64,000 nt of DNA from a virus (lineage: Duplodnaviria; Caudoviricetes): the IMG/VR virus record IMGVR_UViG_3300033120_001005, positions 10,322 through 74,321 of that record; one strand, written 5' to 3'. The translations under genes and the position numbers were made by a program. This document shows positions 1-64,000 of this stretch, piece by piece. The notes under the pieces are model-generated. The model ran no database searches. It saw nothing but the letters and a program-made list of their open reading frames with translations, and was not told where the DNA came from. Every line of letters starts with the position of its first letter. Position 1 is the first letter of the stretch.

Positions 1-3000
1 AAATACGCTATCATCAGCCATTGCCATATTAAATTTTGTAATTAATGGATTAACTATTACAGGATTAAAACCTTTAGTAAAATTATAATAACCAGCTGTT
101 ACGTTTAAATATTCAGTACGAAAATAATTATTGCGCATTGTCACAATTTGATGATTAGTAGAAATATAATTATTTCCAATAAAAGCCCTCTTGTAATTGC
201 CATTGTATCTTTTTGTTAAATCTATTTCAAAATTTGTTTTAGTGTATTCTTCAATATCCTCATTTGTACTACTATTTTCTCTTTCAATTTGAAATTTAAC
301 AATCCCTTTAAGATTATCACTTGGAATTCCACCCGCTGCCAATAATTCATTATATATGTCATTATTAATATTAAAAGATATATCAAAAGCCCTCATGTTA
401 ATTGTTTCATCAGGCATTTTGTCTTCACCAACTTTAAAACCCGATTCACTTGGTTTAGGATAAATTTGTTGTTTGAAACTAACAATATCAAAATAAAATC
501 TGTTACTATTTATATAGTTGTTATTATGGCAAAAAAAATAAGTTGTAGGGTCATTATACAATGCATTACCTTTTATTGTATATGCAGAAACATTTAATAT
601 GCGAATTTTGTCTCCTTGTTTAAAATTGTAATTATTGTAAACATTATAACCGTCTGCATCTGGAAGATAAGCCATTTTAATTCCTGTTTGTGTTAATATA
701 CCAAAACCTTCTGTTGGTGAATAGGAATTATTTAACTGTTGTTTCTTTTCTACTAAAATTGCTTTTTTAGCCCAATTTGGCCATGTCGGATTATTTACTT
801 TAATGTTTAATCCATAAGCATACAATTCATAACCACCAGTAATTTTTCTTGTTTCATATTCTATTTCGTCTGAATACAAACTTTGTTGGTTTGATTTTGC
901 AATGGCTAAATCCCAACTTTCAGCTGACAAATAAAATTTATTCCAATTAATTACTCCATTAGGGTGGCTCCAATTATTATTATATTTAATGTTTTTTAAT
1001 TTTCTAAAATCTAATTCTAGTTCAAAAGGCTGCGAAGGTTCACTTTCATTACCATATTCATCAATATAAATCCATGCGTACATTGATTTACTGTATGCTG
1101 GTAATGTTTTGTATAAATATTGATTTACCCAATTTTTGTAACCATTGTTTTTTAATTTATTTGGAATACTTGGTTCGGTATCTACACCAATTCCTTGAGT
1201 TGTTTTTACAAAAGAAATATTAGAATTTAAAGGTAAATCAGCGCGTAATTTATACTCTTCTGTAAAATTTGAAATAATCATTCGATTATTTATTTGAGCT
1301 ATGTGTTTTACATTTAAAGGTATTCTTTTTCTAATTGTAACTTCTGACAATTCAAAATTTCCTTCAACAACATTATTAGCTCCAGAATGCGTGCATGAAA
1401 ATGAATATTTTTCTGTTTCACTTAATTTATTTTGATAAATACAGTTTACAATTTTTGAAGATGATCCTGAAATATATTCAATACTAAATACTCTTATGTA
1501 ATTGTAACGTTTATCAATATTAGTAATTAAAACATTTATTGATTCAGTTGTTTTTGTTCCGGGTTCAGCGCCTCTGTAAGAACCATCTATTTCATCATTT
1601 GGCTTAGGATATGTTGCAGTTTTAATATCTGTTCCAACCAAACCCTCAACACCAAAATAAGATTGTCCTATCATTACAGGATTTGTATGTTGGCTTGCTC
1701 TAGTCCAAATAAAACCATCAATTGATAATTCAAAACAAAACTGATAAGCACCACATAATAATGAACCACCTGATTTTGATACGCGATTAACATTAATTTC
1801 TCCAAAATTACAAGGCTTAAATAATCTTGTGTTTATTTCAATATCATTTGTAGGTATATCATTTAAATTTAAAAGTCGAATGTGCCCTTTTCCTGAAGTC
1901 CAATATATACGCAAATTGTTTTCATTATCATATTTTGCAAAACCATTTATTTTACAATCTTCGTCAATATCAATAAATTCTTCTGTTTCTAACAAAGGAG
2001 TTACTTCTACTTTTTTATTTTCAGTATTAATTAAAACAATTAATGTGCTTTCATTTCCAATTGATAAAAACATAATACATTTAAATTTATCAATTCCAAT
2101 AGCACCATTTTGTCTATAAGCCATTGTTTTAAAATTTTGAGCTGCTTTGTATCTTTGAATCGTTAGACCATAACCAAAACCTATAGGCTCCATTTCAATA
2201 ATTAGTGGCTCTTCATCATTAGTTCTAATAAACTCAAACATTGGTGTAGATATTGGATCCGCTTCATCATCAACACTCATTTTAAATACTGTTCCTTTTC
2301 CACCATTGTAGTTTCCATAAGGTATTGTTGTATAAACTATTCCACCAGAATATACAACATAGTTTTTTCCGTTTCTTGTATTTCTACATAAACCATACGG
2401 ATAATCATCGCTAAATGGATTTAAATTATAATCACTGCCCGGAATAGGGTATTCAGGTGCATTTGGATAACCTAAATTTTCATAAATAGAACCTAAACCA
2501 AAACCTATTCTATTTTTAGAAAAATAAAGTGGAGTTTCAGCTGTCATTCCTTTTTTGTTTTTTATGACAATATTTGATGTTTTATTTGATGCAATTGTAA
2601 TTTGACAATATTTACTAATTCCATTTGTAGCATATACACCACGCGAACCATACAATCCATTACTAGTATTTACATTATCAATTTTTAAATTGTAATAATA
2701 GGCTAAAACATCATGCATTTTAGCCAATTTATCCGAGTAAGATATTAAATTAAATGTTGTTTCATCAGCCCATGCAGTCACTCCTAATATTGACCAAGAT
2801 ATTTTTAAATCATATGCTGAAACATTTCCTGAACTATCTTTTACAACAATTTGTTTAATCAATAATTCAAAAGGTGGTGAAGTATTTTCTACATTACTAA
2901 AATCTGATTTATATGCTTGAAATTGTAAAACATATTCATAAGTTCCGGTTTGTGAATTACCTATTACTTGAGATATGTTTGTGTTTAATTTTTTAGCAAA

Positions 3001-3252
3001 CATTCTATCATCAAACATATATACATTTGCTTTTGCTGCCAAAGCTGTACCAATAGAGCCATTTTTATTAGGAATACTAAATGTTTTTGTTACACCACTC
3101 ATAGAAGTCCATGAAAACAAATTTTCTCCTATTTGAGCAACTCTACCATTAAAGTTGTCTGCCATTGCTCCTTTTTCAATGTCAATATTAATTTGATTGA
3201 CATCACTAACTATACCAGCAAATTTTTTTTGGTTTGTTTTATTTGATTCCAT
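1..3252 (-). CDS. crAss-like tail stabilisation/muzzle protein, partial (runs off the left edge)
   Basis: Not in the ORF track. ATG at 3252 reads MESNKTNQKKFAGIVSDVNQINIDIEKGAMADNFNGR; the same frame is open at the window edge (..NPLITKFNMAMADDSVF). I checked both ends, not every internal codon. Lies directly after the tail tubular gene as in crAss-like phages. Confidence 0.7.
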   Translation of the reverse strand, partial: MESNKTNQKKFAGIVSDVNQINIDIEKGAMADNFNGRVAQIGENLFSWTSMSGVTKTFSIPNKNGSIGTALAAKANVYMFDDRMFAKKLNTNISQVIGNSQTGTYEYVLQFQAYKSDFSNVENTSPPFELLIKQIVVKDSSGNVSAYDLKISWSILGVTAWADETTFNLISYSDKLAKMHDVLAYYYNLKIDNVNTSNGLYGSRGVYATNGISKYCQITIASNKTSNIVIKNKKGMTAETPLYFSKNRIGFGLGSIYENLGYPNAPEYPIPGSDYNLNPFSDDYPYGLCRNTRNGKNYVVYSGGIVYTTIPYGNYNGGKGTVFKMSVDDEADPISTPMFEFIRTNDEEPLIIEMEPIGFGYGLTIQRYKAAQNFKTMAYRQNGAIGIDKFKCIMFLSIGNESTLIVLINTENKKVEVTPLLETEEFIDIDEDCKINGFAKYDNENNLRIYWTSGKGHIRLLNLNDIPTNDIEINTRLFKPCNFGEINVNRVSKSGGSLLCGAYQFCFELSIDGFIWTRASQHTNPVMIGQSYFGVEGLVGTDIKTATYPKPNDEIDGSYRGAEPGTKTTESINVLITNIDKRYNYIRVFSIEYISGSSSKIVNCIYQNKLSETEKYSFSCTHSGANNVVEGNFELSEVTIRKRIPLNVKHIAQINNRMIISNFTEEYKLRADLPLNSNISFVKTTQGIGVDTEPSIPNKLKNNGYKNWVNQYLYKTLPAYSKSMYAWIYIDEYGNESEPSQPFELELDFRKLKNIKYNNNWSHPNGVINWNKFYLSAESWDLAIAKSNQQSLYSDEIEYETRKITGGYELYAYGLNIKVNNPTWPNWAKKAILVEKKQQLNNSYSPTEGFGILTQTGIKMAYLPDADGYNVYNNYNFKQGDKIRILNVSAYTIKGNALYNDPTTYFFCHNNNYINSNRFYFDIVSFKQQIYPKPSESGFKVGEDKMPDETINMRAFDISFNINNDIYNELLAAGGIPSDNLKGIVKFQIERENSSTNEDIEEYTKTNFEIDLTKRYNGNYKRAFIGNNYISTNHQIVTMRNNYFRTEYLNVTAGYYNFTKGFNPVIVNPLITKFNMAMADDSVF

Positions 3253-3254
3253 TA

Positions 3255-3944
3255 TTAAACGTTATTAAAGTTGTTTTTATTTCCAGTTTTTAAACTAGCA
3301 GGCACTTTACTTTCATAAATTTTACCTATATTAATTAATTCATCAAATGATGGAAAATCAACCGATGTTGTGGCGTTAATTTCTTTTTCTTCTGCTTCTT
3401 TTCTAAATTCTCTTAACAATTCAACACCGCGGCCATTTGATTTAATTTTATTTTTCATTTGTTTATATTCCATACGTGCAATAATTGCATCTTGAAATTG
3501 TTCAGGAACATAAAGCTCACCATCTACTAAAGGAACTGTTTTATATTCCATAGTGTATTGTTTTCCATCAAGGTTATATGTACCACCTATTACATTAAAC
3601 ATAATATAATCACCTACAAGTTTAGCTTGATATTTTGTGTCACTTCCTTTGGTAACATTACCTCTTAAATGTTTTTGCATGCCATGAACATTTACAGCTT
3701 CTCCATCAACATTTAAATTCTCAAATTCACAATAATCTTCAGGTAAAACAATCATATTGTCTTTTATTTTACCAGTTGTTTCTAATAGTGTTTTGGTAGA
3801 ATTTGTTTTTGAATAAAGGTCATTAGCAATTCTTTTAATTTGTCTTTCAATTATTGGAATTGCTGCTTCACCTTCAGCAAAATTATCAATATCATCTAAG
3901 TAACTATCAATTACAGTACTAATTGGAATAAATTTGTTTATCAT
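3255..3944 (-). CDS. tail tubular/ring protein (crAss Ttub-like)
   Basis: 229 aa; LPEDY and YKTVPLVDGELYVPE motifs; syntenic position before the tail stabilisation gene. Confidence 0.6.
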   Translation of the reverse strand: MINKFIPISTVIDSYLDDIDNFAEGEAAIPIIERQIKRIANDLYSKTNSTKTLLETTGKIKDNMIVLPEDYCEFENLNVDGEAVNVHGMQKHLRGNVTKGSDTKYQAKLVGDYIMFNVIGGTYNLDGKQYTMEYKTVPLVDGELYVPEQFQDAIIARMEYKQMKNKIKSNGRGVELLREFRKEAEEKEINATTSVDFPSFDELINIGKIYESKVPASLKTGNKNNFNNV

Positions 3945-4576
3945 AAATTTTTTATTTTTTTTGAATATTCGGAAATGTTTTCAAACCCTATGTCATACAT
4001 CAAACTATTGCTGATCATATTGTAATAGATTTCATTTAAAAATGCTTTGTCTTTTATTTTTACTGAAAACCATTTTTTGTCAACAACGTTTAATAATCTG
4101 TTTTCAAAGAATTTTTTTTGCCATTGTAAAGTTATAATTTTTTTAGGCAAAATCTTATTGAACTTTTTGTAACGTTTTTTAATTACAGTGCTTTGAACCT
4201 TTATGATGCCTAAATAATGTGGAAGATTAACCACTTCACCACTAAATAATTTATTTTTTAAAACAAAAAAATAAACTCCTAATTCTTCCATAAATTCTGA
4301 AAATGACAAAACATTGCCATGGCCATATGTTAATACAGCGGGACAATGTTTAAGTAAATAGTTGTATAAAAATAATTCGTCTATTATTTGAATTACTTCT
4401 GTGGGCTTTTCTGTTGTAGAATTATACAGATAATGCGTTGGCTTATGCGCTGATTGGTGAGCGTATCTATTTGCGTAAATAGCTGCTAATTGAAAATAAA
4501 GTTTTTTGTTATTTTCATTATTCCTGTTCTTGCATTTTTTGGACAGGAAAAGGTGGTATGGAATTGTTTGCTTCAT
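3941..4576 (-). CDS. IHF/HU-like protein (crAss gene53-like)
   Basis: GEVVNLPHYLGIIKVQ resembles the HU/IHF arm; basic; syntenic position; start uncertain. Confidence 0.5.
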   Translation of the reverse strand: MKQTIPYHLFLSKKCKNRNNENNKKLYFQLAAIYANRYAHQSAHKPTHYLYNSTTEKPTEVIQIIDELFLYNYLLKHCPAVLTYGHGNVLSFSEFMEELGVYFFVLKNKLFSGEVVNLPHYLGIIKVQSTVIKKRYKKFNKILPKKIITLQWQKKFFENRLLNVVDKKWFSVKIKDKAFLNEIYYNMISNSLMYDIGFENISEYSKKIKNL

Positions 4577-5177
4577 CTACAGTACCGTTTTTAAGTAATT
4601 TTATATCCAAATCCTGTACTATTTTTTTAATCAAATTTACTGTATTTCCAGAAACAGGAAAGTCAGTTGTTTTTTCGTCAAAATTTGGAAGTATTGTAGG
4701 ATCAAATAAAATACATTCAAGAACAATTTCATTAATTGCATTCATTGAATATATTGTTAATTTGTTACCAACTCTATAACAAATAGGTCTATTTTTATTA
4801 CGATAAATGTTTTTTCTTAAAGTAGTTATGCGCGTTTTTTTTACCAATTCATAATACTCTAATTCGTTTGGGTCATTACCAAGTCCTTTAACTCTTAAAC
4901 CTAAATCATTTTTCAGATAAACAATTTTTGGCAATTCAACTGTGTATATTTTTTCCCCTGATATATTATCAAGGTTTTGTACTGTTAATGGATATTCAGA
5001 AAATATTTCAGGGTCAAATTCTTTTTTTGTTACAAAATCCATTTCAATTGCATTGGCTCTAGCGTCCAATACAATTTGATTGAAAAATGATGAATTTAAT
5101 TTTGAATCATCTGGCTTTGGTCCTTTAAACAACAATGTTGTTATTTCAGACCTTAATAACATTAAAGTAACTTTCAT
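4518..5177 (-). CDS. virion ring/neck protein (crAss gene73-like)
   Basis: 219 aa; synteny; C-terminal DFPVSG..IK..V...L pattern. Confidence 0.5.
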   Translation of the reverse strand: MKVTLMLLRSEITTLLFKGPKPDDSKLNSSFFNQIVLDARANAIEMDFVTKKEFDPEIFSEYPLTVQNLDNISGEKIYTVELPKIVYLKNDLGLRVKGLGNDPNELEYYELVKKTRITTLRKNIYRNKNRPICYRVGNKLTIYSMNAINEIVLECILFDPTILPNFDEKTTDFPVSGNTVNLIKKIVQDLDIKLLKNGTVDEANNSIPPFPVQKMQEQE

Positions 5178-5821
5178 TATCGTTTATTTGTTTCGTTTTC
5201 TTGGATTTTATATAATTCTATTAGGTTTGAACCACCACAGCTTAATTGAACTGCCATATGGCATATTTTATCATGTGTGCTATCTGGTAAATTGCAATCA
5301 ATAGAATTATCTAAAGAAACAATATTTGGTTTTTTAACGTAATGTAATAAGAATTTATCTGGTACATTTTCTGAAATAATGTATATTCTGTTTTCAAAAA
5401 ATACAATTTTTACTTCATTGTTTGACGGTTGATTAAAAGCATCATCAATTAAACCAGTTATTTGATTGTAATCAATTGTTGTAATACTTGCTTTTTCTCC
5501 ATTTATAACACAACTAGAAGAATAGTAAAATTCAAAGTCTTGATTTTTTACAAAATAACAACTTGCTAATTCAACCATGTCAGTAACATTTGCTGTTATA
5601 AAAGCAGTTACTTTTTGAGTTGTTATTATAGTTGAAATTTGGTCAAATGTTTTTTGACTTTCAACATTTGCATTTCTTTTTTTTGGATCTGGAATTGAAC
5701 TAACTACAAATGCACTAATAGCGCTATTAAGAAACACATCAATTTCATCATGTTCATAATAAGGGGCTTTATACAAGTCCCTTAATATTTTAAATTGTTC
5801 GTGCATTTGTAGTATGTTCAT
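5177..5821 (-). CDS. virion ring/neck protein (crAss gene74-like)
   Basis: MNILQMHEQF...EIDVFLNSA N-terminus and YVKKP...CNLPDSTHDKI C-terminus resemble this family. Confidence 0.6.
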   Translation of the reverse strand: MNILQMHEQFKILRDLYKAPYYEHDEIDVFLNSAISAFVVSSIPDPKKRNANVESQKTFDQISTIITTQKVTAFITANVTDMVELASCYFVKNQDFEFYYSSSCVINGEKASITTIDYNQITGLIDDAFNQPSNNEVKIVFFENRIYIISENVPDKFLLHYVKKPNIVSLDNSIDCNLPDSTHDKICHMAVQLSCGGSNLIELYKIQENETNKR

Positions 5822-5824
5822 TGA

Positions 5825-6637
5825 TTACTTTTTAGTTAAACTTGATTTGATTAATTCAAAAATTTCTTCATTTTGTTTACAGAAATGAACTGTTTGCTCA
5901 ATGGTAATTCCCATTTGATAATCAGAAAACAAAAATACTCCTTTTTGCTCTTTAATTATTTTTTGGCTAATTGCTTTTTTAACAATCAAAATGATTGCTT
6001 TGTCTTGATCATTTTTAGCAGTGATAATTTTTTCAGGAGTATTCAATGCCATTTTACGCATGAAAGTTTTCTTTTCACTTAACGTTTTACTTGAAAGTCC
6101 TGTAATTCCTAACAATAATGCTAAGTCATACAATTCTTCTTCATTTAATTTTGATACGTAAGTTAAAGCTTCTTCAGCGTTATCTAATTCTGCTAATTCA
6201 AGTTCAGCTCTTAATTCCGGTATTTCAATTTTAAAATAAGGATTAGGGTAAGCATCTTTGGCTCCAACTGTAAAACGTGAAGCACAAGCAGCCGCAAACA
6301 TAGCTTTACCAAGTGGTGTTTCTAAATTTAACAATGTTGTTACACTAACAATACTAAATCGCTTAAGTTCTGTTTTAGCCTCATTTTTATACGCTCCATA
6401 AACGTATTTTCCATTTTCCGACATACTAGATGGAAAATCAAATTTTTGCAGCTTACGCGATTCTTGTATGTAAATTAAATAAGCAGTTTTTACTCCTTTT
6501 GGATAAATAAATTTTCCGTTTTCATCAAAACAAGATTGTACGTTAAATACCACATCTGCTTTAGTGTTAACTGTCATTGCTGACTGCAATAATGAATCAT
6601 TTAATGAATCATCATATTCCTTTTGTTCTATTCCCAT
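5825..6637 (-). CDS. crAss gene75-like virion-associated protein
   Basis: Directly downstream of MCP; the track start (6682) lies inside the terminator, so ATG 6637 (MGIEQKEY) is preferred. Confidence 0.5.
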   Translation of the reverse strand: MGIEQKEYDDSLNDSLLQSAMTVNTKADVVFNVQSCFDENGKFIYPKGVKTAYLIYIQESRKLQKFDFPSSMSENGKYVYGAYKNEAKTELKRFSIVSVTTLLNLETPLGKAMFAAACASRFTVGAKDAYPNPYFKIEIPELRAELELAELDNAEEALTYVSKLNEEELYDLALLLGITGLSSKTLSEKKTFMRKMALNTPEKIITAKNDQDKAIILIVKKAISQKIIKEQKGVFLFSDYQMGITIEQTVHFCKQNEEIFELIKSSLTKK

Positions 6638-6666
6638 TTTGTTGTTTGTTTGTGATTCAAATATAT

Positions 6667-6700
6667 AAAAAAAGCCCTGCAATTTGCAAGGCTTTTTTTT
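6667..6700 (-). terminator. intrinsic terminator after MCP
   Basis: GCCCTGC-AATTT-GCAAGGC stem-loop flanked by A and T runs. Confidence 0.75.
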
Positions 6701-6718
6701 ATAGGTTTAAATATGGAA

Positions 6719-8134
6719 TTATGATGTCCTAATCCATTGGCCGCAACCATAAGGATTTTTGATGATAATACCTGAATGATTTAACCACTCTACATCAAAT
6801 CCATCTGAGCTATTTGAAGCCAATGCCGATGGTGCAATGTTAAATGGATTAACCATACCCGGAATGTATTTTTTAATTAAAGCGCGATTACCTGATAAAC
6901 CTTTTTTAGTGGCAATAGTAATATTACTTTCATTTTCAATTTGTCCCATGTTAACAAATATCATACGGCTTGATTCTAATAAATCTCCATCACTATCTCT
7001 TTCAGAATGTAATGTATCATCATCAAATGTTGCAATACGTGTAAATGTTATGGTGTTTGTTGCAAATCTATAACCAGTAAAATTACCTCCTAAAGTAATT
7101 GGTTTTCCACTTGATAAATCACCTAAAGGAACAATAACATTACCAGTGTTCATAATTGAACTTTCAAAGGTATCATGGAACATTCTTTCTGCTTTTGCAC
7201 CACCAAAAACCATCCATTTGTTATTTTGAAAATCGGTTGATTTGGTAGTTAGATAACTTATGTAAGCAGCTAAATTTTGTCTGTTAAAATCAGAACTGTT
7301 ATTGAAAGAGTAATCATTGATACCTTCAATTTGAGCAATTAAACCGTCACCTGCAATCATTGGTTTACCATCCATTGTAAATAATGGAGTACCATCTAAT
7401 TTCATAGTGTTACGGCCGTACATTCTCCAGTTGTCAATTTGTTTAAAAAACTGTTCTTCAACTTCTGTTTCAGCTGTAAAATACCAAAGTTTACCGCCTT
7501 TTGCACTTTCAATCCAGGTAACATCACCAAGAACATCACCAGAAACGGTCATACCACGTCTGTGTTTTGAAAGGTAATTGATGTATTTATCAGGATATCC
7601 TAAGTTGCTGTAACCTTGTTTTGATTTTTCAACTTGTAAATTTGAATACAAGCTTAATTGACTTCCATTAGGAATATCAACAGCAGTAATTACATCACGA
7701 GTACCAGTGTTTGTGTTTCCATTAATTGATTTCAATCTCACTACAAAAGGACCTGACCCTTGTACTTCACCATCAACAATACACAATTTACCAGTTTTAG
7801 TTTTTACAACATCAAAAGGATTTAAGTAATTTTCGTTAATACGAACCTCAACATCAGAAGTATTAGCACCAGAAAGAATTTCAACAGCAGTAGTTGGTTT
7901 GTTTTTTCTACCACGCATAAACCACTCATAGCGGTCAGCGCCCCACTCTTCATTTTTAAGGTCAAATGCTTTTACACGACCTGTACCCTCAGTTAAATAG
8001 GTTAAACTATATTGAGGATATAATTGTATCATTTTCGCATGAATTTGCGGGAATTTTAAAGCATTTTCAACCAAGTTATTTGATTGTAATGTTCCTTTAC
8101 CATATTTTCCGGAGAACGTTTTTATTGCGCTCAT
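6719..8134 (-). CDS. major capsid protein (crAss-like, HK97 fold)
   Basis: 471 aa; YEWFMRG and YINYLSKHRRGMTVSGD segments; follows portal and gene77-like; followed by a terminator. Confidence 0.85.
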   Translation of the reverse strand: MSAIKTFSGKYGKGTLQSNNLVENALKFPQIHAKMIQLYPQYSLTYLTEGTGRVKAFDLKNEEWGADRYEWFMRGRKNKPTTAVEILSGANTSDVEVRINENYLNPFDVVKTKTGKLCIVDGEVQGSGPFVVRLKSINGNTNTGTRDVITAVDIPNGSQLSLYSNLQVEKSKQGYSNLGYPDKYINYLSKHRRGMTVSGDVLGDVTWIESAKGGKLWYFTAETEVEEQFFKQIDNWRMYGRNTMKLDGTPLFTMDGKPMIAGDGLIAQIEGINDYSFNNSSDFNRQNLAAYISYLTTKSTDFQNNKWMVFGGAKAERMFHDTFESSIMNTGNVIVPLGDLSSGKPITLGGNFTGYRFATNTITFTRIATFDDDTLHSERDSDGDLLESSRMIFVNMGQIENESNITIATKKGLSGNRALIKKYIPGMVNPFNIAPSALASNSSDGFDVEWLNHSGIIIKNPYGCGQWIRTS

Positions 8135-8188
8135 AAATTTGTTATTTGGTTTTTAAATGTTAAAAAATAAATTAATTGTTTTGTTTAG

Positions 8189-9301
8189 TTAATCCCATTG
8201 ATCAGGGTCAAAATCAGCATTGTTTTTGGTAGAATTATCATTACCTCTCATAGTAGCACTATTCTTTGAATTGGCTAACATATTGATGTGTTTGATTTTT
8301 TCTTCATTACTACCTTCTTGCGTTAAAATGTTTATAAAGGTCTTTTTGTTTTTAAGGAACCAAGCAATTTCGCCCATCACTTTGTGATCACTAAGTGCTT
8401 TGTGTACCTCACCAGACGCAATATAATCAAATGTTTCTTTGACATCTTTATTGGAAAGAACAACTTTGCCTTCCATGAAATTAGATTTATTAGTATGTAA
8501 TGCAATTAACAAATCAGCTTTATTTTTCTCTTTTTGTTGTTCTTTGAGATTTTGAGCATCAATTATTTCTTGATTACGTTTTTTATAAAACTCTTCATTT
8601 TTAGCGTTTACAATATTACGAAAAGCTTTTGCTTCATCACCAAATTTATTTTCTAAAACTAAATCGTTTATTAAACTTTCGGCTTCTTCAATACTTTTTT
8701 TGTCCACTTCTGTAAACTTTGCCATAAGCAATTCTTTGTCAGTCATGTATTTTAAAGGCTCTAATGGACTAACAAATTTTTGAAAATAGTCAATTTCAGT
8801 GGCGCCTTTATTTTCAAGCAAATAAGATTTCATTTGCTTAATTTCCGGTAATTCAGATTCTGTAGCTAAAGTTTGAACTCTTGTAAGTTCATTTTTAACA
8901 TCAACAAAAGTAATTTCTTCCGGTTTTTTTCCTGAAATGTTAAGCCCTAAATATGAAGCTATTTCAATTGGAGAATCAAATTTTTCAGGTACAACAGGCG
9001 CTTGTTGTTGTTGTTGACCTGGATTTGCCAATGCTAATAATTCTTCATCAGTTAAATCATCACCATTACCTTCATCACCGTTTGGTTTGTCTTTGTTGTC
9101 AGGGTTTTGATTGTTATCAGAATTGTTTTGATTGTCCTTATTGGGATCATCATCATCTGAATTAGGATTTGGATTAATAGTATCGTCTTCATTTTCCACA
9201 AAATTATTAACAATCAAATTATCTTCTTCTAAAAAATCAGCAAGATTTGCTTGGTCCTCAGTAAATTTTTCAGGATTTACAACTGTGTTTTCTGTTTTCA
9301 T
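8189..9301 (-). CDS. scaffold/cargo protein (crAss gene77-like)
   Basis: Acidic low-complexity N-terminus and coiled-coil C-half; between portal and MCP. Confidence 0.55.
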   Translation of the reverse strand: MKTENTVVNPEKFTEDQANLADFLEEDNLIVNNFVENEDDTINPNPNSDDDDPNKDNQNNSDNNQNPDNKDKPNGDEGNGDDLTDEELLALANPGQQQQQAPVVPEKFDSPIEIASYLGLNISGKKPEEITFVDVKNELTRVQTLATESELPEIKQMKSYLLENKGATEIDYFQKFVSPLEPLKYMTDKELLMAKFTEVDKKSIEEAESLINDLVLENKFGDEAKAFRNIVNAKNEEFYKKRNQEIIDAQNLKEQQKEKNKADLLIALHTNKSNFMEGKVVLSNKDVKETFDYIASGEVHKALSDHKVMGEIAWFLKNKKTFINILTQEGSNEEKIKHINMLANSKNSATMRGNDNSTKNNADFDPDQWD

Positions 9302-9307
9302 ATATGT

Positions 9308-11503
9308 TTATTTGTTTGGATTTTGATTATTTTCTTGATCATATTGTTTTACAACCATTTCTTTTTTGATTGGTGCATCAGCATACATTTGAGCAATTTG
9401 TGCATCCATTTGTTTTTTCATGCTTTCAATTTGTCCTAAAATTTCACCTTTCAATTTTTCTAATTCAAATGGAGATTGAACTTTAGCAGTTTCAATTTGT
9501 TGCTGCATTTGGTCATATGCTTGTTTTTGTTTTTTAGATTGTTCAATCAAAACATTTAAATCAGCATAAATTTCATTTATATCTTCATGTTTAATTACAA
9601 CTAATAACTGTTCAATTGTTGCTTGACCTGCATTAAATGCTTTATCCATCAACATCATTAGCATTTCTTTTTTACGCGCCTGAATAGTGCCATCTACAAA
9701 ATAAATGTCATAGTCTTCAGTTGGTAAAGTAGGTTTAATAGTGTAATACTGAAAACCATTTTCTCCTAATATGTGTTTTTGTTTTTCCCCCGGATATTGA
9801 TTTAATAATTTAAGTTTGGCAGCGGCTTTTTTAAACACCCTTCTTAGGGCTTCTCTATGAAATTGAAATGGTGGTTCTAATAATAAATCAGCTTGTGCTA
9901 TTGCAGTTTTCATTGTACCAACAGCAGTATCACCAGATACTTGAGCTTTTTTAAATTTATTTGTTCCTGTTAATGTATCAGCTAAAGTTTCAACATACAT
10001 CAATAGATTTAATAAATGTTGTGTACTACTTAAGCCTAAATCCATTGAGCGTACACCACCGGGCTTTTCAGTAATTAAAAGCTTTTTAGCTTTCATGTAA
10101 TAAAACACTTGTGAATAGCTTAAATTTTTAGGTTTAGCCTTTGCATCGTATTCAACAACATTACCCGGACTGGTAGCAATTTCAAGTTCTAATTTGAACA
10201 TTAACTCATTCCAAAGTTCTTGTAATGGAGATACATTTTGCATCATTCCATTTGGTTTTTTAAGTATTCGATTATACAAACCAACAATATAATCATTGCT
10301 AGGAATAGAAGGGTTATGGTAACTAATTGGCATGTTTTCGCATTGTTGAAAATTGCAAACTATATCATCAACCAAATATCCAGTGTACCAAGTAGGCACA
10401 TCAATTGTTTTTATTTCACCAACTTCTTTTTTCCCAATAACACCTTCTTCTCCTGGTTTTAAATATTTAACTATTTTTTTTTCAGGATTGTATTTATTTT
10501 CAATGATTTTAACCTTTTGTTTTTTAGTGGCCAACCAATTCATTTTAATAACGCGAATACCACTTTTTCCATAATTGTAAGCTGTCGTTGTGTCATTGGT
10601 ACTTGAATTATTTTCAATGGTGTTTTTGTACCTAGCTTTAATTTCTTGTAATTTTTTATCATCAGGTTTTATGTATTGCATAATGCCTGACAAAGTCATA
10701 AATCTTTCTTCACCAATAAACATCATATCTTCACCATAATCATCTTCACAATCCCAATCAACAATTGCATTGGTTGGTTTTACAACTCTTAATTTAATTT
10801 CATCACCATTTATTTCAACAATTTCATATGCAAAAAATCCTACTAAAAATTGAAACAATATGTTTTTACGGAAAGCTTCTGGCCATGCATGTTTATAATA
10901 GTTTACCTTTAATAAACGAGTCATGTTCAACTCTTCCATTTCTTTATACGATAATGTCAAATATTTTTCTTCATCATCCACTATTGGCATTCTGTTTTCA
11001 AGTTGTACTCCAGTACTATCTTCTAAAGATTTAACGTAAGAACCAATAAGTTTATTGGCCATTAAATTAGCTTTTATTTTAAGTTTTTTATCTATGGCAT
11101 CTGGAGAAACTGAAGCAACTGAAAGATCAATTTGTGTTTGTATAAATTGTCCGGTTATAATATCAAAGTTGTTTTTTAGCAATGGATAATTAATCAATCG
11201 CGCAGGTAATACCATTTCACTGTTTTCACCTTCTTTAGTTAAAAAATCAGTGTCACTACTTGAATAAGTTCCTTCATACAACAACAACATTTTTTCTATA
11301 AAAGTTAAAAATGTATGTTTACTTATACTATCATCACTAGCAAAAAAATTACTTGATGCATTTTTAGATTTACCATAACATTTGCGAATGCTAAACCTAG
11401 CCCACTTTTCTAAATGTACTTTGTTTCCTGTATATGGCACCTCATGAGCACTAAAATCTTTAGTAAATTCTTCAGCGTTATTTTGATTTGTTGTGTAATC
11501 CAT
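9308..11503 (-). CDS. portal protein
   Basis: 731 aa between terL and MCP; INYPLLKNNFDIITG motif; long helical C-terminus. Confidence 0.85.
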   Translation of the reverse strand: MDYTTNQNNAEEFTKDFSAHEVPYTGNKVHLEKWARFSIRKCYGKSKNASSNFFASDDSISKHTFLTFIEKMLLLYEGTYSSSDTDFLTKEGENSEMVLPARLINYPLLKNNFDIITGQFIQTQIDLSVASVSPDAIDKKLKIKANLMANKLIGSYVKSLEDSTGVQLENRMPIVDDEEKYLTLSYKEMEELNMTRLLKVNYYKHAWPEAFRKNILFQFLVGFFAYEIVEINGDEIKLRVVKPTNAIVDWDCEDDYGEDMMFIGEERFMTLSGIMQYIKPDDKKLQEIKARYKNTIENNSSTNDTTTAYNYGKSGIRVIKMNWLATKKQKVKIIENKYNPEKKIVKYLKPGEEGVIGKKEVGEIKTIDVPTWYTGYLVDDIVCNFQQCENMPISYHNPSIPSNDYIVGLYNRILKKPNGMMQNVSPLQELWNELMFKLELEIATSPGNVVEYDAKAKPKNLSYSQVFYYMKAKKLLITEKPGGVRSMDLGLSSTQHLLNLLMYVETLADTLTGTNKFKKAQVSGDTAVGTMKTAIAQADLLLEPPFQFHREALRRVFKKAAAKLKLLNQYPGEKQKHILGENGFQYYTIKPTLPTEDYDIYFVDGTIQARKKEMLMMLMDKAFNAGQATIEQLLVVIKHEDINEIYADLNVLIEQSKKQKQAYDQMQQQIETAKVQSPFELEKLKGEILGQIESMKKQMDAQIAQMYADAPIKKEMVVKQYDQENNQNPNK

Positions 11504-11515
11504 GTTTCAAATCTA

Positions 11516-13372
11516 TTAATTTTGTTGTTTAGTTACAACTACTATTCTTCCATCTACCATTTTAAAGAACGGTAAATCAGTTGATAAATCAACGTCAGGC
11601 TGATCAATAAAATCTATACCTTTAATTGCGTAGCGCTCCAATGCTTTTAGTCGTGCAATTCCAAGTGCCATTGCTCTATCTGTATTTACCGAACCAAAAA
11701 ATTTTAATTCATTAATTAATCCAAGGCTCCATAAATTTTCATAGTATTCATCAACATAAGAAGCTAGTGAACTTACAAGCAATGGTTTTGTTGCAACGTT
11801 AATACTTCTACCATATTTATTTGAAGCTTTACTTTCTGTATCTTTTACAGCATCATAGCTTTGTGGCCTTAAATCAAGTAAGTGTTCAGCTTTTTTAACT
11901 TCATAAAAACTTACTAATTCGGCTGATTGATTAGCTTCAAAATTTAATGTTGTACCGTAAAACAAAATTTGTAAAAGTGTTTGCTCACAAAACGTTTTAA
12001 TTTTTTCGGGCCTATCAAAATACTCTAAACAAATTTTATCACCATCATACATATGATTGCCGGAAGTAACTCTGTAAATATAATTGGCTCCACATGAACT
12101 TGATGTAATAGATTTCTCTTGTGTATAAGGGTCACAACCGGAAATATCATCATTGTTTCCATCTTCAGGCCAAAATCTAATTTTAGATTTACCATCAGTG
12201 TCAGGTCTAAATTCTACTAACTGTTTGCACCATCCACGCATATTATATATTTCTTTCCAATTTTTTACCATATGGAAATCACCAATTGTTAACACTGGTG
12301 GTTTTACGCGAATTAACTTTTCAGCTTCTTCAAGTAATTTTTGGTTAAACATACCAGAACCCAATGTCAAAAAGATGTGCTCATCTTTCATTGGATTGTT
12401 TTGATAAAAATCGTAAAGAGATTTTTTATTTTGTTTTTTCTTTAATGCAGCTTCTTTTTGGTTCCATGCAACGGTTGCTTCTTCAACTAATGAATATCCT
12501 GGAATATCATTTGGTTTTGGCCCATCTTTTTCACCTGTAACAAAAGGGTAATAACCTTTAACAGCGGGTATCATAAACCAATCAATGTTAAATTCTTCAG
12601 GGTTATTTACCATGTACATAAAATCGCGTGCACCTTTATCAACGGCACCACCAGTTCCCCCTAACAATGCAGTTCCAACTTGTTTAGAACCTTTCATCCA
12701 TGCATCTTTAGTGTCGTTAAAAGCTTGCTTTAAATTTTTGAATTTACCAATCTCTTCAAAGATAGAACGTCTAATTACTTTACCTTTGAAAACACCTGTA
12801 TTCATTGACATTAACTCAGAATACAAAATGTTTAAATTACCTTTTATTTCACCAATTTTGTTTTCTTTAACGTTGTCAGGTTCCTGCCAACCAAATTGAA
12901 GTAAACTTTTATTTTCTTCTAAAGTATTTAAACGGAAAAAAGGGTGTACTTGACCAAAACAATCTTCAATATTTTTACGAGAAGCGTTTAGTGTTTCATC
13001 ATCACCAACACCCCAAGTCATTTCAATACCTTTATGAAATAACAAATCGTAAATCACAAAAGCATCAATAGCAACATAAGTGTAACCTTTCCTTCTACCT
13101 TTTTTTACTCCAGTGTTTCTGCCAATGCTATCATTATATTCTACGCGCTCAATTAATTCATGTTGAAAATCAAGATACCATGGTCGCATCCAACCTCTAT
13201 CAATATCTTTGATTTTGCAAAATTTTAACATGAAATAATAACGGCCGGGCAAACCTTCAAAACCATTAATACAACGAAATATTTCTTCATCCCAATGGTC
13301 CCACCATTCGGGGCTTTCTTCAATTAAGCCCACGTCATTTATATCGTATATTAATTTATTGTAGTTTTTCAT
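11516..13372 (-). CDS. terL: terminase large subunit
   Basis: KGRRKGYTY Walker A-like motif, IFEEIGKF Walker B, GGTGG coupling motif, RNase H-like nuclease GCDPY...FEAN...DRAMA. Confidence 0.9.
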   Translation of the reverse strand: MKNYNKLIYDINDVGLIEESPEWWDHWDEEIFRCINGFEGLPGRYYFMLKFCKIKDIDRGWMRPWYLDFQHELIERVEYNDSIGRNTGVKKGRRKGYTYVAIDAFVIYDLLFHKGIEMTWGVGDDETLNASRKNIEDCFGQVHPFFRLNTLEENKSLLQFGWQEPDNVKENKIGEIKGNLNILYSELMSMNTGVFKGKVIRRSIFEEIGKFKNLKQAFNDTKDAWMKGSKQVGTALLGGTGGAVDKGARDFMYMVNNPEEFNIDWFMIPAVKGYYPFVTGEKDGPKPNDIPGYSLVEEATVAWNQKEAALKKKQNKKSLYDFYQNNPMKDEHIFLTLGSGMFNQKLLEEAEKLIRVKPPVLTIGDFHMVKNWKEIYNMRGWCKQLVEFRPDTDGKSKIRFWPEDGNNDDISGCDPYTQEKSITSSSCGANYIYRVTSGNHMYDGDKICLEYFDRPEKIKTFCEQTLLQILFYGTTLNFEANQSAELVSFYEVKKAEHLLDLRPQSYDAVKDTESKASNKYGRSINVATKPLLVSSLASYVDEYYENLWSLGLINELKFFGSVNTDRAMALGIARLKALERYAIKGIDFIDQPDVDLSTDLPFFKMVDGRIVVVTKQQN

Positions 13373-13394
13373 TAACTATTTGATAATCAACAGA

Positions 13395-13754
13395 CTATAC
13401 TATATTTGCAGTGTTTCTAAGTTTATAAATAAGAATATACAAATTTTCAAGCATTGTATCTATCTGATTTTGAATGTAAGACTGTATAAAAATGGTTCTA
13501 TTTGCTTCAATAAATTCGGCTAATTTTTCGGAGTATTCTAAAGCGCCAAATTCGGTAGTGACGTTTTCAAGTTGTTCAAACTCTAACAATCCTTCGCGGC
13601 CTTGATATGTTTCAACTAAATTATCAATAGCATCGTTCAATGCACTGTAAAAATCGCCTAATGGCTCGTGCTGCAAACTGGTTGTTTTCCAATGGAAAAA
13701 ACGGATTATTATTGTAGCTGAAATTAGCTGTTTTATAAATTCGGTTACGTTCAT
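13395..13754 (-). CDS. ferritin-like four-helix protein (DUF5856-like)
   Basis: HWKTTS..HEPLGDFY..L....D.LVETYQG and QNQIDTM..L....YKL patterns. Confidence 0.65.
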   Translation of the reverse strand: MNVTEFIKQLISATIIIRFFHWKTTSLQHEPLGDFYSALNDAIDNLVETYQGREGLLEFEQLENVTTEFGALEYSEKLAEFIEANRTIFIQSYIQNQIDTMLENLYILIYKLRNTANIV

Positions 13755-13768
13755 ATTTTTTATTTAAT

Positions 13769-14161
13769 TTATAATTTACTTAATTCTCCTGCATTATAAT
13801 CAACCTCTTCTTCAAAAATTAAATCATCAGGAATATCAGCATATGTTAAAGGTTCTGAATACTCTCTAATACTAAACCCTTTTTTACATTTTGACCTTGT
13901 TAATTTTCTCAGTTCAACTGTAGCTCTTACCCTATCTAAATGCATAGATAAACTAAAATAAATAATCAAACCTAATTGAGTATTATAAATATCTCCAACT
14001 TGTGGTTTTCTTTTTTTATTACGTTCTGCTAATTGTTCTTTTTGTTTATCAGTTAATGTTTCATTCCATTCAAATTCTTCACATTCTACACGTATAAAAA
14101 CAAAATGAGTGCAATTATTTTCAACGTTATTTTGTTTTAAAATTTTAAATTTTTGTTTCAT
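13769..14161 (-). CDS. hypothetical protein
   Basis: 130-aa ORF tiled within the late operon. Confidence 0.55.
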   Translation of the reverse strand: MKQKFKILKQNNVENNCTHFVFIRVECEEFEWNETLTDKQKEQLAERNKKRKPQVGDIYNTQLGLIIYFSLSMHLDRVRATVELRKLTRSKCKKGFSIREYSEPLTYADIPDDLIFEEEVDYNAGELSKL

Positions 14162-14162
14162 A

Positions 14163-14720
14163 TTATTCTACTGTTTTTAAGTTTCTAAATAAAGTACTTT
14201 CGTTTCGCATTTGCACAGCTCGTTCTTGGAATTTTTCGAATCCGCTTAGTACTACTTTAAAGTTTTTGCTAATTTTACCTCGTCCGTCAATTTTCATTTC
14301 TAACTCGTTCTTTGTCTTAGAAAAAGCCGCAATGTTTTTGTTAACAATATCGTATTTCTTTTGTTGCTGAACATCGTCACTTATCTCAAGCGCTGACAAC
14401 ATATTTGATAATGACAACAATTTACTGTTATACAAATCTAACATGTAAATATCATGGTCATAATCTATTGCACGATACATAAAACTTGCTGTTATATATC
14501 TCTCGTCCAACTTAAACCCTTGCCACTTTTCCCCTATCACACTTTTCATAACCCTTTCTTCTCGTTGCTCAACACTCATTCGCCTAAACATACTCTGATT
14601 ATCGTATATCAATACGACAGAACGAAATTCAGGTTCATTAAGAACCTTGAATTCCGGTATGCCTTTCCAGTCGTTTCCATCAATACGACCTTCTTCTGTC
14701 ATTCTGAATAACATTCCCAT
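14163..14720 (-). CDS. hypothetical protein (positional candidate for small terminase)
   Basis: 185 aa, helical, upstream of terL; function inferred from position only. Confidence 0.4.
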   Translation of the reverse strand: MGMLFRMTEEGRIDGNDWKGIPEFKVLNEPEFRSVVLIYDNQSMFRRMSVEQREERVMKSVIGEKWQGFKLDERYITASFMYRAIDYDHDIYMLDLYNSKLLSLSNMLSALEISDDVQQQKKYDIVNKNIAAFSKTKNELEMKIDGRGKISKNFKVVLSGFEKFQERAVQMRNESTLFRNLKTVE

Positions 14721-15838
14721 TAGTTGTATTCAATAAAAAATCTAACTTTTAAATTTCCACCAGCTGTACCTCTAGGAATAATATACAGCCAAAAGTATTG
14801 CGTAAACCATTTTTCGTAAATAGTGCCATCATAAGGGTCTAGTTCATTGCCAATAAATGATGAACCAAAATTAGAAGAAGCACCATAGGGTTGAATTTGG
14901 TCAAATAAATTAAAACTTACATGAGGTGCAAAATATGAACAATTAGCTTCAATAAATTTTGTACCAGGATCGCCAATATTAGCAGAAAATGCTCCAATTG
15001 ATGGAGTACCAGGTACTGTTTGCCATGTTGCATTATTTGATACTGAAAAATAAGGTTGAGTAATTGGTTCTACTACCGACCATGCATTTTCTATTCCAGT
15101 TGTAGTATTAATAGTAGAATAACTACCTCCTGAATTTATTCCTACACTAATTAGATTATTAAGAGTTAATATATTAGTATAAACTTTTACTTTAGTAATA
15201 CTATTCCACATTGTTGCTGGTTTAAACATAGATAAAAAACCACCAGTTACAGGTATATCTTTCATAATGTTAGGACTTAATACTCCACCTCCAGCACTTA
15301 TTAGTTGTGTACCTATATTAAAAAAAGAACTATTTACCATTGATATTACATTGCTGCCTCCTGGAGTTAATACTGTAATATCACCTGAGTCATATTGATT
15401 TGTTGCTGGTGGTGTCCATGTCCATGCTCCTGGTAGTGGATTTTCCCAACAATAAAATACATATGGTTTACCATCACTTGGTATAATTGCACTGCCATTT
15501 ATTGTTCCATTAATTGAGCCGCCTTCAACACTCGGATATACAACTATCGGAAACCCGCTATTATTTATTATTGTTGATGACGTTCCTTTCTTTGGTGGAT
15601 TCGGAAGTTTTATTGCATTCGAACTTTCACTCGCACTCGTTACAACATTTAATCCAGTTGACAAAAACGCCTGACAAGTACTCATTGTCGTACCACTCAA
15701 TATTGTATTCTCAACTATTTCTTCTACTCCTATTATCTGCAACAATGCCATTATTGTTGCTCGCAAGTCAGCTTTTGTTACTAACCCATCACCTTTTACT
15801 ATTTCTGGCGACATATTTAATTTGTCTATTGTTCTCAT
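14720..15838 (-). CDS. putative virion fibre/decoration protein
   Basis: G/S/T/N-rich beta-type composition; ATG 15838 preferred over GTG 15859, which overlaps a promoter element. Confidence 0.45.
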   Translation of the reverse strand: MRTIDKLNMSPEIVKGDGLVTKADLRATIMALLQIIGVEEIVENTILSGTTMSTCQAFLSTGLNVVTSASESSNAIKLPNPPKKGTSSTIINNSGFPIVVYPSVEGGSINGTINGSAIIPSDGKPYVFYCWENPLPGAWTWTPPATNQYDSGDITVLTPGGSNVISMVNSSFFNIGTQLISAGGGVLSPNIMKDIPVTGGFLSMFKPATMWNSITKVKVYTNILTLNNLISVGINSGGSYSTINTTTGIENAWSVVEPITQPYFSVSNNATWQTVPGTPSIGAFSANIGDPGTKFIEANCSYFAPHVSFNLFDQIQPYGASSNFGSSFIGNELDPYDGTIYEKWFTQYFWLYIIPRGTAGGNLKVRFFIEYN

Positions 15839-15858
15839 AGTTTTTTTTATTAATACCA

Positions 15859-15866
15859 CAAATATA
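15859..15866 (-). promoter_or_regulatory. Bacteroidota sigma70-type -7 element (TATATTTG) heading the late operon
   Basis: Exact TAnnTTTG match about 20 nt upstream of ATG 15838; no clear -33 TTTG. Confidence 0.5.
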
Positions 15867-16087
15867 TTTATTAGCCCCTAATTTTATAACTATATTTTTA
15901 TTGCCCCCTTATTTATTACTAATTTTATTTTTTTTTAAAAAAATACCGCGTGCCGTAATAACATCACCCACCCTGAGAAGATTTGCGTTGTTCCCCTTGC
16001 ACCCCCCGGTGTTTGGTTTGAAAACATCGGCCCCCCTTCGATAAATAAACGAGAGAAGAAAACAAAACAACTTAACAAAAAGAATAA

Positions 16088-16297
16088 ATGAAAACAGCAA
16101 CAAACAATGACAATAAACTATTGGATAGTTTATGTCAATCAGTAGGATTAATCCCTGAGTGGATTAAAAGTTTCAAACCTTTACACAATGAAACTAAAAA
16201 GAGTTATCAAGCAGAAATATTTGGCAGCAAGTATTTTATTAAGTTTGGTGAAGACAATGCAATTGTGTCAATGGTATTAATTAGTAAATCAAAGTAA
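16088..16297 (+). CDS. hypothetical early protein
   Basis: First ORF of the plus-strand block, A-rich leader. Confidence 0.55.
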   Translation: MKTATNNDNKLLDSLCQSVGLIPEWIKSFKPLHNETKKSYQAEIFGSKYFIKFGEDNAIVSMVLISKSK

Positions 16298-16328
16298 AAA
16301 GTAAATCAACAGTAAAATTATCAGAATT

Positions 16329-16673
16329 ATGAGAACAGACAAAACGTATCGTATTTTGTTTTATGTAAACAAGTACAATGTAAATGAAAACACTTGGTTG
16401 GCAGCAAACAGTTCAGAGCAAATCAACAGAATGATAACTGAAAGATTATCATTATTGCCTATTGGTACATGGTGGAAAGCAATTGTATTCAGCAATGGAT
16501 ATTTAATTGAAGAGAGATTATTGAAACAAGCTGGTGCAATTATGTATCGTCAAAACCCTCACACGTTAACGTTTGTAAATCCAAATCCAAACGGTTATCT
16601 TGTAAACAATGGAACATTTATATTAACTAAAACTAAGTTAGCAAAGGAGAATAGAAATGAAATTAGCAAATAA
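16329..16673 (+). CDS. hypothetical protein
   Basis: 114 aa, preceded by ATCAGAA motif. Confidence 0.6.
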   Translation: MRTDKTYRILFYVNKYNVNENTWLAANSSEQINRMITERLSLLPIGTWWKAIVFSNGYLIEERLLKQAGAIMYRQNPHTLTFVNPNPNGYLVNNGTFILTKTKLAKENRNEISK

Positions 16674-16842
16674 AATGATTAAGCTATTTATATTTGTATG
16701 TGCGTTGGCATTCATCCAACACATGGCACAAGAAGAAATGAAAGACGAAAAGAAACGCTCCGATTTCAGTAATTGCATTGACAATTCCTCACACACAGAC
16801 ACAGACTGCGATAGTTGTGCTCGTTTAATTTATGGAGAATAA
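16657..16842 (+). CDS. small membrane/secreted protein
   Basis: Hydrophobic N-terminus, Cys-rich C-terminus. Confidence 0.5.
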   Translation: MKLANKMIKLFIFVCALAFIQHMAQEEMKDEKKRSDFSNCIDNSSHTDTDCDSCARLIYGE

Positions 16843-17194
16843 TATTATGGCATTAAAGATTGTTGGTCACGTTGACCTAAAACCAGAGCTTCGCAAGCAA
16901 TGTATAAATTGTGGCGCCAGCGTAACAGAGTTTCACTCTGATTTTGATCTTGGAGATAAGGTGTTATGCACCTCAGAGAAATGCACCTCAGAGCGTAATA
17001 AATACGTAAGGTATTTAAAAGGTAATAATAAAGTAGTTGTAAGTATTGTTTCTCTCTTACTGTTATTCTCCCTAATGAGTTGTTCACCCTCAGTTGTCAT
17101 TGTAAACAAATCTTACAATTCTATTTTCAGAACTGACTCAGGTTATTACCTCACTCAGTTTGATAGTTCAGTTACATTTATTAAATCCAAATAA
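16832..17194 (+). CDS. hypothetical protein with CxxC and a hydrophobic segment
   Basis: CINC..C..C; VVVSIVSLLLLFSLMSC (lipobox-like). Confidence 0.45.
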   Translation: MENNIMALKIVGHVDLKPELRKQCINCGASVTEFHSDFDLGDKVLCTSEKCTSERNKYVRYLKGNNKVVVSIVSLLLLFSLMSCSPSVVIVNKSYNSIFRTDSGYYLTQFDSSVTFIKSK

Positions 17195-17205
17195 TCCCTC
17201 AGAGT

Positions 17206-17445
17206 ATGAAAACCAAAAATTCATTGAAGTACAGAATCGGAGTTCTTATCGGAACATTTTTCTTAATCCTTACAATTATTGCAATTTATTATTTGCCTTA
17301 TGACAAAAATCTAATATATGTAATAATTGCACTCCCTATTATTGGCATTTTGTGTATTTTATTTTTTCCTTTTCAAGAACCTCGTGAGTATTCTGAGCAT
17401 GATGACTCAGACGACAATTTAGGCCCATTTAGTAAATACCTATAA
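17206..17445 (+). CDS. small two-TM membrane protein
   Basis: Two hydrophobic helices. Confidence 0.55.
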   Translation: MKTKNSLKYRIGVLIGTFFLILTIIAIYYLPYDKNLIYVIIALPIIGILCILFFPFQEPREYSEHDDSDDNLGPFSKYL

Positions 17446-17882
17446 AATCATTCTTATCTTATTGATTTTCATTCAACGTATTTACTGAGGTACTATGTAT
17501 TACAAACAATTCTCATTATCAATCATTTAGTCAAATTCTCTCCGGAGTAGAACACTCAAAAATCTGAGATCTCCAAATCGCCTTACTTTACTATCATTTA
17601 CTATATTCACCCATTTATATTATTATATTGATTCCCAGTATTTTATAAAAAAAGTGCGTGACACATATATAATATAGGGGGAGGTGATTGGAGGGATTGG
17701 AGAGGGATAAAAGGTATATATGTAAGTTTAGATTTAGGAACTAACTACACAAAGATGTATATAAAGGATAATGAGGATAAAGAGAGCTGTGAGAGGCCCT
17801 CGAAATATCAGTGTATTTATAAGAACAAATAACTAATCAGAATAATTAACAGTACAACACAAATTAAATTAAGATCAGAATT

Positions 17883-18518
17883 ATGACAACAACAGAATTT
17901 AGAATGAGAGAGGTTGACGCCTCAGAAGTTAAAAACATCAAAGCCAAAATGATTAAGTTTGGTGGCCTTGACATGACAAGCAATGTGTTTCCTGACATGG
18001 AAATATCAAATGTTTGTCGTAAAGCAGGTGAGCTATTTGCTATTGACCAAAACTTTGTTAATGGAATACGCTATTTCTTTGACAATGGTTACAGAGTTGA
18101 CCTTGACTATAGACCTGAGTATGAAGATAGCTGGCCATATACTAGCAATGACTTTCGTGCTACAATTCACAAACGTGAAGTAAAAGTTATTGATGGTGTT
18201 CAAACTATGGTATGCACTCCATTTCCATTGAGAGTATATCCCGAAGGACCAGTATCGGCTTTCAAAGATTCATATGTTATCAAAATATCATTCAGATATA
18301 AAGATAACTATGAAAATGCAATGAGAGCTTTCTATCACGAAACTAAGTGGGGACTTATAGTAATGAAAATACCACGTAGTGAAAGAATCCCTAAGTCGGA
18401 ACTTTCTAATATAAATCCTAATACAGAATACGGAAAATTAAAACTAAAATCATTAGCTGAAAAGTTTAATCAGTCTTCCGTTTCTAAGGATATTAAACAG
18501 AAATATAACATACAATAG
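17883..18518 (+). CDS. hypothetical protein
   Basis: 211 aa, preceded by two ATCAGAA motifs. Confidence 0.65.
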   Translation: MTTTEFRMREVDASEVKNIKAKMIKFGGLDMTSNVFPDMEISNVCRKAGELFAIDQNFVNGIRYFFDNGYRVDLDYRPEYEDSWPYTSNDFRATIHKREVKVIDGVQTMVCTPFPLRVYPEGPVSAFKDSYVIKISFRYKDNYENAMRAFYHETKWGLIVMKIPRSERIPKSELSNINPNTEYGKLKLKSLAEKFNQSSVSKDIKQKYNIQ

Positions 18519-18532
18519 GGTTTGCCCTATTG
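18513..18532 (+). terminator. stem-loop (terminator-like)
   Basis: Perfect 8-bp CAATAGGG-TTTG-CCCTATTG over the stop codon; weak U-tract. Confidence 0.4.
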
Positions 18533-18589
18533 TATTGATTATCAGAATAACAAATTTAACAAAGTCTATAAGTTAAGACATAAAAAATC

Positions 18590-18904
18590 ATGAGTGACAA
18601 ATTGAATTTTGAAATAATTCCTAACAGTGGTTTTGCTAGCAATAAAAAGATTGCTGGCAAAAACCATAATGGCATAGTTTATACATACATTACTGTTGAA
18701 TCACTAAAGCCTGAGATTACAGATAAAATTACCAATGCTTTAGAGTATTTTTTAAATAAAACTATGGTAACTGATAGCCCTGAAGCATACATTGAGCATT
18801 TAGTAAGAACTGAAAAGTTGTATAATGAAACTGTTAAGGATATTAACACTTTGAAAAACAGAATAAAACAATTAGAGGAATTAACAAATGTCGGAAACTA
18901 TTAA
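18590..18904 (+). CDS. hypothetical protein
   Basis: 104 aa, coiled-coil C-terminus. Confidence 0.55.
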   Translation: MSDKLNFEIIPNSGFASNKKIAGKNHNGIVYTYITVESLKPEITDKITNALEYFLNKTMVTDSPEAYIEHLVRTEKLYNETVKDINTLKNRIKQLEELTNVGNY

Positions 18905-19082
18905 TACTAAAATTTATTTAGATAAACTAAATAAATACAAAAAGAGACTAACTGAATTAGAATTACAACATGTTGGTAAAGAATTAAACTTTACATATTG
19001 GGGTGGTTATTCAATGGGTTATTTAAAAGGACAAATATCAATACTAGAAAATATTTTAGATGATTTAAATATTGATTTTTAA
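18888..19082 (+). CDS. hypothetical protein
   Basis: 64 aa, tiled in operon. Confidence 0.5.
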   Translation: MSETINTKIYLDKLNKYKKRLTELELQHVGKELNFTYWGGYSMGYLKGQISILENILDDLNIDF

Positions 19083-19087
19083 ATATT

Positions 19088-19393
19088 ATGGAAACTACTA
19101 ATTTAAAAGTTGGTGACAGAATATCTGTACGTTTTGCAGATAATCACCCTTATGTATCATTAAGAGGTAAAAGTTTTGTTGGTATTATTGGAATGGTTAA
19201 TAATAATGATAAAGAGTATGGTGTTCATTTACCATATGGACCAGATTATGTCTCTTTCTCAGAAGCCAAACCCTTAGTTACTAAAGATGGTATGCCTGTT
19301 GAATGCAGAAAATGTAATTTTGTAGGTGACGTTGGAGATTTAGATTCTGACTTGTGTTGTCCTAATTGTGGAACTTTTGATGTAATAATATAA
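19088..19393 (+). CDS. SH3-like plus zinc-ribbon protein
   Basis: LKVGDRISV N-terminus; CRKC...CPNCG. Confidence 0.5.
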   Translation: METTNLKVGDRISVRFADNHPYVSLRGKSFVGIIGMVNNNDKEYGVHLPYGPDYVSFSEAKPLVTKDGMPVECRKCNFVGDVGDLDSDLCCPNCGTFDVII

Positions 19394-19395
19394 TT

Positions 19396-19605
19396 ATGAA
19401 TACGTATGTTTTTGACATTAAACTGTCAACAAAAGGAGAAATTAAAGTCAGAGCCAAAAACAAAGCTGAAGCTAAAAGAATAGCTGAAGATGATTTTGGC
19501 GGATTAGCAAAAGATTTTCATACAAGCAATAGTTCTAATTCACCAGATGAATCAGGTGTTGTTACTTGGGAAATTGAAACACATTTAGAAACAAAAATAT
19601 TATGA
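19396..19605 (+). CDS. hypothetical protein
   Basis: I.V.AKNKAEAKRIAE pattern typical of small phage proteins. Confidence 0.55.
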   Translation: MNTYVFDIKLSTKGEIKVRAKNKAEAKRIAEDDFGGLAKDFHTSNSSNSPDESGVVTWEIETHLETKIL

Positions 19606-19829
19606 GCAATAACACTGAGGTAATTGTTAAATTACACAAGAAAAAAAAGAGTGAGTGGATTGAAAACGTTGATAAAGTTGTAAATTTTATTGACACTAAA
19701 AGCAATTTCATTTGCATTGAAAATGGTATCAAAGCGCACCCGGAACAATCAGATATTTCCATTGCTAAAAATGGAAAATTTGTATTTATTGGTACATTTG
19801 AGGACCTTATTAGTAAATTACAAGCATAA
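19602..19829 (+). CDS. hypothetical protein
   Basis: 75 aa, overlapping stop/start. Confidence 0.5.
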   Translation: MSNNTEVIVKLHKKKKSEWIENVDKVVNFIDTKSNFICIENGIKAHPEQSDISIAKNGKFVFIGTFEDLISKLQA

Positions 19830-19876
19830 CAATAAGTATAAATTATCAGAATAAACTCAAAAAAACAATTACAATT

Positions 19877-20251
19877 ATGTCAATTTTAAATTCAGAAAAC
19901 ACCGTAAACAACAAATTTATTAATTTATTATCAGCTGACAACAAAACTATCAAACAAGAACGTGCTATACGTTTGGCTAATGAAATAGAAGCTGAGGTTG
20001 ATACGCTTATTACTGAAAAGAAAAAAGCATTAAATACTATTAAATCTCAAATTGCAGATTTATGTGATTTAAGCCCTTCAAATTCATACAGCTTACGTCC
20101 AGGTTCAGATAAATTTAAACCTGAAGATTGGACTAGACAATTGTTTAATGCAAAATGTCAATTACGCATTGCAGAAATTGAATATGAAGAAGCAACTAAA
20201 ATTAAAACCGAATGGTTTACTACTCCTATCACTCCAGAAGTAAAAGGTTAA
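19877..20251 (+). CDS. helical hypothetical protein
   Basis: 124 aa with its own motif-bearing leader and terminator. Confidence 0.65.
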   Translation: MSILNSENTVNNKFINLLSADNKTIKQERAIRLANEIEAEVDTLITEKKKALNTIKSQIADLCDLSPSNSYSLRPGSDKFKPEDWTRQLFNAKCQLRIAEIEYEEATKIKTEWFTTPITPEVKG

Positions 20252-20257
20252 AAAAAC

Positions 20258-20286
20258 AAAAAGCAGGGTAAATCCCTGCTTTTTTT
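20258..20286 (+). terminator. intrinsic terminator
   Basis: GCAGGG-TAAAT-CCCTGC followed by a T run. Confidence 0.8.
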
Positions 20287-20355
20287 ATATCAGCAAAACA
20301 ATCAGAATATTTACATCAGAATAACACTAAATTATATAAAATCAAAATTACGATT

Positions 20356-21273
20356 ATGACAACAACAACTAATAACACAGCAGCATCTACAGTTAGAACT
20401 TCAAAAAATGATTATTTTGCAACTATTGAAGGTGCAAGAACTATTGAAAACCCTGAGTTTATAGAAATTTGGGTAAGACAAAAAGAAGGTTCATTTATTG
20501 ATAGAGTAGTTTGTTTGCCTGAGTTAAAATCTGATAGCCAAATCAGAATGAATATGGAACGTTGGAACTTTCAATTAGTGGCGCGTGTGTACGCAAAAAG
20601 CATTATTAGTATTACCTACAAAGGGTTTTATAATAGTGAAAAATCAGAACAAGATACAAGTACAGAAAAAAGAACTGGTTCAATTGGTTCGTTAATTTAT
20701 GGTAACGACATTGAAAAAAATGACCCTGATGCATTAGTTTTAAACGTATTCATGTTTAAAGCATACAATTTTGTAAATCAGAAAGATTCTGATGGTAATT
20801 ACATTAAAGATCAATCCGGTAAATACGCTCAAGTTCCCGTTGGTTACATTAACAATATTAGTTTTGATAATGCAGCTAATACAGAAATGACAGATAAACT
20901 ATTGTCATATAAATTATGCTGTTTACCATTAACTTTAATAATTAAAGATTTGGAAAAAATTGATATTTTGGTGTCAAAAACTGGTGGTGCCTTTACTGTT
21001 GGTAAAGAATACATGTATGCCAAAAAAGCTAAATTAGATGCTTACATAGCTTCTGTTAATACTGCAAATACAAACCCTGAACCAGAAGTTGTTGCAGAAA
21101 CAGTTTCAAATGAACAAAATGAAAATGTAGCAACGGAAACAAACAGTGTTGTTTTAAATGCAAATGTTGTTCCATTTTCAGAATTAAATCCTGAAGAATT
21201 TGCAGATGCTGTTGTTGTTCCAGAAATAACAAACAATTTTGATGATTCAGCTTCAGATGATTTACCGTTTTAA
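20356..21273 (+). CDS. putative single-stranded DNA-binding protein
   Basis: Beta-rich core, flexible acidic linker, C-terminal DDSASDDLPF typical of SSB tails. Confidence 0.5.
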   Translation: MTTTTNNTAASTVRTSKNDYFATIEGARTIENPEFIEIWVRQKEGSFIDRVVCLPELKSDSQIRMNMERWNFQLVARVYAKSIISITYKGFYNSEKSEQDTSTEKRTGSIGSLIYGNDIEKNDPDALVLNVFMFKAYNFVNQKDSDGNYIKDQSGKYAQVPVGYINNISFDNAANTEMTDKLLSYKLCCLPLTLIIKDLEKIDILVSKTGGAFTVGKEYMYAKKAKLDAYIASVNTANTNPEPEVVAETVSNEQNENVATETNSVVLNANVVPFSELNPEEFADAVVVPEITNNFDDSASDDLPF

Positions 21274-21284
21274 TTAAATTTACT

Positions 21285-21315
21285 AAAGCCCTCATTCAAA
21301 AGTTTGAGGGCTTTT
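21285..21315 (+). terminator. intrinsic terminator
   Basis: AAAGCCCTCA...TGAGGGCTTTT. Confidence 0.7.
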
Positions 21316-21447
21316 AACAATAAAATAATGGATAATTTAAAACCAAAAAAATGTACAAATAATAGTTGTACAATTGTTTTTTTTGTTCCAAATAATCAAC
21401 TTCACATGTTACTTATATGTCAAACATGCCAATCAAAAAATAATAAT

Positions 21448-21768
21448 ATGAAAATACTTAGATTATCATTACGCAAATTACCATTTGATGTAATGAAAAC
21501 GGGTGAAAAAAAACGTGAATTTAGAAAACCATCAAAATGGATAATGAGCCGTTTAGTTGATAAAAATGGTGAACCAAAGCATTATGATTATGTTGAGTTT
21601 ACTAATGGTTATGGAGCTGATAAACCTAAATTTATGGTTGAATACAAAGGATTTGAATTTTCCAAAACCTTACTTCCTACAGCATATAGTTACTCTAATG
21701 GTTTAAGTGTTATTGTTAATAATGGTGATGTAATAATTAAGTTAGGAGAATTATATGAAAAAAAGTAA
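21448..21768 (+). CDS. ASCH domain protein
   Basis: L.LRKLPFDVMKTGEKKREFRK...YDYVEFTNGY; start reassigned to ATG 21448. Confidence 0.7.
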   Translation: MKILRLSLRKLPFDVMKTGEKKREFRKPSKWIMSRLVDKNGEPKHYDYVEFTNGYGADKPKFMVEYKGFEFSKTLLPTAYSYSNGLSVIVNNGDVIIKLGELYEKK

Positions 21769-22009
21769 AAAAAAGAGGTTTCCTTCATCAAACCCTCAGC
21801 TAATTAACGTATTAAAAAGCGGCTGCATTATTACGTTTCCAAACAACTATTCATTAGTTCCTAATATAGAACAGAACAAACTACACCTAAAATATCCAAT
21901 AGGTTGGAGTTACAAAGATTACAGCCTTGATAAAGAAGGCTTAAAATCAGCAATAAAAGACCAGAAACAATTATTAATATCAGAACAAAACACTATCAAA
22001 AAAATGTAG
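21755..22009 (+). CDS. hypothetical protein
   Basis: 84 aa, tiled. Confidence 0.5.
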   Translation: MKKSKKKRFPSSNPQLINVLKSGCIITFPNNYSLVPNIEQNKLHLKYPIGWSYKDYSLDKEGLKSAIKDQKQLLISEQNTIKKM

Positions 22010-22011
22010 CC

Positions 22012-22371
22012 GTGGAAGAAACAAATGAGTTAAAACTTAAAGCTGGTAAACGTTACAAAATGCGTAATGGTTTTATTACTCCACCTTTAAAATATGTTGA
22101 TAATGGTACAAGGTATAATTTTGAGGTAAAAATTGGTATTTATTTTTACTCGTGGTTATATAATGGCAAAACCCTTACTCAAGCAATTGAACATAAACAT
22201 GATTTGATTGAAGAATTTAACGGATTGGAAAATTTAAATGACCAAAAATATCATTGCAACAATTGTAAACAACCATTTAATAAGCCAAAACTCATACATG
22301 ACAATGAAGATTATGAACATTGTCCACATTGTGAATCAGATGATTTTGATTTAATGCAAAAAAAAGTATAA
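22012..22371 (+). CDS. hypothetical protein with C-terminal zinc ribbon
   Basis: YHCNNC...HCPHCES; GTG start. Confidence 0.55.
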   Translation: MEETNELKLKAGKRYKMRNGFITPPLKYVDNGTRYNFEVKIGIYFYSWLYNGKTLTQAIEHKHDLIEEFNGLENLNDQKYHCNNCKQPFNKPKLIHDNEDYEHCPHCESDDFDLMQKKV

Positions 22372-22377
22372 ATTACT

Positions 22378-22408
22378 TTTGGAGTTTTAAATTTTAAAAT
22401 TATAATTG
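22378..22408 (+). promoter_or_regulatory. Bacteroidota sigma70-type promoter
   Basis: TTTG (22378-81), N19, TATAATTG (22401-08); one mismatch to TTTG-N19-21-TAnnTTTG. Confidence 0.55.
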
Positions 22409-22411
22409 CAG

Positions 22412-22556
22412 TGTTGATTTCATAAGTGCATGTATGAATAGACTTATTTTGATACATAAAATCAAGTATGCCATACTAGGTTTTTTAAGTATAAGTTATC
22501 ATTTATTTGATTACAAAATTAGCCTCTCAAATATGCACATTTGAGGGGCTTTTTTT
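22412..22556 (+). ncRNA. candidate small structured RNA or attenuated leader
   Basis: Promoter upstream, several hairpins, terminator at 22521-22556, no ORF in the track. Confidence 0.35.
22521..22556 (+). terminator. intrinsic terminator
   Basis: GCCTCTCAAAT...ATTTGAGGGGC followed by a T run. Confidence 0.75.
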
Positions 22557-22804
22557 ATGCCCGACAACATAAAGTTCCATAAGTCTGTGCTGAGCGTAAG
22601 CATCTGTTTTAGCAGTATCTACTATTCTTTTAAATGTCATGTCTGGATGAAACTTTTTCCGATGGCAGCCTTCGAACGATAACTCATAGAAAGTAAGAAA
22701 ACACCTACATAGGGGTAAGGGGAAACTTTTTCTCTTACCGTCTCACTCTAATCTTTAGAAAATTTATTTTCAATCAGAATAAAATAAAAAAAAATAAAAA
22801 AATC

Positions 22805-23176
22805 ATGGATTTAACTAACCAAGATGCCATAAAACAATCAAACATACTAATTGCTACATTTATGGGGCTTGAATGGATTGAAGAAATAAAAGAATTTCAA
22901 GACATAAAAAATCAAACTTTTTATAAAGAAGTTTTATATAATTCAGATTGGAATTTGTTAATACCTGTACTTGATAAAATAAAATCAATTGACATTACAC
23001 CAGCTCCTAATTGGAGTGGATATAGAATTGAAATAAACTATGGTAATTATGTTGAAATTAGTGGTTTTCCAATGAAAACAATTTTTTCTAATGCTTCTAT
23101 TCATAAAGGAACATTAAATGCCCTTTATATAGCTGTAGTTACATTTATAACAGAATACAATAAAACCCTTAAATAA
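22805..23176 (+). CDS. NinX/ABA-sandwich-like phage protein
   Basis: N.LIA.FMG...YNSDWNLLIPVLDKI pattern. Confidence 0.5.
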   Translation: MDLTNQDAIKQSNILIATFMGLEWIEEIKEFQDIKNQTFYKEVLYNSDWNLLIPVLDKIKSIDITPAPNWSGYRIEINYGNYVEISGFPMKTIFSNASIHKGTLNALYIAVVTFITEYNKTLK

Positions 23177-23177
23177 T

Positions 23178-23864
23178 ATGTTTGACTTTAATTATGGCCA
23201 ATTTAGAGCCGATGTCCTTGAAAAAACTGAAATTTTCACATCAGATAATGAAATTGAAGAAGCAACTGGTGTTAATATCAGAACATTTCTTGAGTTAAGA
23301 AAAAGAAAATTAAACCCTGATTGGAGAGTCCCTACACTAAGAAATTTTATTTTGCTTTGTAATTTTATGAATTACAATCCATCTAAATATTTTTTAGATT
23401 CTGAAAAAATTGTAGAAAATATCCAAATTCAAGCATTGAATAAAATTGGTACGTTTTACAATATTTCATTTGAAAAAGGTAAAAACTCACTTATTATTAT
23501 TACCCACCCTAACATAACTTTTGTTAAAGTTCAAATAGACGGTCAATTAATGATAGTAAATTACGTTCAATTAGTTGAAAAATTAAAAATAACAGAACAA
23601 ATTAATCATACGTTTTCTTACAGATTAAGCTTAATTTCTCCTAAGCCAAAAGACTTTTCTGTTATTACGGCCGATGATGACAATTTTCTAATCAGAAAAA
23701 AAATAACAGAAGAAACTGGATTTGAGTTTAAAACTCACCTACCAGAACAACCAAAAGAAGATGATTACGAAAAAAGCTCTTATGGTTTCTATTTGCACGA
23801 TTTAAATAATTACCGTTTAAAAACAAGAAACATAATTCAATCAGTAATTCTAATTAACTTTTAA
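23178..23864 (+). CDS. XRE-type HTH domain protein
   Basis: EIEEATGVNIRTF...PTLRNFILLCNFM N-terminal HTH-like segment. Confidence 0.5.
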   Translation: MFDFNYGQFRADVLEKTEIFTSDNEIEEATGVNIRTFLELRKRKLNPDWRVPTLRNFILLCNFMNYNPSKYFLDSEKIVENIQIQALNKIGTFYNISFEKGKNSLIIITHPNITFVKVQIDGQLMIVNYVQLVEKLKITEQINHTFSYRLSLISPKPKDFSVITADDDNFLIRKKITEETGFEFKTHLPEQPKEDDYEKSSYGFYLHDLNNYRLKTRNIIQSVILINF

Positions 23865-23866
23865 GT

Positions 23867-25765
23867 ATGTTTCATGATGAATTTTACCCTACACCACCTG
23901 CAATAGCAAAACGGGTGTTGCAAAAAGTAAATTGCCATGGTAAAAATGTATTAGATCCTAGTTGTGGTAAAGGTGACATGGTAAAAACCCTAACAAGTAG
24001 GGATTTTTATTTTGAGTTCGAAAAGAATGGACATGGAATGTTTGTTACACCAAGTAATGTTTTTGGAATTGAGTTAATTCCTGATTTACAAGAAATATCA
24101 AAATCACATGGAATACGTATTTTAGGTGACGATTTTTTTGATACAGAAATTGATTTTGCTATTGATGTTATTTACATGAACCCACCTTTTAGCAATGGAG
24201 ATAAACATTTATTAAGAGCCTGGGATATTGTGGCGCCCGGTGGTACAGTTGTTTGTTTGTTAAACTTAGAAACTATTACCAATCCTTACAGCAAAACAAG
24301 GCAAATGCTTAATAAAATCATTGTGGCCAATGGTAAAGTTGAGAATTGGGGCAAATGTTTTAAAGATGCAGAAAAAACAACAAATGTTGATGTAGCTTGT
24401 GTTATCCTAAACAAACCAGAAGAAAAAGAACGTTTTAAATACAAAGGTGATTTTGAGAAAGAAAAAAAAATTAACCTTGATTCTACCGATTTAACAGATA
24501 CAGGTGGATTAGTCAAAATGGATTTAATTGATGCTTTGGTTGATGCTTATAGTAGTTCAAAAATAGAATTTGAAAATTTGTTAATTCAACTTAGTAAAAC
24601 AAATACTATTACAAATGCATTTGCAAGGCCAAATGGTTCAGGTAATATAAATATACCTGAAATTCTTAAAAACTACTCACATAACCCACAAACTACTTAT
24701 AATACATTTTGCGCAGATTTAAAACGTAAGGCGTGGGCTTACATTATTGAAAAAACCAAAATTAGAGAAATTGCAACTAGCAAACTTAAAAGCGATTTAG
24801 ATAAATTTCTTAATGAGCAATCAGATATAGCTTTTAATAAAAAAAACATTACAGCTGTTGTTGAAATGCTTTATCTTAATGGTGGAACATACATGTATGG
24901 TGCATTAGTTGATGTATTTGATAAGTTATGTTCTTATGATGCAGAAAACAAAACTCATTGGGAAGGCTGGAAAACTAATGACAGCTACAAAGTAAATTAT
25001 AAAGTTATTTATCCCTGGGGTGTAACTTTTGACAAAACTTACAGTTCACGTCCTTGGAGTTTTAATCACAGAAATGGTTGTTTTTTTGATGATTTAGACA
25101 TTGCCCTATGTTTTGTATCAGGTAACAAAATTGATAATATTCATGGCACCGAAAAAGCTATCAGAAATGCTATTGAACGTTCTAATAACAATTACGCTAA
25201 TTCAACAAAAGGAGAATCTACATTTTTTGAGTTTCAATTTTATAAAAAAGGTACAATTCACCTTTGGTTTAAAGATGAAGAAACTTGGACTAGATTTAAT
25301 GTTATGGCAGCTGAGGGCAAACATTGGTTACCACCTAACGATGTAAAACAAAAAGAAGCTGAAGAATGCGAAGCTGTAAAACGTAAAAAAAACGCTGAAT
25401 ACTCATGGATTAAGCGTGAAAAAGAACAAAATAAAAGAGAAAAATACCTAAAAGAACAAGAAATTAACTTTAATCCCCCTAACACAAGAGGTACTGAATT
25501 ACTAAAAAACCTTCTTGAATATATCGATCTTAGCAAAAATGAATATGCTAATGTTATTATTGTTAATTATGAAAAATTTAAACTTGAAATACTCGATAAC
25601 AGCGGAAGTTTAAAGGTTCAAATCTTTGATAACAACAATGATTTATTAGACTACAAATATTTTGATATCAGAGACGATAAAGATAAATTAATAGAACCAG
25701 CAAAAATATCAGCACAAATCAATTTATTTATAGAGGAACAAAATTATGAAAACAATCCAAGTTAA
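23867..25765 (+). CDS. N6-adenine DNA methyltransferase with DUF4942 domain
   Basis: FYPTP, motif I LDPSCGKG, motif IV MNPPF, GWKTNDSYKVN and EFQFYKKGTIH DUF4942-type segments. Confidence 0.8.
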   Translation: MFHDEFYPTPPAIAKRVLQKVNCHGKNVLDPSCGKGDMVKTLTSRDFYFEFEKNGHGMFVTPSNVFGIELIPDLQEISKSHGIRILGDDFFDTEIDFAIDVIYMNPPFSNGDKHLLRAWDIVAPGGTVVCLLNLETITNPYSKTRQMLNKIIVANGKVENWGKCFKDAEKTTNVDVACVILNKPEEKERFKYKGDFEKEKKINLDSTDLTDTGGLVKMDLIDALVDAYSSSKIEFENLLIQLSKTNTITNAFARPNGSGNINIPEILKNYSHNPQTTYNTFCADLKRKAWAYIIEKTKIREIATSKLKSDLDKFLNEQSDIAFNKKNITAVVEMLYLNGGTYMYGALVDVFDKLCSYDAENKTHWEGWKTNDSYKVNYKVIYPWGVTFDKTYSSRPWSFNHRNGCFFDDLDIALCFVSGNKIDNIHGTEKAIRNAIERSNNNYANSTKGESTFFEFQFYKKGTIHLWFKDEETWTRFNVMAAEGKHWLPPNDVKQKEAEECEAVKRKKNAEYSWIKREKEQNKREKYLKEQEINFNPPNTRGTELLKNLLEYIDLSKNEYANVIIVNYEKFKLEILDNSGSLKVQIFDNNNDLLDYKYFDIRDDKDKLIEPAKISAQINLFIEEQNYENNPS

Positions 25766-26207
25766 AGCTGAAGAATTAGTTGCAAAGTTTAATGGTGAAA
25801 AAGCATCAAATTTAAATGTTGATTTTTTATCTTCTTTTGAGCAATGGCTTATTCTTCAATTATTCGAAGAAACAGAAAAACGACAACAAACAATAAACAA
25901 AGTTGCAGAGTTTGAATTTACAACTACTGATTTAGACTCACAAATTACTATTACGGATACATGCTGGATTACAATTCCTCTTGATCCAACTGTTGAGCCT
26001 AATTTTGAAAAAATTGAAAAAGCAATTCAAGAATATGTTGACACACAACATTCAATTACAACATTGTCAGGTAATACATGGCAAATTGATGGTTTTGAAA
26101 GAACTGGAGCCGCAAAACTTGTAAGTAAAACAAGAAAAGCTGATGTTATTTTTGAAAGAACAGAAGAATTTGCAAGCAAAAATTACCCACTAGTTAACGA
26201 AAGATAA
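25746..26207 (+). CDS. hypothetical protein
   Basis: 153 aa, tiled. Confidence 0.55.
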   Translation: MKTIQVKAEELVAKFNGEKASNLNVDFLSSFEQWLILQLFEETEKRQQTINKVAEFEFTTTDLDSQITITDTCWITIPLDPTVEPNFEKIEKAIQEYVDTQHSITTLSGNTWQIDGFERTGAAKLVSKTRKADVIFERTEEFASKNYPLVNER

Positions 26208-26208
26208 A

Positions 26209-26544
26209 ATGAGCAAAAAGAAAAAAAATGGAGCAATTACTTTAAAGCAATTCCTTCACAAAAAAAAGAACCCGGTTTATTACGATTTGTTTGAATACCA
26301 TCAGCAACAACCTCAAAAAGTAAAACGTATAATTAAAAAGTTTGAAAAAAAACTTATTAATGGTATGTCTTATAAAGAAGTTGCTTTGTTTTTAGATGAA
26401 TTAGAAAAAATCAACTATACTTTTGAATACGGACTTGATTCAGAACCCTATGCGTTAAGACATAAATCAATACCATTATACCAAGTTTATGGTTTTAATG
26501 ACAATGCTATTGTTGATTTTCCTAGTGATTTTTTTGATCTTTAA
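26209..26544 (+). CDS. hypothetical protein
   Basis: YTFEYGLDSEPYALR motif, common in Bacteroidota phage hypotheticals. Confidence 0.55.
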   Translation: MSKKKKNGAITLKQFLHKKKNPVYYDLFEYHQQQPQKVKRIIKKFEKKLINGMSYKEVALFLDELEKINYTFEYGLDSEPYALRHKSIPLYQVYGFNDNAIVDFPSDFFDL

Positions 26545-26545
26545 T

Positions 26546-27055
26546 ATGAAAATTGAACACACAAAAATTCTTGAGTTACTTCAAATTATTGAATTTAAAG
26601 TTGATGGAATTATTGATGCAGTTAGATGTGGTGATGATGGTCACATATTTTCATGTATGAGTATGCGTGATGAATTAACAGAAGAAATCAAATTGTGGAA
26701 AGCTACTAACATGGCAAAACAAATTGAAAAAGAATCAATATCAGAAAAATATATCAGATATCAAAAAGCATCAGAAAAACAAGACGTTGGCCTTACTTTA
26801 CAAGAAAGCCTAGAGTTATTAATGGCTAATTTATATTTTTGGTTAAAAAGAAAAATTAAAAATGACGATAATATAGGAAATGTTACAAAAAGTGACCTTA
26901 GTAATTATCTTCAAGCTTATATTGAAAATGACACCAAAATGAGCAATGATATGTATTTTGGTACATACATTTATTCAACATTTGAAGTTCTCAAAGATGT
27001 TGAAGAAGAAATAATTAAAATGAGAGCAAAAAACCCTCAAACAACACTTTTATAA
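26546..27055 (+). CDS. hypothetical protein
   Basis: Start reassigned to ATG 26546 (MKIEH), directly after the previous stop. Confidence 0.55.
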   Translation: MKIEHTKILELLQIIEFKVDGIIDAVRCGDDGHIFSCMSMRDELTEEIKLWKATNMAKQIEKESISEKYIRYQKASEKQDVGLTLQESLELLMANLYFWLKRKIKNDDNIGNVTKSDLSNYLQAYIENDTKMSNDMYFGTYIYSTFEVLKDVEEEIIKMRAKNPQTTLL

Positions 27056-27057
27056 TT

Positions 27058-27237
27058 ATGGCTTGGATAATTATTTTAAATTACAACGACAAATCTGCTA
27101 GTGTAGTTGAAGTTCCTGAGAATTTACAAGATGCTCAGGAATATTTAGAAAACAATCATGGTTTTATAGAATCATCTATGCATTACATGGATTTAGATAT
27201 TGATAAATCTATTGAGTTTATCCCTTTATTCCAGTAA
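27058..27237 (+). CDS. small hypothetical protein (59 aa)
   Basis: Not in the track; MAWIIILNYNDKSASVVEVPENLQDAQEYLENNHGF...IPLFQ fills the gap. Confidence 0.55.
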   Translation: MAWIIILNYNDKSASVVEVPENLQDAQEYLENNHGFIESSMHYMDLDIDKSIEFIPLFQ

Positions 27238-27257
27238 AATAATAACGTCAGCCCCTT

Positions 27258-27279
27258 TTTTGCCAATGCAATGTTAGTG
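27258..27279 (+). repeat. right half of an attC-like site (L'-spacer-R')
   Basis: TTTTGCCAAT-GCAAT-GTTAGTG; same L' and 5-nt spacing as the site at 27939-27960. Confidence 0.5.
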
Positions 27280-27733
27280 GCTGCCGTTTTCACAATAATG
27301 CCTTGAGCGGCTTTGTAAAACTCACAAAACAACAATATGTCAGGAGATGTAAAATTTGAAGGCACACAAGAAGAATGGGATGCCTTAGTAAAGAAAAACA
27401 ATGCCGATGCTTTGGCGAAACAAGATGCTTTTTTAGAACGCTTAATCAATGAAGAAAAAGAATTAGGCGAAAAAATTGTAGGCTTGAACAAAGGATTGCA
27501 AAGTGATGGTTTCGCTCAAAAAGTTGGCGATTACCAATTTGAGTTACTGAATTTACAGCATGGTGCTATGATTACTTATAGACGTGTTTTAATTATGAGA
27601 ATTAAAGACTTGACGAAGTAACTCATTGTGGTTCGTAGGATGCTCGGTGTCGGGTGTCCTACGGTTGCCACTAACCTTGCAGATACACGCTGTAAGCATT
27701 GGATTGAGGGGAGGGAATAGCGTGTATGTGCTG
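27274..27733 (+). mobile_element. integron-like gene cassette 1 (crAss001_48-like gene plus attC-like site)
   Basis: Starts G|TTAGTGGC and its R'' is GCCACTAAC, so circularisation gives a perfect 9-bp complement; single ORF; GC-rich flanks. Confidence 0.6.
27337..27621 (+). CDS. crAss001_48-related protein
   Basis: FLERLINEEKEL..KI..L...L.S..F......Q.ELL..Q..AM..Y..VL..RI pattern. Confidence 0.7.
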   Translation: MSGDVKFEGTQEEWDALVKKNNADALAKQDAFLERLINEEKELGEKIVGLNKGLQSDGFAQKVGDYQFELLNLQHGAMITYRRVLIMRIKDLTK

Positions 27734-27739
27734 TTAGCA
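27669..27739 (+). repeat. attC-like site (71 bp)
   Basis: CACTAAC...GCAGATACACGCT / AGCGTGTATGTGC...GTTAGCA imperfect palindrome, left arm 2 nt longer. Confidence 0.65.
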
Positions 27740-27954
27740 GATGTATTAAATTTATCAAAATGAAAAGAAGTTTTATTAAAGATTGCTTATTCTTTCAAAG
27801 CAAAGAACCGCTACACAAATTTTTAGGTGTGTTTGTTTGGTTAAACATTTTGCAAATGTGTTTAGCCATTATCAACTTGTGGTCAAAATATTTCCACTAA
27901 CAGCTTGACTGGCAAGAGCTCAAAACGAAGCATTTGAATTTTGCCAATCAAAAG
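27734..27954 (+). mobile_element. integron-like gene cassette 2
   Basis: Bounded by G|TTAGC and G|TTATA; one 46-aa ORF whose TAA lies inside R''. Confidence 0.5.
27760..27900 (+). CDS. 46-aa membrane peptide
   Basis: Not in the track; MKRSFIKDCLFFQSKEPLHKFLGVFVWLNILQMCLAIINLWSKYFH. Confidence 0.5.
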   Translation: MKRSFIKDCLFFQSKEPLHKFLGVFVWLNILQMCLAIINLWSKYFH

Positions 27955-27960
27955 TTATAA
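27895..27960 (+). repeat. attC-like site (66 bp)
   Basis: CACTAAC-AGCTT-GACTGGCA...TGCCAAT-CAAAA-GTTATAA; 7/5/8 and 7/5/7 box geometry plus inner TCAAA/TTTGA stem. Confidence 0.65.
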
Positions 27961-28039
27961 GTATTTAATCAGAAAAAAAACAAACAGTATAATAAAAGTT
28001 TAAATTATCAGTATAATCAAAAAATTATTATTTAAAATT

Positions 28040-28924
28040 ATGACACAATCATTCAAAACATTAGGCGATTTACAGTTTGAAAAATTTAATGTTAAAGACG
28101 AAACCAGGCCTTCTGTTGGCTTACCATTTGAAACTTTTATTGGTACTCAGCATATTTACAAAGGAAATACACCAATTCCTTTTAGTGGTGCCCAAATTTT
28201 AGAAGGTGTTTTCCGTAAAATCAATGAATTTATTCCTGACCAAAACAGAAGCTGGGGAAATATTTTTGTTTACAAAAGCCAATTTAATGCGCCTAATTAC
28301 GTTAAAAAGCTTACAGGTAACGAACCACCTGAAATTAAACAATTAAGCCAGCTAACACCTATTAGCGACTTAAATTTTCCACGTTTCATAGGCACCATTG
28401 ATTTAATTGGTGATGGTGAACATACAGAACGTATTGCTATTAAATGTGACGACAACAAAAGCATTCAGCTTGCAGTTGGTTTAAATGTAAATGTTTGTTC
28501 AAATTTTACATTGTTTGGCAACAATTTGTTAAACACAAACACCCGCGAAAAAAAAGATTACAACTGGATTATTGAACAAGTTGAAAAATATTGCCGTTCA
28601 ATTGAAGATAAATTCAAATACGATTTGGATATTATCAATAAAATGCAAAACATTACTATTGGAACTGAGGAACGAGACAGATTTTTAGGTGATTTGTTAA
28701 TGAAATACGAAACTAAAGATGAAGTGTTGCCAGTAACAATGATTAATGATTTTAGCCGTCAGTTAAAACTAACTGAGGTTAACAACGTATGGCAATTAAT
28801 TAACGCTGGTACTGAAAAAATCCGTTTTGATTCTAATACTGGTGACAGTATTTTAGAAACAATGAACCGTTTTGCCAACCATACAGCTGAGTCATACGAA
28901 ATCCCTTATGAGTTTAGTTTATAA
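28040..28924 (+). CDS. DUF932-like protein
   Basis: SIQLAVGLNVNVCSNF motif; C-terminal NVWQLINAGTE. Confidence 0.6.
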   Translation: MTQSFKTLGDLQFEKFNVKDETRPSVGLPFETFIGTQHIYKGNTPIPFSGAQILEGVFRKINEFIPDQNRSWGNIFVYKSQFNAPNYVKKLTGNEPPEIKQLSQLTPISDLNFPRFIGTIDLIGDGEHTERIAIKCDDNKSIQLAVGLNVNVCSNFTLFGNNLLNTNTREKKDYNWIIEQVEKYCRSIEDKFKYDLDIINKMQNITIGTEERDRFLGDLLMKYETKDEVLPVTMINDFSRQLKLTEVNNVWQLINAGTEKIRFDSNTGDSILETMNRFANHTAESYEIPYEFSL

Positions 28925-29312
28925 GGACGAATTTTCGGTTGACGATGCTTATTTATTAGTAAAAAAAGCCCTCACTTTGGCAAAGCCTAAGTGGGGGTTA
29001 ATTGAAGATGAGCGCGATTTTGAGGCTATTTTTATTTCTAAACTGGATATGATAGTTAAATCAAGGATAAATCTTTCACCACAACTTAAATTTAGCGTTG
29101 CTGATTTAACTAAAATGAAAGTTTTACTATTTGCTGATGTTATATGTGGAGTGTGTTTAACTATTTCAGAAAAGAATTATATGTTTTCCGACAATACAGT
29201 ACGTTGTGGTTATGCAGCAATTCATTTTCTTTGTATTCAAAACACAAAAGGTCGCGAAATGACTCAAAGAATATCAGATATAATAAAAAAAGAAAAATAC
29301 ATTTTAAACTAA
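28908..29312 (+). CDS. hypothetical protein
   Basis: Start reassigned to ATG 28908 (MSLVYKDE). Confidence 0.5.
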   Translation: MSLVYKDEFSVDDAYLLVKKALTLAKPKWGLIEDERDFEAIFISKLDMIVKSRINLSPQLKFSVADLTKMKVLLFADVICGVCLTISEKNYMFSDNTVRCGYAAIHFLCIQNTKGREMTQRISDIIKKEKYILN

Positions 29313-29767
29313 TGAATATAGCAATCAAACTAACAGAACAAAACATCAATCCGGACTCATTGTATGGTAAAATTAACCGCGCTTTTGAGTTTGATTTAAA
29401 CCAGATAGCAATTGTATTAGATGAACTAGAAAAAGATGATGTAAAAGGATTTGTTGGAGTATTAGACTTTAGGAAAGCATCATTTTTAATTATGCCTAGT
29501 TATTTAACAGTTAAGCCTCAAAAAATCAAAAAAATGATTGTTGGTAACAGAATAATTGAAGAAACGATTCATTTACGTACTGAATATTTAAAATCAGAAC
29601 ACGTTAAAAATCGTGCTTTATTGTGGCTTGATAAATTTTCTGATATGCCTGCCAAATCTTATTTTGTTCCTTGCATTATTGCTAATACAGAATTAGGCTG
29701 GTTATGGTGTACAAATACAAATTTGTCAGTGCCGCTTGAAATAATCGAAATGATTGAAAATTATTAA
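29312..29767 (+). CDS. hypothetical protein
   Basis: Start reassigned to ATG 29312 (MNIAIKL), overlapping the previous stop. Confidence 0.5.
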   Translation: MNIAIKLTEQNINPDSLYGKINRAFEFDLNQIAIVLDELEKDDVKGFVGVLDFRKASFLIMPSYLTVKPQKIKKMIVGNRIIEETIHLRTEYLKSEHVKNRALLWLDKFSDMPAKSYFVPCIIANTELGWLWCTNTNLSVPLEIIEMIENY

Positions 29768-29770
29768 ACT

Positions 29771-30109
29771 ATGGATATAAAAACAGATAAAAAACCAAGT
29801 AGAAATGTTTGGTGGTGCAATGAAAGGTTTACAATTTTACCTTTATTTACATACAAAAAAGCAGATTACCACAATACAACAAAATTTACCTTTAGATGGT
29901 TAATTTTAAAGTTGTGGACTATTGATGCATTTGATTTTGAATTTGCTGCATTTTTAGATAATCATTTTGGTATTGGCTTTTCTATTACATTGCCATATAC
30001 AAGAATTGTTGTATCAATTGAACCAAGGCCAAAAATAAGTGAATGGATTCAAAGTAAATTATGGCGCAAACCAGCTTCAATGAGAAAAAATGGCCGTACC
30101 ATATCCTAA
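29771..30109 (+). CDS. hypothetical aromatic-rich protein
   Basis: 112 aa, tiled. Confidence 0.55.
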   Translation: MDIKTDKKPSRNVWWCNERFTILPLFTYKKADYHNTTKFTFRWLILKLWTIDAFDFEFAAFLDNHFGIGFSITLPYTRIVVSIEPRPKISEWIQSKLWRKPASMRKNGRTIS

Positions 30110-30491
30110 GCCTGAGCCAAAACCTAAAAAAAAGTATGCAGGTTTAAAAAGAACACCAATAAAAAAAAAGATAAGCAAAAAACAGCAAATAGCAATTAAA
30201 ACCTCAAAGGAATACTACGAAAATGCTATTTTAAACAATCAGAAAAAAAACAAAGGTTTATGTTATTGCGAAAACTGTGGGGACTTAATTAAGTTTCCCA
30301 CAGGCAGTAATGTTTCTCATATTATTTCTAAAGGAACTAATGTTTCTCTTTATTTTGATATGGAAAATCATTTTATTTTATGTTCTACTTGTGAATATGA
30401 ATGGACCAATGGTTCCAGAAGAAAAATGAAAATATACCCTTTATCAGAACAAATCAAAATCAAACTAACACATAAATATTATGACCGATAA
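30090..30491 (+). CDS. HNH/NinG-like nuclease
   Basis: CENCG...SHIISKG...EN..ILC..CE. Confidence 0.7.
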   Translation: MAVPYPKPEPKPKKKYAGLKRTPIKKKISKKQQIAIKTSKEYYENAILNNQKKNKGLCYCENCGDLIKFPTGSNVSHIISKGTNVSLYFDMENHFILCSTCEYEWTNGSRRKMKIYPLSEQIKIKLTHKYYDR

Positions 30492-30825
30492 AAAATTAGA
30501 AAAAGGAAATAAATTAAAAGCTAAGATTGAATATCTTGAAAGAAAAGTTGTTAGTATAAATACTTTTTTGTCTAGAATTGATAATGTACGTCAAAACAAT
30601 TCTTCAAAAGAAATAAAATATATTAGTTTTAGAAATTCTATAAGTTTTATCAACAATCAACAAAATCATTTTGCTAATGATGTTGAATTTAATGAACAAT
30701 CTTTATTTGATGATGAAAAATTGTATTCTGAAATTTTGGAAGAACAATATACTTTTCAAAACTCAATAAGAATTATTGTTGAAAAAAGAATTACTGAGTT
30801 AAGGGAAGAATATAATGAATTGTAA
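30481..30825 (+). CDS. coiled-coil hypothetical protein
   Basis: Resembles the next ORF (N-terminal A..LK..I...; C-terminal L.EE(F/Y)..L). Confidence 0.55.
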   Translation: MTDKKLEKGNKLKAKIEYLERKVVSINTFLSRIDNVRQNNSSKEIKYISFRNSISFINNQQNHFANDVEFNEQSLFDDEKLYSEILEEQYTFQNSIRIIVEKRITELREEYNEL

Positions 30826-31139
30826 TGGAAGAGTCCGTTTTTAATAAAGCAGCTAGTTTAAAAAATCAAATTCAAACTACTCAAAACAAAATAAATTTAT
30901 TGCAGGGAGCAATTAATAAACTATCAACTAAAAAACACCATTTTGTTACTAACACAAAATTTGGTGAAGTTGACGAAGTATCTGATTTGATTTATAATTA
31001 TGAAAGTATTTTTGAAGAAAATTCAACTACATATTTTAATAATCTTTTGCAAGAAAAATTGATTAAAAAATGGGTTGAAAAAAGACAAGAACTTTCTAAT
31101 ATTTTAAAGGATTTGCAACAAAAATTTGATGATTTATAA
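30825..31139 (+). CDS. coiled-coil hypothetical protein
   Basis: 104 aa, ends before the bidirectional terminator. Confidence 0.55.
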   Translation: MEESVFNKAASLKNQIQTTQNKINLLQGAINKLSTKKHHFVTNTKFGEVDEVSDLIYNYESIFEENSTTYFNNLLQEKLIKKWVEKRQELSNILKDLQQKFDDL

Positions 31140-31143
31140 GCAT

Positions 31144-31173
31144 AAAAAAAGCCCTCAATTGAGGGCTTTTTTT
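31144..31173. terminator. bidirectional intrinsic terminator
   Basis: A7-GCCCTC-AATT-GAGGGC-T7 between convergent genes. Confidence 0.85.
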
Positions 31174-31187
31174 AAACAAACTAAACA

Positions 31188-32546
31188 TTACACTATATAA
31201 GCAGGACATAACAAATCTTTTACCACTGGTTCACCTGAAAAATCCAAATCAGGTAAATCATCAATACCAGTATAAATTGAAACAGCTGAACTATTTGTTG
31301 TTCCAGTTACAGCGGCTCCACCATTTGTTAATGATAAAGTGAACGTTGAACTACTTATAACATTTACATAGTAGGTTTGAGCAATACCATGTTTAATACC
31401 AGTTGTACCCGGTAAAGAAGCAAATACTTTTTGACCTTGTACTAAACCATGTGCTGCTTTTGTAATAACACCTGTACTTGCAACAATAGCACCATCAGCA
31501 AAAGCTAATGTACCATAATTTGTTGTTTTTCTCCAAGCATTAAATGTTACAACAACAGTTCCATCAGTTGTACCAGTTACAGCAACACCACCAACAGTAG
31601 CAGCTAAACTAAACGTATTTGCGTTAATTACGTTAGCAAAATACTGAGTGTTTGCAGTAATACCAGTTGTTGAAGCAATACTTTCTAAAAACACAGGTTG
31701 TCCATTGGTTAAACCATGTGAAGCAATGGTAATAACACCTGTACTTGCAACAATAGCACCACCTAAACGAGTATTTGTAGCAGCTGTTAAATTTAACAAT
31801 GCTTCAAATTGTGCTTCAAAAGTTGTATTGTCAGTATCAACTACAACTAAAAACAAATCAGGTTTATTTTCTTTGAACGAAAAAGGGTTCATTCCAGTAA
31901 AATTTGAAACTTGAATTGCATAAACATCAAAATTGTCAGCGCTTGTAATAGCACCTACAGTTTCATACTCAAAAGTTCTTGGACCATAAGGATTAGCCAT
32001 TGCAATAACTTGTGCGTATGTCATTCCTTTGTTTTTTACGCCCTGAGTTAAAATATCTAAAACAACGGTTGATGGTGCATTTGTTTCAATTGCAATTAAT
32101 CCAACACCAGCATTTACTTGAGTTAACAATACATAACCACCACTAATACTTGCAGTAAATAAATTACTAAAAGCTTTATTGTTGTTTACAGCTGCTAATA
32201 CTCTTGCTTGAAATGCAGATTGAGAAATACTTTCTGAAGTACCAATATTTGCATTTGCAAATACAGTTTCATTAGTTTCAGGAGCGGTTGTTTTTGGACC
32301 AATAGCTTTAATTTTCAAAGTTGTACCAGCAACTGGTGAACCCGGAATAGCAATTCTCCATACTCCCGAAACGGCAGCTGAATAAGAGCTTTTAACTACT
32401 GATTCAATATTTTTGTAACGAATTGGTGTTTTTAAGCCTTGCAAGAATACCTTACCTTGACCTAGCGTGCCCTGTTTACCAATCAACAGGTAGGGATTAG
32501 CTGAACCGCCAATCACTACGACACGACTTACATTTGCGTCATACAT
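31188..32546 (-). CDS. putative auxiliary capsid/decoration protein with a duplicated beta domain
   Basis: 452 aa, T/A/G-rich; two ~89-aa repeats GAIVASTGVIT.A.HGL..GQ.VF. Confidence 0.55.
   Translation of the reverse strand: MYDANVSRVVVIGGSANPYLLIGKQGTLGQGKVFLQGLKTPIRYKNIESVVKSSYSAAVSGVWRIAIPGSPVAGTTLKIKAIGPKTTAPETNETVFANANIGTSESISQSAFQARVLAAVNNNKAFSNLFTASISGGYVLLTQVNAGVGLIAIETNAPSTVVLDILTQGVKNKGMTYAQVIAMANPYGPRTFEYETVGAITSADNFDVYAIQVSNFTGMNPFSFKENKPDLFLVVVDTDNTTFEAQFEALLNLTAATNTRLGGAIVASTGVITIASHGLTNGQPVFLESIASTTGITANTQYFANVINANTFSLAATVGGVAVTGTTDGTVVVTFNAWRKTTNYGTLAFADGAIVASTGVITKAAHGLVQGQKVFASLPGTTGIKHGIAQTYYVNVISSSTFTLSLTNGGAAVTGTTNSSAVSIYTGIDDLPDLDFSGEPVVKDLLCPAYIV
31462..31761. repeat. 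33-bp perfect direct repeat (31462-31494 and 31729-31761)
   Basis: GTAATAACACCTGTACTTGCAACAATAGCACCA twice, 267 bp apart (in frame). Confidence 0.9.
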
Positions 32547-32570
32547 ATTTTTATCTTAAATTGTGAGCAA

Positions 32571-32578
32571 CAAAAATA
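32571..32578 (-). promoter_or_regulatory. TAnnTTTG -7 element for the isolated structural gene
   Basis: TATTTTTG on the minus strand, about 25 nt upstream of ATG 32546. Confidence 0.4.
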
Positions 32579-32584
32579 TAACAT

Positions 32585-32893
32585 ATGACTAAACTAAGTG
32601 AGACACAAAGAAAAAAACTTGTTAATAAAACTTTTGGTGTAGTTCAGGCTATAATTGGGCTTGGATTACCTGTTGATATTGGCATTTTAAGATTCGAAAC
32701 ATTTAACTCTCAATTCATACAAAAAAGACAAAGAAAAGGACCTAAAAAATCATTTAAATCAACCTATGACAAAGATTTGCTAATGAATGCAAAATTGTTA
32801 AAAAAAGGGGCTTATGGTAAGTTCACCGTAGGTAAAATCAGCATAACAGAAAAAGAAATAAAAAAATCAATTCAAATGTTGACAACTAGATAA
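32585..32893 (+). CDS. basic hypothetical protein (possible DNA binder)
   Basis: Lys-rich, 102 aa. Confidence 0.5.
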   Translation: MTKLSETQRKKLVNKTFGVVQAIIGLGLPVDIGILRFETFNSQFIQKRQRKGPKKSFKSTYDKDLLMNAKLLKKGAYGKFTVGKISITEKEIKKSIQMLTTR

Positions 32894-32924
32894 TTTGTAT
32901 ATTAATAATTACATTATATATTTG
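32894..32924 (+). promoter_or_regulatory. Bacteroidota sigma70 consensus promoter
   Basis: TTTG (32894-97), N19, TATATTTG (32917-24); exact consensus. Confidence 0.75.
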
Positions 32925-32943
32925 TCAAAGCAAACTAAACATT

Positions 32944-33780
32944 ATGAGTGAAGTAAATTTAGAGTATTGTCCGATATTAGGACCAGAAAACAAAAACCTT
33001 ATTAGTGGTGGTGCAACTGTAAAAAGTTTCCCTTACACATTTACAGATGAAGAAAAAGCAAGCATAGCTGAAAGTGCCGCTCATTTGTTCCAAAAAATTC
33101 AAACAGCTGAAATGGAAAAAAAAGCCATTATTAAACAGCATGATGAAAAAATCCAAATTATTAAAAATCAACATGCATTAGCTAATTCAAAAGTTATTTC
33201 AGGTGTTGAACAAAGAGATTTTAAATGTAAAATCATTTTTGATTTTTCTACTGGTAAAAAATATTTTTACGATGAATTTTCATTAAGAAAATTAGGTGAA
33301 GCCCCATTAGATGCAGATGATTATCAATTAAAAGCTGATTTGGATTCTGCTGGTGAACAAATCCCTGATTGGGCTAAAGATGAAGCTCTTTTTGTTGAAG
33401 AAAAAAACCAAATTGAACAAGGTCCAAAACAACCAAAAGAACCAGAACCGCCATTGTTGTTAGAAGAAACAAATGGTGATTCTATTGGTAAAAGCCTTGA
33501 TGAAAAATTGGATGAAAAACCAAAATCAAAAAGAACCAAAAAAACAGTAGTTAAAGGTGTTGTTCAAGATGGCCCACAAGAAAATTTGGATTCAAAAGAA
33601 GAGTTAAAACCAAAAGAAGATTTAGAGCCAAAACCAATGGATAATGACTTATTGGAAGAAACACTTATTATTCCTGAAGAATTAGAACCAGAACCTGTTA
33701 TGAATGATTTTTTAGATGAAATAATTATTCCTGAAATAACAGATTCAAAAGAACAAGATGATGATAACATCATTATGTAA
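32944..33780 (+). CDS. phage protein with acidic/Pro-rich tail
   Basis: FTDEEK..IA...EMEKK...G.EQR..C family pattern. Confidence 0.6.
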   Translation: MSEVNLEYCPILGPENKNLISGGATVKSFPYTFTDEEKASIAESAAHLFQKIQTAEMEKKAIIKQHDEKIQIIKNQHALANSKVISGVEQRDFKCKIIFDFSTGKKYFYDEFSLRKLGEAPLDADDYQLKADLDSAGEQIPDWAKDEALFVEEKNQIEQGPKQPKEPEPPLLLEETNGDSIGKSLDEKLDEKPKSKRTKKTVVKGVVQDGPQENLDSKEELKPKEDLEPKPMDNDLLEETLIIPEELEPEPVMNDFLDEIIIPEITDSKEQDDDNIIM

Positions 33781-33815
33781 AAAAAATTATAAGTACAAAC
33801 TATCAGAACAAATAC

Positions 33816-33848
33816 AAAAAGCCTAAAATATTTTTAGGCTTTTTTTTT
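33816..33848 (+). terminator. intrinsic terminator
   Basis: GCCTAAAA-TAT-TTTTAGGC followed by a T run. Confidence 0.75.
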
Positions 33849-33867
33849 AACCAAACTAAACATTACA

Positions 33868-34365
33868 ATGAAAATTTATTTAGCAAAATCAAATAAAGCA
33901 AACTATGATGTAGTTGCTTTAACAAGAAAACATTTAACAGAATTAGGACACGAAATTGTTGAATTTAAAGGTGGTGATTATTCGCCATTAGACCTTGAAA
34001 ATTCAGATGCTTGTGTTGCTATTGTTGATCAATACTCAGCAACTGAACCTATTATTGGTAGAGGTTTATTTGAACAAATGAATATTTGTTTATTTAAAAC
34101 AGCAAAAACTTGTGTTGTTGTTAATGCAGACCAAATTAATGAGTTTATAGTTCATCGTGTATTGGACACTAAACTTATTGACAGTAAAAATTGGGTTGCT
34201 TATGGAAGGGCTGTTTTGGAGCCTAAATCAGTTCCATTTAGTATGATAATTGATAACGGAAAATCAATTTCAAGTTCACAAGGTTTTCAATCAAAACCTT
34301 CACAAGATTTATCAGAACAACCAACCAGTAAATTACCAGAATACGATCCTAAAAAATTATTTTAA
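33868..34365 (+). CDS. nucleoside 2-deoxyribosyltransferase-like Rossmann protein
   Basis: KIYLA..., GHEIV, LENSD.CV.., IGRGLFEQ. Confidence 0.45.
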   Translation: MKIYLAKSNKANYDVVALTRKHLTELGHEIVEFKGGDYSPLDLENSDACVAIVDQYSATEPIIGRGLFEQMNICLFKTAKTCVVVNADQINEFIVHRVLDTKLIDSKNWVAYGRAVLEPKSVPFSMIIDNGKSISSSQGFQSKPSQDLSEQPTSKLPEYDPKKLF

Positions 34366-34367
34366 GC

Positions 34368-35735
34368 ATGAAAGTTTTAAAAGTAAAAATTGAAAATTAT
34401 AAACTTCTTGAAGAAGTTGAATTAGATTTATCAGGAAGATCAATTATAGTTACCGGCCCTAACGAGGTCGGTAAATCTTCTTTGATTGATTCTATTTTTG
34501 ATGTGTTATCAAATGGAGATATGCCGCCTAAACCAATTAGAGACGGTGAAGAAAATGGCTTAATTCAAATTGAAGTTGGTGATGAAGAAAGTGGAACTAA
34601 ATACATTGTTCAAAAAAGTTTTACCAAGGCAAATGAAAAAGGTTATTTGAGTATTTCAACTCCCGATGGTGCAAAGTATTCAAAACCTGTAGAGCATTTA
34701 CATAAATTGTTTGGCACTATTAGTTTTGACATTGAAAAACTACTTAATGCCAAAAACGAAAAAGAAATGTTCAAAATGTTAAAAGACTTTTTGAATATTG
34801 ATACTGTTGATTTGGATGCTGAATACAAAAAAGTATTCGAAGAAAGAGCATTTTTAAATAAAGAAGTTTCTACTTTACAGCAATTTATTAAGGAATTTGC
34901 TCCTGGTTATATTGATAGCAAAAAAGAAGAATTAGCTAAACTAAAATTAAAAGCTCAAGAATTGGAGCCTAAAAAATTAGAATTGGCTAAAGTTCAAGCT
35001 AGTATTATTAAAGGTAATGATTTTATTAATAATAATGCTCAAGTAATTCAAAACATTAATGTTGCAATTTCTTCTAACAATTCAACTGTTCAACGTAATC
35101 AAGAATTAATCGCTGATTATGAAAAAAAAATCATTGAGTTAAAAGAAGCTAACAATAAAATCTGTGAAGAAAACTTAGTACACGCAGAAAACCTTAAAAA
35201 AGAAACAAAAATTAAGGAAGATGCTACTTTATTGTTAAAAAAATACAATGAAGAAAAAGATCAATTAGTTGCCGATACTAATACTGAATCTGACGCTTCT
35301 TTAATGGTTGCCATTGAAAAGGATATTCAAGAGTATAATACTAGTATTGAAACTACAAAAACAGCTGAAACAAAATCAATTGAAGCAAAAGCCAAAACTA
35401 AAAGACTTGACGAAATCAAAGCTAGTATTTCAGAATTGTTTAAAGCTGCTTCTACCGATGAAATTACTATCACTGAAGATGAAATTTTGTATAAAGGACT
35501 TCCTTTAAACAAAAAACAAATTAACACTGCTAGCCTTGCTAAATTAGCCCTTCAGTTGGCCATGAAATCAAATTCTAAACTACAAAGTGTTAGGTTTGAT
35601 GCATCATTTATGGACAACAAAACTTTCCATGAAACAATGAACGAAATCCGAAAAGCAGGCTTTCAAGCATTTGTTGAAATGGTTGACAAAGAAGGTCAAG
35701 ACTTACAAATTATTGTTGAAGAAGATATTTTGTAG
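34368..35735 (+). CDS. Rad50/SbcC-like ATPase
   Basis: LKVKIENYK, Walker A GPNEVGKSS, long coiled coil, degenerate C-terminal motifs. Confidence 0.75.
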   Translation: MKVLKVKIENYKLLEEVELDLSGRSIIVTGPNEVGKSSLIDSIFDVLSNGDMPPKPIRDGEENGLIQIEVGDEESGTKYIVQKSFTKANEKGYLSISTPDGAKYSKPVEHLHKLFGTISFDIEKLLNAKNEKEMFKMLKDFLNIDTVDLDAEYKKVFEERAFLNKEVSTLQQFIKEFAPGYIDSKKEELAKLKLKAQELEPKKLELAKVQASIIKGNDFINNNAQVIQNINVAISSNNSTVQRNQELIADYEKKIIELKEANNKICEENLVHAENLKKETKIKEDATLLLKKYNEEKDQLVADTNTESDASLMVAIEKDIQEYNTSIETTKTAETKSIEAKAKTKRLDEIKASISELFKAASTDEITITEDEILYKGLPLNKKQINTASLAKLALQLAMKSNSKLQSVRFDASFMDNKTFHETMNEIRKAGFQAFVEMVDKEGQDLQIIVEEDIL

Positions 35736-35747
35736 TAATTTAGCACC

Positions 35748-36104
35748 ATGAGAATAAAAGATGCTATTGAAAAAGATGTAGTTACTAAAGGTGACATAGC
35801 TAACTTACGAACTGTTTATAATTCTAAACTAGATAGTATCTTTTATTTAATTGATGATATTGAAAATATGGAAAAGGAGTTACACAACAAATATTTCCAT
35901 CTTAAAAAGCTTCAAACAGAAAACAAACTTTTAGACTTATATATTGAAGAATTAACCAATTATGGCAGTAATAAAGATAACAAGCAAAAAAGAAAAAAAG
36001 ATAACATTACGCTACAGTACCTTAAAAGACTATCCGGCCTGTGCCAAGCGATACCATCTAAGCACGTTACACCAGCCGAAGTTCAAACAAAAAACAGAAA
36101 ATGA
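35748..36104 (+). CDS. hypothetical protein
   Basis: 118 aa; 3' part overlaps the nuclease gene. Confidence 0.45.
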   Translation: MRIKDAIEKDVVTKGDIANLRTVYNSKLDSIFYLIDDIENMEKELHNKYFHLKKLQTENKLLDLYIEELTNYGSNKDNKQKRKKDNITLQYLKRLSGLCQAIPSKHVTPAEVQTKNRK

Positions 36105-36810
36105 TATGCTTAAAGGTTCAATATTTGAATATTGGGCTACTGGTGGAACTTCTTCTGAAATTGTCCCTAATATGTGTGACAAATGGATGAAATCTAAAAA
36201 CAACAAAATTGGCAGGTTAAAAAACGAAACCATAGAAAAAATCTATGATGCTGCTATGTCAGCTAAAAAAATCTTTGTTGAAACCATTTATGCCAATGAA
36301 GAATTTAGAATTGATTTAAAGCCAGGCTTTGAACTTGTTTTTCACCCTGACGTAATAGGTACAATTACGTTGCCAGATTACCCAAATCCATTTGTTGCTA
36401 TTGTTGATACAAAATACACAGCATCAATTAATGAAGTTTGGAATGTAAAAGATAAGCAAAAAGACTTTTTGCAAGCACTTGTTTATGTTTATGGTTTTTA
36501 TCATTGGACGTTAAAAGTTCAAGGTAAAGGGGTTCATTTACCTTTTGTGTATCATATTACTGAACACAACGATTTCAACAAACCATTACACAAAACAATT
36601 GTGTTAAAAGTATCAGAAACAAACTTCCTACAGTTTGAAAAATTACTTGAATCTATTATGAACGATACTGAATTTAAACCTACAGCGCATGATTTTAACT
36701 GTATTGGTAAAGGTAATTCATTTGGAGCATGTAGATTTATTGATTTTTGCGAAGAAGGAAGAAAATTAATAAACAAAACAGAAGAATATAATTTTTCAGA
36801 TTTAACCTAA
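35962..36810 (+). CDS. PD-(D/E)XK exonuclease (Cas4/RecB-like)
   Basis: LRYSTLKDYPAC...GSIFE, HPDV, IVDTKYT, Q..VY, C-terminal C...C..C. Confidence 0.75.
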   Translation: MAVIKITSKKEKKITLRYSTLKDYPACAKRYHLSTLHQPKFKQKTENDMLKGSIFEYWATGGTSSEIVPNMCDKWMKSKNNKIGRLKNETIEKIYDAAMSAKKIFVETIYANEEFRIDLKPGFELVFHPDVIGTITLPDYPNPFVAIVDTKYTASINEVWNVKDKQKDFLQALVYVYGFYHWTLKVQGKGVHLPFVYHITEHNDFNKPLHKTIVLKVSETNFLQFEKLLESIMNDTEFKPTAHDFNCIGKGNSFGACRFIDFCEEGRKLINKTEEYNFSDLT

Positions 36811-38372
36811 TGGTAGAAGTAAAAAAAACCAGAACAACAAAAAAAGACCAGTTAAATGAACGTCTTTTAGAAGTTATTCATCAAGGTAAAATTCCACCTC
36901 AAACTATAGAAATGGAAAAAATTGTTCTTGGAATGATATTGTTACAAGAAGATTCAATTTATAAAGTTTCTCCTTTGCTTACAAGTGAAATGTTTTACAA
37001 ACCAGAACATCAGAATATATATAAAGCAATTTCTAATCTTTATCGTTTAAAAAACCCAATTGATATAATTACTGTTTCTCATGAGTTAAAAAAATTAGGT
37101 CTTTTAGAAGAAACTGGTGGTGCATATTATGTAACAAGTTTAACTACTAATTTAGCAACAAGTAGAAATACTGAATATTATGCTCTTGTTATTCGAGAAA
37201 AATGGATTTGTAGGGAAGTTATATCTAAACTTTTTGTAAATGCAAATTTGGCATATGAAGATGATACAGATGTTTTTGATTTAATTGCTAGTACTAAAAC
37301 GTTTCTTACGCATTTAGAACAAGACATAAACACAACATCATCATCTATTAAAGAATACTCAGCCAATGTTCTTAAAGTTGTTGAAGAAAACAAAAAGCCA
37401 ACAATAGGCCATGGTACAGGTTTAATATTGTTAGATTATAGAACTGGTGGTTTTCAAAACACAGATTTAATTGTAATTGCTGGTAGGCCCGGAAGAGGTA
37501 AAACAATTTTATTGATTCATGGTGTAAGAGAGTGTTACATTAAAAAAGTTCCTAGTGCTATTTATACCTATGAAATGTCAGGCGAACAATTAGTTCATAG
37601 ATTAATATCAAGTCACCTTAAAATTGATAACAATGCATTACGAGCCAACAAACTATCAGAAGAAGAAAAAGGATTAATTAAAATATTTCATGAGGATATA
37701 TATGACAAAATTTTGATTAACGACAAAAACCCTAATTTATATGAATTATTAAATTCCATGGAAAGGGACGTTATAGAAAAAGGTGTTCAGATTTTCTTTA
37801 TTGATTATTTACAATTAATTCCTACTCCAAAGGATTTAGAAAGAAAAACCAGAAATGATTACATTGGAATAGTATCATTTGCTTTAAAAACATTTGCAAA
37901 AAAACATAATGTTCCAATAGTAGCTTTAGCTCAGTTATCACGAGAAAGTGAAAAAAGAACTAAAGATGATGGTTTTACTGATTATATTATGTCAGATTTA
38001 CGAGAATCAGGTTCGCTTGAACAAGATGCAGATATGGTTTTGTTTGTTGATTATAGTGAAAAAACTGGTAAATCACGCGTTCAGTTTGGCAAATTTAGAC
38101 ATGGCGCCCTTGCAAAAGTTTCTTTAAAATTTGAAGGTAAATACGTAAGGTTTCTAAATGATGAAGACGATTCTACTACCCGTAAAGCTATGGCACATTA
38201 TGAGCAATTTGGAGAAATCAGTGTAACTTTTGAAGAAGATTTAAAAGCAACAACAGCAGCAAAACCAACAGAAACAACAACACTTACAATAGAAAGTGTT
38301 CCTTATTTTTATCGTGACCCTACAGAAGCAGGTCAAGATGATGTATTACCTGATACTGAATCACCATTTTAA
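36810..38372 (+). CDS. dnaB: replicative DNA helicase
   Basis: N-terminal PPQ..E.E..VLG domain, AGRPGRGKT, IDYLQLI, AQLSRESE, LRESGSLEQDAD. Confidence 0.95.
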   Translation: MVEVKKTRTTKKDQLNERLLEVIHQGKIPPQTIEMEKIVLGMILLQEDSIYKVSPLLTSEMFYKPEHQNIYKAISNLYRLKNPIDIITVSHELKKLGLLEETGGAYYVTSLTTNLATSRNTEYYALVIREKWICREVISKLFVNANLAYEDDTDVFDLIASTKTFLTHLEQDINTTSSSIKEYSANVLKVVEENKKPTIGHGTGLILLDYRTGGFQNTDLIVIAGRPGRGKTILLIHGVRECYIKKVPSAIYTYEMSGEQLVHRLISSHLKIDNNALRANKLSEEEKGLIKIFHEDIYDKILINDKNPNLYELLNSMERDVIEKGVQIFFIDYLQLIPTPKDLERKTRNDYIGIVSFALKTFAKKHNVPIVALAQLSRESEKRTKDDGFTDYIMSDLRESGSLEQDADMVLFVDYSEKTGKSRVQFGKFRHGALAKVSLKFEGKYVRFLNDEDDSTTRKAMAHYEQFGEISVTFEEDLKATTAAKPTETTTLTIESVPYFYRDPTEAGQDDVLPDTESPF

Positions 38373-38680
38373 TGAAACTAGAACTTAAAAAAATTCAAGA
38401 TCACCCGTTTTTTAAAAATCCGGGTGAAAAATATTGGTATTTATTAGGCGAGAAAATTTGTTACAATCGTTTAAAAACCATAAAATTGTATAATAAACAT
38501 TATGAACCTGAGAGTACTGAGGACAACGTTGAAAAAATAAAAACATTCTTTGCGTATGTCATGTATAATAAAGACAAACCATTGAAGCTTTTTGATTCAA
38601 AAGAAAATCTACTTGACGATTTAAATAAATATAATCATGTTAACAAACGGGACACACAAGAAAACAGTAGCTCAAATTGA
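38372..38680 (+). CDS. hypothetical protein
   Basis: 102 aa after dnaB. Confidence 0.5.
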   Translation: MKLELKKIQDHPFFKNPGEKYWYLLGEKICYNRLKTIKLYNKHYEPESTEDNVEKIKTFFAYVMYNKDKPLKLFDSKENLLDDLNKYNHVNKRDTQENSSSN

Positions 38681-39101
38681 GCACTCAAAAAGCAAGTACA
38701 AAGGAAGAGACGGTGACATTTATGTACATAAAGTTACTTTTACCGATGGAACTTATGGTGAAAACCATACTAAATCAGAACAATGTAAAGATTTTGTTGC
38801 TAATCAAGAAGTTGAATTTATCTGCGAAGTCAAAGTAAATGGCAATTACACCAATTACAAAATTAAAGTTGAAAAAGACAAAAAAGGTAATTTTGGTGGT
38901 GGTAGTAGTGGCAGAACATTTACACCTAGTAATGATGGTAAATACATGGCAGCTGCAAAATGTATTGAGTTATCAATTTTAGCCGTTGAAAAAGGAGTAA
39001 TTAAAGACAATCAAATTAGTGAAACAACAACAAAGTTTTATAAACTTATTTCCGGGCTTGTTGAAGGACAAACCCCTACTACAACAGAACAAACCCAATA
39101 A
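38637..39101 (+). CDS. putative OB-fold ssDNA-binding/recombination protein
   Basis: Beta-rich N-domain, G-rich linker, helical C-domain; in the replication cluster. Confidence 0.4.
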   Translation: MLTNGTHKKTVAQIEHSKSKYKGRDGDIYVHKVTFTDGTYGENHTKSEQCKDFVANQEVEFICEVKVNGNYTNYKIKVEKDKKGNFGGGSSGRTFTPSNDGKYMAAAKCIELSILAVEKGVIKDNQISETTTKFYKLISGLVEGQTPTTTEQTQ

Positions 39102-39295
39102 GGTAAGTATCATCTTTCCTTATCCAATTATTATTTTCAATTACTTTGAAGAAATATTGTTGCTTAAAAAATGTAAAACCCTTCTTAATGAAGGGGTTTA
39201 TTTTTTTGGCTATAATTTAGAAGAATTGGATTACAGTGTATTTGCTGAGTTTCAAAATTATCCTAGAATTGTATATAAAATAGAAATAGAAAGTA

Positions 39296-39751
39296 ATGAA
39301 ATGGACTCAAAAATCATTAAATAATTTAGGATTTGAATTAAATGATGGTATAGCAAAAAAAACAAATAAAAAATCAGTACAAAAAAAACCTTCACAAAAA
39401 AAAATTAATAAAGTTATTGGCAATCTTCAGGAAAAAGCAAAAGACAAATTACAGCTTGATCCAAAAGATTTTATTGAATTAGCCCTTAAAAACTCAAAAT
39501 GGTATTGGGTAAAAGAATATCAATTTGATACTGAACGTAAGTTTAGGTTTGATTGGGCTATTCCTGAACTTAAATTCTATTTTGAATACGATGGTTTAGT
39601 ATCAGAAAAAAGTGGCCATACTACTTTAGTAGGCTATACAAAAGACACAGAAAAAAGATCGCTGGCAACCGATTTAGGTTGGAATGGAAAACATTACACT
39701 ATTCTTAACTACAAAAACATTATTGCCGACCTTAACAAACTAAATAAATAA
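39296..39751 (+). CDS. Vsr/DUF559-like endonuclease
   Basis: EYQFDTERKFRFDWA...EYDG...H.T..GY..D..K....GW. Confidence 0.7.
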   Translation: MKWTQKSLNNLGFELNDGIAKKTNKKSVQKKPSQKKINKVIGNLQEKAKDKLQLDPKDFIELALKNSKWYWVKEYQFDTERKFRFDWAIPELKFYFEYDGLVSEKSGHTTLVGYTKDTEKRSLATDLGWNGKHYTILNYKNIIADLNKLNK

Positions 39752-39753
39752 TT

Positions 39754-40266
39754 ATGCAAAACTTCATTTTAGCACTTAAAGACGTATTAGATGTTTCAGA
39801 TTTAAAATTAGTTATTGCCTTAGATGGCAATAACGTAACAATTCAAATTTCTCCAAAAGCAAAAGAAGGAAATACTGATTTTCCATCATTAAACTTTGCT
39901 GGCCATATCAATACTATTGATGATAAATTTGGTGAACAATTAGCATCTAAGCTTAAAAAGAACCTTCCACTAATTAGCAATATTAATGTTTACGATAAAA
40001 ACCTTGCTAAATTAGAAGAAAGTAAAAAAATTGAAGTTACTAAAAAAGCAACTGAAAAAAAGCCGGAAACTAAAAAACCAACAGTTGCCAAAAAAGAAAC
40101 ATCAGGTTTAGAACTAAAACCTGAAGAATTAGGTAAAGAAAATGATGATGATGATGAAAATAACAGTCATGCTGAACAACAAAATACAGTTGCTAATTTA
40201 ACAGAAGAAAAACCTGAACCAAAAACAGAAGAAACAACAGCACCAGCACAAGAAAAATTATTTTAA
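39754..40266 (+). CDS. PRTRC system protein E
   Basis: LKLVIALDGNNVTIQISP...SLNFAG...IDDKF N-domain plus charged tail; operon position. Confidence 0.7.
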   Translation: MQNFILALKDVLDVSDLKLVIALDGNNVTIQISPKAKEGNTDFPSLNFAGHINTIDDKFGEQLASKLKKNLPLISNINVYDKNLAKLEESKKIEVTKKATEKKPETKKPTVAKKETSGLELKPEELGKENDDDDENNSHAEQQNTVANLTEEKPEPKTEETTAPAQEKLF

Positions 40267-40274
40267 TTAGCAAT

Positions 40275-40478
40275 ATGGAATTTACATTAATAAGAAGAAT
40301 ATTTGAATTTGAAGGTCAAGAATATAGTGACCCAAACCCTAATATGAGTATTGATAGAGCTAAAGCATTTTTAGCAAATGAAAAACCTGCTATTATAAAT
40401 GCCACTGTTCTTTCTGATACTACACAAGGTAACAAAAGGATAATTAAATTAGGTAAAAATGCCGGAACGCATGGATAA
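40275..40478 (+). CDS. PRTRC system protein C (ubiquitin-like)
   Basis: RIFEF.G..YSDPNPNMS...AFLA...PAI.NATV...GTHG with C-terminal Gly. Confidence 0.85.
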   Translation: MEFTLIRRIFEFEGQEYSDPNPNMSIDRAKAFLANEKPAIINATVLSDTTQGNKRIIKLGKNAGTHG

Positions 40479-40674
40479 CCAAACAAAAATTATTTCCGTA
40501 CTTCAATTAAGTTTGAAGTACGGAAATAAAACTGAGAAAGAAATAAAATCAGAACAAGAAAATCAGAACAACGAAGAGTATAAAGAACAGTATAAAGAAA
40601 TTAAATTTATAGTTCTACCATGGAATATGACTGGAAAACCATTAGAAGCAAAATTCAAAAATCCGGTATATTAA
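40459..40674 (+). CDS. small hypothetical protein in the PRTRC operon
   Basis: Fills the gap between C and F-like; start 40459 or the next Met (MDNQ). Confidence 0.4.
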   Translation: MPERMDNQTKIISVLQLSLKYGNKTEKEIKSEQENQNNEEYKEQYKEIKFIVLPWNMTGKPLEAKFKNPVY

Positions 40675-41573
40675 CTGAAGTAAAAGTTGTACCTCAATTA
40701 TATGACAATCATACAGGACTTAGTGAACTGGCTTGTTATATGATTTGGATATCTGAATATAAAAATTATACTTTTAAAGGTAATTCACTTAAAGAATATG
40801 TTCAAGAAGTAACACAACAATTACAAGAAGATGATGAAAACCTTGATTATTTCTTTCAAAATAATCAACTTACTGTAATTCACGAATACATTGAAAGCCC
40901 TAAACAGTATATCAATTTATTGGCACTTTACAAATTCTTTGATTACAATCTTGATGCTACAAGTTATTTTTGTTATTATTTAGAAACTAAAGGTATTGGT
41001 TTTATTCATGAGGTTAATGATATGTTTCCATTTGAATCATTTTGTGAAATGGAAATGTCAGAAGAAAACTCGATACTTAATGATTATTTTTCTGAAAATT
41101 TTCCTCAAATAGCTAAAATTAAATTTGAAAAATATAACGATGGAACTGCTTTTGCTACTGGTTGGGATTTTGTTTGTACAAAAAAACCAAAAAATTTAAC
41201 TGCTCCTCAAAAAGATTTAATTAAACGTTGGGAAAAATTATTTAAAAACTTTCATTTAGGAGATTGTATAATTAATCCAAATGCTTTTGAAGAAGACTGT
41301 TTAATACCAACTGCATATTTACGAGTTGGTATTGGCAATGAACCAGATTTTTATCAACATAACTACAATTATGATGTTTCAGATTTTGTTATTGAATCTA
41401 TAATTACACTTAATACGGATAATTTATCAAAAGAATTTAATTCCTATAATTATGACGGGCATGACGGGCTATATTTTAGAGTTATTTTAGATAAAAAAAA
41501 ACAAGAAAAAATAAAACAATCTATTTTTGAATTTAATAACCTATATAACGAATTATGCAATTTGACGGTTTAG
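40620..41573 (+). CDS. PRTRC protein F-like (positional)
   Basis: 317 aa between C and B as in Bacteroidota PRTRC loci; sequence divergent. Confidence 0.4.
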   Translation: MEYDWKTIRSKIQKSGILTEVKVVPQLYDNHTGLSELACYMIWISEYKNYTFKGNSLKEYVQEVTQQLQEDDENLDYFFQNNQLTVIHEYIESPKQYINLLALYKFFDYNLDATSYFCYYLETKGIGFIHEVNDMFPFESFCEMEMSEENSILNDYFSENFPQIAKIKFEKYNDGTAFATGWDFVCTKKPKNLTAPQKDLIKRWEKLFKNFHLGDCIINPNAFEEDCLIPTAYLRVGIGNEPDFYQHNYNYDVSDFVIESIITLNTDNLSKEFNSYNYDGHDGLYFRVILDKKKQEKIKQSIFEFNNLYNELCNLTV

Positions 41574-42139
41574 TTACTCCAAAACACGTTTTGGTTTATT
41601 ACGATGATAAATACAGCGAATACGCTAACGTAGAAAACGGTGAGATAGGTGCATTTAAACCTATAACAAAAGATTTTTTACAAAAAATATCAATTCAAAC
41701 AAAAATTGGTGAAACATTATGCGGTGTAACTCCTAAAAATTTAGTTGGTTACATTCCTATTATCAATAGTTATAGAATTGTATTTACAACACCAGAACAA
41801 ACAAAAACCATTTATCATACATCAGGAGAATTAAAAATTAATTTTCCAAAGATGATTTGGTTTTACGATAAGAATAAAGATCATTTAGAAATATTTAAAT
41901 ACGATACATTGGCTAAAAATGCCATAATGATTCCTATTAATTTTTCAAATGTTAATAGTGGAACTGTTTGTATTGGTACGTGTCCAAGGCCAAAAAGTCA
42001 AACATTTAAAGAAGTAATCAAAGAAACTCAAGAAATGTTTTTTGATGGAAAATTTAACCATGATCAGATAAAAATTACTTATTCAAAATCAAAAGAAAAT
42101 TTATGGAAAACAGTTTTGAAATTCACAAATACTTATTAA
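41555..42139 (+). CDS. PRTRC system protein B (prokaryotic E2 family D)
   Basis: V.NGEIGAFKP, VF.TP, FPKMIW, F.NVNSGTVCIG, FFDGKFNH. Confidence 0.8.
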   Translation: MQFDGLVTPKHVLVYYDDKYSEYANVENGEIGAFKPITKDFLQKISIQTKIGETLCGVTPKNLVGYIPIINSYRIVFTTPEQTKTIYHTSGELKINFPKMIWFYDKNKDHLEIFKYDTLAKNAIMIPINFSNVNSGTVCIGTCPRPKSQTFKEVIKETQEMFFDGKFNHDQIKITYSKSKENLWKTVLKFTNTY

Positions 42140-42831
42140 ATCCCGGACACCCAATTACTATTAATGTAGTTGGAGCTGGCGGCACTGGTGGTTATGTTGT
42201 AGGCGATTTAGCAGCATTGCATTTGTATTTAATTAACACTGGCCGTCCTGGATTAATGGTTACAGTTTATGACCCTGACAATGTAACTGAATCAAATGTT
42301 GGAAGACAAAATTTTAATTTTTCTGATATAGGAGAAAACAAAGCTATTTGTTTAGTCGAAAAATACAACCGATACTATTCTTTAAATTGGGAAGCAAAAG
42401 CTAAATATTATGACCTAAATTTTGCAAATATTACCATTGTATGTTCTGACACAGTAAAATCAAGATGCGAAATTGCTACTCATTTTAAAGAATCACCAAA
42501 ATTTTACAATCGTTTATATAGTGATAGTATCAGACCTTATTTATTAATTGATTGTGGCAATGGTTACGATTTTGGTCAAGTCATTGTTACTAGATTTAAA
42601 ACTGAAGATAAAACTTTTATTGATCATTTTCCTAATTTACCTGAGCCAAAAGAAACACACAGTTGTTCAATGGCAGAAAGTTTATTGAAACAAAATTTGT
42701 TTATCAATAAATTCATTGCAAATTTGGCTATAAATTGGCTTTACACAGGAATTAGGGAAACACAGCAAACTAATTTAGGTTATTTTTTTAATTTTAACGG
42801 AATTATACCATTACAATATGAAAAAGTTTAA
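42103..42831 (+). CDS. PRTRC ThiF-family E1-like enzyme
   Basis: VVGAGGTGG, DPDNVTESNVGRQ, DIGENKA, IDCGNG.DFGQV, HSCSMAESL.KQNLFIN. Confidence 0.9.
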   Translation: MENSFEIHKYLLNPGHPITINVVGAGGTGGYVVGDLAALHLYLINTGRPGLMVTVYDPDNVTESNVGRQNFNFSDIGENKAICLVEKYNRYYSLNWEAKAKYYDLNFANITIVCSDTVKSRCEIATHFKESPKFYNRLYSDSIRPYLLIDCGNGYDFGQVIVTRFKTEDKTFIDHFPNLPEPKETHSCSMAESLLKQNLFINKFIANLAINWLYTGIRETQQTNLGYFFNFNGIIPLQYEKV

Positions 42832-43039
42832 ATATGCTGGTATGAATATGCTTCCATTTACAATGGAAAATGATGTTAATGTTATGTATTTTGGTGTTCA
42901 AACAATGAAACAATGGGATCATTTTTGGTGGAATGAATGGAATAAATTAAATACGGAACTTAAGACTAAAAAACCCAACACAACTTGCATGGTTTCTAAA
43001 CGAGGTCCTAACAGAATAAAACCTAAAAAAAGAAAATAA
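42818..43039 (+). CDS. small hypothetical protein
   Basis: 73 aa, tiled. Confidence 0.5.
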   Translation: MKKFKYAGMNMLPFTMENDVNVMYFGVQTMKQWDHFWWNEWNKLNTELKTKKPNTTCMVSKRGPNRIKPKKRK

Positions 43040-43611
43040 TGTTTCTTACAACTGAAGAATTAAAGCTTTTTTACGATGCTTCTAACAAAGGAATATCGTT
43101 TGATGAAGCATTGCTATTGTTAGCACCTGAAGAATCAAAAAAATCATTTTTGCAGGTCCAGGAATATGCTGTTTTTTACATGGAAAAAAGAAACGATGAA
43201 GCAATTCTTATTAACATGAATAATAATGCCGAATTGTTAAATAAAATTTTTTCATTAATGAACCATATTAAACAAACTTACGCTTCAACTTTAGAAGCTA
43301 TTGAAAGCTGTAATGGAAATGTTTTATTTGCTGACATAAAAAATGATGCTGTAACAGGATATTTTGATAACAATTACCCTAATCCATTTAATGAGGAATT
43401 TAATGTAAAAAAAGATTATCGAATTAACTATTCAATGAATGTTTATCATGGCATTAAAGTAGCTGTTGATGCAGACAATGAAACTGCATATTTTATGGCA
43501 GAAATTGAAGGACAAATTTTACAAACTAAACAATTTAATATTTCAAAACTTTATGAACAATCAAGAGAACTTAAGGCCTATCGTGCCAAAGGAGACACGA
43601 CTTCAAATTAA
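43039..43611 (+). CDS. hypothetical protein
   Basis: 190 aa; no JAB HxH motif. Confidence 0.55.
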   Translation: MFLTTEELKLFYDASNKGISFDEALLLLAPEESKKSFLQVQEYAVFYMEKRNDEAILINMNNNAELLNKIFSLMNHIKQTYASTLEAIESCNGNVLFADIKNDAVTGYFDNNYPNPFNEEFNVKKDYRINYSMNVYHGIKVAVDADNETAYFMAEIEGQILQTKQFNISKLYEQSRELKAYRAKGDTTSN

Positions 43612-45682
43612 AAAATTTGGTGACGAATTAGCTATCAGAACAACCTCACAATTATCAGAAAACAATTATTATAGAATTGCTTTTTGCCAATGGTTTTTTT
43701 CATTAGATGATAATGAATACAACGAAAAAAAACGCTGGTATTTAAGAGCACAAGACAACACTTTGTACACTGGTATTTTAATGGATAGAGCCGTTAAAGA
43801 AGTTCTTACAGGCAAAATTAGCAGTTATTTAAACAATTGGGAAAAGCACGTTAGGAGAATTAATGTTCCAGTGTACATTAATAACAGAATAGTTTATAAA
43901 GATTGGGACAAAGAATTTGAAACAGAAGTTTTAAACCCTATTGAAGACCCTTTTAAAAGTGTACCCGCTGCTGGTTTTGACCTTGAGCATTTAAAATATT
44001 TAGCTGATGAAATGGCTATTATTAAAAAAGATATTGAAGAATTTAGATCAAAACGTGTTTGGAATCAAATATTTTTCTATAACAATAAATTTTTTCTTTG
44101 TTTTCCATATTCTGCTAATATGGTAGTTAATGTAAAAAGCTCATTTACAAGTTACAAATGGCGCTCAGAAGAAAAATGGTGGGAAATAGATTCTTCAGAA
44201 AAAAAAGCTATTCGAGATTTTGCTTTAATGCATAAATTTTCATTTCATAAAAATGCTACTGAATTTCTTTTTGGTAATGCTGAAAAAATCAATGCTTCTC
44301 AAATGGTTGTATCTGATTTTAAAGTTAATGGTTTTAAAATAGAACCATATCCTTATCAAAATGCTGGAATACAATTTGGCAATAAAGCTAAAAAAATACT
44401 TATTGCTGATGAAATGGGACTTGGTAAATCAATTCAATCAATTGGAATTGTGATGTCACATTTGTCTTTTCCTTGTTTAGTAGTGGCACCAAAATCGTTA
44501 CTATACAATTGGGAAAATGAATGGAAAAAATTTACTAGCCATAAACCATATGTATTTTATAATTCAAAATATCCTTTAGATACCGTTTTGTCTATTGCCA
44601 ATGTTGTTATTATTAACTATGAAGGAGTAAAAAAACTTTTACCTTTTAAAGATAGATTTAAGTCAATTATTGTAGATGAAAGTCATAATGTAAAAAACGA
44701 CAAAACAAAACGTTTTACTGAGGTTTTAGAAATGGCTACTGGCAAAGATGTTAGATGTTTACTTACAGGTACTCCTATAATGAATGCACCAGCTGAATTA
44801 ATACCTCAATTAAAAATTCTTGATATGCTAAAAGATATAAATACTGAAAAAAAATTTAGGGATAGGTATTGTGGCAAACATGGTGGAGATAACCTTGACG
44901 AATTAAATATCAAATTACGCAGTTCTGTAATGATTAGGCGCGAAAAAAAAGACGTGCTTACTGATTTACCTGATTTGGTAAGAAATTATGTTAAAGTTGA
45001 CATTACCACGCGCGAAGAATACAATAGAGCCGAAAATGACTTTGTAAATTATCTCAAAGAAGTTAAAGAAATGAGTGACCGAAAAATTAAAGCTGCTATG
45101 AACGCTGAAATTTTGGTTAAAATGGGTATTCTTAAACAAATATCAGCACGAGGTAAAATTGAAGCTATTCTTGAATATTGTAAAAGTGCTTTTGATGAAA
45201 ATCAAAAAATTATTCTTTTTGGATATCACCGCGAAGTGCTGCATGAATACACCAAACGTTTAAATTCCAATTTACTTATTACTGGAGCCACAAAAATTGA
45301 AGATAGACAAAAATATGTTGATATGTTTCAAAACGACCCTAAACAAATGTCAATCTGTTTATCAATTAGGGCTGCATCTGTTGGTTTAACTTTAACCGCT
45401 TCTAGTAATGAAGTGTTTGCAGAATTTGATTGGACATCAGCAATGCATGACCAAGCTGAAGCAAGAGCTCATCGTATTGGCCAAAAGAACTCAGTTAGTG
45501 CTAATTACTTTGTTGGTATTGATACTATTGATTCTGACATTGTAGAATTAATCAATTTCAAAAGAAACATGATTAATGAAATGACCGGAACAAAACACAA
45601 TGTTTCTGAAAACAGCACAATTATTAAGGATTTGCTTAAAAAACGTTATAATTTTGAACCTGAAGGAGAAATTCAAGCATGA
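43553..45682 (+). CDS. SNF2-family helicase with HARP-like domain
   Basis: ADEMGLGKS, IVDESH, LLTGTP, ASVGLTLT, QAEARAHRIGQ; start likely ATG 43553. Confidence 0.9.
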   Translation: MNNQENLRPIVPKETRLQIKKFGDELAIRTTSQLSENNYYRIAFCQWFFSLDDNEYNEKKRWYLRAQDNTLYTGILMDRAVKEVLTGKISSYLNNWEKHVRRINVPVYINNRIVYKDWDKEFETEVLNPIEDPFKSVPAAGFDLEHLKYLADEMAIIKKDIEEFRSKRVWNQIFFYNNKFFLCFPYSANMVVNVKSSFTSYKWRSEEKWWEIDSSEKKAIRDFALMHKFSFHKNATEFLFGNAEKINASQMVVSDFKVNGFKIEPYPYQNAGIQFGNKAKKILIADEMGLGKSIQSIGIVMSHLSFPCLVVAPKSLLYNWENEWKKFTSHKPYVFYNSKYPLDTVLSIANVVIINYEGVKKLLPFKDRFKSIIVDESHNVKNDKTKRFTEVLEMATGKDVRCLLTGTPIMNAPAELIPQLKILDMLKDINTEKKFRDRYCGKHGGDNLDELNIKLRSSVMIRREKKDVLTDLPDLVRNYVKVDITTREEYNRAENDFVNYLKEVKEMSDRKIKAAMNAEILVKMGILKQISARGKIEAILEYCKSAFDENQKIILFGYHREVLHEYTKRLNSNLLITGATKIEDRQKYVDMFQNDPKQMSICLSIRAASVGLTLTASSNEVFAEFDWTSAMHDQAEARAHRIGQKNSVSANYFVGIDTIDSDIVELINFKRNMINEMTGTKHNVSENSTIIKDLLKKRYNFEPEGEIQA

Positions 45683-46041
45683 TAAAAAAAGAATGGTTAT
45701 TAAAAAAATGGAAAGCTATTTGGGCTAAAAAACAAGAAAAAGAAATAGTCAAACCACCAAACACTCAACTAGCAGTGTTTTTAAAATGTCATTTGGCATT
45801 TATTCCAAATACTGTTACAGAAGAAGAATGGGATTTAACTCCTAACAATTCTAAAACGGAAAAAATGGATTTGTTTAAAGGGCGTGTATTAATTGCAGGA
45901 AAACATGATATTATTAAATATTATGAGTGTGAGCCCGGAATAGTAATGATTTGTTCTGTTAATGGATTTACACGAGTATCTGAACCAATAAGCAAAATTG
46001 ATAAAATACTTATTGATTTTGACAAAGCTGTATTAGTATAA
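45679..46041 (+). CDS. hypothetical protein
   Basis: 120 aa, tiled. Confidence 0.5.
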   Translation: MIKKEWLLKKWKAIWAKKQEKEIVKPPNTQLAVFLKCHLAFIPNTVTEEEWDLTPNNSKTEKMDLFKGRVLIAGKHDIIKYYECEPGIVMICSVNGFTRVSEPISKIDKILIDFDKAVLV

Positions 46042-46099
46042 CAGTATAATTATAAGAACAACTATCAGAACAATTTTAAAACTATCAAATTCTATTCTA

Positions 46100-46447
46100 A
46101 TGAATAATCAAAAAACATGGACGCCAAGGGTTGCAAGTGAAACCTTTGGCACTGCCATTGTAAAAACAGAAGAAGCTTTTTTATTTGTTAAAGCAGCTAT
46201 GGAAAATGGTTCAGACATTGAAACAGCTAATAGAGATATGCACATGATTGATGATTTACTTCACATGGAAAGAATGCATTTTTCTTTATTAGGTTTTACT
46301 GCCAAAACTAAAAGCGGCCACTACCGTAAAAACCATACAATTTCAAAAATGCTTGAAACAGTTATTGATGGATATGCAAAAGAAGAAAACCTCTTAAATC
46401 AACAAAAAAATGACTATAGTAGATTTATTGTGCCAAAAAGTACTTGA
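46100..46447 (+). CDS. hypothetical protein
   Basis: 115 aa after ATCAGAA motif. Confidence 0.55.
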   Translation: MNNQKTWTPRVASETFGTAIVKTEEAFLFVKAAMENGSDIETANRDMHMIDDLLHMERMHFSLLGFTAKTKSGHYRKNHTISKMLETVIDGYAKEENLLNQQKNDYSRFIVPKST

Positions 46448-46655
46448 GTTTTTACAAAAATCTCATGAAAAAAAACCAGAAATTATGATTATACACCCTG
46501 AAACATGGGTTGATATTACAAGAGAGTATGCTTTACATAGGGCTAGCGCAGAAACAATTGAAAGTTTAATGAAAATGGAAATTAGGATATATAATACTAA
46601 GCTTCAAGCGTACCGCAGTTACGATGTAAAAGAAAAAGAAATAATTGTAATGTAA
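46410..46655 (+). CDS. hypothetical protein
   Basis: KPEIMIIHPETW motif. Confidence 0.5.
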   Translation: MTIVDLLCQKVLEFLQKSHEKKPEIMIIHPETWVDITREYALHRASAETIESLMKMEIRIYNTKLQAYRSYDVKEKEIIVM

Positions 46656-46656
46656 T

Positions 46657-47535
46657 ATGAAAAAAATAAAATCAGAGTTTACAAAAGACTGGATTATTGA
46701 TAATTCAATTAACATTTGTTCTGAATATGAACATGGTGTTTTGACTTTAAGAGGACTTCACTATCAATTAGTTTCTATTGGAATGACAAATGATTTAGCA
46801 CACTACAAAAAAGTAGTTAATGCAATGATTGAGGCCCGATGGAATGAACAAATAGATTTTGAACAATTTTCAGACCTTGACAGAGGTATGATTGGCGAAA
46901 CAGCTTATCAAACAACTCATCTTTATGAAGAAATTCAATTAGGAAAACTACAAGTAACAGCTTGGATGAATAATTATAGCAAAAATAAATGGGAAAATCA
47001 ACCTAATTATGTTGAAGTATTTATTGAAAAAAAAGCTTTACAAGGTGTTTTTCAGTCTACTTGTAACGATTGGGATGTTGCCCTTGGTGCGTGCAAAGGT
47101 TATCCTTCACTTACATTTTTACATGAATCCGTTCAACGTTATAAAAAAGTTATTGAAACTGGTAAAAAAGTTACAATTCTTTATTTTGGTGACTATGATG
47201 CAAGTGGTGAAGATATTCCACGTTCTATTCAAGAAAACTTTATTAAATTTGGTGTTGATGTAAACATTAAAGTTATTGCTTTAAATGAACAACAAGTTAT
47301 TGAATGGAATTTGCCACCAGCCCCAACAAAAGAAACAGATTCAAGAGCTGCAAATTGGAACGGTTTAGGTCAAGTTGAGTTAGATGCAGTTAAGCCACAA
47401 CAAATTATTAAACTTTGTAATAATGCAATTCAAGATATGTTTGATGATGAATTGCATGAAGAATTACTTTTACTTCAAAAAGAAGAAAAAGAAACATACA
47501 AAGCTGAACTTAAAACCTATGTAAACAATTTGTAG
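46657..47535 (+). CDS. Spo11/TopoVI-A/JetD-like wHTH-TOPRIM protein
   Basis: LTLRGLHYQL, VEVFIEKKAL, KGYPS, ILYFGDYDASG.DI, ELDA. Confidence 0.7.
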   Translation: MKKIKSEFTKDWIIDNSINICSEYEHGVLTLRGLHYQLVSIGMTNDLAHYKKVVNAMIEARWNEQIDFEQFSDLDRGMIGETAYQTTHLYEEIQLGKLQVTAWMNNYSKNKWENQPNYVEVFIEKKALQGVFQSTCNDWDVALGACKGYPSLTFLHESVQRYKKVIETGKKVTILYFGDYDASGEDIPRSIQENFIKFGVDVNIKVIALNEQQVIEWNLPPAPTKETDSRAANWNGLGQVELDAVKPQQIIKLCNNAIQDMFDDELHEELLLLQKEEKETYKAELKTYVNNL

Positions 47536-47584
47536 TACAATTATCAGAATAACACATCAGAATAAACAAATAAACACAAAAATT

Positions 47585-48178
47585 ATGCAAGAACAAATTA
47601 AAGAGTTAAGAGTTAAAATTGATGGATTAAGTCAATTAGTAAAAGAATTAAAACCAAATAGAAAAACTATTGTAGGATATGCCCATGAATACCCACATAA
47701 AATAGCAGATCATGTAATGTTTGAGAAGATTAACTCAAAAGAAATAGAGAAAGTTTTTGATTCTCTTATTTATGCAAAAGCATGGTTGGGTAAATTATTA
47801 GGAGAATTAGGGGAACAAACACCTTATGCAAATGATGGAAAAAGAAACAATGTTGACGATATTGAACCAGCTGCTGATACACATCATCAAATTAATCAAA
47901 CTCATGTTTTAGGTAAAGAAAAAGGATTAATCCCAGAAGAATATTTACTTTCATTTAACCACATTCAAAAAGTAGATTGGTTAAGACAAGAAATTGAAAA
48001 AATAGTAATTGAAGTAAAACAAATAGGAAATGCACCTAATCCTCCAATGTTAAATAGAGAAATTAGTATAGCAAGAACAAATGCTTACAATCATTTAACA
48101 GAAGCACGTTTTGCTTTGGGCTTTGAATTATATCGTATTAAACAATTAGATATTGCCGAAACAACTAAACCATTTTAG
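47585..48178 (+). CDS. phage hypothetical protein
   Basis: AKAWLGKLLGELG..TPY.NDG.R..V.DIEP.AD pattern. Confidence 0.6.
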   Translation: MQEQIKELRVKIDGLSQLVKELKPNRKTIVGYAHEYPHKIADHVMFEKINSKEIEKVFDSLIYAKAWLGKLLGELGEQTPYANDGKRNNVDDIEPAADTHHQINQTHVLGKEKGLIPEEYLLSFNHIQKVDWLRQEIEKIVIEVKQIGNAPNPPMLNREISIARTNAYNHLTEARFALGFELYRIKQLDIAETTKPF

Positions 48179-48254
48179 ATCCAATAAGTGATGTTGGAAT
48201 TTAAAAATTAAATCAGAACAATTATCAGAACAAAAAATCATACAAATTAAAAAT

Positions 48255-49040
48255 ATGAAATATTTAACAGGAGATGATACCACTAAATTAAAAGGCTGGA
48301 TTTCATTTTACCCAACATTTAGTAACGGCCTTTATTTAGAAAAAGCAGCATACTTTGATGAACGTCCTACAATTGTAGGAACTATAACTTCTATTTTAAG
48401 TTTAATAGGACTATTAATACTGCCATTTTATTCATTATGGTGGTTATTTTTAGTTGTTTTTTTATTTGTTGGTTGGGGACGTGTATTTATTCATTTGCCA
48501 ATTAAAACGGGAATTCAAGATTGCGACAGTGCTGCATGGGGTTTTAATTACCATGGTAATAAAATATGGCTTTATATTGGTGGTAGTGGTAATTATGAAG
48601 GCGGCAGAAAATGGAAAACATTTACTATGCCTTGGGATCCAACATGGATAAGAAGATCAACTTTAATTAAAGGTAATCCTAATTATTGGCATCATGAAAC
48701 AAAAAAAAATCCAAAAGAATGGAATGGTGTTAATGTAGGAAGTTACGAATGGTTAAAAATTTATAAATATAAAGAAACGCATCCTTATATTGATTCTTAT
48801 GACGGCACAACTGTTAATGCAACACTATCAATGGTTGAAACGGAATGGCGCCCTTTATGGTTTCAATGGACCTCATTATTTGCTAAAAAAAGTACTTTTA
48901 TTGATATAGAATTTGATCAAGAAGTTGGAAAACAAAAAGGTGAATGGAAAGGTGGTTGCATTGGTTGTAATTATGAAATAAAAACTGGCGAAACAATGTT
49001 GCAATGTTTAAAACGAATGGAAAAAGAACGTAAGTTTTAG
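48255..49040 (+). CDS. membrane-anchored hypothetical protein
   Basis: Two TM helices near the N-terminus; KGEWKGGCIGC C-terminal motif. Confidence 0.6.
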   Translation: MKYLTGDDTTKLKGWISFYPTFSNGLYLEKAAYFDERPTIVGTITSILSLIGLLILPFYSLWWLFLVVFLFVGWGRVFIHLPIKTGIQDCDSAAWGFNYHGNKIWLYIGGSGNYEGGRKWKTFTMPWDPTWIRRSTLIKGNPNYWHHETKKNPKEWNGVNVGSYEWLKIYKYKETHPYIDSYDGTTVNATLSMVETEWRPLWFQWTSLFAKKSTFIDIEFDQEVGKQKGEWKGGCIGCNYEIKTGETMLQCLKRMEKERKF

Positions 49041-49044
49041 CATT

Positions 49045-49083
49045 AAAAAAGCCCAATCAATTAATTTTGATTGGGCTTTTTTT
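49045..49083. terminator. bidirectional intrinsic terminator
   Basis: Perfect 10-bp GCCCAATCAA/TTGATTGGGC stem with A and T runs, at the convergence of the two blocks. Confidence 0.85.
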
Positions 49084-49477
49084 ATTTCAAAAAAGTAGTT
49101 GTTAGTACATAAATTATTAATGGAGGTATTAGCCATTTCAATATTGTAACTTGTTTAGTTAAAGTTACTACTTTTTTTCGTTCCTGAGCTAACAAAAACG
49201 ATGAATCGGCTAATTGTATCTTATTATCAATAATAATTGAACTGTCAGTTGATATTCTGTTTTTAAGGATTAGATTACCCTTATACAATGTATCAATCAT
49301 TTTTTGTTTTTGTTCAACCATTTGAAAAGCTCTTACTCCTTTTCTTAATTCATCTGTTTTAATCAAATGAAAAGTATCTTTTCCAATAACTTGTATCTTT
49401 AATGTATCGCTTCCAAAGCAACACAACGCTATCATTTGACATAGTAACAATAGCTTCATCTTTAAGTTTAGTTTCAT
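49082..49477 (-). CDS. spanin-like partner (o-spanin position)
   Basis: Signal-like N-terminus with Cys, coiled coil, C-terminal TM; overlaps the upstream TM coiled-coil gene. Confidence 0.4.
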   Translation of the reverse strand: MKLNLKMKLLLLCQMIALCCFGSDTLKIQVIGKDTFHLIKTDELRKGVRAFQMVEQKQKMIDTLYKGNLILKNRISTDSSIIIDNKIQLADSSFLLAQERKKVVTLTKQVTILKWLIPPLIIYVLTTTFLK

Positions 49478-49718
49478 GTTTTATTTGAATTAATTGGTTT
49501 TCGTTTTCTTTTTGTTCTATAATTAAAGAGTCTTTTTTCTTTTGTAACTCAGGTTTAGGTTTAATTGATTCATAAACACTTAATCGTTCATTAGCTAAAT
49601 CCAAATCTTCTTTTAGTTCAAATAGGTTAAAAGATAAATAAAGACAAAGTGAACTGCTAAAACAAATTAAGAACACTAGGATTATTGTTGTCAAGGTTGT
49701 TTTTGATTCGTAACTCAT
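49359..49718 (-). CDS. i-spanin-like protein
   Basis: N-terminal TM plus coiled coil, in the lysis cluster. Confidence 0.45.
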   Translation of the reverse strand: MSYESKTTLTTIILVFLICFSSSLCLYLSFNLFELKEDLDLANERLSVYESIKPKPELQKKKDSLIIEQKENENQLIQIKHETKLKDEAIVTMSNDSVVLLWKRYIKDTSYWKRYFSFD

Positions 49719-49902
49719 TTTCTAATGATTGTTTTTTAGGTTTAGGTTTAATATCAATATCGTTAAGTGTTAATCTTTTTTTTGGTACTTTAGGTTCCTC
49801 AACAACTGGCGGTGCCACAATTACTGGAGCATATTTTGCTTCTATAATTTTGCAAAGTTCTCTTCTTTGAATACTTACACTATCTTCAGGAAACACTAAC
49901 AT
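49657..49902 (-). CDS. hypothetical protein
   Basis: 81 aa between amidase and spanin-like genes. Confidence 0.45.
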   Translation of the reverse strand: MLVFPEDSVSIQRRELCKIIEAKYAPVIVAPPVVEEPKVPKKRLTLNDIDIKPKPKKQSLENELRIKNNLDNNNPSVLNLF

Positions 49903-49908
49903 ATTATT

Positions 49909-50454
49909 TTATTTTATTAATCCTTCTGCTTCAATTAACAATAATGCAATTTCTTTAGCTACTTTATTGATATTAATAACGTAAGAATTCATATCATTTG
50001 AATTTGAAATAAAACAAACTTCAATTAATATGTTAATTCCTTTTTCACGCATAATACCAAGTGTTCCATGTTGACTATCACCTTCGGTTTTTACACCACG
50101 ATTTTTTATTTTCAGCACGCTTGACAATATTACAGTCAATTTACGTGCAATTTCTTGTTCTTGAATTGTAAAACGTGTAGGAATTAAAACTTCTATACCA
50201 GTAGCAGATGCAGTTCCTGCATTAAAATGTAAATCACAAACAACATCTGTTTCATTACTATTTATTTTTTGCAGCACTGTTACTAAATTATCACTATCTG
50301 AATCACTTTGAACAACAACATTTAATGCTTTACATTCAGCAATAATTAAATCACGTAATTGAGCTGTTAAATTAGCTTCTTTAAATCCATTTCCTATTGC
50401 TCCTGGATCTGGTTTTAATCCTTTTGGGTTGTGGCCTGCACTTAAATAAATCAT
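49909..50454 (-). CDS. endolysin, N-acetylmuramoyl-L-alanine amidase (Amidase_3)
   Basis: IYLSAGH, KEA, DLHFNA, ATGIEV, ILIEVCFISN. Confidence 0.9.
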   Translation of the reverse strand: MIYLSAGHNPKGLKPDPGAIGNGFKEANLTAQLRDLIIAECKALNVVVQSDSDSDNLVTVLQKINSNETDVVCDLHFNAGTASATGIEVLIPTRFTIQEQEIARKLTVILSSVLKIKNRGVKTEGDSQHGTLGIMREKGINILIEVCFISNSNDMNSYVININKVAKEIALLLIEAEGLIK

Positions 50455-50460
50455 AGTTTG

Positions 50461-50829
50461 TTATTTTTTGATAAATTGTTTAAATAAAGATTTTCCTGTT
50501 ATATCCCTAAAATTTTCGTCTAGGCTTTTTACTTCAATAAAAGCAATAAGCCCTGAAACTATTTTTAACACTTCAATGTCTTTTAAAAAATTTTGTTGAA
50601 AAACATGCGCTACTAAAATAGCTATCATATAGCCAATACCTTTGGTTATGGTAGGCCGCATTTTTTTACTGGAAATTTCTTCTCCTCGTTTTTTTGCAGC
50701 CATTATTCCGGTTACAAAATCGGCTACTAAAAAAAAGCCAATTGCCAACATCATAGGATAAGCTGGGCTAAAATAACTTATCATATATGCCAATACCGGC
50801 AGTGCGTATTTATGTAATAATTCTTTCAT
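50461..50829 (-). CDS. holin
   Basis: DFVTGI.AA....ISSKKM..TI.K; multiple TM helices; beside the amidase. Confidence 0.8.
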   Translation of the reverse strand: MKELLHKYALPVLAYMISYFSPAYPMMLAIGFFLVADFVTGIMAAKKRGEEISSKKMRPTITKGIGYMIAILVAHVFQQNFLKDIEVLKIVSGLIAFIEVKSLDENFRDITGKSLFKQFIKK

Positions 50830-51116
50830 TATGCAAATTGGTGTTTTGGTTCTGATGGGTAATGTTGGTTAATTCCTTCAGGTATTGTTAAATCTTTATT
50901 GGTTAAAATATCAAAATGCAAACCATCTAACCAGCTTATTACTTCACCAGTTTCAATATTTATTTGATTTGGTATTTGACCATTTTCGTTTATAAAAACA
51001 AAACAGTCAGTTTGATTAACCATACTACTATTTCCTTTGAATTCGAAATTGAAATTTGCCAATAAAAAAGCTTCTATTTGCTCAACAGATTGAGCTGAGA
51101 GTTTATATTCTTTCAT
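50829..51116 (-). CDS. small partner/chaperone of the spike protein
   Basis: 95 aa directly downstream of the LamG protein; C-terminal P..P.H.FA. Confidence 0.5.
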   Translation of the reverse strand: MKEYKLSAQSVEQIEAFLLANFNFEFKGNSSMVNQTDCFVFINENGQIPNQINIETGEVISWLDGLHFDILTNKDLTIPEGINQHYPSEPKHQFA

Positions 51117-52486
51117 TAGGTAGTTATATTAATGCATTCTGAATTAGGGAGAGCAGTCATGTACGCAGAACAAGAATCAATGTATATTTGGTTCAAATTA
51201 TTGCTGATTTCGGCTGAACCTATGTACAAATTATTTCTAGGCTGTGCAAAAACCAAAGCAGCTGAAGAACTTAAAACAAGAACCCCATTCAAATAAATTC
51301 TTATATCTCCATTTGCATAAGCAATAGCTATTTTGTTCAAACCATTAACTTGCAAAGCTGTTGAATTGGCGATGTAAATCACTCCGCTAGTATTTCTAAT
51401 AAAACAAGTAATTGTATTATTTGTATTATAAGCTAGCCAAATTCTATCATTTAGCGTATCATCAGTACTTACCACTATTCGCCCAGTACTCAAGCCAAAT
51501 GCATAGGGTCTATAATTAACGAGAATTGTTCCTGCATCTTGGCCAATAAATGACGTGGCGTTACTGTTAAATACTGCATCACCTACACGAGTAACTGTTG
51601 ATGCTGTTGTAGGGATGTAAGAAGTTGCAAATGCGCCTAATTCAATCTGAGCACCCCATATTATTATTCCTTTCGAATTATCGCCAGTATAACTAGCTGA
51701 TGAATTGGAGTCGCGGACAACCATCCAGAAAAAAGAATTACCTGCCGAAACAGTCACCGTTACAGAACAGCGATACCAACCATTTCCTACCGCTGCAATA
51801 ACAGGGTTTACAGAGCTTGTATTTGTTCCTCCAATTGTACCATTTATTAAATTAAATATTACATCACCGCCAGCAATTCCACCGCCTTGACCTAAACTTA
51901 AATATCCGTATTCAGCAGCTTTTGCAAAAACAGAAACTGTATATGTTGCAGCAGCCACAGAAACAAATTGACCTACTCTATGTTGATTAGTACTATTATC
52001 CGCTATTAATTTATCTGCTGTGGTTGTATTATTGGGAGCGTCTGCAACATTTGAGGCTGTTAAACAAAATTGATTTAATCCAATCCAATTGGGCAAATCC
52101 TCAGACCTGACAAACAAATTTGTTCTTACTGGATCAATTAAAAGGGTTGGCACACCATTAATCCAATGAATACGGCCAATATTAGAAGCCATTTGCTCCA
52201 ATACATTACTTGCATTGTTTCGGTAAACTAACGAAGCTCTTGAAAATACTAAATCGCCACTGCCATTAGTGGGTTTTAAAGCATATAGTTTACTTGGTTT
52301 CCAACTTGAAGGCACATAAACAAAACTTGCATCATTGATATTTGCTAAGTTTTGATTTAGTAAATTAGCTTCACCTTCAAATGTGCCACCATCGGCAAAA
52401 ACACGAGCGCGAAATGCGTTTACCAATGCCTTTAAAGCACTTGTAACAACATTTTTTATTCCATATCCGTATCCATATCCTGGCAT
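51116..52486 (-). CDS. head spike/fibre protein with carbohydrate-binding and LamG-like domains
   Basis: KPSKLYALKP.NGSGD..FSR, LLIDPVRTN, GNGWYRCS, WGAQIE.GAFATSYIPT, KIAIAY. Confidence 0.75.
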   Translation of the reverse strand: MPGYGYGYGIKNVVTSALKALVNAFRARVFADGGTFEGEANLLNQNLANINDASFVYVPSSWKPSKLYALKPTNGSGDLVFSRASLVYRNNASNVLEQMASNIGRIHWINGVPTLLIDPVRTNLFVRSEDLPNWIGLNQFCLTASNVADAPNNTTTADKLIADNSTNQHRVGQFVSVAAATYTVSVFAKAAEYGYLSLGQGGGIAGGDVIFNLINGTIGGTNTSSVNPVIAAVGNGWYRCSVTVTVSAGNSFFWMVVRDSNSSASYTGDNSKGIIIWGAQIELGAFATSYIPTTASTVTRVGDAVFNSNATSFIGQDAGTILVNYRPYAFGLSTGRIVVSTDDTLNDRIWLAYNTNNTITCFIRNTSGVIYIANSTALQVNGLNKIAIAYANGDIRIYLNGVLVLSSSAALVFAQPRNNLYIGSAEISNNLNQIYIDSCSAYMTALPNSECINITT

Positions 52487-52490
52487 ATTA

Positions 52491-52862
52491 TTAATTGATT
52501 ACCCAGATTGCTCCGGTGTTTACTACAATTTTTTTAATTTTTTTATCCATGTTGGCTTTAATTATTCTACCTTCTTTTAAAACGGTAGCAGAAATAAAAT
52601 TACCTAAATAACTATTACCTAACATGTTTTTATCTTCTGAATCTGTTAATTCAGTAAATGTTGTGTCAGCATCAGCGATTAAATAAGAACCATTACAATC
52701 AGCAATTGTGTCACCTGCTTTATAATATTTTGGTGCATTATCGCCTCCAAAAAAAGCACTATTTGCATCTACTTTTACTCTTAAATAAGCAAAATTTTGA
52801 ACAGTAGCTATTATTCTTCCAAATAAACTTGCGCTTTGTTCTGTGTTAAAATGTTTAAACAT
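52491..52862 (-). CDS. hypothetical virion-associated protein
   Basis: 123 aa in the late block. Confidence 0.5.
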   Translation of the reverse strand: MFKHFNTEQSASLFGRIIATVQNFAYLRVKVDANSAFFGGDNAPKYYKAGDTIADCNGSYLIADADTTFTELTDSEDKNMLGNSYLGNFISATVLKEGRIIKANMDKKIKKIVVNTGAIWVIN

Positions 52863-52882
52863 TGTATTTTATAATTTAATTG

Positions 52883-53974
52883 TTAAAAACTTCTCCAAGC
52901 ATTAAATGTTAAACCGCTATTATCACTAGCACGCATATAATGTGTAAGGCCCTTTTCTTTTATTTCTTGTAAAATAGATGTTTCAAAAACTATTACATCT
53001 ATAAAAGCCCAACTTCCTTCTGATACTCCAGATGGTTTATTTGCTAAACTATTAACATTTGCTACATAATATCTACCTTCACTCAATATTGTATTTAAAT
53101 CTGTTCCTGTTTCTATAGTTGTTTTTTTAGAACCAAAACCATCTTTACCACGAATATCATCTGTTATTGATGTTTCGCTATTTGTTAATGTAAATGTTAT
53201 TTTACCAGTTGTATTTTCATAGCTAATAGTTTCTATTCCAACACCGGGTTCTCCAATTCCTGTAGGTCCTTTTATGTTTGTTGCTAATGAAGCAGAAGTA
53301 AAACCACTTTCTCCTAAATAACATTCTTCAGGTATTGATGGTTTTGCTCCTTCTCCACCAGTATAATCGTATAATTTTAAAACAATTTTATCATCTACAG
53401 TTTCAGTTGCTAAAATAGGAGACCAACCATCAAAACCTTCCATAGTAGGAACTGTAAATGTTCTTTCTGTTGTATCAGATAAAATTATTTTTATTAGTGT
53501 TGGTTCTGTTTGTTGAATGTCACTTATACCAACCCCTACACCACCTCTTAAATCATCCGTTAAAAAAGTTTCAGAATTACTATACGTAATTGTTATTTTT
53601 CCATTTGATGAATTGTATGAAGTGTTAGTTATACCATTTCCTGTTAAACCTTGTATTCCACGAATATTTAAAGCACTTCCAATAGCAACTAAACCACTTG
53701 CTCCAATATAAGCATTTGCTGGTATTGAGGGTTTTGTTCCTTCACCGCCAACATAATCAACAACTTTAAAATAAGCATTATTTCCTGATGTTTCAATTGC
53801 AAAAATTGGAGACCAACCTTTTGTTCCCGCAATTCCTTCTTTAGCAATTTCAATTCTTAAAACTGAAGAAGCACCAAACATATTAGAAACTATTTGCCTT
53901 AAAACCCTACCATCACCCGGATAACTTGTTCCTATTTCTGGTTGTGTAAAATTTGGAGCCGTAACTATTCCCAT
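52883..53974 (-). CDS. tail fibre-like protein with internal repeats and knob domain
   Basis: Duplicated GWSPI..DY.GGEG.KPSIP and GI...SY....GKIT modules; TDLNTILSEGRYY knob-type motif. Confidence 0.55.
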   Translation of the reverse strand: MGIVTAPNFTQPEIGTSYPGDGRVLRQIVSNMFGASSVLRIEIAKEGIAGTKGWSPIFAIETSGNNAYFKVVDYVGGEGTKPSIPANAYIGASGLVAIGSALNIRGIQGLTGNGITNTSYNSSNGKITITYSNSETFLTDDLRGGVGVGISDIQQTEPTLIKIILSDTTERTFTVPTMEGFDGWSPILATETVDDKIVLKLYDYTGGEGAKPSIPEECYLGESGFTSASLATNIKGPTGIGEPGVGIETISYENTTGKITFTLTNSETSITDDIRGKDGFGSKKTTIETGTDLNTILSEGRYYVANVNSLANKPSGVSEGSWAFIDVIVFETSILQEIKEKGLTHYMRASDNSGLTFNAWRSF

Positions 53975-54211
53975 TTATTGATTGTAATTATATTGGTTAC
54001 TAAAATCACATATTTGGCTAATTTGTTCATTATCCATATATGCTAAACAATTGTCAAATATAAATTTTAAGTTAAACATATTGTTTAATTCAAAAAATTC
54101 TTTTTCCATTTTATAGCCTTTTCTAATTCCTGCTATATGTTTTTTTGACATTTCACCCGCAGAAATATTTAAATTGAAATAAGCTAAGTTTACCTGTGAC
54201 TGTAATTTCAT
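53975..54211 (-). CDS. hypothetical protein
   Basis: 78 aa, tiled. Confidence 0.45.
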   Translation of the reverse strand: MKLQSQVNLAYFNLNISAGEMSKKHIAGIRKGYKMEKEFFELNNMFNLKFIFDNCLAYMDNEQISQICDFSNQYNYNQ

Positions 54212-54993
54212 TACATTATTTTTAAAATTTGATCTAAAATAGCCCTACAATCAGTAAAAGAATTTACAGCTTCAGTATAATCATCTACAATAACAAGTGC
54301 TTTAGTTCTATCATATGCTGTTCTAAAAGCATTGATTAAATCTAACATTTGATTGTAAATTCCTGTGTTTTTTGTTTGATTTAATTTAATTAAACAATTA
54401 GCAAAATCTTTAAGCAAATCAGCTGAAAGCATAAAAATACCAGCCGTTTCATATCCATTTACACCTTCTTTAATTTCTACAAATTCACCGGGACTTGCAA
54501 AAGTTCCAGATGCAGTAGTTTCTATTATTGAATTATCAGGAATAGTTAAATCAACACTATTAAATGTTGCAACGGCACCTTTTATTATGTAGTATTTTTT
54601 GTTTGCAGCAAGTGTTGTTCCAGCTGTATAAGAACCTACACCATAAACAAACTCATAGATACCATCAATAAATTTATTAATTTGTGTCGAACCTAACGGT
54701 TTGGTTAATACAAAACCTTGTGAATATGTTACAGGATTTGTCATTTCTAAAAAATCATTGTTTACATATAATTTTTCGTTTACTGGTAAATCAGGTGACG
54801 TATGATTGCTTTTTTGTATTCTATATCTAAATGAACCCCCAGTTGAATGTTTTATACCAATAAAATGAGCATATACAGACCCTTTTCCACTTGATGGAAA
54901 AGCGTCTATATAATCTGCATTATCTGAAATATCTTTAACTAAAAGATTAATTCCATTTGGTTGAGCAATGTCTATAAATAGTTGTAATGGCAT
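54211..54993 (-). CDS. hypothetical virion protein
   Basis: About 260 aa; ATG 54993. Confidence 0.5.
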   Translation of the reverse strand: MPLQLFIDIAQPNGINLLVKDISDNADYIDAFPSSGKGSVYAHFIGIKHSTGGSFRYRIQKSNHTSPDLPVNEKLYVNNDFLEMTNPVTYSQGFVLTKPLGSTQINKFIDGIYEFVYGVGSYTAGTTLAANKKYYIIKGAVATFNSVDLTIPDNSIIETTASGTFASPGEFVEIKEGVNGYETAGIFMLSADLLKDFANCLIKLNQTKNTGIYNQMLDLINAFRTAYDRTKALVIVDDYTEAVNSFTDCRAILDQILKIM

Positions 54994-55008
54994 ATTCAAA
55001 AATAATAA

Positions 55009-58000
55009 TTAATTAGAAACTTTATCTATAAAATGTTTAAATCCATGTTTTTGTTCCCATTTTTTCTTTTCATTTATTTTGTAATCACTTAATAAATAAT
55101 CAGGATTTATAGATTCTATCAAGTTTCCAATTGGTGTTGCTTTATCTAAAATTTTAGCAAATTGTGAATTGTATTTTGATTTTTCACTTACAGGAATAAA
55201 CATATCTTGAATACGAGGCCCTAATGATGATATTACTAAACCAGCTAAAATTGCTATTGGATTTGCTCCAATTAATGCTTGAGTTAAAATTGAGAACATT
55301 AACAAATAATCAAATTTTCCATATTCAATTGCTTTTTTATGGTTTTTAATTAATTCTTTGATACCATTTTCATCTTCTTCATCATCCCAATAAGCCATAC
55401 TTAAATATGCCAATGTGCTCATAATAGTAAACATATTCATAGCTAAAGCTTTTTGAATTTTAGCAATGTCTTCTCTAGTGTATGAATCAATTGCTATTTG
55501 ATTTTGATCATTTAATTTAAAAACATCTTTTCCAGTTTTGTTATGTAAAAAATTTAAAGCTAAAAGCACCGATGAACTATAAACTGGTCTATTTGTGTAT
55601 TCACCTGATTTTGCAGCGACATTACCCCATTTTCTATTAAATGCTGGAACAACCCATGTTTTAAATTTAAGCATTTGTGACGATAGCGTGTCTTGATGCC
55701 TAATACTTGTAGATTTACTCACACCTCCAGCCAATGATAAATATTTTGCCATGGCAGAATTAATTGCTTGCATTTGATTATCCGTTAATGACTCACCATT
55801 TTTTATTTTATCAAAAATAGAAGTAAAAGCACTTTCAGATATTTCACCTCCAACAATTGACATCATTTTTATGTAATCATTAAATTTATACATTACATAC
55901 ATGCTGTTTAACATTTTGTCAGTTAATCCGGGTTTTAAATTTTCATATACACCTTCTGGAAGTACATTGTCAATTGCTAAAATCTTTTTAACTTTATCAA
56001 TATTTTTAAGTCCATCAAAAAAAGCAAATATGTTTTTGTTTTGTGTTTCAGTGTTTTTGGTCAACAATTTTACACCAGTTTTTATCCCTTGGTATGATTT
56101 TTTAAGTTCACCATTATCTATTGTTAATGACAATGTATCTGCTACTAAATCCACTATTTGAGCCGAAAAATTAAATCCTAATGCAAGTGAAGTCATGTAA
56201 TCATTTAAAACTTTTATTGCTTTGCGGCCCAATAAATCTTGTTTGCTTTTTTTAGCGTTTGATTTATTGAAATATTTACTGTCAATAAATTCACCAATAA
56301 TAGCTTTTGCTGAACTTTGATCTGCATCTTTTTCAATTGTATTGCCAATAATGTAATTAAATGCATCTGCATAAGAATTTACGTGTTGGCCAATACGAAT
56401 TGCATGAACTTCATCAAGAAAAGTGCTAAAATTATAGTTTAAATCATTGCTTACATCAGCTTCTTTTTGGTAAATATCTTTACCTACAATCATTGAACGT
56501 AAATTGATTTTTCTTTTGAAACGTTTAAATCCTTTAATATTTCCGGCATTATTTGGATTTTTCGCTATTTCATTAATTTGGTTCATGTATTGCAAAGCTT
56601 GAGCATTTGGAAAATGACTAATAATATCAACCCAATCATTAACTGATTTTACTTTACGTTTTTTATCGTTAGGATCTTCAAAAGCAATTAATTTATTTCC
56701 ATAGGCTTTTAATTGATAAGCAATGACTAATTGATTCCAATTTTTCCTTTTTTCACCTTTAAATGTATGTAACCATGAATTTAACAATGAATTGTATTTC
56801 ATTCCCGAAGCGGGTACAGGAATTTGTTGTAATTCATATTCTTCTGTTTCTTCATTTTTTTTGTAAAATTGATATAAATAAGAATCACCTAACAATGGAT
56901 TACCACCTATTTTTTTAGTCATAAAAATATCATTCATTATTTGTTCCATTTTACTTGAAACAAAATTGTAATATTTCATTTCTGCCATGGTAAAATTTTC
57001 ATTTTGTACTTCATCTATTGTTTTAAATACGCGCGTTCCATTAGGTCCTGATTTAGAAAATCTATTCATTAAATCAAGTTCTGTATTTTTATTTAAACGA
57101 ATTTTATTTTTAAGTCCGGCTAAAAACCCTTTATTAATTAAATTTCTTTCTTCTAAAACAGCATTCCATAAATTTTTAGCACTTAATTTAGTCATTGCAG
57201 CATCAGTAAGCATATTATCAGATTTTTGATTCATTTGATAAAACATCTTACCTATTTGTTGTTTGTGCATTGACCAACTAGCAGGTGTTAAAAACAATTG
57301 AGCAATTTTATCAAACCCTAAAGTAGTCATATCAACTAATTCATCTGGAGTATCTTTTGCGTTTGTTATATCTTGAACTGCTTTTGACAATGAAATATTT
57401 TCTGACAACATCATATATTCTTGCAAAACATAATTTAAAGTTTCATCAGAAACCAAATTTTGTTCATGTAAAAATCTTGTGTATGCTTCAAATTTTGCTA
57501 AATCTGACGAATTGTAACTTCTATACGCGCCATTGTAAATACCAGTAATTACATCTTTGTAAATTTTTACAAATTGTTTTACTTGTGTTTTATGGATATT
57601 CATTTTAGAAATAACTTTTTCTTTTCTATTAAATAACTCAGTAACTGCATCTAATAAATTTGGATTATCAATACTAGGATCTTCCATATTAATTACATTA
57701 CCTACAGATGATAAATTAACATCAGGAGCAAAACCAATAGCGCTTGATGATTCTATTCTTTTTACAGAACTGTTCATTGCACTGTTATAAGAATTAATTA
57801 CATCATTAATATAAGGACGAATTAAAGAATAGTCAACAGGTATCGTTTTTATTCCACCTGATTGATCAACTGACATAATCCTTAATGTTTTTACAACCTC
57901 ACCTTGACTTTCTTTTATATGCGCTAAAATTCCACCTTTTAAAACTGCTTTTGCAGGTGGTTGTTTTGGCAATCCCGCAATAGCTTCAGTAATCATTTCT

Positions 58001-61000
58001 TGTTTAGCAATGGCATTGTTTAAAGCATTTTCATATTCATAATAATCTTCTGCATGAACAATGTCCATCACTAATTCATTATTGGCATTATAATACATAC
58101 CATCTAAATAACCAGCTAATTTTAAATCACTAGCAAATTCAATTTCACCAGCTTTAAAATAATCAATATCAATATTACGTGCAAACGATTGAGCAAATGA
58201 GCGTGCTCTTTGGCTTGAAACATTTAAAATTGTATTTAATTGGTTAATTACATTAGGATTTGTTTTAGCCATATACATTAAATGTTTAATAATTAAAATT
58301 TCGTTTTCTTGCTTACGCATTTCAACAAAATCAGTATTACTAGGCATTTGTCCTGTTTTGGCTAAAAATTCTTCTTCAATAACTTGATGAAAATCTACAC
58401 CTTGATTAACTAAATAATCATCAATTAAAAATGAAGGATTTACAAAAACTTCACCATTGACCGAATAATGAGTATCACCAATTGGTTGAATTGAATTAAC
58501 AGAAGTGGCTCCTAAGTTTTCATAATAGTTATCTAACAAATTAATCATGTCTTGAAGCAGTGAATTTTTGTTAACATTAGCAAATGAAATAAATTTAACA
58601 ATTGAGGTTATAATTCTATTCCACAAATTGTTTTTCATATTTGAAGGTACAATTCCGTTACTTGTAATTTCATTTAACAATTTAAACATTTTGGCATTGT
58701 TTGACGACATTACATAAGCAATAAATTCTTTTGCTGCAATAGCAGTATCAGTTTCATCAATAACTGTTTCTTGTATAATATCTGCTAAACCATTTTGTTC
58801 GGCTGCTTTAAAATTAAGTATTGAACTGTTTTTATTGTCAGTCCATACTTTTTTAAAATAAGTAACAATTGAATCAAATTCAGTTTTAAACCCTTGGTTG
58901 GTATCATAAAAATTTGCAGTTAACGCGTGAATACCTTCATGCAATATTGCTTCTGGATGATTATCTAAGTCCATCATTTCTTCTTTGTTAATAATGATTG
59001 TATTAGATTGTTCATCATATAACATTTTACTGCTATTTGGTGCCATATTGCTGTTAATTTCTTCTTGTAAATAATCAGCTGCATTTACAAATTGAATTTT
59101 GGCAGTACCTATTTTATTAATCAATTGTCCGGCAAAAGGTCCATACGATGGAGAAATATCTTTTAAAATAGACTGCATTAATTCTTTAAAATTAGCAGGC
59201 ATATTTCCATTGTTATTACGTTTTACGTAATCTTCTACAGATAAATTTGAAACTCTTGAACCTAATTTATTTAATATGTTCAATGGAGTATTTCTGAATG
59301 ACCTTAAGCGCGCTTTTTTAGATAATGTATTGTTTTTATTTTGAAAATCAGTTTTGGCCTGTTCACTATCAAATGATTTTTTAAACGAATCAAGTGAAGG
59401 TTCAGAAGCAAAAATTGAGTTTTGAAATAATTTAGTTTCAGCATTTACATTTATTGTTTGATTTAAAAATCCTAAAAACGTTTTGATTTTTGACAATACA
59501 GGCATTAAATTAGGTGCACCTACTATTTCCCTTATTTTATTCATCAAAACACTGTCAGTTCCAATTTTTTGTAAAATAGCCCCCGGACTTGGTGTTTCTT
59601 TTAAACCTGTCAATTCTTTCATTTGTTGTTGGAATTGAGCAATGTCGAAATTTTCAGGCATATTTTCTATTTCATTGGCCATGACAATTCCACTAATCAT
59701 TTTTAATATTTTTTGATTAGTTAATTCATGCGCATTGATTTTAGAAAGTGTCAATAATGGATTTTGTGAATTTGTGCTAGTTAAAACATAATTGTTTTCA
59801 TGGTTGGCAGTATAAAAACCAATTGGAAAAAACAATCCAGTTTGTTTTGTGCTTACACGTTTTTCTCCTTTTAAAGTAATTACTTGAGCACTATCAGTAG
59901 TCAACAATACTTTTTTAAATAAAATTACATTGTTATTTGGATCAACAGTATGGTAATATGTTTTTTGGTAATTATTCATATCTTCCATTGTAAGATTTTG
60001 AATTAAATCCCAATCAACTTTCAATGTTCTAGTTGGTTTATTAATTACTTTTTCTTCAGCTGTTACATCACTTGTGTTGCTTTTTATCATTTTTGATTGC
60101 TCAATTAACAAGATTTGATTTACTCTTTGAGAAAGTATTGGTTTAATATTAGCCCAGGTGTTAAAATTTTCAGTAGCATTACTAAAATACAAACCATATA
60201 AATCTCCAAAATTTCCATTTGACATTTCATTAAAAATAACATTTAATGAAAAATCATCATTTCTACTTGATTTTGACAATTCACTATACAAGTTACTTTG
60301 GCTTAATTGGCCGTTTTCATCTAATACAGTAATGTCTTTTACCAAATCATCACCAATGTTTTCTAAAGATTGTTTTACAGCTTCAAAATCAACAACACCT
60401 GTTTGTCTGTCAATTGATAATTGAACCTTTGAATCTTTACTTTTTCTATACATAGGAGAAAGTCTTTTATCTCCACCAGTTCCTTCAATGTGAATATGAA
60501 TTTGGTTTACAAATGTCCTTGCTAAATCAAATCCGTTGTCTTCACTATGTAGCATTTGACGAATACTACCAACACCAATTTGAGCCGAATATAAAAAGTT
60601 GTCATTATTTGCATTGTCAACAATCTCCTCAAAATAAACTTTGTCAGTTATTGGTAATTGGAATAAAGGATTAGTTTTATCATTACCAAAAATTGGCATA
60701 CCAGTGGCTGCGTCATAAATCATATCTTGATAAATAACAAAATCTACAGGCAAATTATTTTCGGTTGCTTGAATGTACTTTAAAGTCAATAAAAAATCTA
60801 ATGTTGATTTAGTTAAACCTAAACCTTTAGCAGTAGAATCAAATATGTTTGACAACAATGTTTTAAAACTGTCTGATTTTTGATTGTCAGTTACATTTTC
60901 ATTGATGATTTCTTCAATTTTACCTTCAATACCTAATTGTTTTTCAAGTTTACTTACTTCTTCTGACAAATCACGAACTTCACTTTTGTCAACTGGTGAC

Positions 61001-64000
61001 ATCATACTGTTAGTGTAAAAATGAAATTTATCTGTGTAAATATCTTTATTGTTACGTTTGCCTACAGGAATAGATGAACCAATAGTTACAAATTCCAAAT
61101 GTTTCATAAATGAGTTATTTATAAACTCAGATTTGTATTTGTACATTGTATCTAAAATGTTTTCAATAGAAGCAAATAAATTATCCAACAATTCAGCTTT
61201 TTTAATTGGATTTGTTTCTTGAAAAACCTCATTAAATATAGTTTCTTTTGCTTGTTTTAATAAAGCGTAATTTTGCATTTCATAAGCAAACTGTACAGCA
61301 TTTTTACCATCAGCAACTGAAGCTATTTCTTTTTGATTGGCCGCTTGTTTATCTTGTTTGTTCATTGGAATTAAAGATGAACTTTGTGCAGCACCCATGA
61401 AAAACCCATCAGCTTGAGTTCTAAATATAGAATCAGCTATATAAAACGTTTTTACCCATTTACCATTAACATTGGCAGCATTTAATAAACGAACTTTGTA
61501 TTTTAAAAATTCTTTTAATGATTTAGTGTCAAAACCTTGTGAAAAATATTTTTCAACCTGGTTTTTATAAATAGTATTTGCGTAATTTTCTATGTTGTCT
61601 ATTATGCCATTATATTGTTTTAGTTCATTTTGAATATTTTCAATTTCATTAGTATTTAAATCAATGTGTTCAAAAGAAGTTTGTTCAACTTGAGATTTAC
61701 TTATTTCTGTTAACATACCCATTTTAACTAACTTAGCTTCAAAATCAGGTATTTCATGTGGATTAGTAAATCCATCTTGAAATTTCTTTCTAATTTTTAT
61801 CCAACTTTCCATGTCACGAACCATACTTCTTGTAGAAAGTAATAATTGAAGTGTTTCAATTTGTCCTTCAATTTGCTCATTAGACATGGTTTTTATTTGC
61901 CTAATTAAATCAAATGGATTTTCAGTTATATTATTAACTGGAACATTATTTCCGTTAACAATGTAATTACTTTTGATTTTATCTAATTCAATATTGTAGG
62001 TTCTATTATCTAAACCAACGTATCTTCCATTTTCAAACCCTAATTTATTTAATAAGGTTTGATTCATTGAACGAGTATTTATTATTTCAGCCAATGTTGC
62101 ACGCAAATAAAACAACTGGTCATTGTTTCTTTGGTTTGCTGGTAATAAAGGATTGTTACCTTGATATTTTAAACTACTGTAAAGTTTAAATATTGGTTGA
62201 TTAATAATAGATAATATCTTTTCTTCATTTAATCCAGACTGAGCCAAAAACAAAGCATGTAATACGTTTTGGCTATTTAAACCAAACTTTTCAGCATAAT
62301 TGTTTTTAAAACTATCTACCATAATTTGAAGGAAATTAGACATAGGTTCAATCATACTTGAACCATCATTATTAATTGTTTCCCCTTGGTTAATATCTAA
62401 AGCTGGCTTACCAATATTGTAAGTAACATTATTGCTACTTAAATTAATATTATTAGCATTTGTCAATGAGCTGTTAGTATAAGCCATTCTATACATAGTA
62501 GAATTTGCTGAGGCTGCAATACCAATACCACTTTGTGTCATTTCAGTTAATCCACCTCTTCTTGCTTGTGCATTAGGGGTGTTTATATTGTCAGTTGAAA
62601 TAGCAAATCCTAATTTATTAGCTGCATTTACCCAATTGTCAACTGTTACTTGCTGTAATTGCATCAAATTAGGTTTAATGTCAGTACCATTAATTTGAAC
62701 ATCCCTAAGTTTGTTTAAAACAGCTTGTGTATTTTCATAACTTTTGATTTCATAAAATTGGTTTAAAGCTGGCTGATTGTCTTTTAAAAATTCTTCTATT
62801 TGACTATCATTCATGTTTTCTAAATTATCAACAATCATTGATAATTTGTTTTTTACTGTTTCTTTATAGTTCAAATCTATTTTTAAAGAACCTACAGCAT
62901 CACCATCAAAATCTGAACTTGTTATTGCCATCCATTCACTTGGCAAAACCATTGATGAACCAGATACCGGACCTATTTTTAGTGTGGCAAATAATTTTGT
63001 GGCCATGTTATTAAATGGCAATTTTTGAAGCAATAAACTATCGCCTTCATTTAATCCTAATTGATTAGCCGAATCTTGATTTAACATTACTTCACCTTCA
63101 TATCTATTATTTTGTAGGTTCTTAAATGCTAACGTATCAGATTTTAAAAGCGCATCAGAATTTAATGAATGCCAACCACCAGATATCCATATTGATTGTG
63201 AAGTTCTAACAATATCATTAAATATTTCATAAATACCTGTTACATCTGTTTCAAATGAATATTTTGGATTTAATGGATTAGTATTAGTTTTTAAACGTTC
63301 CAATACTTTTACAAACTTAGCTGAGGCTTCTTTTCCAATACGTTCTTGCATATTAGAAGAATATGTTTCAAATATGTTTACCAATTGGTCTAAAAGCTGA
63401 CTTCTTTTTTGAGCAATTTGATTATTGTATTGCTCAACTTGCTCATTGTTTGCATCAGGATATTCAAACACTGTATTTTGCAAAACATTAATTACACCTG
63501 TAAATTTACGAATAGCATTGTTAGCTATTTTTTGATTGTATTCAAGTGCTTTTGCAGCATGATCTAAAATTTCAGTAGCCCTATTACCTGCCATAACTGG
63601 TATTTGATCCAACATTTGAGTAGCCAATTTACCTTGTCTAGTGTTTCCTGATTCATCAGATTGAACTAAATTAACTGGTAATTGAACAACAGTAGATTCA
63701 CTTGAAATAGAATTTACTTCTAAATCTTTATCAAAAACTAATTCATTGTTTTTAATTGTTGCAACGGCTATGTTTTGTTTTTCAGATTTAGATTTTGTTC
63801 CATCTGAAGTAACAATTTTATCAAGGTTGTTTTTTACCATTGATTGATACAAAGTTTCCATGGCCGGGTTGTTTTTTCTTAACTCTTTAGTCAAAACAAC
63901 ACTCATGTTTTTATGCAATGCAAACTTTCCTTCATTAGTCATACCCATAGTAGCTTTTTTAAGATTACCTAAAATTCTACTATAAACACCAACACCAATA
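55009..64000 (-). CDS. giant virion RNA polymerase-like protein with zincin domain, 5'-partial
   Basis: DFDGD at 62899-62913; HEGIH at 58927-58941 with downstream EF.A; frame stays open from 63948 to the window end, so the track ATG is internal. Confidence 0.75.
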   Translation of the reverse strand, partial: IGVGVYSRILGNLKKATMGMTNEGKFALHKNMSVVLTKELRKNNPAMETLYQSMVKNNLDKIVTSDGTKSKSEKQNIAVATIKNNELVFDKDLEVNSISSESTVVQLPVNLVQSDESGNTRQGKLATQMLDQIPVMAGNRATEILDHAAKALEYNQKIANNAIRKFTGVINVLQNTVFEYPDANNEQVEQYNNQIAQKRSQLLDQLVNIFETYSSNMQERIGKEASAKFVKVLERLKTNTNPLNPKYSFETDVTGIYEIFNDIVRTSQSIWISGGWHSLNSDALLKSDTLAFKNLQNNRYEGEVMLNQDSANQLGLNEGDSLLLQKLPFNNMATKLFATLKIGPVSGSSMVLPSEWMAITSSDFDGDAVGSLKIDLNYKETVKNKLSMIVDNLENMNDSQIEEFLKDNQPALNQFYEIKSYENTQAVLNKLRDVQINGTDIKPNLMQLQQVTVDNWVNAANKLGFAISTDNINTPNAQARRGGLTEMTQSGIGIAASANSTMYRMAYTNSSLTNANNINLSSNNVTYNIGKPALDINQGETINNDGSSMIEPMSNFLQIMVDSFKNNYAEKFGLNSQNVLHALFLAQSGLNEEKILSIINQPIFKLYSSLKYQGNNPLLPANQRNNDQLFYLRATLAEIINTRSMNQTLLNKLGFENGRYVGLDNRTYNIELDKIKSNYIVNGNNVPVNNITENPFDLIRQIKTMSNEQIEGQIETLQLLLSTRSMVRDMESWIKIRKKFQDGFTNPHEIPDFEAKLVKMGMLTEISKSQVEQTSFEHIDLNTNEIENIQNELKQYNGIIDNIENYANTIYKNQVEKYFSQGFDTKSLKEFLKYKVRLLNAANVNGKWVKTFYIADSIFRTQADGFFMGAAQSSSLIPMNKQDKQAANQKEIASVADGKNAVQFAYEMQNYALLKQAKETIFNEVFQETNPIKKAELLDNLFASIENILDTMYKYKSEFINNSFMKHLEFVTIGSSIPVGKRNNKDIYTDKFHFYTNSMMSPVDKSEVRDLSEEVSKLEKQLGIEGKIEEIINENVTDNQKSDSFKTLLSNIFDSTAKGLGLTKSTLDFLLTLKYIQATENNLPVDFVIYQDMIYDAATGMPIFGNDKTNPLFQLPITDKVYFEEIVDNANNDNFLYSAQIGVGSIRQMLHSEDNGFDLARTFVNQIHIHIEGTGGDKRLSPMYRKSKDSKVQLSIDRQTGVVDFEAVKQSLENIGDDLVKDITVLDENGQLSQSNLYSELSKSSRNDDFSLNVIFNEMSNGNFGDLYGLYFSNATENFNTWANIKPILSQRVNQILLIEQSKMIKSNTSDVTAEEKVINKPTRTLKVDWDLIQNLTMEDMNNYQKTYYHTVDPNNNVILFKKVLLTTDSAQVITLKGEKRVSTKQTGLFFPIGFYTANHENNYVLTSTNSQNPLLTLSKINAHELTNQKILKMISGIVMANEIENMPENFDIAQFQQQMKELTGLKETPSPGAILQKIGTDSVLMNKIREIVGAPNLMPVLSKIKTFLGFLNQTINVNAETKLFQNSIFASEPSLDSFKKSFDSEQAKTDFQNKNNTLSKKARLRSFRNTPLNILNKLGSRVSNLSVEDYVKRNNNGNMPANFKELMQSILKDISPSYGPFAGQLINKIGTAKIQFVNAADYLQEEINSNMAPNSSKMLYDEQSNTIIINKEEMMDLDNHPEAILHEGIHALTANFYDTNQGFKTEFDSIVTYFKKVWTDNKNSSILNFKAAEQNGLADIIQETVIDETDTAIAAKEFIAYVMSSNNAKMFKLLNEITSNGIVPSNMKNNLWNRIITSIVKFISFANVNKNSLLQDMINLLDNYYENLGATSVNSIQPIGDTHYSVNGEVFVNPSFLIDDYLVNQGVDFHQVIEEEFLAKTGQMPSNTDFVEMRKQENEILIIKHLMYMAKTNPNVINQLNTILNVSSQRARSFAQSFARNIDIDYFKAGEIEFASDLKLAGYLDGMYYNANNELVMDIVHAEDYYEYENALNNAIAKQEMITEAIAGLPKQPPAKAVLKGGILAHIKESQGEVVKTLRIMSVDQSGGIKTIPVDYSLIRPYINDVINSYNSAMNSSVKRIESSSAIGFAPDVNLSSVGNVINMEDPSIDNPNLLDAVTELFNRKEKVISKMNIHKTQVKQFVKIYKDVITGIYNGAYRSYNSSDLAKFEAYTRFLHEQNLVSDETLNYVLQEYMMLSENISLSKAVQDITNAKDTPDELVDMTTLGFDKIAQLFLTPASWSMHKQQIGKMFYQMNQKSDNMLTDAAMTKLSAKNLWNAVLEERNLINKGFLAGLKNKIRLNKNTELDLMNRFSKSGPNGTRVFKTIDEVQNENFTMAEMKYYNFVSSKMEQIMNDIFMTKKIGGNPLLGDSYLYQFYKKNEETEEYELQQIPVPASGMKYNSLLNSWLHTFKGEKRKNWNQLVIAYQLKAYGNKLIAFEDPNDKKRKVKSVNDWVDIISHFPNAQALQYMNQINEIAKNPNNAGNIKGFKRFKRKINLRSMIVGKDIYQKEADVSNDLNYNFSTFLDEVHAIRIGQHVNSYADAFNYIIGNTIEKDADQSSAKAIIGEFIDSKYFNKSNAKKSKQDLLGRKAIKVLNDYMTSLALGFNFSAQIVDLVADTLSLTIDNGELKKSYQGIKTGVKLLTKNTETQNKNIFAFFDGLKNIDKVKKILAIDNVLPEGVYENLKPGLTDKMLNSMYVMYKFNDYIKMMSIVGGEISESAFTSIFDKIKNGESLTDNQMQAINSAMAKYLSLAGGVSKSTSIRHQDTLSSQMLKFKTWVVPAFNRKWGNVAAKSGEYTNRPVYSSSVLLALNFLHNKTGKDVFKLNDQNQIAIDSYTREDIAKIQKALAMNMFTIMSTLAYLSMAYWDDEEDENGIKELIKNHKKAIEYGKFDYLLMFSILTQALIGANPIAILAGLVISSLGPRIQDMFIPVSEKSKYNSQFAKILDKATPIGNLIESINPDYLLSDYKINEKKKWEQKHGFKHFIDKVSN

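Follow-up and report, generated by a model that had tools for sequence, protein, structure and literature searches.

A phage cassette array that probably belongs to an integron-like system of Bacteroidota

Introduction

Integrons are the textbook example of site-specific gene capture. A short stretch of phage DNA raises the question of whether phages of Bacteroidota carry gene cassettes of a comparable kind and, if so, what enzyme could move them. The window analyzed here (the whole 64,000-nucleotide stretch of the IMG/VR record IMGVR_UViG_3300033120_001005) comes from a phage whose terminase is nearest to those of crAss-like phages, with 23% identity. A preliminary description of the window proposed an integron-like cassette array without an integrase, in which genes would be gained or shed by IntI-type recombination in the host. 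Clusters of attC sites without an integrase, termed CALINs, are present in virulent phages (Qi et al., 2023, PMC9892861), and IntegronFinder 2.0 reported almost no integrons in Bacteroidetes (PMC9024848). We conclude that positions 27244–27960 probably represent a small array of two mobile gene cassettes that is now partly eroded, and that this array is a likely member of an integron-like system widespread in Bacteroidota chromosomes and phages.

A partly eroded array in the window

Direct reading of the letters bore out the three claimed GTT core sites (27273, 27733, and 27954), and ORF1 and ORF2 (Table 1) are the sole sense ORFs in the two intervals between them, one in each. The inverse core and core read CACTAAC/GTTAGTG, and, as already noted in the preliminary description, the strict RYYYAAC/GTTRRRY pattern is not kept throughout. 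The 5′ end of cassette 1, GTTAGTGGC (27273–27281), is the exact complement of GCCACTAAC (27667–27675); this 9-nt complementarity, which had been pointed out before, reaches 15 nt, and an inverted repeat with 18 matches reaches 21 nt (27267–27287 versus 27661–27681). Within the terminal 15 nt (27273–27287 and 27661–27675), 13 positions pair; of the other two, position 11 is a G.T and position 10 a T.T. Three further claims proved accurate: the motif TTTTGCCAAT-N5-GTTA occurs in both the upstream half-site (27258) and site 3 (27939), the TAA of ORF2 (27898–27900) falls within CCACTAAC, and G+C content is raised across 27200–27800 (0.35–0.405 versus ~0.26–0.31 in the surroundings). There are three copies of CCACTAAC in the 64 kb, versus 0.93 expected by chance, and all lie inside 27273–27901. 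The locus reads, as proposed, as a cassette array with the logic of an integron, namely single-gene units, AAC/GTT junctions, and a 5′ end complementary to its own 3′ end. No tRNA or tmRNA was found within the window, and no Rfam family matched positions 26000–29000 at E up to 10 or five related loci at E up to 0.1.

Table 1. Features of the array and their positions in the window.
Feature	Position	Strand	Description
Half-site (site 1)	27244..27272	+	Short (3′) arm of junction palindrome, ..CAGCCCCTTTTTTGCCAATGCAAT; stops at crossover point before GTT 27273
Cassette 1	27273..27675	+	GTTAG to CTAAC, 403 nt, single gene
Leader RNA pseudoknot (H-type)	27300..27324	+	S1 GCC/GGC, S2 UGAG/CUCA; 12 nt 5′ of ORF1 start codon
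ORF1	27337..27621	+	94 aa, crAss001_48-related protein; cassette 1 cargo
Hairpin A	27628..27671	+	19-bp conserved stem-loop rich in G.U pairs, directly 3′ of cargo stop codon
Site 2	27676..27732	+	Decayed junction palindrome; L-box half AAGCATTGG and flanking AAC and GTT kept
Cassette 2 (weak)	27733..27901	+	GTTAGCAGATGTATT ... AATATTTCCACTAAC; holds ORF2
ORF2	27760..27900	+	46 aa, hydrophobic
Site 3	27902..27953	+	Compact divergent palindrome ..GACTGGCAAGA..TTTTGCCAATCAAAA, ends before GTT 27954; folds as hairpin

The two hairpins that had been described as full attC-like palindromes fold as stated, with a left arm 2 nt longer, but they are decayed or divergent versions when scored with R1, the covariance model of the family, with which true members reach 30–146 bits. 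Site 2 (9.7 bits, E 4.4) has lost the matching GCCAATGC arm and has a local 11-bp stem in its place; in other phages, the palindromes 3′ of the same cassette type score 32–73 bits. Site 3, whose L′ half TTTTGCCAAT equals the family consensus, scored 13.4 bits (E 0.64, not significant). Both hairpins are only modestly stable (DNA z-scores −2.1 to −2.4) and, taken alone, are no better than chance. Given that sites 2 and 3 are at noise level with R1, the array in the window may be an immobile fossil. Cassette 2 shows pairing at 11 of 15 end positions and shares with cassette 1 the G.T at position 11 and the T.T at position 10; ORF2 had no homologues among all fetched loci and no match in Pfam or PHROG. 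The best match of R1 in the window was the half-site (17.7 bits, E 0.065, 3′ arm only), of which the matching 5′ arm is missing there. Its 3′ arm is identical to that of full palindromes in loci L007–L009, and the half-site and leader together are 97.5% identical to L009 over 81 nt.

Site 1 and cassette 1 stand above chance, to judge from the recurrence of the same sequences in dozens of other viral contigs, and by this comparison cassette 1 is a genuine mobile unit. Its flanks recur in other viral contigs at 81–100% identity around unrelated genes, including Tad2-like and Acb2/Tad1-like ones, and its ends bracket at least eight different cargos there. Hairpin A and the 3′ end are 98–100% identical to L008, the half-site and leader match L009, and the intervening genes differ. 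Since the frame of cassette 1 holds Tad2-like and Acb2/Tad1-like genes in other phages, it is probably an anti-defense gene slot. ORF1 itself matches Pfam PF21825 (53.3 bits) and phrog_774, and homologues 77–92% identical occur in unrelated viral contexts without cassette flanks. Its AlphaFold model is a helical hairpin (pLDDT 88), for which a fold search returned only generic helical hairpins and coiled coils (E ≥ 1); the PDB gave no match by sequence, and BLASTP found no similarity to Acb2/Tad1-type cargo. Because these sequence and fold searches gave no specific match, it is only by its position in the slot that this crAss001_48-family gene becomes a candidate anti-defense gene. Cargo is also exchanged inside constant cassette ends, with breakpoints at ORF borders and not between the G and TT of the core, a behavior that the preliminary description had missed and that fits homologous recombination.

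Cassette 1 also contains two RNA-type elements that had gone unnoticed, a leader pseudoknot and a 3′ hairpin. The pseudoknot has six sequence variants among relatives, and both helices are kept through compensatory changes (S1: GCC/GGC, ACUUC/GGAGU, AGUC/GACU, and AGGU/ACCU; S2: UGAG/CUCA, UGGU/ACCA, UGGA/UCCA, and UGGG/CCCA). It had no match in Rfam and, as a conserved pseudoknot before a start codon, is a candidate for a separate translational control element. Hairpin A overlaps the 3′ terminal repeat of cassette 1 and is 81–100% identical at 16 other viral loci, its distal stem being variable yet paired; the RNA fold of 27615–27765 has −51.8 kcal/mol and a z-score of −4.2. Consensus scans found no terminator-like sites at 27240–27300, 27620–27760, or 27890–27960, and promoter-like matches were no commoner than in shuffled sequence. 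The leader pseudoknot, hairpin A, and a start codon inside the core are features of the sense-strand RNA, and they indicate that part of the conservation in phages serves expression.

Cassette ends and junction palindromes across the system

Throughout the system, cassettes run from GTTAG to CTAAC and have complementary first and last 15 nt. The junction palindromes between them are imperfect and ~60–190 nt long, with size classes of ~60–80, 118, and 182 nt. They comprise an R box (CTAAC/GTTAG), an unpaired spacer of unequal length (6 nt versus 3 nt), and an L stem of 18 bp, GCATTGGCGA.G / T.TTGCCAATGC. Across 65 distinct cassette types, the stretch of 15 nt from GTTAG pairs, with covariation, with the 15 nt ending in CTAAC, so that the pattern of AAC inverse core, GTT core, and cassette-end complementarity holds in all of them; position 11 is a G.T wobble in 14/16 phage types and 40/49 bacterial types. 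Covariation is strong in the palindromes as well: over 28 sequences, 96% of cells were paired versus 34–48% with the partners slid, eight pairs had compensatory changes, and two G.T pairs were invariant. In a shuffle control, 0/500 reached the observed values.

Comparison of relatives, which the preliminary description had suggested as a check on where junctions fall, revealed sharp junctions exactly before GTTAG and after AAC. One and the same palindrome was joined at GTTAG to at least six different right-hand sequences and at AAC to at least six different left-hand sequences, and only 5 nt are conserved on the cassette side of the junction. When sites are oriented so that the wobbles read as G.T, genes are sense in phages (15/16) and antisense in bacteria (45/49). 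This asymmetry tracks the DNA element and not the direction of transcription, which argues for a folded-DNA recombination site over an RNA element. A point against our reading is that the longer palindrome arm lies, relative to bacterial genes, on the side opposite to that in classical attC sites. A separate idea, that the conserved core (..FFANAMLVAAV..) encodes a shared N-terminal peptide, was dropped because the frame is lost beyond MLxAV and because, in bacteria, this DNA lies antisense to the genes.

Distribution and array-linked recombinases

One 18-mer of the site occurs in more than 120 genome contigs, nearly all from Bacteroidota, and in ~46 viral contigs. Some bacterial matches of the 18-mer fell by chance within the coding sequence of glutamate dehydrogenase or UDP-glucose dehydrogenase and were excluded. 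Other phages carry 5–8 same-strand sites per locus, Chitinophagaceae have clusters of same-strand sites spaced 1–3 kb apart, and a bacterial 182-nt palindrome type was present in 24/61 sampled genomes of one family. Cargos across the system include N6/N4 and C5 DNA methylases, an HNH endonuclease, a Tad2-like protein, and three Acb2/Tad1-hairpin proteins. The chromosomal arrays sampled from Chitinophagaceae yielded no phage cargo, and matches to phage cargo outside phages were confined to three MAG contigs, which carry phage-type palindromes. Nucleotide searches of INPHARED with the 2.8-kb region or a full palindrome gave no match, IMG/VR held no relatives of the neighboring 294-aa and 632-aa proteins, and no close relative of the phage with an empty site was found in either collection.

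The lack of a tyrosine recombinase, reported earlier for the window, extends to the whole 74-kb record (59% complete), in which there was no PF00589 match; such a gene is also absent from 8/10 related viral records. In bacteria, a PF13495+PF00589 protein adjoins the arrays in L092, L154, L156, L176, G063:C33, and G071:C20. The recombinase gene is followed by a conserved attI-like motif and then by the first cassette with complementary ends, and it is co-directional with the cassettes. The proposal of IntI-type recombination found no support in bacterial genomes. In five Bacteroidota genomes with the same sites, no protein reached the TIGR02249 cut-off (0/5), the array-linked recombinase scoring ~180 bits versus a cut-off of 265. 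This enzyme has no IntI-specific insertion (~20 residues in that region versus ~65 in VchIntIA) and carries an N-terminal extension of 90–150 aa. The Chitinophagaceae arrays stand beside an Xer/IntI-like recombinase without the IntI insertion, which makes the system integron-like and not a classical integron. Over 61 genomes, 12 had both palindrome and recombinase, 12 the palindrome only, 9 the recombinase only, and 28 neither, so that the link at the genome level is only moderate.

Proposed mechanism and alternative explanations

From the observed anatomy, covariation, sharp junctions, strand asymmetry, and link to a recombinase, we propose that a palindrome and the adjoining cassette ends would form a long hairpin in only one of the two DNA strands, namely that in which three conserved mismatches read as G.T wobbles. 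A tyrosine recombinase would act on this hairpin with strand exchange between AAC and GTT, and cassettes would be excised as circles and then inserted. The bacterial enzyme would be the Xer/IntI-like protein encoded beside the attI-like site, and a phage without a recombinase of its own would depend on that of its host. The IntI insertion, absent from the array-linked recombinase, is thought essential for handling folded attC sites. Ordinary homologous recombination in the conserved ends of cassettes can also exchange their cargo. In cassette 1, a crAss001_48-family gene lies in a constant frame made up of the leader pseudoknot and the 3′ hairpin.

In a broader reading, for and against which we find the balance about even, the window would represent, on the phage side, a gene-capture system that spans Bacteroidota, runs parallel to integrons, and is so far undescribed. 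The recombinase of such a system would be Xer-like and lack the IntI insertion, G.T wobbles would set which strand of the folded single-stranded sites is usable, and each cassette would be closed by a 15-bp stem of its own. Phages would use the host enzyme to trade anti-defense genes (DNA methylases, Tad2-like, Acb2/Tad1-like, and crAss001_48-family) with one another, in mirror orientation to bacterial defense cassettes. We found no published description of a large integron-like shuffling system of Bacteroidota and their phages, which appears to work with a simpler recombinase than that of true integrons and frequently has anti-defense genes as cargo. Our results point to such a parallel in a phylum reported to be nearly integron-free; if true, the definition of the integron would be widened, there would be a second natural model of single-strand hairpin recombination, and the swapping of anti-defense genes as precise units by virulent phages without a recombinase would be explained.

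Conservation could instead reflect portable homology between RNA-level regulatory modules that are shuffled by homologous recombination, like the PeSL of T4-type phages, with the hairpins and palindromes serving as terminators, leaders, or processing sites of early transcripts and with no site-specific recombinase. The G.U-rich hairpin A placed after a stop codon, the covariation in the leader pseudoknot, the ATG inside CA-ATG-TTA-G that is the real start codon of several cargos, the lack of a recombinase encoded by the phages, and the replacement of cargo at ORF borders within the cassette 1 type all agree with it. Nonetheless, we consider it unlikely, because bacteria show the same asymmetry of wobbles and longer arm on the antisense strand of genes, the cassette-specific end complementarity covaries over 65 types, junctions are sharp on both sides with so few conserved nucleotides on the cassette side, a tyrosine recombinase and an attI-like site adjoin the arrays, and no terminator-like site was scored at the hairpins.

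The original proposal of a classical CALIN, with attC sites recombined by a canonical host IntI, draws on the agreement of the AAC/GTT inverse cores with the classical GCCTAAC...GTTAGGC, on the unequal palindrome arms, and on P12002L_attC2, a site of related architecture that IntI1 integrated into attI1 (PMC9892861). It appears improbable in view of the TIGR02249 scores under the cut-off in 5/5 array-bearing genomes tested, the missing IntI insertion (~20 versus ~65 residues), the near absence of integrons reported for Bacteroidetes by IntegronFinder 2.0 (PMC9024848), and the negative result with IntI1 for P12002L_attC1, the better example of the architecture (PMC9892861). Least credible, in our judgment, is a miniature transposon, with cassette 1 as a passenger gene flanked by terminal inverted repeats and a transposase encoded elsewhere. 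The 21-nt imperfect inverted repeat around ORF1 and the occurrence of the unit in many genomic contexts would suit it, but no target-site duplication flanks 27273–27675, every unit directly adjoins a palindrome or an attI-like site within an ordered array on one strand, and there is no recurrent transposase nearby. Moreover, transposase-bound ends are normally constant within a family, and here the inner 10 nt of the repeats vary between cassette types and covary.

Comparison with known systems

The pdif modules of Acinetobacter plasmids consist of XerC/XerD sites in alternating orientation around gene modules, and they resemble the present system in having modules bounded by inversely oriented sites for an Xer-type recombinase encoded elsewhere. 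However, pdif sites are 28-bp double-stranded dif-like sites, whereas those described here are 60–190-nt hairpin-forming palindromes and each cassette has its own complementary ends. The PeSL of T4-type phages share the arrangement of small accessory genes in plastic regions between conserved promoter/stem-loop motifs (Arbiol et al., 2010, PMC2839356; Comeau et al., 2014, PMC4122927), and in cassette 1 the constant frame formed by the leader and hairpin A matches their modular shuffling behavior. PeSLs are sigma-70 early promoters plus terminators that act by homologous recombination (PMC2839356, PMC4122927); in our consensus scan, gene borders did not each carry a sigma-70-type early promoter and an intrinsic terminator. 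The junction sites here differ also in being long palindromes that occur in bacterial arrays as well, in their link to a tyrosine recombinase, and in a polarity that belongs to the DNA.

The closest published case is the CALIN of Polaribacter phage P12002L (Qi et al., 2023, PMC9892861), in which a virulent phage of Bacteroidota likewise carries single-gene cassettes in a row, without an integrase and with DNA methylases as cargo. The published attC1 oligo ends in ..GCCGTTTTAGCCATT followed by GTTAGGC, which is exactly the site that we found upstream of a methylase cassette, and P12002L_attC1 has the same 6-nt versus 3-nt spacer layout as the present system. The ends of this methylase cassette are complementary (GTTAGGCAC.. 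/ ..GTGCCTAAC), and it is the one cassette between the two published “divergent attC sites”. When assayed with IntI1, attC2 was positive and attC1 negative (PMC9892861). That work treated the sites as classical attC and read the two ends as divergent attC sites. It described neither the terminal 15-nt pairing specific to each cassette nor the G.T strand code, and neither the link to a recombinase other than IntI nor the spread through Bacteroidota; the P12002L sites also form a different sequence family, scoring only 22–28 bits with R1.

Classical integrons, among which we count the sedentary chromosomal ones and the “inverted integrase” group (Cury et al., 2016, PMC4889954; Ghaly et al., 2021, PMC8618304), resemble the present system in that a tyrosine recombinase and an attI-like site accompany an ordered same-strand array of cassettes, most of them with a single gene. 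Common to both are also AAC...GTT cores with the junction between G and TT; folded sites with strand asymmetry, which are homogeneous in any one lineage and carry different cargo; and, in bacterial arrays, a bottom strand that folds best. In contrast to classical integrons, the recombinase found here lacks the IntI insertion, has the long N-terminal extension, and is encoded in the same direction as the cassettes; G.T wobbles, together with a 3-nt longer arm on the other side, appear to determine strand choice; the R stem reaches 15 bp; and the phage genes lie on the folding strand, mirrored with respect to bacteria.

The Array in the Window

The sequence features that the preliminary description had reported were borne out when read from the sequence. 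GTT cores lie at 27273, 27733 and 27954, each interval holds a single sense ORF, the stop codon of ORF2 falls within CCACTAAC, TTTTGCCAAT-N5-GTTA has copies at 27258 and 27939, and G+C is higher across 27200–27800 (0.35–0.405) than in the surroundings (approximately 0.26–0.31). All three copies of the 8-mer CCACTAAC in the 64 kb (0.93 expected) fall inside one 630-nt stretch. The 5′ end of cassette 1, GTTAGTGGC (27273–27281), is the exact complement of its GCCACTAAC (27667–27675), and the complementarity exceeds the earlier claim, covering 18 of 21 nt (27267–27287 versus 27661–27681). Over their terminal 15 nt, the ends of cassette 1 form 13 Watson-Crick pairs, with T.T at position 10 and G.T at position 11; the ends of cassette 2 form 11 pairs and are the same at both positions. 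The two attC-like hairpins do fold as drawn, as single-stranded DNA, but exceed shuffled sequence in stability only modestly (z −2.1 to −2.4), and sites 2 and 3 are degenerate.

The 74-kb record (IMG/VR virus, 59% complete) encodes a portal protein, large terminase, major head protein, helicases, and a 2,979-aa protein. Its assignment as a crAss-like phage is plausible but distant, since the only named relatives of the terminase are from crAss-like phages, at 23% identity. The reported lack of a tyrosine recombinase extends to the whole record. For the 632-aa and 294-aa proteins encoded beside the array, a pattern search found no IMG/VR relatives.

Features of the array and its flanks (window coordinates)
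Feature	Position	Location	Description
DNA methyltransferase-like gene	23867–25765	flanks array	632 aa; phrog_32703, phrog_6263
Cassette 1	27273–27675		contains ORF1
H-type pseudoknot	27300–27324	12 nt 5′ of ORF1 start codon	GCC-U-UGAG-C-GGC-UUUGUAAAA-CUCA
ORF1	27337–27621	cassette 1	Pfam PF21825 (crAss001_48-related), phrog_774
Hairpin A	27628–27671	directly 3′ of ORF1	much stronger than the two described hairpins; previously overlooked
Cassette 2	27733–27901		contains ORF2
ORF2	27760–27900	cassette 2	
294-aa gene	28040–28924	flanks array on other side	weak DUF932 match

A Cassette Family With Palindromic Junctions

Searching with a degenerate 21-mer from the inverted repeat retrieved four further viral contigs, in which the upstream element (window 27244–27324) is 85.6–97.5% identical and the downstream hairpin with ..GGTTGCCACTAAC 81–98% identical, while the gene between these flanks differs in each. 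Two 18-mers used as queries then yielded approximately 46 distinct viral contigs (G+C 30–43%). Here a single left-hand element abuts at least six unrelated right-hand sequences, with the junction exactly at GTT(AG), and on its other side at least six different upstream sequences, with the junction exactly after AAC. Full copies form an imperfect palindrome of approximately 118 nt between the two junctions. Its outermost element is the R box (CTAAC/GTTAG), followed inward by a spacer that stays unpaired (6 nt on one side, 3 nt on the other), a stem of 18 bp (GCATTGGCGA.G / T.TTGCCAATGC), and a variable loop. Across 28 aligned copies, pairing holds in 96% of cells, compared to 34–48% after sliding the partners; compensatory changes occur at eight pairs, two G.T pairs never vary, and none of 500 shuffles reached the observed values.

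The self-complementary cassette ends that had been inferred for the window are likewise a family-wide footprint. We surveyed 65 distinct cassette types (16 phage and 49 bacterial loci), in which the first 15 nt, beginning with GTTAG, pair with the last 15 nt of the same unit, which lie 200–3,300 nt away and end in CTAAC; the inner 10 nt are type-specific and covarying. A G.T pair occupies position 11 in 14 of the 16 types from phages and in 40 of the 49 from bacteria, with the G invariably on the GTTAG side.

Exchange appears to occur in two layers. Whole cassettes are joined immediately before GTTAG and after AAC, and the window's cassette type is found in five different left contexts. This type keeps its 5′ leader (approximately 60 nt) and 3′ trailer (approximately 55 nt) constant around a changing cargo; the breakpoints are then at the borders of the ORF (near 27325 and 27622), which fits homologous recombination between conserved ends. 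Cargo in this frame includes a Tad2-like protein (viral locus L009), Acb2/Tad1-hairpin proteins (L018, L021, L023), an RyR-domain protein (L010), and crAss001_48 proteins (window, L032). Other phage cassettes carry N6/N4 DNA methylases (three), a C5 DNA methylase (one), an HNH/NUMOD4 endonuclease, and a metallophosphatase. Homologues of ORF1 with 77–92% identity also occur in unrelated viral contigs without the flanking elements, nucleotide similarity ending at the ORF borders. The predicted ORF1 structure is a long helical hairpin (pLDDT 88), for which a structural-neighbour search gave no informative neighbour.

True family members score 30–146 bits with R1, a covariance model of the junction palindromes, and other phages carry arrays of five to eight same-strand sites. 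The window scores lower: 17.7 bits at site 1, where the 3′ arm alone matched, 9.7 at site 2, and 13.4 at site 3; the record's first 10.4 kb gave no match. Site 2 retains the AAC end, the L-box half AAGCATTGG, and the following GTT, its partner arm being gone, and at site 3 the palindrome is compact and divergent. Where this cassette type occurs in other phages, palindromes of 32–73 bits follow it. The window therefore holds one intact cassette within an eroded two-cassette array, which may have lost its mobility.

Probable DNA Sites and RNA-Type Elements

In phages the strand that folds is also the sense one, and several features are clearly of RNA type: the junction core can supply a start codon, the leader pseudoknot covaries, and hairpin A is rich in G.U pairs. 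Nevertheless, the palindromes are asymmetric, with three G.T wobbles (A.C mismatches on the other strand) and one arm 3 nt longer. With the palindrome oriented so that the wobbles read G.T, 15 of the 16 phage cassette types carry their genes in sense, but 45 of the 49 bacterial ones carry them in antisense. Because the polarity stays fixed with respect to the element when gene direction reverses, the asymmetry is a DNA-level feature independent of transcription direction; on this basis we interpret the junction palindromes as recombination sites. As with integrons, it is the bottom strand that folds well in the bacterial arrays. We take the leader and hairpin A to be expression elements carried within the cassette.

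The region 27615–27765 folds as RNA at −51.8 kcal/mol (z −4.2). Hairpin A has a 19-bp stem and lies directly after the cargo stop codon, with no U-tract 3′ of it; across 16 viral loci it is 81–100% identical, its distal stem variable yet still paired. Pairing at its base (GUGG/CCAC) is in competition with the terminal stem of the cassette. Both helices of the pseudoknot are kept through compensatory changes in six variants from other phages. The pseudoknot had no match in Rfam, and may act in translational control or as a small riboswitch. In the window (27271–27306), the ATG of the junction core CA-ATG-TTA-G starts an 11-codon mini-ORF, MLVAAVFTIMP. In L037, L038, L039, L045, and L049 it is the true cargo start (methylases, HNH endonuclease, phosphatase), and these proteins thus begin ML(G/A/V). 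Certain first sites (L022, L031, L042 (rc 9121), L041 (rc 8010), L025) lack the 5′ arm and lie within a short coding leader (MENDNLKTESNNANVL|LGAV.., MDESLIEKQNGNFANTV|LGAV..) that runs in frame into the cassette, resembling class 1 integrons, where attI1 supplies a translation start.

Bacterial Counterparts and the Recombinase

More than 120 genome contigs contain the short-arm 18-mer; almost all belong to Bacteroidota (Chitinophagaceae, Flavobacteriaceae, Sphingobacteriales, and others), and a few of the matches are chance occurrences in coding sequence. Chance matches of the 18-mer TTGCCAATGCAATGTTAG, in L058, L060, L088, L055, L079, and others, lie in genes for glutamate dehydrogenase (..VANAMLDQG) and UDP-glucose dehydrogenase (..VANAMLATK), and call for a filter in site pattern scans. 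In bacteria, a 182-nt palindrome with unchanged arms forms same-strand arrays with 1–3 kb spacing; 24 of the 61 genomes sampled from a single family have it. A 7.3-Mb genome of this family (G020) gave 126 first-look candidates for the 182-nt palindrome on many contigs, and all 13 that were scored matched; it may hold a very large cassette set. By eye, array-side genes at 2500–15000 of L186 (G005:C12) resemble defence genes, including two nucleotidyltransferase-like proteins.

The claim that the array is of IntI type did not hold. No protein in five array-bearing genomes reached the integron-integrase cut-off. The recurrent neighbour of arrays is a tyrosine recombinase with PF13495 and PF00589 domains, which scores 197–212 bits against the XerA/integron-integrase model (cut-off 220) and approximately 180 bits, split in two pieces, against TIGR02249. 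It has approximately 20 residues in place of the 65-residue stretch of VchIntIA that holds the IntI-specific insertion, and an N-terminal extension of 90–150 aa. At 120–200 nt 3′ of its gene lies a conserved motif, ..GTGTAATAACATAAAT-N5-6, followed by the GTTAG of the first cassette, which has complementary ends (for example, L092, L154, L156, and L176). Recombinase and arrays are co-located on G063:C33 and G071:C20. Palindrome and recombinase co-occur only moderately among the 61 genomes: 12 have both, 12 the palindrome alone, 9 the recombinase alone, and 28 neither. Tyrosine recombinases are absent from eight of 10 related viral records, some of them 95–100% complete; these phages may use a host enzyme in trans.

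Comparison With Reported Integrons

Integrons are almost unreported in Bacteroidetes according to IntegronFinder 2.0 (PMC9024848), and our literature search found no paper describing such a non-IntI system. What the window carries is best filed as an integron-like cassette array in a phage; the original reading was largely right, except that the array is not IntI-type and two of its three sites are degenerate. Qi et al. (2023; PMC9892861) reported CALINs in virulent phages. One of these, Polaribacter phage P12002L, has methylase cargo and attC sites described as "divergent," and IntI1 recombined one of two P12002L sites but not the other. R1 also matches P12002L at 32789–32931, 39114–39251, and 14496–14633 (22–28 bits). 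Our end-pairing scan of P12002L (L189) found a methylase cassette at 29237–30011 with complementary ends (GTTAGGCAC.. / ..GTGCCTAAC). The published attC1 and attC2 oligos are the two borders of this one cassette, and the published case thus shares the architecture described here.

Follow-up and report, generated by a model that had tools for sequence, protein, structure and literature searches.

PRTRC, the ParB-Related, ThiF-Related Cassette, is represented in NCBIfam by models TIGR03734–03742; this branch of the bacterial E1/E2/Ubl systems was predicted in 2006 and, to our knowledge, is without a tested function. Functions for bacterial E1/E2/Ubl systems are recent, and those of CBASS Cap2 and Bil (BilABCD) are both antiphage roles in host-encoded defences. 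The E1/E2/Ubl/JAB operons of mobile elements were described by Iyer, Burroughs and Aravind (2006; PMC1779556), and a PRTRC cassette in a phage has been described in PMC13366799. No biochemical evidence for any PRTRC system was found in the literature searched. Among annotated phage records, the E1 of the locus described here matches only those of Burkholderia gladioli prophage AB2/phage BgVeeders33 and of Ralstonia phage Dina, at 28–30% identity. A phage-borne PRTRC ThiF gene is common to these phages and the present locus; the former, which carry a full PRTRC, are temperate and have Proteobacteria as hosts.

Gene content of the phage cassette

The locus lies in a 64,000-nt stretch of viral DNA (the window) taken from a 74-kb IMG/VR record that is about 59% complete. 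Judged by its capsid, portal and terminase, the carrier phage is distantly crAss-like, a relation that the initial annotation had named without the qualifier, and its host is probably a member of the Bacteroidota. A ThiF gene was not found in two complete Crassvirales genomes (cr56_1 and cr273_1). All cassette genes are present at 39754–42831 on the + strand, in the order E, Ubl, small ORF, X, E2 and E1, with every frame open and the genes translationally coupled. E and Ubl are separated by a gap of 8 nt, the start of the small ORF overlaps the Ubl stop codon within ATGGATAA, and the remaining overlaps measure 55 nt (end of small ORF/start of X), 19 nt (X/E2), 37 nt (E2/E1) and 14 nt (E1/next ORF). 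The features of the locus are:

39754..40266, + strand: PRTRC_E-like protein, 170 aa (TIGR03741, PF19556, position, phmmer)
40275..40478, + strand: Ubl (Prok_Ub / PRTRC_C), 67 aa (Pfam PF14454, TIGR03738)
40471..40674, + strand: conserved small ORF, 67 aa (relatives in other assemblies)
40490..40529, no strand: perfect 17-bp inverted repeat with a 6-nt loop, 12 nt past the Ubl stop codon
40620..41573, + strand: orphan protein X, 317 aa, encoded between Ubl and E2; not PRTRC_F
41555..42139, + strand: E2-like protein (Prok-E2_D / PRTRC_B), 194 aa (PF14460, TIGR03737)
42103..42831, + strand: ThiF-type E1 (PRTRC_ThiF), 242 aa (TIGR03736)
42818..43611, + strand: two coupled ORFs of 73 and 190 aa, after E1 and ahead of the SNF2 helicase

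From these genes and their family matches, the locus is very probably an intact PRTRC-type E1/E2/Ubl cassette, and the proposal that a phage carries one is borne out. A blastn search of the cassette against phage records returned no match, and an Rfam search across the window found no family.

The E1 scores above the curated cut-off of TIGR03736 (E 2.3e-48; 164.7 bits against 144.75), a result confirmed by a six-frame search of the record. It contains the GAGGTGG and SCS motifs, and in a comparison of 18 sequences G24xGGTG29, D57, R68/Q69, K80, D116 and C188-S189 are invariant or nearly so. The E2-like protein matches Pfam PF14460 (E 1.7e-11, 44.6 bits; gathering score 25) and falls far under the TIGR03737 PRTRC_B cut-off of 131.45 (E 5e-8, 32.5 bits). 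It carries the motif NVNSGTVCIG and, in an 18-sequence alignment, retains the invariant P98, N132, C139 and G141 together with an F..(S/G).F.H motif; on this conservation, Cys139 is the probable catalytic residue. The protein is approximately 40 aa shorter than its relatives, with a shorter C-terminus. The Ubl matches Pfam PF14454 Prok_Ub (E 7e-12, 45.4 bits; gathering score 25), and its match to TIGR03738 PRTRC_C spans model positions 3–66 of 66 at 38.2 bits (cut-off 45.95). Its C-terminus reads GTHG, and the GGA codon of Gly67 directly precedes the TAA stop. The terminal Gly is therefore exposed without processing, as had been pointed out, but this is a family-wide trait and not special to the phage: a G-T-x-G-stop terminus, most often GTKG-stop, is conserved in most of 66 loci.

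Protein E scores 24.2 bits against TIGR03741 (E 2.5e-5; cut-off 37.95) and a marginal 25.5 bits against Pfam PF19556 (gathering score 26). In phmmer it matches its positional counterparts in other loci (best E 8e-8), and by alignment it shares an N-terminal domain with them. This domain of about 100 aa comprises a helix, three strands and a long helix, and is followed by a Lys/Glu/Pro-rich tail; in the AF2 model, pLDDT is 72–97 for residues 1–100 and below 55 beyond. A fold search against the PDB gave no significant match, and a weak likeness to SAS-6/XLF (head domain plus coiled coil; E >= 0.05) was set aside. Relative to the curated NCBIfam cut-offs, the E1 lies above and E, Ubl and E2 (proteins E, C and B) lie below.

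Compared with PRTRC, the window has a PRTRC_ThiF E1, a recognisable Ubl, an E2 and protein E, carried likewise on a mobile genome, but it lacks ParB and proteins A (JAB), F and D, and what lies between Ubl and E2 is a small ORF plus a non-homologous protein of 317 aa. PRTRC_A, the Prok-JAB peptidase (TIGR03735 / PF14464), had no match in the record, and neither ParB (TIGR03734) nor F (TIGR03742) and D (TIGR03739) had one at E <= 1 in its 74 kb. Because the record is only about 59% complete, the absence of JAB and ParB from it is by itself weak evidence, as either gene could sit in the missing part.

The chemistry expected of the cassette is the same as in Bil and Cap2 (E1 adenylation, then E2 Cys, then target), and the Rossmann/nucleotide-binding region of the E1 is weakly similar to Cap2 (E about 1e-6). 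Bil and CBASS, however, are host defences with a JAB deconjugase (Cap3 in CBASS), and Cap2 is a fused E1-E2 acting on a CD-NTase, which the window does not encode. The E2 and Ubl had no match in PADLOC v2.0.0 (2023), a release that may not contain Bil models. The minimal ThiF/MoeB type of the E1, its weak matches to ThiF equivalogs (15–25 bits, E 1e-5 to 1e-2) and a C-terminal Gly of the kind found in ThiS and MoaD could instead suggest a sulfur carrier, in which the Ubl is thiocarboxylated for cofactor or nucleic-acid modification and no protein is conjugated. This is very improbable, given that the E1 is always accompanied by a dedicated E2-like protein whose Cys is invariant, and that this E1 exceeds the PRTRC_ThiF cut-off while remaining far below those for ThiF/MoeB (152–437). 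The operon also has no genes for rhodanese, cysteine desulfurase or thiazole/molybdopterin synthase, and no ThiS/ThiF or MoaD/MoeB biosynthetic partners were found in it with NCBIfam and Pfam.

The region between the Ubl and E2 genes

Between the Ubl and X genes are a small ORF and a hairpin, neither of which was mentioned in the initial annotation. The small ORF has an ATG at 40471, while ORF calling puts its start at 40459. Three relatives of 63 aa from other assemblies share 70–88% identity with it and differ from the window copy by an in-frame 4-codon indel, with no stops. It has no family match in NCBIfam, Pfam, PHROGs or PADLOC, and small ORFs occupy the same position at loci L053, L056, L065, L067 and L070. 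The inverted repeat at 40490–40529 is probably an RNA stem-loop with a role in processing, stability or attenuation. The predicted fold of 40470–40625 has an energy of −36.1 kcal/mol (z −8.7), which none of 200 shuffled sequences equalled, and in L018, L022, L028, L041, L057, L065 and L072 the Ubl gene is likewise followed by strong stem-loops, some of which precede a T run. The peptide encoded by the hairpin is invariant in four relatives.

Protein X has no match in NCBIfam, Pfam, PHROGs or PADLOC, and only two relatives (90% and 31% identity) among 1.8 billion representatives. It evolves fast, and hhalign detected nothing between it and 23 same-position proteins from other loci. Both available models of its fold are of low confidence (AF2 pLDDT 41.8; ESM Atlas pLDDT 0.39). 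The label "F-like", earlier attached to 40620–41573, has to be dropped, as TIGR03742 had no match in the protein scan, nor at E <= 1 in a six-frame search of the whole record. An identity of the slot proteins with PRTRC_F can be rejected more widely: not one of 24 (X of the window and 23 others) matches TIGR03742 or contains a Pfam domain. Also ruled out is a reading of the small ORF and X as one frameshifted gene of approximately 388 aa, like X elsewhere. The 31%-identical relative begins at the same Met as X, the small ORF stays a separate 63-aa ORF in three relatives, and hhalign of the small ORF or X against an alignment of X from other loci gave nothing.

Distribution of the protease-less layout

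Related E1s occur in at least 237 IMG/VR stretches, and also in Flavobacterium, Chryseobacterium and Sphingobacterium genomes. The layout E-Ubl-X-E2-E1 occurs in 66 of 80 fetched viral loci. Of 50 related IMG/VR records, 6 carry a crAss-type capsid gene and 47 have no PRTRC_A/JAB; among the 28 records with a completeness of 90% or more, 27 lack it. A ParB_N gene is present in 19 of the 50 and in none of the 6 with a crAss-type capsid gene. The claim that JAB and ParB are missing stands for the sequence at hand, and for JAB also in most relatives, but is limited by the incompleteness of the record. Weak Prok-JAB matches in four related phages do not represent a hidden JAB; they are RadC-like proteins (HNHPSG...PS..D) encoded far from the cassette, with no relative in the window's record. 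The reduced gene set is a common form and no one-off loss.

This five-gene E-Ubl-X-E2-ThiF form, found in IMG/VR phages or proviruses and in Bacteroidota (e.g., L001, L011, L065, L068, L097–L110), resembles the window locus in gene order, Gly-stop Ubl, lack of JAB and a DnaB-like helicase that often adjoins. It differs in that the E1 of the window is only 30–42% identical and belongs to a separate clade, that X has 317 aa against 340–430 aa with no detectable similarity, and that the E2 C-terminus is shorter in the window. A metagenome scan for close relatives yielded only loci at 23–30% identity, and a viral scan with the single protein gave no close relatives. The E1 is 93% identical to one protein (P0001) and groups with P0001–P0011 as a clade of its own; the well-supported clade of 11 sequences that contains it spans 46–93% identity with invariant motifs.

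It is extremely improbable that the cassette is a decaying passenger, taken from a Bacteroidota mobile element and since deprived of its function. Sub-threshold NCBIfam scores for E, Ubl and E2, an E2 that is short by some 40 aa and the missing JAB, ParB, F and D could be read as signs of decay, but all the genes have open, coupled frames, no catalytic motif is disrupted, the E1 motifs are invariant throughout the E1 clade, relatives retain the small ORF and X, and the reduced set recurs too widely to reflect a single loss.

Phage PRTRC genes are already present in papers, and the present copy adds to a known, unstudied kind. The uniqueness implied by the initial annotation does not hold, given the numbers of related E1s and crAss-type capsid records above. 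Hundreds of uncultured phages and Bacteroidota elements share the protease-less layout, which makes the present copy a useful lead but no first case.

Genomic surroundings and possible roles

The cassette is flanked by a DnaB-like helicase gene (36810–38372) and an SNF2-type helicase gene (43466–45682), with a topoisomerase-family gene downstream (46657–47535). The coupled 73-aa and 190-aa ORFs that follow E1 (overlaps of 14 nt and 1 nt) have no family match in NCBIfam, Pfam, PHROGs or PADLOC, and no relatives beside the cassettes of other loci. Across 80 loci, 20 have a DnaB-like helicase within 8 kb of the cassette. Of the 6 loci whose records include a crAss-type capsid gene, 4 have one immediately downstream of E1. 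Ubl conjugation could potentially serve as an accessory to replication or segregation, regulating a replication or partition protein of the phage or its host. Besides this neighbourhood, full PRTRC includes ParB, ParB_N genes accompany over a third of the related records, and one paper names the element a "partitioning cassette", a reading repeated in annotations. Such a role is possible but rather doubtful: ParB is found neither in this record nor in the six with a crAss-type capsid, the nearness to replication genes may reflect only a shared early timing, and published accounts assume the partition role.

The last gene of the + strand block that contains the cassette encodes an Acb3-family CBASS inhibitor (48255–49040; E 3e-31), and the block hence does hold counter-defence genes. 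The phage Ubl pathway might be imagined to tag and disable a host immunity protein, or to compete with Bil or type II CBASS Cap2. The very rapid evolution of X and the small ORF resembles that of arms-race genes, and according to a preprint PRTRC protein B is a mutational hotspot in a Phocaeicola prophage. However, the Acb3-like gene, at a distance of 5.4 kb, was not found at other cassette loci, no link leads from the cassette to any defence system, and the likeness to Cap2 models is weak and limited to the E1 nucleotide-binding region, with no PADLOC match for E2 or Ubl. Conjugative-type elements and Bacteroidota chromosomes commonly carry the cassette too, and counter-defence is on balance quite unlikely.

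A Ubl conjugation pathway, working as follows, is the reading favoured here, and it is moderately probable from the sequence comparisons. A JAB-less, ParB-less PRTRC core would be co-transcribed with phage replication genes, and its ThiF-type E1 would bind ATP and adenylate Gly67 of the Ubl, which is made mature and so would need no trimming protease. The Ubl may then be handed on, possibly via Cys188 of the E1, to Cys139 of the E2 and joined to a lysine of a target protein. As no deconjugase is encoded, the mark would be irreversible while the infection lasts. The hairpin past the Ubl gene may keep E and Ubl, the stoichiometric parts, above the enzymes in abundance. Specificity factors or substrates would best be sought in the fast-evolving X and small protein; a further candidate substrate is the Lys-rich tail of protein E. 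Retention of E1 (93%), X (90%) and the small ORF (88%) in close relatives elsewhere argues for this mechanism; against it counts that no target, E3 or deconjugase was identified.

It is conceivable, though unlikely, that this probably lytic crAss-like phage runs an irreversible Ubl conjugation of its own in which X and the small protein aim the tag at host proteins, such as immunity or replication factors. If true, the cassette would be a viral counter-defence or takeover tool made of E1/E2/Ubl parts. What this copy adds is a divergent clade, the conserved small gene and the stem-loop right after the Ubl gene, within a protease-less PRTRC core that is common in phages and Bacteroidota mobile elements, often among replication genes. 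Eukaryotic viruses use ubiquitin-like tagging for takeover or counter-defence, and the target of the phage Ubl would reveal whether bacterial viruses do so as well.

The cassette and its surroundings in the phage genome

The cassette at window positions 39754–42831 comprises six ORFs on the + strand that overlap or nearly abut, within a block of same-direction genes running from ~33.9 kb to 49 kb of the window. Gene identities were assigned by profile searches with NCBIfam and Pfam, read against curated cut-offs or gathering scores, and matches to E, Ubl, E2 and E1 were obtained. The motifs quoted in the initial annotation are all present, which confirms that observation: the Ubl ends in GTHG with TAA as its next codon, the E2 contains NVNSGTVCIG, and the E1 contains GAGGTGG and SCS. 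The cassette is real and, judged from its sequence, looks intact; it is a new and divergent member of the known but unstudied PRTRC (ParB-Related, ThiF-Related Cassette) kind. The earlier description was largely right, except for an “F-like” label and a suggestion of uniqueness; the placement among replication genes also held, with a DnaB-like helicase on one side and an SNF2-type helicase on the other.

Features of the cassette and its surroundings
36810–38372, +, DnaB-like helicase, flanking the cassette
39296–39751, +, 151-aa phrog_503 protein directly upstream of the cassette, with a weak homing-endonuclease match
39754–40266, +, PRTRC_E (NCBIfam 24.2 bits, cut-off 37.95; Pfam 25.5, cut-off 26; slightly below both)
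40275–40478, +, Ubl (Prok_Ub 45.4 bits, gathering score 25; PRTRC_C 38.2 bits, cut-off 45.95)
40471–40674, +, small ORF
40620–41573, +, 317-aa protein X
41555–42139, +, E2 (Prok-E2_D 44.6 bits; PRTRC_B weak, 32.5 bits, cut-off 131.45)
42103–42831, +, E1 (PRTRC_ThiF 164.7 bits, exceeding the curated cut-off of 144.75)
43466–45682, +, SNF2-type helicase, flanking the cassette
46657–47535, +, topoisomerase-family gene, beyond the SNF2-type helicase
48255–49040, +, 261-aa Acb3-family protein, final gene of the cassette's + strand block
55009–63999, −, ORF of ≥2,979 aa extending past the right end of the window, with no PHROG match at E ≤ 1e-5; may encode a virion RNA polymerase, a tail protein or another product

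The replication block (33868–49040, +) contains DnaB-like, SNF2-type, SbcC-like ATPase and topoisomerase-family genes; no DNA polymerase or primase was found among the subset of its ORFs scanned. This neighbourhood, with its flanking helicases and topoisomerase-family gene, slightly favours replication or partition control as the role of the cassette. The protein at the end of the block matched PF25187 “CBASS inhibitor Acb3” (E 3.3e-31, 109 bits, cut-off 27) and phrog_7203; Acb3 is described as a CD-NTase inhibitor in two preprints. Relatives of the phrog_503 protein (44–60% identity) are found 2–3 kb downstream of E1 in three of the loci fetched for comparison (L020, L021 and L035), so that this is apparently a mobile nuclease gene accompanying these cassettes.

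The parent record is an IMG/VR virus of 74,321 bases, classed as linear and estimated to be 59% complete. Its major head protein, portal and large terminase fall into PHROG families that crAss-like phages share by annotation. Over 90% of its length, the head protein shares 23–26% identity with its counterparts in Crassvirales “cr” phages, and it has further matches in Flavobacterium and Azobacteroides phages; the terminase shares 23% identity with the terminases of two Crassvirales. On these similarities, “distant crAss-like phage” is a fair designation, although the large ORF at the right end of the window has no PHROG match.

The slot between the Ubl and E2 genes

Protein X had been labelled F-like, yet neither protein nor six-frame searches gave a PRTRC_F match, and this identity was rejected; the 23 same-position proteins of other loci likewise lack a PRTRC_F match and contain no Pfam domains. 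When 1.8 billion representatives were searched exhaustively, only two relatives of X emerged (90% and 31% identity), and profile comparison with the X proteins of other loci revealed no similarity. No usable fold was obtained (AlphaFold2 pLDDT 41.8; ESM Atlas model 0.39). Between the Ubl gene and X, the small ORF begins with an ATG at 40471 that overlaps the Ubl stop within ATGGATAA. It is open in three 63-aa relatives (70–88% identity), from which the window copy differs by an in-frame four-codon indel, and is therefore probably a genuine gene; small ORFs occupy the same slot in five other loci. X and the small protein evolve fast, which, together with the Acb3-family gene closing the same + strand block, keeps counter-defence alive as a role for the cassette.

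A perfect 17-bp hairpin lies inside the small ORF at 40490–40529, 12 nt past the Ubl stop (fold z-score −8.7; none of 200 shuffles folds as well). Strong stem-loops are also found 3′ of the Ubl gene in comparison loci L018, L022, L028, L041, L057, L065 and L072, and some of the post-Ubl stem-loops in other loci are followed by T runs or are terminator-like. We infer that the hairpin is a device keeping E and Ubl in excess over the downstream enzymes, and it may set the Ubl-to-enzyme ratio.

Predicted chemistry of the cassette

The Ubl was said to need no processing, which is correct, as its Gly stands at the stop codon, but is not particular to this phage: the ending G-T-(K/H)-G followed by a stop codon is kept in nearly all loci compared, and the last position of the PRTRC_C model is the same C-terminal Gly. 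In separate 18-sequence alignments of the two enzymes, the window E1 retains every invariant position (GxGGTG, D57, D59, N65, Q69, K80, D116, R121, the DxGNGxDxGQ block and C188-S189), while the window E2, whose C-terminus is ~40 residues shorter, retains the invariant P98, N132, C139 and G141 as well as a downstream F..(S/G).F.H motif. Both enzymes thus look intact. Among solved structures, the E1 profile best matches UBA6, Cap2 and the NEDD8 E1 (E 1e-6 to 1e-4), these matches being confined to the nucleotide-binding half; the E2 profile has no match by sequence. Protein E is confidently modelled over residues 1–100 (pLDDT 72–97) as an N-terminal domain of a helix, three strands and a long helix, with a low-confidence Lys/Glu/Pro-rich C-terminal tail; its fold search gave no significant match.

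Most likely, the E1 would adenylate Gly67 of the Ubl, which would be handed to Cys139 of the E2 and attached to a lysine of some target, with no encoded means of removing the tag. A sulfur-carrier role for the Ubl/ThiF pair is unlikely, because the E2-like protein, with its invariant Cys, is never missing and the operon has no sulfur-transfer or biosynthetic partner. Decay of the cassette is also unlikely, given its intact motifs, coupled genes and conservation in relatives.

Distribution and the protease-less core

An E1 profile search of IMG/VR returned at least 237 related stretches, from which 80 loci were fetched and 50 parent records checked for JAB, ParB and capsid genes. The gene order E, Ubl, X, E2, E1 is found in 66 of the 80 loci, with sizes of ~200 aa for E, 67–74 aa for Ubl, ~340–430 aa for X and ~233 aa for E2. 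Of the 50 records, six carry a crAss-type head gene (phrog_11589), and three of these six have terminal repeats; with this breadth of relatives, the suggested uniqueness does not stand. In a FastTree phylogeny, the window E1 and ten metagenomic proteins (46–93% identity) form a well-supported clade, apart from the E1s of other crAss-type-capsid phages, which are scattered on long branches with unsure deep placements. Bacterial carriers of related E1s are mostly Bacteroidota (Flavobacterium, Chryseobacterium, Sphingobacterium and Lentimicrobiaceae), with a more distant group in Chloroflexota. A search of 50,697 deposited phage records with the E1 gave matches, at 28–30% identity, only to Ralstonia phages Dina and YO105_4, Burkholderia phage BgVeeders33 and a single faecal contig. 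Two complete Crassvirales genomes contain no ThiF gene, and a metagenome scan for close relatives of the cassette returned distant loci only.

Of 45 papers naming PRTRC, nearly all do so as an annotation, and no experimental study of its function was found among the papers searched. In 2026, the complete set (ParB; A, B, F, C, E; ThiF) was described from a Burkholderia gladioli prophage and termed a partitioning cassette, a label assumed without test (PMC13366799). For a Phocaeicola vulgatus prophage, a 2026 preprint reports that PRTRC protein B is a hotspot of mutation. Operons combining E1, E2, JAB and Ubl genes and carried by mobile elements had been predicted earlier, with speculated roles in addiction or protection (Iyer, Burroughs and Aravind, 2006; PMC1779556).

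Six-frame searches of the whole 59%-complete record gave no match at E ≤ 1 to Prok-JAB, PRTRC_A, PRTRC ParB, PRTRC_F or PRTRC_D. The absence of ParB and JAB noted in the initial annotation is therefore borne out for this record; with ~41% of the genome missing, it is weak evidence by itself, and the relatives mostly lack PRTRC_A too. Weak JAB matches in four related, cassette-carrying phages proved to be small RadC-like proteins (HNHPSGN..PS..D; L085:1219–1671, L086:887–1453, L087:724–1188 and L088:845–1339) encoded far from the cassette, 9–40 kb away in the three phages for which the distance was worked out, and the 59%-complete record contains no relative of them. PRTRC_A was found in only three of the 50 parent records, at positions coinciding with Prok-JAB, which equates protein A with the JAB peptidase; PRTRC_A is missing from 27 of the 28 records at least 90% complete. 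ParB_N was found in 19 of the 50, and neither ParB_N nor PRTRC_A in any of the six phrog_11589 records. In this part of the family, a core lacking both the protease and ParB is thus the norm and no peculiarity of this phage.
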